A stretch of 32,000 bases of DNA from an archaeon (GCA_041677685.1 JBAYPN010000001.1:19673-51672); one strand, 5' to 3'; numbered from the stretch's first letter, positions 1 to 32,000 are shown. Numbers and translations are program-made. Notes: generated from the letters alone by a model not told the origin.

Positions 1-2
1 AT

Positions 3-941
3 TTTGAAGTTGTTAAAGACAACACTTTGTTTTTAAGTTCTAAACTTTTAAAGTCAGGAGAATATAAAGATATTAAGTTTAAAGAATATGAGGTTAGTAA
101 ATTACCTAAACCAAAACAGATTGGAAGAATTCATCCTTTAAGACAGATCATCTACTATATAAGGGATTTATATTTAGAGATGGGGTTTAAGGAAATGACA
201 AGTCCTTATGTTGAGACCTCTTTTTGGCCAATGGACTCTATGTTTATTTCTCAAGACCATCCTATGAGAGAGATTCAAGATACTTTTTATTTGCCAGACA
301 AAGGCACTCTTCCTGACAAGGAGTTAACAGGTAAAATTGCATTGGTTCATGAGAGTGGTGGAAAGACTGGATCTTTAGGTCATCAGTATAAGTGGGATAT
401 AGAGGCTGCTAAACAATTGGTTTTAAGGTCACATACAACTGCTGCAACTTACAGAAAATTTTATGAACTTACAGATGAAGAAAAGAAAGAATGTAAATAT
501 TTTTCAATAGGAAAAGTTTTTAGAAACGAGACAATTGATTCTACACATTTGCCTGAATTTCATCATGCTGAGGGTTTTGTTATTGGTAAGGGACTTTCTT
601 TAGCACATCTGATTGGGTTTATTAAAGTCTTTTTTAAAAAGCTAGGTATTGAAAACATAAAGATTAAGCCAACTTACAATCCCTACACAGAACCATCAGT
701 TGAGGTGTTTGCATATTTGCCTAGCTTAGGGAAATGGGCAGAGATTATGAACTCTGGTGTCTTTAGAAAAGAATCATTAGAACCTTACGGAATAGAAGGG
801 GATGTGATTGCTTGGGGAATTGGTATTGAGAGAATTGCAATGCTTGTTTATGGTAAGAGAAATATTAAAGACATTTACGGGGATGAGTGCGATATTGATT
901 GGTTAAGATCATATACCTTGCCTCCAAGAAAAATAAAATGA
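3..941 (+). CDS. pheS: Phenylalanyl-tRNA synthetase alpha subunit (archaeal/eukaryotic type), 5' end cut by window edge
   Basis: The reading frame is open from nt 3, with no stop upstream of the listed TTG at 27. Class II aaRS motifs are present: KVFRNETIDSTHLPEFHHAEGFVIG (motif 2) and AWGIGIERIAMLVYG (motif 3). The beta subunit gene follows directly. TGA stop at 939-941. Confidence 0.93.
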   Translation, partial: FEVVKDNTLFLSSKLLKSGEYKDIKFKEYEVSKLPKPKQIGRIHPLRQIIYYIRDLYLEMGFKEMTSPYVETSFWPMDSMFISQDHPMREIQDTFYLPDKGTLPDKELTGKIALVHESGGKTGSLGHQYKWDIEAAKQLVLRSHTTAATYRKFYELTDEEKKECKYFSIGKVFRNETIDSTHLPEFHHAEGFVIGKGLSLAHLIGFIKVFFKKLGIENIKIKPTYNPYTEPSVEVFAYLPSLGKWAEIMNSGVFRKESLEPYGIEGDVIAWGIGIERIAMLVYGKRNIKDIYGDECDIDWLRSYTLPPRKIK

Positions 942-954
942 AGGTTAAGATTTT

Positions 955-1028
955 ATTTGTAAATCGTAAATTGTAAATCGCAATTTGTAAATTGTAATTT
1001 GTAAATTGTAATGATTTAAATTGCAAAT
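955..1028. repeat. Imperfect tandem repeat of TTGTAAAT / TTGTAATT words (about 7 copies) in the pheS-pheT spacer
   Basis: Read directly: atttgtaaatcgtaaattgtaaatcgcaatttgtaaattgtaatttgtaaattgtaatgatttaaattgcaaat. The complement of TTGTAATT is AATTACAA, the word that dominates the arrays at 8385-8490 and 14734-15007. Confidence 0.8.
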
Positions 1029-1077
1029 ATTAATTTAAATAAAATAAAAAAATATAAGATTTAAATAAAGATAAAAT

Positions 1078-2727
1078 ATGGCAACAATAGAGATTAGTTT
1101 TGAAAAATTAAAACAAGAATTAAAAAATCCTGCTCTTTCAATTGAAGATTTGGAAAGTATACTTTTTGAATTTGGTTTAGAGATTGATGGGTATGTTGAA
1201 GCAGAGGATCTTTTAAAAATTGAGGTAACTGCAGAAAGAGTAGATTTATTGTCTTTTTATGGCCTTTCAAGAGCGCTAAAAGCATATCTAGATGTTGAAA
1301 AATATAGGCCCATAGAAGTAATGGAAAGTGATTTACAAGTAAATGTTTCTCAATCAGTTGTAGATTATGGGGCTTACACCATGTCAGCTGTTGTTAAAGA
1401 CCTTAATTTAGATGATCAAAAAATAAAAGAAATTATTAATATTCAAGAAAAATTACACGTGACTTATGGAAGAAAAAGAAAATCAATTGCAATTGGAGTT
1501 TATCCATTAGATAAAATAAAATTTCCAATTTCTTTTGATGCAAAGGCTCCAAAGGACATTAAGTTTGTGCCACTTGGAGAAACACAAGAGATGACAGGTT
1601 TAGAAATCTTAGAAAAACATCCAACAGGTGTTGCTTATTCTAAACTTGTGGGAGGTAAAAAAAAACTATTAGTTTTTATAGATTCAAATAACAAAATCTT
1701 GTCAATGCCTCCAATCATAAACTCTTTAGACACAGGAAAAGTAACTGAAAATACAAAAGAGATTTTCATAGAATGTACTGGTCAAAATTTATCAAAATTA
1801 TCATACACAATTAATATTTTGGTAGAGATGTTTAAGGATATTGGAGGGAAAGTTTATTCTCTACAAGTCAATTACCCAAACTTAAAAATTGTTTCTCCAA
1901 ATCCCAAGAAACCAACAATGCAAGTCTCAATTGATTACCTTAATCAAGTTTTAGGAACAGACATTGATATTAATCTTGCCTCAGAGTTACTAGAAAGAAT
2001 GATGTATGTTTCAAAAGTAATTGATAATAACAAATTAGAATTAATAGTTCCAAAGTTTAGAACAGATGTCTTACATGATAATGATGTTGCTGACGATCTT
2101 GCAAGAGCTTATGGTTTTTCAAACATAATTCCAAAAGAGTCAAGAGTTGTTTCTGTTGCTGAAAAACTAGAGGTCTCAATTAAGCAAGAACAAATAAATA
2201 ATATTATGTGTAACATGGGCTTTGTAGAAATTATGCCACTTACTTTGTCTTCTACAAAAAATAGTTTTGATGATTTTTTAATAGCCGGGAAAGATTATGT
2301 TAAGCTTGGCTTTTCTGCTGAAAGTTCTTTAAATATTGTAAGTAATTGGTTACTTCCAAAATTATTAAAAACATTAACCTTTAATCAACACAGAAGTTAT
2401 CCTCAAAAAATATTTGCTTGTGATTTTGTGGTTGTAGAAGATCTTACAAAAGATGTTAAATCTAAAAATGTGTTAAAAACATCTTGTGTGATTGCAGATT
2501 CTAAAATCACATTTACAGAGATTTCTTCTGTTCTTTTAAGACTTGTAAATGTTTTGGGTTATGAATTGAAATTGGAGAAGAAAGATTATAATTATTATAT
2601 GGCTGGGAGATCTGCAACTGTGCTTGTAGATGATAAGGTTGTAGGGACAATTGGTGAACTAAATCCAAAAGTGTTAATCAATTATAATTACACTGTTCCT
2701 GTTTGTGGTTTTGAAATTGAAATTTAA
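1078..2727 (+). CDS. pheT: Phenylalanyl-tRNA synthetase beta subunit (archaeal type, 549 aa)
   Basis: Length and layout are typical of archaeal PheRS beta. B5-type motif RTDVLHDNDVADDLARAYGF is present. The gene is adjacent to pheS on the same strand. Confidence 0.9.
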   Translation: MATIEISFEKLKQELKNPALSIEDLESILFEFGLEIDGYVEAEDLLKIEVTAERVDLLSFYGLSRALKAYLDVEKYRPIEVMESDLQVNVSQSVVDYGAYTMSAVVKDLNLDDQKIKEIINIQEKLHVTYGRKRKSIAIGVYPLDKIKFPISFDAKAPKDIKFVPLGETQEMTGLEILEKHPTGVAYSKLVGGKKKLLVFIDSNNKILSMPPIINSLDTGKVTENTKEIFIECTGQNLSKLSYTINILVEMFKDIGGKVYSLQVNYPNLKIVSPNPKKPTMQVSIDYLNQVLGTDIDINLASELLERMMYVSKVIDNNKLELIVPKFRTDVLHDNDVADDLARAYGFSNIIPKESRVVSVAEKLEVSIKQEQINNIMCNMGFVEIMPLTLSSTKNSFDDFLIAGKDYVKLGFSAESSLNIVSNWLLPKLLKTLTFNQHRSYPQKIFACDFVVVEDLTKDVKSKNVLKTSCVIADSKITFTEISSVLLRLVNVLGYELKLEKKDYNYYMAGRSATVLVDDKVVGTIGELNPKVLINYNYTVPVCGFEIEI

Positions 2728-2993
2728 ACTTTTGAGAGATTAATTTTTAGAAAGATTATTTTTAATTTTTTTTAGAAACCCCTCTTATTTTTACAGAAAA
2801 ATATTAGACTTATATACAAGTCGAATTTCAGATCAATTTAGACCTTTATAAGAGTCCAAGTTGTAAATTTTTTTATATTATTTTTCTTTTTTTAAGATAA
2901 TTTATAAAAAAGTATTTCTTTCTTAAATATAAAAATATTAAAACCATTTATAATTTTAATTATTTATAATAATATTATTAGAATGTGATATTT

Positions 2994-4511
2994 ATGTTAG
3001 ATTTAGAAATTCCAAAGAAATTTTATATAACAACTCCAATATATTATACAAGTGGTAGGTTCCATTTAGGGCATGCTTATACAACCATCTGTGCAGATGT
3101 CTTTGCAAGATATTATAGGTTGGTTGGTAGTGATGTGTTTTTCTTAACAGGAACAGACGAACATGGTCAAAAGGTAGAAGATGCTGCTAAAAAGGAGGGG
3201 ATCTTGCCAAAGGAGTTTGTTGACAATCTAGTTTCTAATGCTAAACAAGAATGGAAAAGTCTTGACATCTCCTATGATGCCTTTATTAGGACCACAGATG
3301 AAAAACATATTTCTCTTGTTAAAGAGATTGCCTCTAAGATGTTAGAAAATGAAGACATTTACAAAGGTAAATATGTTGGATATTACTGTAAGGATTGTGA
3401 ATCATTTTTTACATCTAAAGATATTATTAAAGATAAATGTCCTTTGGGGCACAATGTTAAAAAAGAAACAGAAGAAGCTTATTTTTTTAAAATCTCAAAA
3501 TATCAAAAATGGTTAAAACAATATATTTTAGATAATCCAAAATTTTTACAAACTGAAAGTAATAAAAATGAAATTCTTGCTTTTATTGATAGAGGTTTAG
3601 AAGATCTATGTATCTCAAGGGAGAAAGTAGGGTGGGGTATAACTTTACCTTTTGATGAAAATTACACAATCTATGTGTGGTTAGATGCTTTATTCAATTA
3701 TGTTTCTGGGATAGGGGGGCTTGATTCTGACAACTTCAAAAAATTTTGGCCGCCTGATTTTCAAGTTATGGGTAAAGAGATCTTCAGATTTCATGCCATC
3801 TACTGGCCAATATTTTTAAAATCTTTAAATTTAGAAATTCCAAAAACTGAGTTTGCACATGGTTGGTGGCTTAGCGAAGGCATGAAGATGTCAAAGTCCT
3901 TTAATAATGTTGTTTACCCTTTAGAATATGTAAAGGAATATGGTTCAGATATTTTTAGATATTATGTGATTAGAGAAATATCATTTGGAGAGGATGGTTC
4001 TTTTTCAAAAAAGAATTTTATTGAAAGAATTAATTCTGATCTTGTTGCAAACATAGGTAATCTTTTAAGTAGAGTAATTACTCTTGCAAGTAAAAGAAAT
4101 CAAGAAACTGGTTATTTATTTTTTAGAGATGAAAGTTTTGTAAAAGAAATTGAAAATAAAATAATAATAATTTCTAAACTATATAAAAATTATGAACTAA
4201 CAAAAATAATTAATGAGATATTCCAATTGTCCTCTCTTGCAAATAAATATGTTCAGGGCAATAAACCTTGGGAGTTGTTAACAGAAGATCCAAAAAAGTT
4301 TGATCAAGTTATTTATACTTTGCTTGAAACTATAAGAATTTTAGCAGTTGAACTTGCCCCTATCTTTACAACCAAATGGAAAGAGATTTTTGATCAACTA
4401 GGTTTAGATGCAAACAATAAAGATAATTTAAAATTAGAATTTACAAACATTTCAGAAAAAAGAATTGTAAAAAAAGGAAATCATTTGTTTAAAAAACAAG
4501 AAATTAAATAA
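2994..4511 (+). CDS. metG: Methionyl-tRNA synthetase (short form, no C-terminal tRNA-binding appendage)
   Basis: HIGH-type motif (GRFHLGHAYTT), KMSKS motif (GMKMSKSF) and a Cys knuckle (CKDCESF...CPLGH). I prefer ATG 2994 over the listed GTG 2985, because TGTGAT (SD-like) lies 5 nt upstream of the ATG and the product then starts MLDLEIPKKFYITTPIYY. Confidence 0.92.
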   Translation: MLDLEIPKKFYITTPIYYTSGRFHLGHAYTTICADVFARYYRLVGSDVFFLTGTDEHGQKVEDAAKKEGILPKEFVDNLVSNAKQEWKSLDISYDAFIRTTDEKHISLVKEIASKMLENEDIYKGKYVGYYCKDCESFFTSKDIIKDKCPLGHNVKKETEEAYFFKISKYQKWLKQYILDNPKFLQTESNKNEILAFIDRGLEDLCISREKVGWGITLPFDENYTIYVWLDALFNYVSGIGGLDSDNFKKFWPPDFQVMGKEIFRFHAIYWPIFLKSLNLEIPKTEFAHGWWLSEGMKMSKSFNNVVYPLEYVKEYGSDIFRYYVIREISFGEDGSFSKKNFIERINSDLVANIGNLLSRVITLASKRNQETGYLFFRDESFVKEIENKIIIISKLYKNYELTKIINEIFQLSSLANKYVQGNKPWELLTEDPKKFDQVIYTLLETIRILAVELAPIFTTKWKEIFDQLGLDANNKDNLKLEFTNISEKRIVKKGNHLFKKQEIK

Positions 4512-4568
4512 TTAAAGAATAAATAAATTAAATAATTAAAGAATAAATAAATTAAATAATTAAAGAAT
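4501..4568. repeat. Perfect 24-nt tandem repeat, 2.8 copies, starting inside the last codons of metG
   Basis: aaattaaataattaaagaataaat occurs at 4501-4524 and 4525-4548, followed by 20 nt of a third copy at 4549-4568. Copy 1 contains the metG stop codon (taa 4509-4511). Confidence 0.9.
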
Positions 4569-4589
4569 TAGAAGAAATAGAAATTTTTT

Positions 4590-4994
4590 CTATTCATTTC
4601 CACTCTTTTCTCTAACAATTTTTATAAGCGCACCAGCTTTTAAATATTCTATGTTATCACCTGCGTTTAGATTCTTAAAATCTGCTTTGTCAATTTCGTA
4701 TGTTTGATAATCTGCAGTATCCATAACTTGATATTTATCTCCTAGGTCAGCTATTATTTGAGCATTACCTTTACCAAGTAGAGGTACCTCTACAGCTGTG
4801 TCTGCTGGTTTTAATAGATTCATTTTTTTACCATTAAAAACACCAGTTGCAGTCATCCTAATCTTTGCAGCTCCATGTTTTCCTGGTTTTGATCTATCCA
4901 TTGAATCAATTTTACAAATTACGTCTTCAATAACAATAAATTGTCCTAATTTCATTTGTCCTACTTGTGCGAATTTTATATCATAATCACTCAT
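4590..4994 (-). CDS. eif5a: Translation initiation factor 5A (aIF5A)
   Basis: Hypusine-site motif SKPGKHGAAK and the typical aIF5A length. ATG at 4994 is preceded by GGTGA (complement of 5000-5004) with a 5-nt spacer. The listed ATG at 5006 overlaps that SD, so it is less likely. Confidence 0.9.
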   Translation of the reverse strand: MSDYDIKFAQVGQMKLGQFIVIEDVICKIDSMDRSKPGKHGAAKIRMTATGVFNGKKMNLLKPADTAVEVPLLGKGNAQIIADLGDKYQVMDTADYQTYEIDKADFKNLNAGDNIEYLKAGALIKIVREKSGNE

Positions 4995-5012
4995 ATTTTT
5001 CACCATCTTTTA

Positions 5013-5123
5013 TTATAATTTAAATTTTTTAAGTTATAATTTATACTTTTTAAGTTATAATTTAAATTTTTTAAGTTATAATTTATACTTTTTAAGTTAT
5101 AATTTATACTTTTTAAGTTATAT
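5013..5123. repeat. 21-nt tandem repeat, 5 full copies in two variants (order A-B-A-B-B) plus a partial copy, in the divergent promoter region
   Basis: Units ttataatttaaattttttaag (A) and ttataatttatactttttaag (B) occupy 5013-5033, 5034-5054, 5055-5075, 5076-5096 and 5097-5117. Each unit carries TATA-box-like TTATAA/TTTATA words. Confidence 0.9.
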
Positions 5124-5234
5124 AATATGATAAAAACAAATTAAAAAGCTTTCTTTACAAAAAAAGAAACATAAATAAACCTTATGGTGTTTAAATAGAT
5201 TAGAAATATTTAAATTTAAGGTGTGTAGATATTT

Positions 5235-5882
5235 ATGGTTAGAAAAGAAAAAAATTTGGTTGATGACAGAAAAGAAGTTGTAAAATTGACTCCAAAAAAT
5301 TTAGTTAATAGTTTTTACAATAAGGTAAATGCACAAGTAGCTGGAGTAGTTATCCTATTTTCTATAATTATTGAAATGATACTTTTTTCAATTTTGGGTG
5401 TCTCAGATATTGGCAAAATCTTTTTATCAAGAGTTGTTGAATCATTTATTTTAAGTTGGTTATTAGTTGCTTTAGTTTTATATTTGGTTCTTTATTTAGT
5501 TAAGGGAAATAAAAGAATTGAAAAGAATGCTTATAAAAAAATACTTTCAGGCCTTGCATCTTTTAAGGTAGTAACAATCTTTGCAATGTTAATAACCTCA
5601 ATAATAACAATGATTTTTTTACCAAAAATTATTCCTTACTTTAGAGACGTGTTAGCAAACCCATTATTAGCATATAGCTCGACAGCTATGCCTGTGATTA
5701 GTGGTTGGGCAATTTTTGGAATTACTCTTTTAGTTATACTTTTCATAGTTGTGTTTATCTATTATATTTCAATGATATACTATCTTGTAAAAGAAATGTA
5801 CAAATATAAAACATTTTTACCAAATTTCTTATTTGTAATAATTATTTTAATTGTTATGTATTTGGTAAGTTTTATATTTTAA
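5235..5882 (+). CDS. Polytopic membrane protein, function unknown
   Basis: 215-aa ORF with a basic N-terminus followed by several long hydrophobic segments. AGGTG lies upstream at 5219-5223. I recognise no family. Confidence 0.6.
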   Translation: MVRKEKNLVDDRKEVVKLTPKNLVNSFYNKVNAQVAGVVILFSIIIEMILFSILGVSDIGKIFLSRVVESFILSWLLVALVLYLVLYLVKGNKRIEKNAYKKILSGLASFKVVTIFAMLITSIITMIFLPKIIPYFRDVLANPLLAYSSTAMPVISGWAIFGITLLVILFIVVFIYYISMIYYLVKEMYKYKTFLPNFLFVIIILIVMYLVSFIF

Positions 5883-5933
5883 TTTTTTTCTTTCTCTTTT
5901 TTATTTCTTTCCCTTTATTAATTATTTATAGAT

Positions 5934-8366
5934 ATGAACAAAGATATTTTTTCAAAAACTGGGATATTGATAGATGTTTATTATGATTCTTCTTTAAGGT
6001 TAGTAATTAGAGAAGAGAGTTCTAAAAGCACATATTCTTTTTCTTTCTTTCCCTACTTTTATTTAGTTCTAAAATTTGAAGCTTCTCCTCTTGATTTTAA
6101 AAAGTTAGAAACAAAATTAAGAGGTTTGAAAAAAATTACAAAAATTGAAAAAAAAGATTCTGATTTTATATATAAATTAGAATTTGAAGATATTGACTCT
6201 TTTATGAGTTCTAAAAATCATCTGTTAGAGAAAGATATTTACTTAAGTAGTCCTTATGAGATTAGAGAATATGATCTCTCTTTGGTGCATAGGTTCTTTT
6301 TAGATTATAAGATTTGTAATTTTTCAAAATTAAATTTTACTGTAGATAAAGATAATCAAGTCTTAGATTTTAAAGTCTTAGATAACATCTTGATTGAAAA
6401 TTTAAATTATTTAACATTTGATATTGAGGTTTTACCATCTAGTAGTTTAGAGTTTCCAAAACCAGATGACTCTCCTGTAATCTCTATAGCTATAAGTGAT
6501 AATTTAGATAACAATTTTGTATTTTTATTAGTTGGGGATGTTAATTTAGAAAAAACTAAACAGTTGTTAGAAAAAGAAACTAAGTTTAAAGTCTTTTTAT
6601 TTTCAGAAGAAACTAAACTAATAGAGTCCTTTGCATTATTTGTTGGACAGAAAGACCCAGATGTCATCTTCACATATAACGGAGATGGTTTTGATTTTGA
6701 ATATCTTTCTAAGAGGTATAAGGTTTTAAGTTCTAAGGTTTTAGATTTTGGTAAGAAAAAAATATGCTTTCACAAAAGTAGTAAAAAATCTGTGTCTGTA
6801 GAAGGCTCTGTCCATTTAGATGTTTATGTTTTAATAAAGTTACTTAACTATCTACAGGTTTTTAATCATTCAAAATTAGATCTTAACTCTGTATACCAAA
6901 AGATAACAGGTAATAAAAAATTATCTTTAGGCCCAAAGGAGATGAGGGACTGTTACTTAGACAAAGACTATAAAAAATTAATTGAATATAATTTGGATGA
7001 TGTTTCTGCAACCCATGATTTAGGGATCAATTACTACAGCATTGTTAATGAAATTTCAAAACTTGTTCATGCTCCTTTTTTTGATATCTTAAGGACTTCT
7101 GCTGGAGCTATGGTTGAAAGATTGTTTATTGATTATTTTGTAAACAACAATCAATTAGTCCCAAACAAACCAGATGGTTGGAAAATAAGCCAGAGACATA
7201 AATACACTTTCCAAGGTGCTTTTGTTAAAAAACCAATTGCTGGGCTTCATGAAGATATTGCCGTTGTTGACTTTAGAAGTTACCACATCTCTTTAATAAT
7301 TGCATACAACATTAGCCCAGAAACAATTGTTGATGTCTTTGAAGAAAATACAAATTCTGTTTTAAACAAATTTATTAAAAAAGAACCAAAAGGCTTTGTT
7401 CCAAAAATCTTAGGCTCCCTTTTAGCTCTTAGAATTTCTATTAAAGAAAAGATAAAGGGTTTAGAAAAAAAAGACTCAAGAGAATATAGATCTCTTTTTG
7501 CAAAGCAATTTGCATTAAAAGTGCTTTTGGCCTCTACTTATGGGTATATGGGTTTTGCAGGAGCAAGATGGTATTGTAGAAATTGCTTAGACATCATGTA
7601 TCATTTGGTAAGAACAAAAATCCAAAACACAATTAAGGCTTTTGAAGATAAGGGTTACACAGTTATCTATTCAGACACAGACTCTTGTTTTATAAAATTT
7701 AAAGATCTTTCTAAACTAAAAAAGGATTTAGAAAAAATAAACTTAGATCTTCCAAAATCAATGTTTTTAGAACTAGAGGATATTTTCAAATCAGGGATCT
7801 TTGTGCTTTCAAGAGATGGTAAAAGAGCAGCTAAAAAAAAATATGCTTTACTAAAGGAAGATGGGACTTTAAAGATTAAGGGCTTTGAGTTTGTAAGAAG
7901 GGACTGGTGCCCTTTTGTAAAAGAGGTTCAAAAGAAAGTCTTAGAGTTGGTTCTGGAAAAAAAAGATCCAAAAGAAGCAATAAACTTAGTTAAAAAAGCA
8001 ATTTTAGATCTGCAAGAAAAGAAAGTGCCATTAGAGAAGATGATAATCCAATCTTTTGTTAGAAAAAATATAACAAAATACAAAAATATTAACCCTGCAA
8101 TGTCTGCAGTTTTAGATGGGAGAAAAAGAGGAGCAAATGTTTCTGAAAAGGAAGTAATTGAATACATTATTACAGACAAACCATCTAAGACCATTTCCGA
8201 AAAAGCAAGACTAGTTGAGTTTGTAAAAGATAAAGAATATGATGTTGATTATTATTTAAACAATCAACTTCTACCAGCAGTCTTCTCAATCTTAGAAGTC
8301 TTTGATGTTTCCAAAGATGAGCTTGTAAATGGTAAAAAGCAAAAGGGTTTGGGTGATTTCTTTTAA
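5934..8366 (+). CDS. polB: Family B DNA polymerase (archaeal PolB), intein-free
   Basis: Exonuclease motifs FDIEV, YNGDGFDFEYL and YNLDDVSATHDL. Polymerase motifs DFRSYHISLIIAYNISPE (A), KVLLASTYGYMGF (B), YSDTDS (C), plus KKKYALL and GFEFVRRDW. Confidence 0.93.
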   Translation: MNKDIFSKTGILIDVYYDSSLRLVIREESSKSTYSFSFFPYFYLVLKFEASPLDFKKLETKLRGLKKITKIEKKDSDFIYKLEFEDIDSFMSSKNHLLEKDIYLSSPYEIREYDLSLVHRFFLDYKICNFSKLNFTVDKDNQVLDFKVLDNILIENLNYLTFDIEVLPSSSLEFPKPDDSPVISIAISDNLDNNFVFLLVGDVNLEKTKQLLEKETKFKVFLFSEETKLIESFALFVGQKDPDVIFTYNGDGFDFEYLSKRYKVLSSKVLDFGKKKICFHKSSKKSVSVEGSVHLDVYVLIKLLNYLQVFNHSKLDLNSVYQKITGNKKLSLGPKEMRDCYLDKDYKKLIEYNLDDVSATHDLGINYYSIVNEISKLVHAPFFDILRTSAGAMVERLFIDYFVNNNQLVPNKPDGWKISQRHKYTFQGAFVKKPIAGLHEDIAVVDFRSYHISLIIAYNISPETIVDVFEENTNSVLNKFIKKEPKGFVPKILGSLLALRISIKEKIKGLEKKDSREYRSLFAKQFALKVLLASTYGYMGFAGARWYCRNCLDIMYHLVRTKIQNTIKAFEDKGYTVIYSDTDSCFIKFKDLSKLKKDLEKINLDLPKSMFLELEDIFKSGIFVLSRDGKRAAKKKYALLKEDGTLKIKGFEFVRRDWCPFVKEVQKKVLELVLEKKDPKEAINLVKKAILDLQEKKVPLEKMIIQSFVRKNITKYKNINPAMSAVLDGRKRGANVSEKEVIEYIITDKPSKTISEKARLVEFVKDKEYDVDYYLNNQLLPAVFSILEVFDVSKDELVNGKKQKGLGDFF

Positions 8367-8384
8367 AATCCTTTTTAATTCATA

Positions 8385-8490
8385 AAATTATAATTACAAT
8401 TACAAATCATAATTAATAATTATAGAGCACAAGACTAAAGCTACAATTACAAATTATAAATTCCAATTTCAAATCATAAATTTAAATCAC
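8385..8490. repeat. Imperfect A/T-rich word repeats (AATTACAAA, CAAATCATAA) between convergent polB and e2b2
   Basis: AATTACAAA occurs at 8398-8406 and 8445-8453, and aattaca at 8392-8398. caaatcataa occurs twice, at about 8402 and about 8470. Confidence 0.6.
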
Positions 8491-8511
8491 TAAATAAAAG
8501 GTTTTAAATGT

Positions 8512-9423
8512 CTACCTCTCAAACTTATCCTGGTTAACCCAAAGATGCAAAGTCTCTGGAGAAAACACACCCACTTCAGTTATAAATTTATCAATCAACT
8601 CTTTTGGGATAATATCAAAAGCAGGATTTAATATTTGTAAGGTTTTTGGTCTCTTTTCTTCTTCCCAAACTTCATTAACATCTCTTGTTTCAATTGTTCC
8701 TTTGATGTTATACATAGCATCCATCTCACAGCAATTTGTGGTTGTAAGGATTATGTGTGGTGTTTTAAAATTATTTGCCATTAAAGAAATTGTGTGTGTT
8801 CCAACCTTGTTCATAATTGATCCATCAGAAAAAATAACATCTGCACCTGTAAAAAAATAATCGCATTTTTTAAGAACTTGACTTACCCCAGAGTCAACAA
8901 TCATTGTTGTCTTGATTCCATAATCACTTAAATTTTTGGCAGTAATCCTTCCTTGGTACCTAGGTCTTGTCTCTGTACAATAGACCTCAAAATCAACCCC
9001 TTTATCATGTGCAATCTTAAAAGCATTCTCTACTAAGGTTGAATGACAATGGGTCAATATTTTAGAACCCTTTTCAATAAGTTGAGAGGCAATTTCAGAA
9101 ACTTTAAAGTTACCTTTTTCTGTATTTTCTTTATAATTTTTAATTTCTTCTATTAATTTCTTATTATTATCTTCTAGCCTATAATAGTAGGCCTTATATA
9201 AAATATAGTTAAGAGAATTTCTAAGTTTAGGTTCATTTGGTCTTTGCTTAACCAAATGATTAATATTTTCTTGCAAATTTTCTACAAATTTACTTTTATT
9301 CTTATCCTCAATTATAAATTCTTTAATTGCTTCAATTGCAGAAAGTTCAATATTACTGGCTCCCTGTATTTTAATATCCTTAATATCTTGTGCAATTTTT
9401 CTAATTTTTTCAGTAACAACCAT
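8512..9423 (-). CDS. eIF-2B alpha/beta/delta family protein, probable ribose-1,5-bisphosphate isomerase (e2b2-type)
   Basis: Family-typical core CTETRPRYQGRITAKNL...GADVIFSDGSIMNKVGTH. ATG 9423 is preceded by GGTGA (complement of 9429-9433). The listed GTG at 9432 lies inside that SD. Confidence 0.8.
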   Translation of the reverse strand: MVVTEKIRKIAQDIKDIKIQGASNIELSAIEAIKEFIIEDKNKSKFVENLQENINHLVKQRPNEPKLRNSLNYILYKAYYYRLEDNNKKLIEEIKNYKENTEKGNFKVSEIASQLIEKGSKILTHCHSTLVENAFKIAHDKGVDFEVYCTETRPRYQGRITAKNLSDYGIKTTMIVDSGVSQVLKKCDYFFTGADVIFSDGSIMNKVGTHTISLMANNFKTPHIILTTTNCCEMDAMYNIKGTIETRDVNEVWEEEKRPKTLQILNPAFDIIPKELIDKFITEVGVFSPETLHLWVNQDKFER

Positions 9424-9548
9424 TACTTTCACCTTCCTCTTTATTAATTTATTTAATAGTATTATATTTAAAGGTTTTCTTTACATATTATATATGTATA
9501 ATTATACTTCTTTTATAATATGATTGATTATATTATTTTATTAATTTT

Positions 9549-9555
9549 GAGGTGA
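9549..9555 (+). promoter_or_regulatory. Shine-Dalgarno GAGGTGA serving the TTG start of ftsZ
   Basis: GAGGTGA lies 7 nt upstream of TTG 9563. The same GGTGA-type motif precedes most genes in the window. Confidence 0.7.
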
Positions 9556-9562
9556 ACTAAAC

Positions 9563-10615
9563 TTGAATAATACAGAAAGTAATAAGGAACTTGAAGCTTT
9601 TTTAGAAGCTTCTTTACCAAAGATATTTGTTATTGGTGTTGGTGGTAGTGGGAATAACACAATTGAAAGAATTAATTCTGTTGGGGTTGAAGGTGCAAAC
9701 ACAATTGCAATTAACACAGATGCTCAAGCTTTAATTAGAGTTAATGCTGATAAAAAAGTTTTAATTGGAAAAAAATCAACAAAAGGCTTAGGTGCAGGAT
9801 CAAACCCAGATGTTGGTGCTTCTGCTGCCGAAGAATCAAAAGAGGAACTTCTTGAAATCTGTAAAGGTTCAAATTTAGTTTTTGTAACTTGTGGATTGGG
9901 TGGAGGTACTGGAACTGGTGCTGCTCCTGTTATGGCAAAGATCTCAAGAGAATCAGGAGCTTTGACAATTGGTGTTGTGACTTTACCTTTTGCAGTTGAG
10001 GGGAAGAGAAGAATTGATAATGCCTTGGCTGGTTTAGAGAAACTAAAAAAAGAAGTAGACACTTTAATTATTATTCCAAATGATAAGATTTTAGAGATTG
10101 CTCCTGACTTGCCTTTAAACATTGCTTTTCAAGAAGTTGATAAGATTCTAACAGAGGCAGTAAAAGGAATAATTGAATTGATAACAAAGGCAGGAATTAT
10201 AAATCTTGATTTTGCTGATCTAAAAACTATTCTTACAAAAGGTGGAATAGCAATGATCGGTGTTGGAGAATCATCTGTTGAGAAAGGAAATGAATCTAGG
10301 GCCATGGAAGCTGTAGAGAATGCTTTGACTTCTCCATTATTAGACGTAGATATTTCTAGCTCAACTAGAGCATTAGTTAATGTTCTTGGTGGAAATGATC
10401 TTACCTTAAAAGAAGCGGAGATGATTGTTGAGACTGTTGCTTCTAAGATAAATGATGAAGCGCATATTATTTGGGGTGCAATGATTGATGATAACCTTGC
10501 TAAAAAGAAAGTAAAGGTTATGGTTGTGATTGCAGGTGCAAACATACCTTACCTAGATGATGATTATGAACATTCTTCTAATAGAGATTTAGATCTAGAG
10601 ATTGATAGTGTTTAA
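9563..10615 (+). CDS. ftsZ: Cell division GTPase FtsZ
   Basis: Tubulin signature GLGGGTGTGAAPV, N-terminal GVGGSGNN and T7-loop NLDFADL. The TTG start is supported by the upstream SD. Confidence 0.95.
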   Translation: MNNTESNKELEAFLEASLPKIFVIGVGGSGNNTIERINSVGVEGANTIAINTDAQALIRVNADKKVLIGKKSTKGLGAGSNPDVGASAAEESKEELLEICKGSNLVFVTCGLGGGTGTGAAPVMAKISRESGALTIGVVTLPFAVEGKRRIDNALAGLEKLKKEVDTLIIIPNDKILEIAPDLPLNIAFQEVDKILTEAVKGIIELITKAGIINLDFADLKTILTKGGIAMIGVGESSVEKGNESRAMEAVENALTSPLLDVDISSSTRALVNVLGGNDLTLKEAEMIVETVASKINDEAHIIWGAMIDDNLAKKKVKVMVVIAGANIPYLDDDYEHSSNRDLDLEIDSV

Positions 10616-10713
10616 AGAAAGTGAGATTTAGAATAGAAACAACAAGATTTAGAAATAACAAGATTTAGAAACAACAAGATTTAGAAACAACAAATGATGT
10701 TTAAAGAAAGTGA
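10609..10713. repeat. 16-nt direct repeat (TGTTTAAAGAAAGTGA) bracketing four tandem AGATTTAGAA-type units between ftsZ and secE
   Basis: DR copies are at 10609-10624 (contains the ftsZ stop at 10613-10615) and 10698-10713 (contains the SD-like AGTGA for secE). Internal units are at 10624-10644 (21 nt), 10645-10660, 10661-10676 and 10677-10692 (16 nt each). Confidence 0.9.
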
Positions 10714-10719
10714 ATGATT

Positions 10720-10884
10720 ATGAGTAAATTAGGTGATTTTATTTCTTCTTCAAGAAGAATATTATCCATATCTAAAAAACCAACAAACAAGGAATTTTGG
10801 ATGATGGCAAAAATAATTGGGTTAGGTATAATTTTAATAGGTGTAGTTGGTTATTTAATAAAACTAATTGTTAGTTTTTTTTAA
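10720..10884 (+). CDS. secE: Protein translocase subunit SecE (Sec61 gamma), 54 aa; absent from the ORF track
   Basis: My translation is MSKLGDFISSSRRILSISKKPTNKEFWMMAKIIGLGIILIGVVGYLIKLIVSFF. It fits the archaeal SecE pattern (R-x-L...KKPT-x-x-E-F...AK...G...GY-I). The position between ftsZ and spt5 is the canonical archaeal one. Confidence 0.88.
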   Translation: MSKLGDFISSSRRILSISKKPTNKEFWMMAKIIGLGIILIGVVGYLIKLIVSFF

Positions 10885-10899
10885 GATGGTGGAATAGAT

Positions 10900-11337
10900 A
10901 TGATTTTTACAATAAGGACAACTGTTGGTCAAGAAAAAGTAATTATGGACCTTTTATATAATAAGATAAAACAAAATGAATTAGAGGTATATTCGCTTGT
11001 TGAAATGGCAGATCTAAAAGGTTATCTTTTGGTTGAAGCTGATTCTAAAAAAACAGCTGAGCTTCTAATACATAATGTGCCTCACATAAAGGGTGGAAAG
11101 ATAGTTGAAGGAACAATTGAGATTAAAGAGATTGCAGGAGTCTTAGAGTCAAGACCGTTGATGACAGCAATTAAGCCTGGTCAAACAGTTGAAATAATAT
11201 TAGGTCCTTTTAAGGGTTCAAGAGCAAAGGTTATAAGAGTTAACTTGGCAAAGGAAGAAGTTGTTATTGAATTGTTTGATGCTACTGTAAAAATCCCAAT
11301 TACAATTAAAGCAGAGAATATTAAGGTGCTGAGTTAA
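10900..11337 (+). CDS. spt5: Transcription elongation factor Spt5 (NusG)
   Basis: NGN domain plus KOW motif GQTVEIILGPFKGSRAKVIRV. GGTGGA SD upstream. secE-spt5-rpl11 synteny. Confidence 0.9.
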   Translation: MIFTIRTTVGQEKVIMDLLYNKIKQNELEVYSLVEMADLKGYLLVEADSKKTAELLIHNVPHIKGGKIVEGTIEIKEIAGVLESRPLMTAIKPGQTVEIILGPFKGSRAKVIRVNLAKEEVVIELFDATVKIPITIKAENIKVLS

Positions 11338-11458
11338 ATTAAACAGATTTAAAATAATTTAAATTTAAAAGAACAATTAAAAAACCTAAAAAATCAAATA
11401 ATTAAGAACAAATTTAAAAATAAAAAAAAGAATTAAAAATTAAGAGAGTGATTATAAA

Positions 11459-11929
11459 ATGGCTACAATAAATGTTTTAGTTGATGGTGGAAAAGCAAAT
11501 GCAGGTCCGCCAATTGGTCCAGCTTTAGGTCCTTTAGGAATAAATGCTATGGATGTTGTAAATGCAATTAATGAGAAAACAAAAGATTTACAAGGTATAC
11601 AGATTCCTGTAAAAATAATTATTGATAATAAGAAAAAATTCACAATTGAGGTTGGGTCTCCTCAAACAAGTGCTTTAATAAAAAAAGAACTAAATTTAAA
11701 GACTGCAACTGGAAAGGCAGGAACTGAAGTTACAGGAAATTTAAGTTTTGATCAAATATTAAAGATATCAAAAGCAAAATTCCCACAACTAATTTCTAAA
11801 GAACAAAAGTCAGCAGTTAAAGAGATTGCAGGGTCTTGTAGAACAATGGGTGTTACTATTGACAACCTACCTATTAAAGAAGTAATTAAATTAATAGATC
11901 AAGGAACTTATGATTCTAAGTTTTCTTAG
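11459..11929 (+). CDS. rpl11: Ribosomal protein uL11
   Basis: GGKANAGPPIGPALGPLGINAM signature. AGTGAT SD 6 nt upstream. Confidence 0.95.
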   Translation: MATINVLVDGGKANAGPPIGPALGPLGINAMDVVNAINEKTKDLQGIQIPVKIIIDNKKKFTIEVGSPQTSALIKKELNLKTATGKAGTEVTGNLSFDQILKISKAKFPQLISKEQKSAVKEIAGSCRTMGVTIDNLPIKEVIKLIDQGTYDSKFS

Positions 11930-11930
11930 A

Positions 11931-11945
11931 TTTTTTCTTTTTTTT
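11931..11945 (+). terminator. Oligo-T tract (T6 C T8) immediately after the rpl11 stop, an archaeal-type terminator candidate
   Basis: ttttttctttttttt read directly after TAG 11927-11929. Archaeal RNAP terminates at oligo-T runs. Confidence 0.55.
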
Positions 11946-11971
11946 AAAAACAATAGGTTTTTAAGTATTTA

Positions 11972-11992
11972 ATCTATCTATATTAGATAGAT
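11972..11992. promoter_or_regulatory. Perfect 9-bp inverted repeat with 3-nt centre (ATCTATCTA-TAT-TAGATAGAT)
   Basis: Read directly. It lies about 45 nt upstream of the TTG 12036 start, between the rpl11 terminator tract and TATA-like atctatataag. Confidence 0.5.
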
Positions 11993-12035
11993 ATATTTTA
12001 ATAATATCTATATAAGTAAAAAGACGGTGATTTTC

Positions 12036-12551
12036 TTGAAAAAAAGTTTATTTATAATTATGTTTTTATTATTTTTTACAACAAGTGTTTTTGCATATAC
12101 TGATTATGGGATAGTTGATCTTAAAGTGCCTACGAGTATAGTTTCTGGGCAAGAATTAGAAGTAAATATTACTTTAGCAAACAATAGTTCTTCAGAAGCT
12201 ACCATTCCTTTAAGTATAATGATCTATTCCCCTTCTGCTAATCTTGTTTTTGATGTTGATTATTCTGTTACAATTTCTTCAGATTCAAGTTCTATAGAAA
12301 CATATTTTCTTGATATTGATCAAAATAGTTCTACACAACCTTATCTTTTAAGAGCTTCAATTGAGGAACAAGCAGGTAATCAAAGTAATAATATGTCCTC
12401 TGTTTACTTTACAATAAGAAAGGGTGCTTCAAAAATTCCTGTCCCTGACTTACCATATTTCTTGCCAATCATATTAGTTGTGTTTGTTGCTTTCTTTATC
12501 TTTTCTAGAAAAGAGCAGAAAAGAAAACATAAAAGAGTTGTAAGAAAATAA
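12036..12551 (+). CDS. Secreted, C-terminally anchored protein (possible CARDB-like beta-sandwich)
   Basis: TTG 12036 lies 5 nt after GGTGA (12026-12030); the listed GTG 12027 is inside that SD. Signal peptide MKKSLFIIMFLLFFTTSVFA, a Ser/Asn-rich ectodomain (DLKVPTSIVSGQELEVNITLANNS) and a C-terminal TM plus KRKHKRVVRK tail. Confidence 0.7.
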   Translation: MKKSLFIIMFLLFFTTSVFAYTDYGIVDLKVPTSIVSGQELEVNITLANNSSSEATIPLSIMIYSPSANLVFDVDYSVTISSDSSSIETYFLDIDQNSSTQPYLLRASIEEQAGNQSNNMSSVYFTIRKGASKIPVPDLPYFLPIILVVFVAFFIFSRKEQKRKHKRVVRK

Positions 12552-12720
12552 AATAACTTTAAAATTTAGAATTAAAATTAAAATTAAAATTATTAATTAA
12601 GCTTTATACATTTAAAATTAAAAAACAATTTAAAATCAAAAAATTAATTAAAATTTAAAAGATAAAAAACAATTTAGAAAAGTAAAATATAAAAAACAAT
12701 TAAAAAAATTAGTTTCTAAA
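12552..12720. repeat. A-rich low-complexity spacer with (AAATTA)n and three copies of TAAAAAACAATT
   Basis: gaattaaaattaaaattaaaatt at about 12569-12594. taaaaaacaatt at about 12619, 12664 and 12690. Confidence 0.5.
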
Positions 12721-12743
12721 AAAACAAAAGAAGTGAAATAAAA

Positions 12744-13658
12744 ATGAGTTTAGAAATTTTAAAAAAATCAGGAAAGATAAGCCTAGAGACACATAAGTTT
12801 GCAAAAAAGATAATTAAGCCAGGAGTTGACTTATCAAAGGTTGGTAGAAAGATTGATGACTTTATAATTGAGAAAGGAGCTTTTCCTGCTTGGCCAGTCA
12901 ATCTCTCAGTAAACAATGAAGCTGCACATAACAGCTATGATCTAGAGAAAGAAAGAATACTTTTAGAAGATGATGTTTTAAAAGTAGACATAGGTGTTTC
13001 TATTGATGGACACATCACAGACTCTGCCCAAACCCTAATCTTTAACAACAAACATCAAAAACTAAAAGATGCAAGCTTTCAAGCTCTAAAAGCAACTAAA
13101 GACTTCTTGATAGATAATTACAAGAATGCAAAAATTTCAGATGTTGGAAAAATAATTGAAAATAAAATTAAAGAATTTGGATTTTTACCAGTTGCAAATC
13201 TTACAGGACATTACCTTGCACAATATGTTGCACATAACTCTCCTTCAATTCCAAATGTAGATAATTTTATGCAAGAGAAGTTTAGTGATTATGAGGAACC
13301 CTTTGCAATAGAACCATTTGCAACAACTGGAAGTGGGTTTGTTCATGAAGGCACAGATCTTTTAATCTTTGAACATGCTGAAGATCGAGCAATAAGAAAC
13401 AAAGATGCAAAAAAATTGTTAGAAGAGATTAAAGAATTTAAAGGACTTCCTTTCTCTGAATTCTGGATAGGAAAAGACATGTCTTCTTTTTCAAGAAAAT
13501 TTGCTTTAAGAGAATTAATTAAAAATGAAATCATCTACGGTCATCCAGTCTTAATTGATGTTAAGGGAAGTTATGTTTCTCAAGCTGAAACAACTTTTAT
13601 TATCTCAAAAGAAGAAGGATTAATTGATTTAGTAGGAATTGATGCAATTGAGCAGTAG
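12744..13658 (+). CDS. map: Methionine aminopeptidase, type 2 (archaeal)
   Basis: AFPAWPVNLSVNNEAAHNS and DDVLKVDIGVSIDGHITDSAQT match the MetAP2 metal-site regions. AGTGAA SD 6 nt upstream. Confidence 0.9.
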   Translation: MSLEILKKSGKISLETHKFAKKIIKPGVDLSKVGRKIDDFIIEKGAFPAWPVNLSVNNEAAHNSYDLEKERILLEDDVLKVDIGVSIDGHITDSAQTLIFNNKHQKLKDASFQALKATKDFLIDNYKNAKISDVGKIIENKIKEFGFLPVANLTGHYLAQYVAHNSPSIPNVDNFMQEKFSDYEEPFAIEPFATTGSGFVHEGTDLLIFEHAEDRAIRNKDAKKLLEEIKEFKGLPFSEFWIGKDMSSFSRKFALRELIKNEIIYGHPVLIDVKGSYVSQAETTFIISKEEGLIDLVGIDAIEQ

Positions 13659-14661
13659 TAACGTTTTTTCAAAATATAGTTTTTTAAAAATGTTTTTAAT
13701 AACTTTCTCTATTCTTATTTGGTCATATTTTCTAATTGCCTCTAATGTTTCTTTGAAGTTGTTAGCAATCTTTGATCTTCCTTCAATTGCAAATACTCTT
13801 TTTACTTTTAATTTTTTATTCTTTTTATTATTGTTTCCATTAACTTCCTCAATCTGTATAGCCATGTCAACTGGAAGAGAAAGAAACGTAGACCTTATAG
13901 AAATTTCAATTGGGATCTTTGTAGGTTTTATTTTAGCTTACCTTCTGTTTGGAGCAACAGCTCACTTTTTACTTTTTGGATTATTATATTTATTAGCACA
14001 CATAGTTCTTTCAATTTTAACATATAACAAATTTGAAGAAAGAACAAAGATTAGTGTTTTATCAAACTATGCAAATTCTAAAATCAGTATACTCTTAACA
14101 GTTGTAATCTTAATTATCTGTTTAATAGTAATCTACCCTTCTCAAGAGGATTATGCTTTAGGTATGCAAGTAGGAGTTGTAAACATGTTTGTTGGAGATG
14201 ATATTAGTAATTGGTTGGGCACTTCATACAATATTGGACAGGTAAGCACAAAGGCAGCTCTAGAGTTTGTAACTGACTCTTCTGAATATAAAGACTTGGA
14301 GAAAGTAAATGATCCAAAGGTTACCAATTTTACAAACTTTATTGTGGATACAAAATTAGATGTTAGCTCTAAAAAGACAAGTGAAGAAATAAAAAAGGCT
14401 TTTCCTGACCTAAATGATGTAACTTTAAAAAACCAAATCTTAGAAACATTCAATTCAATGCCAATAATGATTGTTATTCAAAAATATTTTGCAATAATCT
14501 TTGCAGTCATCTTTGCATCAGTTGCTCAATTGTATTTTGCAATTGCCTTCTCTTTATTTGGTTTACTTTTTGTTTATATTTTTTATAAGTTACTTGCAAG
14601 TAGAGTTGATGAGCAAGAAGACTCTGGAGATGTTGATGAAAATAATTTGAATGAAACATAA
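13642..14661 (+). CDS. Polytopic membrane protein, function unknown (start uncertain: ATG 13642, 13690 or 13864)
   Basis: Long ORF with N- and C-terminal hydrophobic helices flanking a soluble middle region, and an acidic tail. No SD is seen at any candidate start. Confidence 0.6.
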   Translation: MQLSSSNVFSKYSFLKMFLITFSILIWSYFLIASNVSLKLLAIFDLPSIANTLFTFNFLFFLLLFPLTSSICIAMSTGRERNVDLIEISIGIFVGFILAYLLFGATAHFLLFGLLYLLAHIVLSILTYNKFEERTKISVLSNYANSKISILLTVVILIICLIVIYPSQEDYALGMQVGVVNMFVGDDISNWLGTSYNIGQVSTKAALEFVTDSSEYKDLEKVNDPKVTNFTNFIVDTKLDVSSKKTSEEIKKAFPDLNDVTLKNQILETFNSMPIMIVIQKYFAIIFAVIFASVAQLYFAIAFSLFGLLFVYIFYKLLASRVDEQEDSGDVDENNLNET

Positions 14662-14733
14662 CTTAATCAAGGATAATAACACTTATAAATACTTTAAGTT
14701 ATAAATTATAAATAATATGTGTAATATTATTTG

Positions 14734-15007
14734 AAGAAATTAAATTAATTACAAAGAACTTAATTACAAAGCACATAAATTAAATTAATTACAAAGAACT
14801 TAAATTAAATTAAGAAAAGAAGTTAATTACAAAGAACTTAATTACAAAGCACATAATTACAAAGCACATAAATTAAATTAAGAAAAGAACTTAATTACAA
14901 AGCACATAAATTAAATTAAGAAAAGAACTTAATTACAAAGAACTTAAATTAAAACAAAAAGAACTTAATTACAAAGAACTTAAATTAAAACAAAAAGAAA
15001 TTAAATT
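14734..15007. repeat. Hierarchical minisatellite: 9 copies of TAATTACAAAG embedded in 15-, 25-, 36- and 38-nt modules, directly upstream of the 15020 gene
   Basis: Core copies start at 14746, 14761, 14786, 14824, 14839, 14854, 14892, 14930 and 14966. The 38-nt module taattacaaagcacataaattaaattaagaaaagaact is perfectly duplicated (14854-14891 and 14892-14929). A 36-nt module is duplicated at 14930-14965 and 14966-15001. aagaaattaaatt flanks both ends (14734-14746 and 14995-15007). Confidence 0.92.
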
Positions 15008-15019
15008 TGAGATGAGAGT

Positions 15020-16384
15020 ATGAAAAAAATAGTGTTGATTTTATTTTCAATAATTTTAATTACCAATTCTGTTTTTGCAATATCTTTGTTTACTGCGCAA
15101 GACATCTCTAAAAATTATTTGTTTGAAAATGAAATGGTTGATAGCTTCTCTCAACCTGCAATTGTTTGTGAAGAAGAAACCTTCTTTGTAATTCCAATCA
15201 TCAATTCTGGACAAGAGATTTCTTTTTTTGTACCTGTCTCTTTTGAATCTGGGGAAGTCTTTCTAAGTAAAGACTCAGAGAAAAACATTAGCCTAACAAA
15301 GACAAGCTACCTTCTAAAGAAATTATCCTATTCAGACACAAGCAATTATCTTTCCTCTCAACTGATTGACAAGATCGACAAACTAATAAGTGAGCTTAAT
15401 TCTAAAAAATCAAGACTCGAAGGAGTAATTGATTCTGATTATTCTTATGAAACTAAACAAGCAGTAACCAACTCTAAAAACAAAATTGTAAACTTAATAA
15501 ATAGCTTAACAGAAATTAAAGAAAATCTATATGTTCTTTTAGAAAAACAACAGGATTTTAGATATTTGCCAACATGTAAAAAAACAGAACCATTATTATC
15601 TTTATTTTATAGTTCCTTTAAAGGTTATTCAGAACTTCCAAACAAGCTATCAGAATATACTTTGTCTGTTGAAAATGCAATTAAGATAATTGTTTCTGAT
15701 TCTGTTCTTGATGATATTTCAAAAAGAAGTGTCTTAGATTTTATTTCTGTTCCAAACAATCTAAATTCAGAAATTAATTCAATTTATAATTATCTATCTT
15801 CTACCTCCTCATTCTATGCAAACATTAAAGAAAAGTTGACTGGGACTGTTGGAAGAAACAACATGCAATTGTATATTGATAATCTAGGATATAGAAAAAA
15901 CTTTGTTCAAGTAAGAGCCTTGTTATATAATTATGATCCTGACTTGCCTAAGTATGCAAACCTTGACTCAGCAATCAAAATGATCTTAAATTCAGAATAT
16001 AGACTTTATTGGAAGAACCAAGAGCTAGTTGATGACTTGCAAAGTAGATACTCAATTCTTCAAGAAAATTATGCTGTAGGAAAGATAAGTGGTTCTCTTA
16101 ACAACAGTAACAACAAAGGTGATGATGGGGGAGGTGGGGGGCTAATGGAGATGAAATTGATTAAAAAGAATGTGCTACTGATTTTAGGGGATGGTGTCGA
16201 GGATTACACGTCTGTTACTAGTCCCGTAGCATATTTTATAGTGGGTAGTATGCTTCTTTTGTTAGTCATAGTTTTTATAATATATTCAAGAAGGAAAAGA
16301 AAATCTTCAAAAAAACTTTCTAAGTCTAAAAAAGATTTTGTAAAAGAAGATGATTTTTATAATGATGATTTTCCTTTCAATTGA
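15020..16384 (+). CDS. Secreted, C-terminally anchored surface protein, function unknown
   Basis: Signal peptide MKKIVLILFSIILITNSVFA, a long Ser/Asn/Leu-rich helical-looking ectodomain, a Gly5 linker, TM VAYFIVGSMLLLLVIVFIIY followed by RRKRKSSKK. TGA stop. Confidence 0.7.
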   Translation: MKKIVLILFSIILITNSVFAISLFTAQDISKNYLFENEMVDSFSQPAIVCEEETFFVIPIINSGQEISFFVPVSFESGEVFLSKDSEKNISLTKTSYLLKKLSYSDTSNYLSSQLIDKIDKLISELNSKKSRLEGVIDSDYSYETKQAVTNSKNKIVNLINSLTEIKENLYVLLEKQQDFRYLPTCKKTEPLLSLFYSSFKGYSELPNKLSEYTLSVENAIKIIVSDSVLDDISKRSVLDFISVPNNLNSEINSIYNYLSSTSSFYANIKEKLTGTVGRNNMQLYIDNLGYRKNFVQVRALLYNYDPDLPKYANLDSAIKMILNSEYRLYWKNQELVDDLQSRYSILQENYAVGKISGSLNNSNNKGDDGGGGGLMEMKLIKKNVLLILGDGVEDYTSVTSPVAYFIVGSMLLLLVIVFIIYSRRKRKSSKKLSKSKKDFVKEDDFYNDDFPFN

Positions 16385-16480
16385 CTTTTTTTGATTTAGT
16401 TTTTCTTTTTTAAACTATATATTTCTTTCTAAAATCAATTTTTCTTTCTAATTCAATTAAATTTTTTCTCTACAAAGAAT

Positions 16481-18496
16481 TTAGAAACTTTCTGTTTTTT
16501 TGTAAGCAGTTAATAACTTTTTAAATTCAATATAGTCTTTTGGTGGTTTTTTAGTCAAGTCTTCTATAAAGTTCTTTCTGTTTGTTATAATTTCCATAAG
16601 TTTATTTCTATTAACATTATATTCAATTGCAATTTCTTTTAGAATTTCACTATTGTAGATAAGAGGTAACTTGCTTGTAAAAAGATCACTTTCCATAGTA
16701 GCACCTTTTTCTTTGTATTTGTTAATTGATTTGTACACAGCATCATATTCTATCTTTTTATCTTTAGCATTATATCCTCTAATCTCATCAATTTCTTTAA
16801 CTTCTCTTCTACCTTCTCCAATTCCAGCAAAACCAGTTACAACAACAATATCTAAGCTAGTTAGAAGTGACATGTCTAAGGAGATTGGAGGAGTTGTTAG
16901 CCTTGTTACCAAAGACTCCACACTCTTTGCGTGAACAGTTGATAAAGAACAGTGACCAGATGCCATTCCCTGGAACATTAAAGCCATTTCTTCTCCTCTT
17001 ACTTCACCAATAATTAAATAATCTGGTCTTTGTCTAAATGATTCTTTTAACAGATCATTCATTGTAACTTCACCATATTTTTTTCCACTACTATCAGGTG
17101 GTCCAAAACCAGGTCTTGTTATTTGAGGGATCCAGTTTTCCATTAGAAGATTAATTTCTCTAGTGTCCTCAATTGAAACAACCCTTTGTGCAGATGGAAT
17201 AAATGATGACACAACATTTAGTAGTGTTGTTTTTCCACCAGCAGTTGGTCCAATAAAGATCATGTTTTTTTTAAATTCTAATAGTGTCCAAAGGTAAGCA
17301 ACAACTTCAGAAGTTACTGTTCCACTATTTACAATATCAATTGTTGTTAATGGCTTTTGAGGGAACTTTCTAATTGTAAAGGTTGGACCTCTTGTTGCAA
17401 CATTTGATGTTAAAATTGCATTAACACGAGAACCATCTGGTAAAATTGCATCTAGAAGAGGAGAGGCATATGAAACATAACTTTTACAAAGATGAGCCAT
17501 TTTGATTACAAATTGTTGAAGTTCATTTTCTGTTTCAAATTTTATGTTTGTAACAATGTGTCCATATTTTCTATGAACAATAAAGATTGGTATGTTTGTA
17601 CCATCACATTCAATATCTTCAATTAGGTTATCATGCATTAGTGGTTCAATTTTGTCAAGACCACTAACCTGTCTAATAATGTAATATACAATTTTGTCTT
17701 TTTGGCTTTTATTTAATATCACTTTATTTTTTAAAAAGATTTTATCAATTAAAGAATACATCTGCATTTCATTTGAGAGGTCAGCAAGAGAGATTTTGTT
17801 TATCAATGCATTTTTAGTTTCTTCTAAAACCTTTTTTTCATAAGCATTAAGTTCTGGTTCTGCAACAGTGTAGACTCTTTCTTCTTTCTCTTCATCTACA
17901 AAGGCATATGCAAACCCTGGGATCAATATTTGGTAATTTTCAGGTTTAAGTTCTTTTGGTGGTTCAAATGCAGGAGTTATTTGTTTGATGTCTGCTCTTA
18001 CTTGTTTAATTTTAATTTCTGGTTTACTATTAAATAAGTTTTTAATAAAATCAAAATTGATTAATGATTTTTTAGGTTCAGGCACAATTTCAGGTTTAGT
18101 AATTATTTCTCCTTTAAGTGCTTTTTTGTCAACAGTCTGTTTTACCTTCTTAGTAACTTTTGGTTCTTCTTTTGGAGGATGTAAAAGTTTACTAATAAAA
18201 GATTTTCCTTTAATATCGTAAATTGGAAAGTCAGCTAAGCTTAGTTCTTTTGTAAGCTTAGAAAAAATATGATTATATTCAATTAATTTAACTATGGCTT
18301 CTGCATCTTTTTTTTTAGAGCTTGAAAGAAGTTTTTTTTCTTTAAGCTTAAGAAGTAGTTCTTTTGGTGTAATTGTCTTATTGTATAATTTATTAAAAAG
18401 TTCTGAGTCTAGAGGATCTCTACTATTTTCTATATCCTTTAGCTTTTTTATTGTTTCTACAAAATCTTTTAGAGCTTTTGGTGATGGGAAAATCAT
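16481..18496 (-). CDS. Type II/IV secretion-family ATPase (GspE/FlaI/PilB-like) with an N-terminal extension of about 185 aa
   Basis: Walker A GPTAGGKTT, Walker B/Asp box DYLIIGEVRGEE and His box GHCSLSTVHA. A FlaI-like N-domain begins near YQILIPGFAYAFVDEEKEERVYTVAEPEL. Confidence 0.88.
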   Translation of the reverse strand: MIFPSPKALKDFVETIKKLKDIENSRDPLDSELFNKLYNKTITPKELLLKLKEKKLLSSSKKKDAEAIVKLIEYNHIFSKLTKELSLADFPIYDIKGKSFISKLLHPPKEEPKVTKKVKQTVDKKALKGEIITKPEIVPEPKKSLINFDFIKNLFNSKPEIKIKQVRADIKQITPAFEPPKELKPENYQILIPGFAYAFVDEEKEERVYTVAEPELNAYEKKVLEETKNALINKISLADLSNEMQMYSLIDKIFLKNKVILNKSQKDKIVYYIIRQVSGLDKIEPLMHDNLIEDIECDGTNIPIFIVHRKYGHIVTNIKFETENELQQFVIKMAHLCKSYVSYASPLLDAILPDGSRVNAILTSNVATRGPTFTIRKFPQKPLTTIDIVNSGTVTSEVVAYLWTLLEFKKNMIFIGPTAGGKTTLLNVVSSFIPSAQRVVSIEDTREINLLMENWIPQITRPGFGPPDSSGKKYGEVTMNDLLKESFRQRPDYLIIGEVRGEEMALMFQGMASGHCSLSTVHAKSVESLVTRLTTPPISLDMSLLTSLDIVVVTGFAGIGEGRREVKEIDEIRGYNAKDKKIEYDAVYKSINKYKEKGATMESDLFTSKLPLIYNSEILKEIAIEYNVNRNKLMEIITNRKNFIEDLTKKPPKDYIEFKKLLTAYKKTESF

Positions 18497-18518
18497 AATT
18501 TACCTTTTTTACTTTCCC

Positions 18519-18872
18519 TTAGTTTTCACTGTTCTCAATAATCTTTGGAGTTCCTTCTACCTCAGATTTGGTATTGTACAAATTTTTTAAAGTAGTTAGT
18601 TTATCACTAATACCATTTACATTTTCAGCAATCTCATTCCAGATTCTTTTTCTCTCATTTGTGTTTTCTTCTAAGTTTTTAAGATTTAATTCTTGCATTT
18701 TAGCATATGTAAATTTTGTAATTGTTTCATTTTTTAATTTATCTTTAGCCTTTTTAATTTCAGAATCAATTCCTTCCTTTTGTTCTTCTAAGGTTCTTAG
18801 AATTTCTAAATGAGCTGTAATTCCATTGCTTTTATCTTCAATTATGTTAATCATATCTTTTACTTCTGACAT
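18519..18872 (-). CDS. Small coiled-coil protein, function unknown, probably co-transcribed with the ATPase
   Basis: ATG 18872 lies 5 nt after AGGTGT (complement of 18878-18883); the listed GTG 18881 is inside the SD. The sequence is heptad-like and rich in K, E, L and N. There is a 22-nt gap to the ATPase start. Confidence 0.65.
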   Translation of the reverse strand: MSEVKDMINIIEDKSNGITAHLEILRTLEEQKEGIDSEIKKAKDKLKNETITKFTYAKMQELNLKNLEENTNERKRIWNEIAENVNGISDKLTTLKNLYNTKSEVEGTPKIIENSEN

Positions 18873-18998
18873 TTTATACACCTTTTTATGTTTTAATTAA
18901 TATTTATTTTCTTATCAATATAGTATATTAAGATAATATATCATATCATTTATAAATTTATCTATTTTTAAAGTCATTAATTTTAAGTAATTTCAATT

Positions 18999-19511
18999 TT
19001 AATCTATAATTAATATTTTCTCCCCCAAACTAGATTCAAAGTTATTAAATATTGTTCTAGTGGAGTTATCTGTTAAAGAAAGAAAATAGATGTTTTTGTT
19101 TGGAGAATTATAATCAAGAACACAATTGTTATTTAGGTAAAGATAATCAGGGTTACTACTCTTTCTAACTCTGATTGTTTGCTTATTATTAACACCATTA
19201 AATTCCTCTCCTAAAAAGTTACTAACATAAATAAAATCATTTCCAGCATCAACTATTGAGCATAAGCTAACTTGGTAGTTATGGGACTTTATAAAATCAT
19301 AAAAATTAGAATTAAAATTATTTAAAATATTTTCGTCTAAACCACTTTCAAGAATCTTTTCAAACTCAATAACATAATTTCTAGAAATGTTATATGGTTG
19401 GTTATTAATTTCAATCATTGGCTTAAATAACAAAAGGTACATACTTATAAATAAGATGAAGATTACTGTAATTATAATGTAGGTAAAACCTCTTTCTTTT
19501 AATCTATCCAT
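18999..19511 (-). CDS. Prepilin-like protein (class III signal peptide candidate), 170 aa
   Basis: N-terminus MDRLKERG|FTYIIITVIFILFISMYLLLF has a short basic leader, a small residue, then a hydrophobic helix of about 20 aa. The start overlaps the upstream gene by 13 nt. Confidence 0.6.
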   Translation of the reverse strand: MDRLKERGFTYIIITVIFILFISMYLLLFKPMIEINNQPYNISRNYVIEFEKILESGLDENILNNFNSNFYDFIKSHNYQVSLCSIVDAGNDFIYVSNFLGEEFNGVNNKQTIRVRKSSNPDYLYLNNNCVLDYNSPNKNIYFLSLTDNSTRTIFNNFESSLGEKILIID

Positions 19512-19867
19512 GAAATAACACTTAAAGTTTTATTACTATCAAAGAAATAATAATCAACAACACTTAGCTTAGAATCACTTGGAACTGTTTCTCCAAACTC
19601 TTCACAATTTAGGTTTTGGGAGTTACAGATCTTAATTGAGTAGGTGGTGTCTAGGCTCTCATATAAAGAATTATAAACATCTTCAATTTCTGAACCACTA
19701 ACTAAATCTCTAAAATCTGAATTTTTTGCTTTTGCAAGTAGAAGGCTATAATTTTTATTTGTAAGTTCATTATAATTTGTTTGAGGTTTTTCTACAGATT
19801 GAAAAACAATTATAACAAATAGGAATAAAATTGTAATTGCGATAACTACTTCTAAAGACTTAATCAT
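19499..19867 (-). CDS. Prepilin-like protein (class III signal peptide candidate), 122 aa
   Basis: N-terminus MIKS|LEVVIAITILFLFVIIVFQS has a K-S leader followed by a hydrophobic helix. Small size. Confidence 0.6.
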   Translation of the reverse strand: MIKSLEVVIAITILFLFVIIVFQSVEKPQTNYNELTNKNYSLLLAKAKNSDFRDLVSGSEIEDVYNSLYESLDTTYSIKICNSQNLNCEEFGETVPSDSKLSVVDYYFFDSNKTLSVISWID

Positions 19868-19971
19868 AGGTTCTCTTTTAAAATTTTATTTTAATTATAA
19901 TTATTTTTTTTAACTTTTAATTCTTTATCTTAGATGTTAATTTTTATCTTTTTAGATTTTATTTTTTAGTT

Positions 19972-20964
19972 TTACTTCAACATCCCTGAGATCATGTTTT
20001 CAATTATTGAAAAGTAACCAGTCTCATCATCCTCTTCAATTAAGTATTCAGGAGGAAGTGCATAGTAGACAACCCTGTTGGAGTTACTAACAACAATTAA
20101 AGGGAAAACTCCATTTTGACCAAAAGAAACATCTTTATCTATATTATTATATAAATTTGAACCAAAGTCTAACTTTAGAGGAGTCACTACTGGTCTTAGT
20201 AGCTCAACTATCGCAAAATCATCTTTTGTTGGTAAGTAGTCCTTTAAAGCATAGACAAGAGGATGTTTTGAGGAAGGCACTAACTTTCCATTTATGTGGT
20301 CAGGATATTTTATTATGATTGTTTGATTATTATAGCCTGGAACCTTATATTCTTTTTCTATACATTCTTTAATTTGGCAATAGGTTGTTATATATCTAAC
20401 TTCTAAAAATTCATCAAATCTTATCATATAATTATCATTATTTAATCTTGCCCAACCTCCGATAATGTTAGAGTCATAAGTTCCTTCAATATCTCCTGTT
20501 GTTAAAAGTTTATCTTCATTTTTTGAAATCTCTGTTCCTGCATCTCCAATCCAGATAAGTCTTCCACCTTTAGAGACATAGTTCATAAAAGTCTCTAAGT
20601 TTTTGGTAGAGATTTGTTTTGCTTTTTCAACAATTACTAAACTATAGCCATTTAGCTTTTCAGGGCTTAGGTAGTTTATATTCTCAATTGCAGGATGAAC
20701 TCCAACTCTTTTATTATCCTCTAGGGTTTTTTTAAGAAGGTAAGGGTTTCCAAGCCCATCAACATCATAAGGATCATAAACAATTAAGACAGATGGTTGA
20801 CTCTTTCCTGTAATCAGGCTTTGAGAACCCCAATAGATCCCACATAACCCAGGAACTTTACTACATCTTATGTTTCCTGTCCAGGTAAATAGGTAGAGAG
20901 CAATAAATAAGATTACAATTATTATAAGGATTTTTGTTAACAGTTTTTTTCTTTTTGGACTCAT
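19972..20964 (-). CDS. N-terminally anchored extracytoplasmic protein, unknown function (possible ThuA/DUF4350-like alpha/beta fold)
   Basis: Signal anchor MSPKRKKLLTKILIIIVILFIALYLF. The segment SLVIVEKAKQIS...FMNYVSKGGRLIWIGDAG resembles GATase1-like or DUF4350-type surface proteins, by eye only. Confidence 0.55.
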   Translation of the reverse strand: MSPKRKKLLTKILIIIVILFIALYLFTWTGNIRCSKVPGLCGIYWGSQSLITGKSQPSVLIVYDPYDVDGLGNPYLLKKTLEDNKRVGVHPAIENINYLSPEKLNGYSLVIVEKAKQISTKNLETFMNYVSKGGRLIWIGDAGTEISKNEDKLLTTGDIEGTYDSNIIGGWARLNNDNYMIRFDEFLEVRYITTYCQIKECIEKEYKVPGYNNQTIIIKYPDHINGKLVPSSKHPLVYALKDYLPTKDDFAIVELLRPVVTPLKLDFGSNLYNNIDKDVSFGQNGVFPLIVVSNSNRVVYYALPPEYLIEEDDETGYFSIIENMISGMLK

Positions 20965-21086
20965 TTTTAAATAACTCTTCTCTTTTATATTTTTTAGTTT
21001 ATTATATTAGAAAGGTAAGGTATTTAATTATAACTTATCTTATATTATTTATATTAATATAATATTTTTAAAAAAGGTGTGTTTTT

Positions 21087-21251
21087 ATGAAATTAAGACA
21101 AACAAAAAGTGATTCTCAAGGTCCAAGTTCCTCAATTGGAATTATGAAATTTAATGATTCTTTATCAGGTCCAAAGTTAAGTCCTGAGTTTGTGGTTGGT
21201 GCTAGTATTTTTTTTGTAATTTTGATTGTTGTTTTAAAAGTTGTTTTATAG
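21087..21251 (+). CDS. secG: Protein translocase subunit Sec61 beta (archaeal SecG), 54 aa; absent from the ORF track
   Basis: My translation is MKLRQTKSDSQGPSSSIGIMKFNDSLSGPKLSPEFVVGASIFFVILIVVLKVVL. It fits the archaeal Sec61beta pattern (S-x-G-I/L-x-K/R-F/Y-x-D...P-E-x-V plus a C-terminal TM). AGGTG SD at 21075-21079. Confidence 0.85.
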   Translation: MKLRQTKSDSQGPSSSIGIMKFNDSLSGPKLSPEFVVGASIFFVILIVVLKVVL

Positions 21252-21266
21252 TTGCTAGCTTTTTCT

Positions 21267-24200
21267 TTAGTTAGGTTTAATAACAACTCTTACAATTTCT
21301 TCTTCACCATTTTCATTTAGGTAGGTGGTGTATCTTTCTAAGACTTTTGAAACATTAAAATTGTTTTTTCCTTTTTCTAAGTTTAAAGTTTTTTCTTGGT
21401 TAGTTATTGAAAGATAATAGTCATCTAAGGTATATAGTCTTAGGCTATCTGTTTTTGAATTTAAATTTAGAATATTATTTGGTATTTTAATTTGGAAATT
21501 AACAAGATTATTTTGAGAATTATTTGTAATTGCAATTTCGTAAAGATTTGTGTCTTGTTCTTTGACTTCTATGGTAGGTGTTACAGGTGTGTATCTTCTT
21601 ACAAATATATAATCTAAGTTTCTTGGTCCCCCAGAACCATCTGAATATTCTCCTTGAGAGATTAACAGATGTTTATGTGTGTTTATAAAGTTAGCATCAA
21701 TTGCTGAGCCTAAAAGTGAGTTGTTTTTTCCCCAAATAATGTTTCCATCAGAAGAGTAGGTGTAATTAAGTTTATGCCACTCTGCAAGTGGTTGTGAGAC
21801 TCCTGAGATAAGTTTAAGTCTAGTTTTAAGAGAATTTTCTATATGGAAAATAGAAAGGGAACTTGTTGTTTGCCAATTAAAAAAATAACCATTCTCGTAA
21901 GAAGTGTACCAATAGGCAATTCCTGGCATCTCTATATTTTCAAAAATCATTCCATCCCCAATTGAGAAGTCATTATAGTTTGATGAACTTATTTTGTTTT
22001 TGATCTCAACTACAAAATCATTTTTAAAAGTTTTTAGGGACTGTATGCTTGCTGAGGAGGCAACTGCTGGTTCTCCTGCAAGAGTCAACTCTCCTGAGTC
22101 AACAGAAATGATTGCATTTTGGGAACCAAATTTTTGTTCTTCCCATTTATCTGTGTCTAAGATAGTTTCTTCAAAGTCATCAAATAGTTCAAAAACTTTT
22201 TCTCCATTTGGAAGATAATCTTCCTCTTTAGAAACATATATCTTTTTAGTTTCACCTGAAGGTATATTTACTTTTGTCCAAAGACTATATTCTGAGTTGA
22301 AGTCTTCTATAAAGTAGGGAAGGTTTTTTGAAAAAAGATCAAGTAAATCTAATTTTTCTTTAGTTATTATATTTTCTTTAGTTTTTATAATATTTATTTT
22401 TGGATAATTGTTTTGTATCTCTGTTCTTGAAAATCTTAACTTTACAGTTGCATCATCTTGACAATTGTTAATGTTTATGTTTCCATTAGAAGATGCTGTA
22501 AGATCACAATCAATGGTGTTATTATATTTATCAAAAAAATTAAAAACTACATTTTCATTATTGTTGTTTGTAAATTTTAAAGAACTATTTTTTTTAAAAT
22601 AATCATTTGTTAAGACCAAACTCTCTGATTTAGAGGCAATTTCAAGAATGTTGTTTGGAATTTTAATTTGGAGGTTGTTAAGATCATTAGCAGTGTTATT
22701 AGTTATGTCAACTTTGTAAGTATTATTATTTATATAAGAAACATTTATTGTTGGTTGTGTAGAAACATATTTTCTTACAAAAACATAATCTGAGGTAATT
22801 GAGGTTGGTGTAGTATCTCCATCTGTAGAATAATAAATTGGAAGTGAGTAGTTAGGAACATATAATTTGTTTGTTTGTGTGTATTGTAGACTTTGATTTT
22901 TATAGATTTTAAGATTCTCTTGAGAAATCAATTCTGCATTGTAAACAGCATAGATGCTTGGATCATGAGAAACTGAATTGTTAGAAATTAAATTTGTTCC
23001 AAAAGCAAAAGATAAAGCTGAACTTTTATCATCAACCTTTCCATACCAACTAAAACCATCTGTTAGGCTGTCATTGTGAAGAATTGGCTTATAAGGTTGA
23101 CTAGCATAACCAAATAATGTTGCATAACCCCCACTTTTCATCTTAGACCTAACTGTTAAGACTTTTCCAAAAGTCATATGATCTATATTTGAAAAGATCC
23201 CAAGATATTCTTCTTTTGTGCTAGTAACATTAGTTATTATTAGTTCTCCAGAATTTACAACAATGTCCCCAAACTCAGTTCCAAACTTGTTCCATTTTTG
23301 TGTGTCTAAAGATGTTCCATCAAAGTCATCAAAAAAATCAAAAACTTCATCTCCATTAGGTGTGTTAGTTCCTTCTTTTGACAAATAAATAGTTTTTGTT
23401 TCATTTCCTTTAAGATCTACTTTTGTCCAAACATATTTGTTAGTTCCATCATCTTCAATATAGTAATCATAATCTTTTGGTTGTAAGATGTTTGAAGAAA
23501 TGTTTAAATCTTCTTCTTTGTTAATATTAAACCAAAATTCATTTGAGTTTGGAAATATGGTGGCCCTTGTAACATTCTCTTCATCTTTAATATTTATGAT
23601 TTGATTATTAGGATTGTAACTTAGATTTGAGAAAAAATTTAAATTAAAATCAAAGCCTAAAGCATTTATTTGTAAAACATTATTTTCAACATTTACATTT
23701 AGGTCAGTAGTTTTAATTTGGTTATTAATAGTATCTACAACCAAGTCAGAATTTTTATAAATTTTAAAATTATCAACATATGTGTTTGTGTCGTTTGCTT
23801 CTATTTTTATGTAACTTTGGTTTTGATCTAAGTTATTAGTAGTTGTTATTAATTGTTTATTGATTCCACAAAAAACATCATTTCCAACAAAACCAAAAGA
23901 AACATTATTCCATTCTTTTGTTTTTGTGTAATCTATAAAGCCAACTTTGGTAATTGTTCCATTTAAGTTTTCAAAAACAGAGACATCTTCATTAGTAACT
24001 TCACAAAAATAATAGTTATCTAAATCTATATAATTAAAATAGACATTAATGTTGTCTGCTTTAAAATCAAGAGAGCCTGTGTAATCTAAGAAGGAAGAAT
24101 TGGTTTTAAGACTTACCATATTGTTTAGATTAAGAGAACCATTTGAAAAGGTTAGTGCTCCTTGCTCTAATAAAAAAGTATCTAAGTAATTGTAGTCTTC

Positions 24201-24557
24201 AAAGTCCTCATTAACCAGCATTATTTTATTTGTGTTAATATCATATGCTTCAAAGTTATAAAATTTAGTTTTATTTTGCACAAGCCCATAAGCAACATTC
24301 CCTTCAACAACACTAATTCCAGCACTTCTACCAAAATTGTTTTCTAGGGGTATAGAAAAGGGGTGTATTTGTAAGTCATTATTATTAATAACTGTGTAGG
24401 TGTTAATCTCTTCAAAGAGATTAGAATAAACACTTTTAGCAGTATATGTGTTTTCTTGTAAATTAATATCTGGTAAAAAATTAGGTAGAGCTATAATTAT
24501 CCCAACAAAGACAATTATAAAAATTCCAAAAGACATTACCCAATCTACATATTCCAT
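21267..24557 (-). CDS. 1096-aa N-terminally anchored surface protein with tandem DUF2341-like plus LamG/concanavalin-like modules (putative adhesin or lectin)
   Basis: N-terminal TM FGIFIIVFVGIIIAL. Two paralogous modules are present. The first reads YIEDDGTNKYVWTKVDLKGNETKTIYLSKEG...FDDFDGTSLDTQKWN...DYVFVRKYVSTQPTI...LQIKIPNNIL. The second reads YFIEDFNSEYSLWTKVNIPSGETKKIYVSKEE...FDDFEETILDTDKWE...DYIFVRRYTPVTPTI...FQIKIPNNIL. Many N-x-S/T sequons. Confidence 0.8.
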   Translation of the reverse strand: MEYVDWVMSFGIFIIVFVGIIIALPNFLPDINLQENTYTAKSVYSNLFEEINTYTVINNNDLQIHPFSIPLENNFGRSAGISVVEGNVAYGLVQNKTKFYNFEAYDINTNKIMLVNEDFEDYNYLDTFLLEQGALTFSNGSLNLNNMVSLKTNSSFLDYTGSLDFKADNINVYFNYIDLDNYYFCEVTNEDVSVFENLNGTITKVGFIDYTKTKEWNNVSFGFVGNDVFCGINKQLITTTNNLDQNQSYIKIEANDTNTYVDNFKIYKNSDLVVDTINNQIKTTDLNVNVENNVLQINALGFDFNLNFFSNLSYNPNNQIINIKDEENVTRATIFPNSNEFWFNINKEEDLNISSNILQPKDYDYYIEDDGTNKYVWTKVDLKGNETKTIYLSKEGTNTPNGDEVFDFFDDFDGTSLDTQKWNKFGTEFGDIVVNSGELIITNVTSTKEEYLGIFSNIDHMTFGKVLTVRSKMKSGGYATLFGYASQPYKPILHNDSLTDGFSWYGKVDDKSSALSFAFGTNLISNNSVSHDPSIYAVYNAELISQENLKIYKNQSLQYTQTNKLYVPNYSLPIYYSTDGDTTPTSITSDYVFVRKYVSTQPTINVSYINNNTYKVDITNNTANDLNNLQIKIPNNILEIASKSESLVLTNDYFKKNSSLKFTNNNNENVVFNFFDKYNNTIDCDLTASSNGNININNCQDDATVKLRFSRTEIQNNYPKINIIKTKENIITKEKLDLLDLFSKNLPYFIEDFNSEYSLWTKVNIPSGETKKIYVSKEEDYLPNGEKVFELFDDFEETILDTDKWEEQKFGSQNAIISVDSGELTLAGEPAVASSASIQSLKTFKNDFVVEIKNKISSSNYNDFSIGDGMIFENIEMPGIAYWYTSYENGYFFNWQTTSSLSIFHIENSLKTRLKLISGVSQPLAEWHKLNYTYSSDGNIIWGKNNSLLGSAIDANFINTHKHLLISQGEYSDGSGGPRNLDYIFVRRYTPVTPTIEVKEQDTNLYEIAITNNSQNNLVNFQIKIPNNILNLNSKTDSLRLYTLDDYYLSITNQEKTLNLEKGKNNFNVSKVLERYTTYLNENGEEEIVRVVIKPN

Positions 24558-24720
24558 AAGTTAACTGTTTTTTACCTTATAATTATATTTCTTTATATAT
24601 TTCTCTTTTTAGAAACTATATTATATTTAAGATATATAAATTTATAAAACATTTGATTATTGCTAATTTTAATTAGTTTATTATTAATTAGAATGTGGGT
24701 GTAAATGTAGAGTGCCTGTC

Positions 24721-25155
24721 TTATTTCCTTTTTTTCATTTTTAAATTTTTTTTAGTTTTTTGTCTATCTTTTGCTTTTTTAATTTCTTCTGTTTTTTTCT
24801 TTTCAGCTCCTATATCCCAACCTTTTTTTAATCTTTTCATCCTTTCAATTCCACTAACTCCATCTTTAGTGTAGAACTTATTAATTTCTGTTAATAGATC
24901 TACAATTAGTTTTTGTGTCTCCTTTTGCTTTCTAGAAATTTTTGATTTTGAGCAATATTCAAACTTTAGTTCTTTTTTATATTTATTTAAATCATATTCT
25001 TTTTTTAAACTTGTAATTTTGCCATTTTTTGTTTTATAACTATAAACATCTAAATTTTTACTAAATGGATTTAATAATAATTTATTTACTCCAACTTTGT
25101 GTAAGCTAAAGTTATTAGATATTCCTTTGTCTCCAAAAGAATTTTTACCAAGCAA
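24721..25155 (-). CDS. Basic hypothetical protein, possibly the 3' part of a frameshifted longer gene
   Basis: 144-aa ORF from a TTG start with a Lys-rich tail. Its frame stays open for 28 more codons upstream (to 25239) without a start codon. Confidence 0.45.
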   Translation of the reverse strand: MLGKNSFGDKGISNNFSLHKVGVNKLLLNPFSKNLDVYSYKTKNGKITSLKKEYDLNKYKKELKFEYCSKSKISRKQKETQKLIVDLLTEINKFYTKDGVSGIERMKRLKKGWDIGAEKKKTEEIKKAKDRQKTKKNLKMKKRK

Positions 25156-25195
25156 TCTTAAAAATTCTACCTTATCTCCGTTTTTTAATTTAACT

Positions 25196-25546
25196 TTAAT
25201 AGTTGTTAATGTTCCAGAAAGAAAAGCTCTGATAAAATCCTAAATAAGTTTCAGTACAAGCTTCAAATTTATATTTTGACTCAAGAGTAGAATCGATTGG
25301 TATATTTTTATTTAATTTAATTAAATTAGATTTTAATGATCTAATTCTTTTATTTCTTTTAAAAAATAAAATATCTGATTTTAGTAATTCCATAAAAAGT
25401 GACAGCTTTGAGTTACTATTCTTTCTAATAGAAGAAATATAATTGTTCATTTCTAAAAGCTCTTTTCCTTTATATCTTTTTTCTAATTCTTTAAAATAAT
25501 TATTAATAAGAACTAGGTTTTTTTTTAGAAGTCTTTGTTTCTTCAA
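25196..25546 (-). CDS. Hypothetical protein, possibly the middle part of a frameshifted longer gene
   Basis: 116-aa ORF from a TTG start. A 37-codon ATG-initiated ORF (25616-25503) overlaps its 5' end in another frame across a T9 tract. Confidence 0.45.
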   Translation of the reverse strand: MKKQRLLKKNLVLINNYFKELEKRYKGKELLEMNNYISSIRKNSNSKLSLFMELLKSDILFFKRNKRIRSLKSNLIKLNKNIPIDSTLESKYKFEACTETYLGFYQSFSFWNINNY

Positions 25547-25784
25547 GATAATTTACAAAGAATTCATAAAGATCTTGTTTTTCTATGTTTTTTCTTAATT
25601 TATCTATAGGTTTCATATTTTCTTCTTTATTTTAAAGTATTAGATTTATTTCTATTTTTACTTAGAATTTACTTTTTATAATTATATTAATTTACTTTCT
25701 ATTTTTATTACTTTCTGATTTAATTATATTATATTTGTTTAGATATATTTATATTTAGGATAAAAATAAAAAAATTATGACACT

Positions 25785-27248
25785 ATGGAAAACACAGAAA
25801 AAAAAACAATTGTAAGAAATATTGGTTGGTTGACAATCTCTAAGGTATTTGTTTATCTTCTTTCAATTGTAACTATAACACTTATTCCTAGATATTTAGG
25901 TGTTGAGGGTTATGGTCAACTTAACTTTGCTTTATCTTTTGTTTCTTTGTTTGCTGTTTTTTTTGATGTTGGGACTGGTATTTTAATTTTTAGAGATGTT
26001 AGTAGGAAAAAAGCTTTATTAAGTAAATATTTTAATAATTTTTTCTATTTTAAGATCTATTTGTATATTTTGTTTTTTGTGGTAATAGTTTTAATTACTT
26101 TACTTTTGCCTAAACTATTAATTGTTAAAGTTTTAATAGTATTACTTGCAATTAACTTGATTGCACAATCAATAGCTGGATATTTGGTAGTTTATTTAAA
26201 TTCTTTTGAGTTAATGAAATTTTCATCAATAAAAGAAGTGTTACTTAAGTTATTGATTGTTATATTTATAATTTTAGTTGTTTTTTTAAACTTGAAGATA
26301 ATTGGTGTGGCTTTAGCTTATATTTTATCCTCAGTTATTGTTCTATTTTACATTATATATGTCTTTAAGAAAATGTTTAAAAGTAAGATAAAATTTAAAC
26401 CAGTTTTTAAGAAAGGCTTTTTATTAAGTAAACTAAAACTATCCTATCCTTTTGCCTTAACTACAATCTTTGGAGTTATTTATTTTAATTTTGATAAGTT
26501 TATGATATCTTTTATGTTAAATGATTATCAGGTTGGGTTATATTCTACAGGTTATACTTTTTATGGGTTTTTGATTGGAATTATTGCTTTATTTTCCACA
26601 GTATTTTTCCCAATCCTTTCTAGAAACTATAAAAGTAGTAGGTTTAAGGGAATACTTGACAAATATTCAAGAATAATAATAGTTTTAGCTTTGCCAATGG
26701 TTTTTGGGGTAATCTATTTAGCAAAAGATATTATTAGGTTAATTTTTGGAAAAGACTTTGTTATTGGATTTATTGCTTTTCAGGTAGTTATTATTTTCTT
26801 TTTAATAAATGCATTTAATCAGATCTTTAATAATATATTAACTATTCATAATTTGCAAAAATATTTATTTAAATTATTCTTAATTGCAGCAGTCGTAAAT
26901 GTTGTATTAAACTTTATTGCAATTCCTTTGTTTGGGATTGTTGGAGCAGCAGTAACAACTGTTTTGTCAGAGTTAATAATATTTGTTGGAATGTATGTAA
27001 AGGTAAGTAAGAATATAGTCAAGTTTGGTTTCTTTAGAAAGTTAGTAATTCCTTTTATCTCTTCTATTCTTATGTTGTTTGGGATTTATTTAGTAAAGGA
27101 TGTTTTAAAGGTGGTTGTAATTAATAACTCCTTAAACGTATTATTTTATTGTTTGGTTGGTGGACTGTTTTATGTGTCATTTATTTTTATGTTTAGATAT
27201 TTTAAGGTTAAAGAGATCTTTAGTTTGTTAAAAGAGGTAAGGAAGTAG
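25785..27248 (+). CDS. Polysaccharide/oligosaccharide flippase (MOP superfamily, Wzx-like)
   Basis: 487 aa with about 12-14 hydrophobic helices. The N-terminal VRNIGWLTISKVFVYLLSIVTITLIPRYLGVEGYGQLNF is typical of Polysacc_synt family proteins. A glycosyltransferase neighbourhood lies nearby. Confidence 0.8.
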   Translation: MENTEKKTIVRNIGWLTISKVFVYLLSIVTITLIPRYLGVEGYGQLNFALSFVSLFAVFFDVGTGILIFRDVSRKKALLSKYFNNFFYFKIYLYILFFVVIVLITLLLPKLLIVKVLIVLLAINLIAQSIAGYLVVYLNSFELMKFSSIKEVLLKLLIVIFIILVVFLNLKIIGVALAYILSSVIVLFYIIYVFKKMFKSKIKFKPVFKKGFLLSKLKLSYPFALTTIFGVIYFNFDKFMISFMLNDYQVGLYSTGYTFYGFLIGIIALFSTVFFPILSRNYKSSRFKGILDKYSRIIIVLALPMVFGVIYLAKDIIRLIFGKDFVIGFIAFQVVIIFFLINAFNQIFNNILTIHNLQKYLFKLFLIAAVVNVVLNFIAIPLFGIVGAAVTTVLSELIIFVGMYVKVSKNIVKFGFFRKLVIPFISSILMLFGIYLVKDVLKVVVINNSLNVLFYCLVGGLFYVSFIFMFRYFKVKEIFSLLKEVRK

Positions 27249-27345
27249 ATTTTATGAGATTGTTTAAAAAAATAAATTATTTTAAGAATTTAAATAAAAA
27301 ATATAAAAATAATTAATCAGAAAAATTACAAAATGAGTTTAGAAG

Positions 27346-27603
27346 ATGGTTGCATCCTCAAAGCATTTAACATTGAATAATCAAATTCCTGCACAAGTGC
27401 AAGAGTTTTTTAGATACTATAAAATAAATATTATCTCAAAGGATATTACAGCTTATTTATTAACCTTATGAAAATTATGTAAAAATTTTAACCGCAAATG
27501 TTCTGACTATAATGAATTAGACTGAAAATTAGATTTGCACAGTTATGAAACTATTAAATCCCATCACGAAGTGGTGTATCTTGTTTTAAAAGAACACAAT
27601 TAA
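27346..27603 (+). pseudogene. Candidate decayed or recoded ORF: 86 codons interrupted only by two TGA codons
   Basis: ATG 27346 to TAA 27601-27603, with TGA at 27469-27471 and 27523-27525, both in the context TGAAAATTA. No TAA or TAG occurs in 86 codons of very AT-rich DNA. Confidence 0.3.
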
Positions 27604-27791
27604 GCTTTTCTTACGTTAATTGCTTTTTGTCCTTTTTCATCTTCAATAACATCGAAAGAAACTGGCATAGCATCTCTAAGTTGTTCATTGTCAGCAATTC
27701 CTGAACCGTGAACAAAGTAGTCTTTACCATCTTCTCCAGTAATAAAACCGAAGTTTTTGTTAATGTTATAAAATTTTACAGTACCATTCAA
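27600..27791 (-). CDS. csp: Cold-shock domain protein (bacterial CspA family)
   Basis: MNGTVKFYNINKNFGFITGEDGKDYFVHGS carries RNP1-like (NFGFI) and RNP2-like (YFVHG) motifs. 63 aa. TTG start with AGTGA 7 nt upstream. Confidence 0.9.
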   Translation of the reverse strand: MNGTVKFYNINKNFGFITGEDGKDYFVHGSGIADNEQLRDAMPVSFDVIEDEKGQKAINVRKA

Positions 27792-28066
27792 ATTTTTTTC
27801 ACTCTTTTATATATTTTTTTTTATTATATAATAAGTAGGTATAAAGAATTTTAAAAATCATTAAATCAATTTATTAAAAATAGTTTTTATTAGAAAGGAA
27901 CAATATTAAATGCTTCTAGAATTGGAGATTTAAGGTTTTCATTTTTATTAAATATTTTTTAATTCTTTTTATTTGTTTATTTACAATCTTCTTTTTGATT
28001 ACTTATCATACTTATAATAATATTATGGTTTAGAAAAGTATATAAATAGTTTTATTTAGAAATATT

Positions 28067-29236
28067 ATGAAATACTTTAAAATAAAAAGAAATAAGGGAC
28101 TAATTATGAAAATTAATAATAAATATATATTAAAATGCATACACGAAATAATTGAAGAATATCATGAAAATGGGGCAAAATCAAATAAAAATAAAACTAA
28201 CATATATTTGACTAAAATAAGTATGATTACTCCCAAATTTTTAAAAGAAAAGATGTTAAAACCAATGTACAGATTATACCTTAAGCATAATACAAAAACA
28301 AATCCTTTAGAGTATAAATATTCTGAAATTGATCTTAAATGGAGTTTAAACTTTTTAGAATACAGTTTAACACATGAGGTTAATTTTAATTTAGATTTAT
28401 TTGAAAATGATAACGATAAAAAAGAAATAATCAAATTTATAAAAAATAAACTTTACATGGCCTTAAGAGGACAATTATTTACATATAATTTATTTACTGA
28501 GGATGATTTAACTTATTTTAAAAAATATGATGACTTCTTTAGAAAAAATATTAAATTCAAAAATGCAAATTATACTGACATTAATTACAATAACAAAAAA
28601 TACACATTAGCTTCTTCAAATGTAGGCATATCTTCATTTTATCATAACTACGGACTTGATATTATACCTAAAAAAGTAATTTCAAATATTGCTCACAAGA
28701 ACATTTTAGATTGTGGTGCTTTTGTAGGTGATTCTGCATTAATTTTCGAAAAACTAAAACCTAAAAAAATATATTCTTTTGAACCAGATACTAAAAATTA
28801 TCTCAAATTAATAGAAACCATTAAATTAAATAATCTAAATCCACTAATTACTCCTATTAAAAAAGGACTTGGAGATAAAAATAAAAATGTATATTTAGAA
28901 AACGCATTAGATAGTTCTTACATTAAAAAAAATAACTTAAAAACAAAAGATAGTGAAAAAATAGAAATAACAACAATCGATAATTTTATACAAGATAATG
29001 TTGGCTTAATAAAAATGGATATAGAGGGATATGAGTTAGAAGCTATTAAAGGAGCTGAAAAAACAATTAAAAAAAATAGACCAGTGTTATTAATATGCTT
29101 ATACCACACAGGAAAAGATTTTTTTGAAATACCAAAACTAATCAATAAATGGAATTTAAATTATACATATAGATTCTTAAATTTGTATAAAATTCATCCT
29201 ACAAATGAAAGAGTATTAATTGCATATCCCAATTAA
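28067..29236 (+). CDS. FkbM-family SAM-dependent methyltransferase with an uncharacterised N-terminal region of about 200 aa
   Basis: ILDCGAFVGDSALIFEKLKPKKIYSFEPDTKNY and LIKMDIEGYELEAIKGAEKTIKKNRPVLLICLYH match the FkbM pattern. An alternative start is ATG 28103. Confidence 0.8.
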   Translation: MKYFKIKRNKGLIMKINNKYILKCIHEIIEEYHENGAKSNKNKTNIYLTKISMITPKFLKEKMLKPMYRLYLKHNTKTNPLEYKYSEIDLKWSLNFLEYSLTHEVNFNLDLFENDNDKKEIIKFIKNKLYMALRGQLFTYNLFTEDDLTYFKKYDDFFRKNIKFKNANYTDINYNNKKYTLASSNVGISSFYHNYGLDIIPKKVISNIAHKNILDCGAFVGDSALIFEKLKPKKIYSFEPDTKNYLKLIETIKLNNLNPLITPIKKGLGDKNKNVYLENALDSSYIKKNNLKTKDSEKIEITTIDNFIQDNVGLIKMDIEGYELEAIKGAEKTIKKNRPVLLICLYHTGKDFFEIPKLINKWNLNYTYRFLNLYKIHPTNERVLIAYPN

Positions 29237-29257
29237 AGTTGATTAAGGTAAAAGAAC

Positions 29258-30061
29258 GTGAACTCAAAAAAAATATTTGTAATGGTTGCCTATCACAAAC
29301 CTCATTCCACATTAAAAACAATATCACATTTATTTAATCCAATTCATGCCGGAAAATTAAACTCTAATATTGATTTAAAAATTTTAGGAGACGACACAGG
29401 AAAAAATATTTCTCACAAAAATCCAAACTATTCAGAACTAACTGCAGTCTATTGGATGTGGAAAAACATAGATGCTGACTATTACGGTATAATGCACTAT
29501 AGAAGATATTTTATAGAACCTCAAAATAAAATAATTGAAAAATTTAAAAATGCATATTTAAATTTAAGAAGAACATTAAATTTAAACGTAAATTATAATT
29601 TTCAAATAAATAAAAAACTATCAAAAATAAATATGTTTCATAAAAAAATTGCTTTAGTAGAAGATTATGACATAATCATTCCAAAAAAATGGTATTTTGG
29701 AAAAACAGTTCGGAAACAATATGAATTTAGCCACAGAAAAGAAGATTGGAAAAAATTAACTCAAATAATGAAAAAACAACCGCTTTACTACAAATATTTT
29801 AAACAAATGGAAAATAATAATTGGATTTACCCTTATAATATGGGGATTTTCAGTAAAGAAATATTTAATACTTATATGAATTGGTTATTTAAAAATCTAA
29901 ATAAATTAGAAACAAATATAACTATATCTAAAGATCCGTATCAACAAAGAGTTTTTGCTTTTATTTCAGAAAGATTATTTACAACATACATGTTATATTT
30001 GATGTATGAAAAACCAAAAATTAAAATTAAAGAAATGCCAGTAATGTTTATTGATGAATAA
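29258..30061 (+). CDS. DUF4422-family protein (putative glycosyltransferase of exopolysaccharide/LPS-type loci)
   Basis: YSELTAVYWMWKNIDADYYGIMHYRRYF is the hallmark stretch of DUF4422. GTG start 6 nt after AAGGTAA. Confidence 0.7.
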   Translation: MNSKKIFVMVAYHKPHSTLKTISHLFNPIHAGKLNSNIDLKILGDDTGKNISHKNPNYSELTAVYWMWKNIDADYYGIMHYRRYFIEPQNKIIEKFKNAYLNLRRTLNLNVNYNFQINKKLSKINMFHKKIALVEDYDIIIPKKWYFGKTVRKQYEFSHRKEDWKKLTQIMKKQPLYYKYFKQMENNNWIYPYNMGIFSKEIFNTYMNWLFKNLNKLETNITISKDPYQQRVFAFISERLFTTYMLYLMYEKPKIKIKEMPVMFIDE

Positions 30062-30063
30062 TT

Positions 30064-30879
30064 ATGAAACCAAAAGTATCAATCTTAATTTGCACATACA
30101 ATTGTGAAAAATATATTGAAAACACATTGAAAAGTATATTTGATCAAACATACAAAAATTGGGAATTACTTATATTAGATAACAATTCACAAGATAAAAC
30201 TAAAGAAATACTAAAAAAATATACTAAAAATAAAAAAATAAAAGTTATTTTTAGCAAAAAAAACATAGGTGCATATCCTGGATTAAACTTGTTGTTAAAA
30301 AAAGCAAAAGGAAAATATATAGCGATACAAGATCATGATGATCTTTGGCACCCAGACAAACTTAGAAAACAAGTATCTTTTTTAGATGAAAATACTAAAT
30401 ATGTTGGGTGTGGATCTAGTATGATTTATTACTACGAAAAAGGAAAATATTATCATTATAATTACTCTAAGGAAATAGATTATTTTACATTTCACACAAC
30501 ATTACTTTTTAGAAATAAAAACATAAAATATAACACAAATATAACATTTGAAACAGATTTATACTTTATGAAAAAAATTTTATGTAAAGATAAAAAAAGA
30601 ATATATAACTTTAAAAATGTTTACGGATTGCATTTAATGAGAGGAGATTTAAATAATCTAGGGAATAAGTGGATTAGAGATCACTCTATCTCAGAAATTA
30701 TAAAAAACGCATTAAATTATAAAAGAATATCTCTTAGCTACATAAGTAGTATTTTTTTACAAAAAATAACCCCTAAACTTTACTTTAAACTAGCATATTT
30801 TAAAAACTATAAAAAAATTAAAAAAAAAGAAGAATTACTTAAAAATGATTTTACAAAATATTATTATAAACTTATTTAA
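30064..30879 (+). CDS. Family 2 glycosyltransferase
   Basis: VSILICTYNCEKYIENTLKSIFDQTYKNWELLILDNNSQDKT and IAIQDHDDLW (the DxD region). The start lies 2 nt after the preceding stop. Confidence 0.88.
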   Translation: MKPKVSILICTYNCEKYIENTLKSIFDQTYKNWELLILDNNSQDKTKEILKKYTKNKKIKVIFSKKNIGAYPGLNLLLKKAKGKYIAIQDHDDLWHPDKLRKQVSFLDENTKYVGCGSSMIYYYEKGKYYHYNYSKEIDYFTFHTTLLFRNKNIKYNTNITFETDLYFMKKILCKDKKRIYNFKNVYGLHLMRGDLNNLGNKWIRDHSISEIIKNALNYKRISLSYISSIFLQKITPKLYFKLAYFKNYKKIKKKEELLKNDFTKYYYKLI

Positions 30880-31999
30880 AATTTGTGTCATAATATTTAC
30901 TCCATTTATCAAATATAACTGCATACCAATAAGAAATATTATTTTCAGAAGTTATTTTATTAAATTTAGATAAAGACATGTAATCTTTAAAATTATTATA
31001 ATTAAAATCATAACCCTTAACATAATCGTTACAGTTAAAACCAAAACCCATTTTATCTCTATACAGATTATATTTAGGTACTCTGTCCTCTAAAGCTTTT
31101 TTAAAAATAAATTTAGATATGTTATTTTTTATTCTTTGCTCAGGAAGAATAGAAAATGCAAAATCTACAAGATCATTATCTAATAGAGGAGGCCTAGATT
31201 CTAAAGAAAATGCAAGAGAAGCCCTATCAACTTTTGTTAAAATATCATCAGGAAGATAATACTTGTAATCAACCTTTTGAATATAATTTAACATATTATT
31301 ATCAAATTTAAGATTATGAAACCCATAAAAATAATAAAAAGAGTTATAAAGATTATTTAACTTATTTGGAAATAAATTTTCTGCAATTTTAGAATGCCCA
31401 ATCAAACTCCATAAATATTTGGTATAGTAAATAGATTTAGATAATAATGCATATTTGTTTAAAAGTACATGACTATTATAACCTGCAAATAATTCATCAC
31501 CGCCATCTCCACTTAAAGAAACAGTAACGTATTTTTTTGCAAAATCAGACACTGCCATTGTAGGTATTTGAGAAGAATCTGCAAAAGGTTCATCATAATG
31601 AAAAGGAACTTTTTCTAAATACTTAAAAAAATCTTTTTCAGTTAAAATTTTTACATGATGATCAGTATTTACAGCATCTGCTATATTTTGTGCATATTTA
31701 GTTTCATCATATTTAGAATTTTCAAAACCTATTGAAAATGTATGTAAATCTGATTTATACTTTGCCATTGTAGCTACAACTGCACTTGAATCGGCGCCAC
31801 CAGATAAAAACGCACCTATTGGGACATCTGATACTAACCTTTTTTTAACAGATTCATCTAATAAAGCCTGTATTTTAGAAATATTTTTTTTAATAGAAAA
31901 ACCATTATTAGAAATATTTAATTTCCAATATTCTCTTTCAAAAAAATAGTTTTTAGAAATTTCAATATAGTGAGCAGGTTTTAATTTTTTAATATTAGT
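30872..31999 (-). CDS. asnB: Asparagine synthetase (glutamine-hydrolysing) family amidotransferase, 5' end beyond the window
   Basis: SLSGDGGDELFAGY. The frame continues open upstream of the listed Met through the PP-loop FLSGGADSS (about 31790-31815) to the window end. The 3' end overlaps the convergent GT2 gene by 8 nt. Confidence 0.88.
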   Translation of the reverse strand, partial: TNIKKLKPAHYIEISKNYFFEREYWKLNISNNGFSIKKNISKIQALLDESVKKRLVSDVPIGAFLSGGADSSAVVATMAKYKSDLHTFSIGFENSKYDETKYAQNIADAVNTDHHVKILTEKDFFKYLEKVPFHYDEPFADSSQIPTMAVSDFAKKYVTVSLSGDGGDELFAGYNSHVLLNKYALLSKSIYYTKYLWSLIGHSKIAENLFPNKLNNLYNSFYYFYGFHNLKFDNNMLNYIQKVDYKYYLPDDILTKVDRASLAFSLESRPPLLDNDLVDFAFSILPEQRIKNNISKFIFKKALEDRVPKYNLYRDKMGFGFNCNDYVKGYDFNYNNFKDYMSLSKFNKITSENNISYWYAVIFDKWSKYYDTNFK

Positions 32000-32000
32000 A

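Follow-up and report, generated by a model that had tools for sequence, protein, structure and literature searches.

Locus A of a probable two-locus type IV pilus in a clade of Iainarchaeota, with platform and pilin genes lying apart in sibling genomes

A 32,000-nt stretch of DNA from an archaeon (the window) probably carries locus A of a two-locus, adhesion-type archaeal type IV pilus (T4P) of the Iainarchaeota, the remaining parts of which form a second locus, locus B, in sibling genomes. Because the siblings carry the platform genes T2SSFa and T2SSFb together with pilin genes as a separate operon, we read the window as one half of a split, otherwise ordinary archaeal T4P. The machine is not of a new kind; what is unusual is the way the genes are divided. 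The system recurs across many Iainarchaeota genomes. It is built from an ATPase, PilA-like pilins and two platform proteins of the TadB/C kind, joined by three conserved but uncharacterised families of accessory proteins and a DUF2341 adhesin that evolves fast; in one clade it is split in two, with the ATPase detached from the platform. DPANN archaea are thought to be contact-dependent on their hosts through attachment structures that are mostly unknown, and the literature searched held nothing on pili of Iainarchaeota or Forterrea.

Results

Gene content of the window

The window has a GC content of 27% and belongs to a DPANN archaeon of the Iainarchaeota, in line with the DPANN-like episymbiont proposed in a preliminary description of this DNA. 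That description had recognized a pilus-like gene set in three adjacent minus-strand units. All six minus-strand open reading frames (ORFs) are present at the positions and sizes first given (Table 1), but the first two units are separated by a plus-strand Sec61-beta gene. Orthologues of the six genes in sibling genomes are 56–70% identical and keep the same order, so these are not chance ORFs, and the expectation that gene order would be conserved in relatives holds. A pilus-like content is borne out as well, as the set comprises a T2SSE-family ATPase and small N-terminally anchored proteins: a single hydrophobic helix lies at the N-terminus of the 1096-, 330-, 122- and 170-aa proteins, and the 117-aa protein lacks one altogether. 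When the window was scanned for class-III-like N-termini, the 122- and 170-aa ORFs were the only pilin-like candidates to carry them; the one other match of the scan, at 12027-12551, reads as an ordinary secretory signal.

Table 1. Positions of the locus A genes and of two neighbouring genes in the window
Feature	Position	Strand	Evidence or context
1096-aa DUF2341 surface protein, predicted pilus-associated adhesin	21267..24557	-	ORF, Pfam, N-terminal hydrophobic helix
330-aa anchored protein, family F330	19972..20964	-	ORF, helix prediction, orthologues
122-aa protein, family F122, pilin-like or bitopic accessory	19499..19867	-	ORF, conserved N-terminus
170-aa protein, family F170, best minor-pilin candidate	18999..19511	-	class-III-signal-like N-terminus
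117-aa (counted from ATG) E/K-rich protein, family F117	18519..18872	-	ORF, directly upstream of ATPase
671-aa GspE/FlaI/PilB-family ATPase	16481..18496	-	T2SSE domain, catalytic motifs
Sec61-beta gene, conserved	21087-21251	+	between unit 1 (the 1096-aa gene) and unit 2
340-aa polytopic protein, conserved	13639-14661	convergent to ATPase gene	~7-8 predicted TM segments; two genes from ATPase

In Pfam scans, none of the 27 non-nested window ORFs of 90 aa or more matched a T2SSF, Peptidase_A24 or archaellin/Arl family, and HMMs specific to the clade, for T2SSFa, T2SSFb and pilins, gave nothing below E = 0.1 in a six-frame search of the window plus ~9 kb of extra upstream sequence. Fragments of such genes were not seen in the window either. 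These scans agree with the earlier statement that neither a platform protein nor a prepilin peptidase is encoded in cis and that there is no archaellin/ArlCDEFGH set in the window. The Pfam and NCBIfam scans of the window likewise returned no Ups-, Aap- or Bas-specific families, and no tRNA or Rfam family was found in it.

The ATPase is of the archaeal FlaI/GspE type

The ATPase has a K-rich N-terminal extension of ~200 aa and a T2SSE domain (Pfam, E = 2.8e-36). Its P-loop (GPTAGGKTT) can be read directly in the sequence, and a pattern search found the Asp box, Walker B and His box intact. The best PDB match is the GspE-type ATPase of A. fulgidus (2oap, E = 2.4e-92), followed by FlaI (5.8e-66), CpaF (4e-43) and VirB11 (2e-16), with bit scores of 314 for afGspE versus 63 for VirB11. 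Among NCBIfam models FlaI scores best, with 325 bits against a cut-off of 550, ahead of BasE (195 bits, cut-off 1000), TadA (146 bits), VirB11 (115 bits) and TrbB (105 bits), the last two being far under their cut-offs. Judged by these scores, the enzyme stands much nearer to the ATPases of archaeal pili and archaella than to VirB11, as the preliminary description had supposed.

ATPases of the window type form ~59 clusters that are 56–68% identical. In a neighbour-joining tree they are a monophyletic clade, sister to clades that have T2SSF genes in cis, which indicates that the gene split is the derived state.

The core genes form one operon in sister clades

In at least 15 other Iainarchaeum genomes the core forms a single operon, in the order 122-like, 170-like, 117-like, ATPase, T2SSFa, T2SSFb, the two TadB/TadC-like T2SSF genes following directly after the ATPase. 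Examples are L011 (ENA ERZ27247220 k141_70356), L010/L028 (GCA_043821385.1) and L039 (Ga0315289_10004844). The order of the 122/170/117/ATPase homologues is that of the window, a large surface protein again lies ahead of them, and in L010 this large protein has the N-terminal motif of its counterpart in the window. Some of these loci have pilins nearby: four follow T2SSFb in L039, and two to three canonical ones lie upstream in several other one-piece loci. Many of these operons carry an extra DUF7289-like pilin, F235, that the window clade lacks; the 330-aa gene is a gain of the window clade, whose T2SSFa, T2SSFb and pilin genes stand in an operon of their own. The proposal that the window holds a minimal set matching no known type of locus therefore does not stand, as the same core is fused to two T2SSF genes in sister clades and the rest of it lies in trans in siblings.

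Platform and pilin genes form a separate locus in siblings

In siblings of the window clade, T2SSFa, T2SSFb and 3–4 canonical pilins make up a stand-alone operon amid housekeeping genes, and in the three lineages looked up the conserved order is GTPase, T2SSFa, T2SSFb, pilins and a convergent tRNA endonuclease. Low-GC loci (27–30% GC) have T2SSFa, T2SSFb and up to four pilins, with no ATPase in the 1–3 kb read upstream. The two T2SSF proteins of locus B are half-size and TadB/TadC-like, ~290 aa each. The pilins are of the DUF1628 type with the signal KK[G/A]|[I/V/L]SP[L/I]IATILL, and within the window clade such pilins occur only in the siblings' locus B. Earlier word and pattern searches, which included GTDB genomes, had found only sister clades, because the motifs of window-clade T2SSFa (KAETFGDIY, IAGPLF and ILSMSS) differ. 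A T2SSFa profile retrieves ~62 clusters in one clade, P0182 and P0184 among the members of this window-clade family, a number comparable to that of the window-clade ATPases.

Several pairs link the two loci. The T2SSFa protein P0390 is encoded on a 671,531-bp contig (CAZGHU010000001.1), and the window-type ATPase P0007, whose locus A has the gene order of the window, has a longest contig of the same 671,531 bp; from the identical size and from their sources we infer that the two share one contig. P0345 and P0043 have a common longest contig size of 281,921 bp, and the GC content of P0400 (21.0%) equals that of the P0019 lineage.

The window organism's own locus B was not located, which speaks against the split-pilus reading; none of 65 T2SSFa clusters lies on the 93,092-, 68,751- or 65,044-bp contigs of its ATPase. 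On the model of L049, a site beside the Cdc6-like and PCNA genes that lie immediately upstream of the window was considered and rejected, since the orientations differ and no T2SSFa cluster lies there. In four sibling genomes, the 10 kb to each side of the ATPase contain no T2SSF gene. Neither the window nor the genes called in the locus A and locus B flanks read gave a prepilin peptidase (A24), an observation that we also counted against the split-pilus reading.

Accessory proteins of locus A

Of the small proteins, the 170-aa protein is the best minor-pilin candidate of the locus, and likely is one. Its N-terminus (MDRLKERG|FTYIIITVIF) resembles a class III signal, and across the window clade and L010 the family keeps the motif [KR]G|F[TVA][YF]I and, after it, a hydrophobic helix. 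Only residues 1–30 are confidently placed in a single-sequence AF2 model (mean pLDDT 44).

The preliminary description had credited two small proteins with class III N-termini. The 170-aa protein has a good motif; for the 122-aa protein the assignment is doubtful. The N-terminus of F122 is strongly conserved (MIK[S/T/V][L/V/F]E[A/V].IA, then a hydrophobic helix), but the would-be –1 position is S, T or V and not G or A, which makes prepilin status questionable. It matches the GspI N-terminus weakly (E = 0.021), and among the complete T4P operons read from Iainarchaeum, most have the gene immediately before F170. In a single-sequence AF2 model of the 122-aa protein (mean pLDDT 50) the N-terminal helix alone is confident. 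F122 may be a pilin-like protein or a bitopic accessory or assembly factor. In profile comparisons neither F122 (hhalign 1.8%) nor F170 (4–14%) is significantly similar to canonical pilins, and we counted this lack of detectable homology, too, against the split-pilus reading, along with the F122 residue at –1 and two AF2 models too uncertain to use.

The 117-aa protein is presumed to be a helical, cytoplasmic accessory protein associated with the ATPase. It is E/K-rich, its gene is 22 nt from that of the ATPase, and F117 is kept beside the ATPase in Iainarchaeum operons and in the Nanoarchaeia locus L012. Searches of Pfam, NCBIfam and the PDB gave no relative of F117 beyond coiled-coil noise.

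The N-terminus of the 330-aa protein is positively charged; the protein has one hydrophobic helix, and its large domain contains four cysteines (C34, C41, C196 and C201) that are invariant among orthologues 56–59% identical. Three orthologues repeatedly match ABC_transp_aux below threshold (E = 0.014–0.053) and one matches IFT52_GIFT (E = 0.098) over the same stretch, a weak lead towards a GIFT/GldG-like domain. F330 has no sequence match in the PDB, and as its HMM matched zero Iainarchaeum loci outside the clade of the window, the family was found in that clade only.

The large DUF2341 protein

The 1096-aa protein contains two stretches of DUF2341 (Pfam, E = 5.9e-19). Residues 361–654 and 744–1048 form a tandem duplication (33% identity, E = 2e-35), each module of which holds one DUF2341 domain. 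The N-terminus (MEYVDW and one hydrophobic helix, residues 6–24) is conserved: siblings and the 2211-aa FG-GAP/LamG protein of L010 share this motif and roughly the first 100–400 aa. The remainder varies among relatives, whose lengths range from 610 to 2211 aa. Searching the PDB by sequence and by profile returned nothing meaningful. The protein had been called a membrane-anchored, lectin-like protein: the single helix agrees with an anchor, and the whole basis for 'lectin-like' is the two DUF2341 matches and the internal duplication. DUF2341 proteins of archaeal T4P loci are predicted to be PilY1-like tip adhesins (Makarova et al. 2016, PMC4858521), and a transposon screen for mutants defective in transformation hit a DUF2341 gene in the epd locus of M. 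maripaludis (PMC10133366). We therefore predict that the 1096-aa protein is a pilus-associated adhesin.

Discussion

If the two loci work together as we propose, a prepilin peptidase encoded elsewhere would trim the pilins, and the hexameric ATPase would dock on a T2SSFa/T2SSFb platform and drive polymerisation. The small proteins of locus A may then act in priming or capping the filament and in presenting the variable adhesin, and the adhesin would bind a surface, most plausibly that of a host cell. A role in host attachment is plausible and a reasonable inference. The adhesin and the 117-, 122-, 170- and 330-aa proteins are the candidates for experiments. For annotation the case counsels caution, as core parts that seem to be missing may sit in trans.

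The split-pilus reading has to be weighed against a machine that does without a platform, either as a minimal type IV filament or adhesion apparatus or with a membrane protein of an unrelated kind, for instance the 340-aa polytopic protein, as its partner. The absence of T2SSF genes from the window and its upstream extension and from the neighbourhood of sibling ATPases would fit such a machine, as would the failure to find the T2SSF genes of the window organism itself. Unrelated proteins with 4–5 TM segments do replace TadC in systems of the Thermoproteales (Makarova et al.), and the conserved 340-aa protein, with its many predicted TM segments, is encoded close to the ATPase. We nevertheless consider this improbable, given that T2SSFa and T2SSFb are present in siblings of the same clade and are orthologues of the pair that sister clades have fused to their ATPase operons. 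The 340-aa protein was rejected as a diverged TadC: against the T2SSF profile it reaches an hhalign probability of 2.6%, it has no Pfam or NCBIfam match, and its gene overlaps an M24 peptidase gene, runs convergent to the ATPase gene and is absent from the one-piece flanks read. A bolder version has this species, unlike its siblings, lacking any TadC-type platform gene, so that the ATPase, its coiled-coil partner and the two pilin-like proteins would use another membrane partner or a platform-independent mode, for instance in displaying the DUF2341 adhesin; in a milder form, the ATPase/117/122/170 genes would stand on their own as a 'priming and adhesin' unit under separate regulation, a novelty among archaeal type IV pili. 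We consider either version improbable. It is very unlikely, too, that the ATPase half is a decaying remnant, non-functional since the operon broke. An ATPase apart from its platform genes is an arrangement not described for archaeal loci by Makarova et al. and might suggest decay, but all six ORFs are intact and similarly ordered across siblings whose ATPases have themselves diverged considerably, and the catalytic motifs are preserved.

Other alternatives concern what the apparatus does. The same pilus might serve mainly in DNA uptake (natural transformation) or in surface or biofilm adhesion rather than in host attachment, which we think unlikely, though it deserves some weight. DPANN archaea whose genomes are reduced may rely on nucleotides that they scavenge, which we counted in favour of DNA uptake. 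No feature of the locus suggests DNA binding or transport, however, and a large, fast-varying adhesin, with DUF2341 repeats here and FG-GAP and LamG in L010, fits the recognition of a variable surface. This alternative differs from the split-pilus reading only in the substrate bound. We give hardly any credence to a conjugative or type IV secretion system of the VirB11 type or to one derived from the archaellum. T2SSE-family ATPases also power type IV secretion, and the best NCBIfam model is that of the archaellum FlaI; but the VirB11 match is far weaker than that to afGspE and the Pfam scans of the window found no other family of the type IV secretion kind, while the FlaI score stays below its cut-off and neither the window nor locus B has FlaH, FlaF/G, FlaC/D/E or archaellin genes.

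Both the distribution of pilus parts over separate loci and the presence of DUF2341 proteins in archaeal T4P loci have published precedent (PMC4858521; PMC10133366). The euryarchaeal clade 2 system PilB3-PilC3 of Haloferax volcanii likewise has parts in trans, PilA-like major pilins and, frequently, two tadC genes (PMC4858521), but there the ATPase and TadC stay together and the pilins are detached, whereas here it is the ATPase that is detached from TadC. The bacterial Tad/Flp pilus (CpaF/TadA, TadB, TadC) is similar in its two half-size T2SSF proteins and in the CpaF match of the ATPase; it differs in that the pilins here are of the DUF1628 type and not Flp, that there is no secretin (RcpA), TadZ or TadD, and that the ATPase is nearer to the archaeal enzymes.

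For the Epd pili of Methanococcus maripaludis we take epdL to be the ATPase gene and epdJ and epdK to be the TadC-like genes. In Methanococcus epdJ, epdK and epdL lie at one locus (PMC10133366), and these pili, which belong to clade 1 of Makarova, Koonin and Albers (2016), share with the present system DUF2341 proteins beside minor pilins (putative ones here), two TadC-like genes (known for the window clade from siblings), parts spread over separate loci and a major pilin set apart (PMC4858521; PMC10133366). They differ in that the Methanococcus pilin locus includes the peptidase eppA, whereas here the ATPase is grouped with putative minor-pilin and adhesin genes and the peptidase is not nearby.

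The archaellum (ArlI/FlaI, ArlJ, ArlH, ArlF/G) differs in its single ArlJ, compared with two short T2SSF proteins here, and no ArlH, ArlF/G, ArlC/D/E, ArlX or archaellin genes are found in the window or the sibling loci. It has an ATPase of the same superfamily, as the match to the FlaI structure indicates. In the archaellum, arlF and arlG encode small N-terminally anchored proteins upstream of the ATPase gene, much like the small genes of locus A.

Gene content and order of the locus

The window belongs to an AT-rich archaeon (27% GC) and carries archaeal housekeeping genes (PheRS, MetRS, aIF5A, PolB, aIF2B, FtsZ, Spt5 and L11). Many metagenomic contigs, as well as MAGs labelled 'archaeon' or 'Candidatus Iainarchaeum sp.', encode proteins identical to those of the window, and the Iainarchaeota fall within the Nanobdellati, formerly named DPANN. 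All six minus-strand ORFs of the preliminary description are present where it had placed them. Its statement that platform, prepilin peptidase and archaellum genes are missing in cis also holds, as the T2SSF, Peptidase_A24 and archaellum families are absent from the window (non-nested ORFs ≥90 aa), and clade-specific HMMs run against six-frame translations of the window and ~9 kb of extra flank returned no T2SSF or pilin fragments.

The gene order is conserved in relatives, being kept in all four of the siblings (genomes of the same clade) that we examined: L007 (664-kb contig), L008 (688-kb contig), L009 (GCA_028700115.1) and L055. Each has the gene for the large protein, a Sec61-beta gene on the opposite strand and the genes for the 330-, 122-, 170- and 117-aa-like proteins and the ATPase, followed by a convergent gene for a secreted protein of ~450 aa, a gene for a ~330-aa polytopic protein and then housekeeping genes, with no T2SSF gene within 10 kb on either side of the ATPase. 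Since the siblings are collinear over the entire region, synteny alone carries little functional information.

The 671-aa protein has a T2SSE domain with intact Asp box, Walker B and His box and a P-loop reading GPTAGGKTT. Its best solved relative is the GspE-type structure 2oap of A. fulgidus (E = 2.4e-92), followed by FlaI (5.8e-66), CpaF (4e-43) and VirB11 at only 2e-16; the NCBIfam families rank in the same order as the structures, with all scores below the equivalog cut-off. The 117-aa protein is E/K-rich and has no hydrophobic helix.

The same core with a two-part platform in sister clades

The preliminary description had regarded this gene set as minimal and as matching no known locus. 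That reading has to be given up, as the same core occurs in relatives and a two-part T2SSF platform is encoded in a conserved Iainarchaeota operon. One-piece operons are found in more distant relatives of the ATPase (43–52% identity); in two such loci (L010 and L011) a pair of T2SSF genes of ~290 aa each comes directly after the counterparts of the 122-, 170- and 117-aa genes and the ATPase gene. When GTDB genomes were scanned with a profile for T2SSFa, which together with T2SSFb makes up a pair of half-size TadB/TadC-like platform proteins, 16 loci came up, nearly all named 'Candidatus Iainarchaeum'. Family HMMs resolve these loci into 122-like, 170-like, (235-aa DUF7289-like pilin), 117-like, ATPase, T2SSFa and T2SSFb genes, an order seen in essentially all loci of sufficient length to show it. 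In several loci the module is preceded by canonical pilins, and in L039 four pilins come after T2SSFb. The one-piece loci indicate that the window core is a conserved Iainarchaeota pilus operon which normally includes a two-part TadB/TadC-like platform.

Two ATPase-plus-T2SSF loci lie within about 8 kb (500–2011 and 8001–12010) in L012, from a member of the Nanoarchaeia (GCA_025920425.1). In one of them the ATPase and T2SSF genes flank a homologue of the 117-aa protein, so that this family reaches beyond the Iainarchaeota to another DPANN lineage.

A detached operon for platform and pilins

Scanning metagenomes with the same T2SSFa profile yielded low-GC loci (L040–L047, 27–30% GC) made up of T2SSFa and T2SSFb together with as many as four pilins in tandem; the 1–3 kb read upstream contain no ATPase. 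A T2SSFa profile built from low-GC loci retrieved 65 clusters, about 62 of which form one clade comparable in size to the window clade of ATPases (about 59 clusters, 56–68% identity). Earlier T2SSF searches had failed because the T2SSFa motifs of the window clade differ.

Three links tie this T2SSFa family to genomes with a window-type ATPase. T2SSFa cluster P0390 lies between positions 392,511 and 405,386 of NCBI contig CAZGHU010000001.1 (671,531 bp), and the longest contig of ATPase cluster P0007, which shares 66% identity with the ATPase of the window and sits in a locus with the window's gene order, has exactly the same 671,531 bp; for T2SSFa cluster P0345 and ATPase cluster P0043 the longest contig measures 281,921 bp in both cases; and the GC content of the P0400 locus (21.0%) equals that of the P0019 lineage. 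In all three lineages looked up the detached operon (locus B) has the same conserved housekeeping context, namely a methyltransferase, a DRG-like GTPase, T2SSFa, T2SSFb, 3–4 pilins and, convergent to these, the genes for tRNA endonuclease, DUF357 and a TP_methylase, with neither an ATPase nor an A24 peptidase within 6–8 kb on either side. The locus B pilins carry textbook archaeal class III signals, KK[G/A]↓[I/V/L]SP[L/I]IATILL. In an NJ tree the ATPases of the window clade form a monophyletic group whose sisters are the clades that have T2SSF in cis; the split is therefore derived.

The window organism's own contigs, the 93-kb ERZ27247346 k141_1630229, a 69-kb contig and the 65-kb Ga0265294_10000302, carry none of the T2SSFa clusters, and a prepilin peptidase was seen nowhere that we looked. 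Set beside the detached operon of the related genomes, a true lack of a platform in this species strikes us as very improbable.

In the sibling genomes L049–L054 (e.g. L053, 6001–9356) the detached operon is always flanked by the gene for the DRG-like GTPase and, on its other side, by the convergent gene for the tRNA-splicing endonuclease. With a Cdc6/Orc1-like gene only a few kb away, the operon may be near a replication origin.

The putative adhesin and the small anchored proteins

A single hydrophobic helix stands at the N-terminus of each of the 1096-, 330-, 122- and 170-aa proteins. For the 1096-aa protein, the earlier label 'lectin-like' comes down to two DUF2341 matches and an internal duplication, a tandem module of about 300 aa (aa 361–654 versus 744–1048, 33% identity) in which each copy opens with DUF2341. 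The putative adhesin combines a conserved N-terminal module with variable distal domains: orthologues range from 610 to 2211 aa and keep an N-terminal ME[Y/H][I/V]DW motif and the hydrophobic helix, the L010 homologue has FG-GAP and LamG domains, and DUF2341 is present in L008 and L009, the L007 homologue being without a Pfam DUF2341 match. The genes for the adhesin and the 330-aa protein had been described as heading adjacent units; both lie as placed, but a Sec61-beta gene on the opposite strand sits between them, as it does in all siblings examined (L007–L009 and L055), so that a translocon gene physically parts the adhesin gene from the remainder of the pilus genes.

The prepilin-type N-termini ascribed to the two smallest anchored proteins stand in part. 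These are the only class-III-like N-termini of the pilin kind in the window, but in the 122-aa family the putative position –1 is S, T or V. A good [KR]G↓F motif is seen in the 170-aa family, and the 122-aa family (MIK[S/T/V][L/V/F]E...) may lack a leader or simply be anchored in the membrane. Neither family has detectable homology to canonical pilins (hhalign ≤14%); for the 235-aa family the hhalign value is 94%. AF2 single-sequence models of the 170- and 122-aa proteins have mean pLDDT values of 44 and 50, respectively, with the N-terminal helices alone confident. The 330-aa protein is found in the window's clade only, gives weak but repeated GIFT/GldG-like matches and has no relative among PDB sequences. 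A third match of the class III scan (12027–12551) was rejected as a pilin, as it resembles an ordinary secretory signal.

A pilus probably encoded at two loci

Most likely, the system is an archaeal type IV pilus of the adhesion type and of conventional design. The ATPase and its 117-aa partner would dock on the T2SSFa/T2SSFb platform and the docked ATPase would polymerise the PilA-like pilins of locus B, while the small proteins encoded with the ATPase might prime or cap the filament and the DUF2341 protein would act as the adhesin. DUF2341 proteins of archaeal T4P loci have been predicted to be PilY1-like tip adhesins, and two tadC genes per system as well as parts in trans are documented (Makarova et al. 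2016, PMC4858521). In M. maripaludis, too, the epd genes are spread over several loci, and a screen for transformation-defective mutants hit a DUF2341 gene of this species (PMC10133366). The split is a difference in gene organisation, not a new mechanism, and its unusual point is which joint broke, the ATPase having been kept with the minor-pilin and adhesin genes and not with TadC. The preliminary description was thus sound as an observation and is partly supported in its interpretation; for host attachment in DPANN archaea the locus offers useful candidates, it counsels caution over 'missing' parts, and it would not surprise a specialist.

Neighbouring genes

Further features in and around the pilus locus
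Feature	Position	Strand	Remarks
Polytopic protein, 340 aa	13639–14661	+	about 7–8 predicted TM segments; gene overlaps M24 peptidase gene by 20 nt
Secreted protein, 454 aa	15020–16384	+	C-terminal TM anchor, basic tail, weak GGIII-CTERM-like match
Sec61-beta gene, 54 aa	21087–21251	+	between adhesin gene and 330-aa gene
Adhesin duplicated modules	21414–22328 and 22596–23477	–	
Lysine-rich ORF, 144 aa	24721–25155	–	TTG start; upstream of adhesin gene
Lysine-rich ORF, 116 aa	25196–25546	–	TTG start; upstream of adhesin gene
Surface-glycan gene cluster	25785–31768		beside adhesin gene
Cold-shock-domain (CSD) gene, 63 aa	about 27600–27791	–	called in matching contigs L001–L003; coordinates mapped from L001

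The genes for the 454- and 340-aa proteins, convergent to the ATPase gene, are conserved across the window clade. The 340-aa protein was considered as a platform and rejected, being not TadC-like. Two assemblies, L004 and L005, have a 265-aa call for its gene together with an opposite ORF of 78 aa, which suggests strain variation at the 5′ end.

The surface-glycan cluster encodes a Wzx-like Polysacc_synt flippase, an FkbM methyltransferase, a GT2 glycosyltransferase and DUF4422 and Asn-synthase-like proteins, and may be linked to glycosylation of the pilins or the adhesin; a flippase and glycosyltransferases likewise adjoin the DUF2341 gene in L008 and L009. The two very lysine-rich ORFs have no family match and no homologue at the sibling loci; other assemblies of this organism annotate both as genes.
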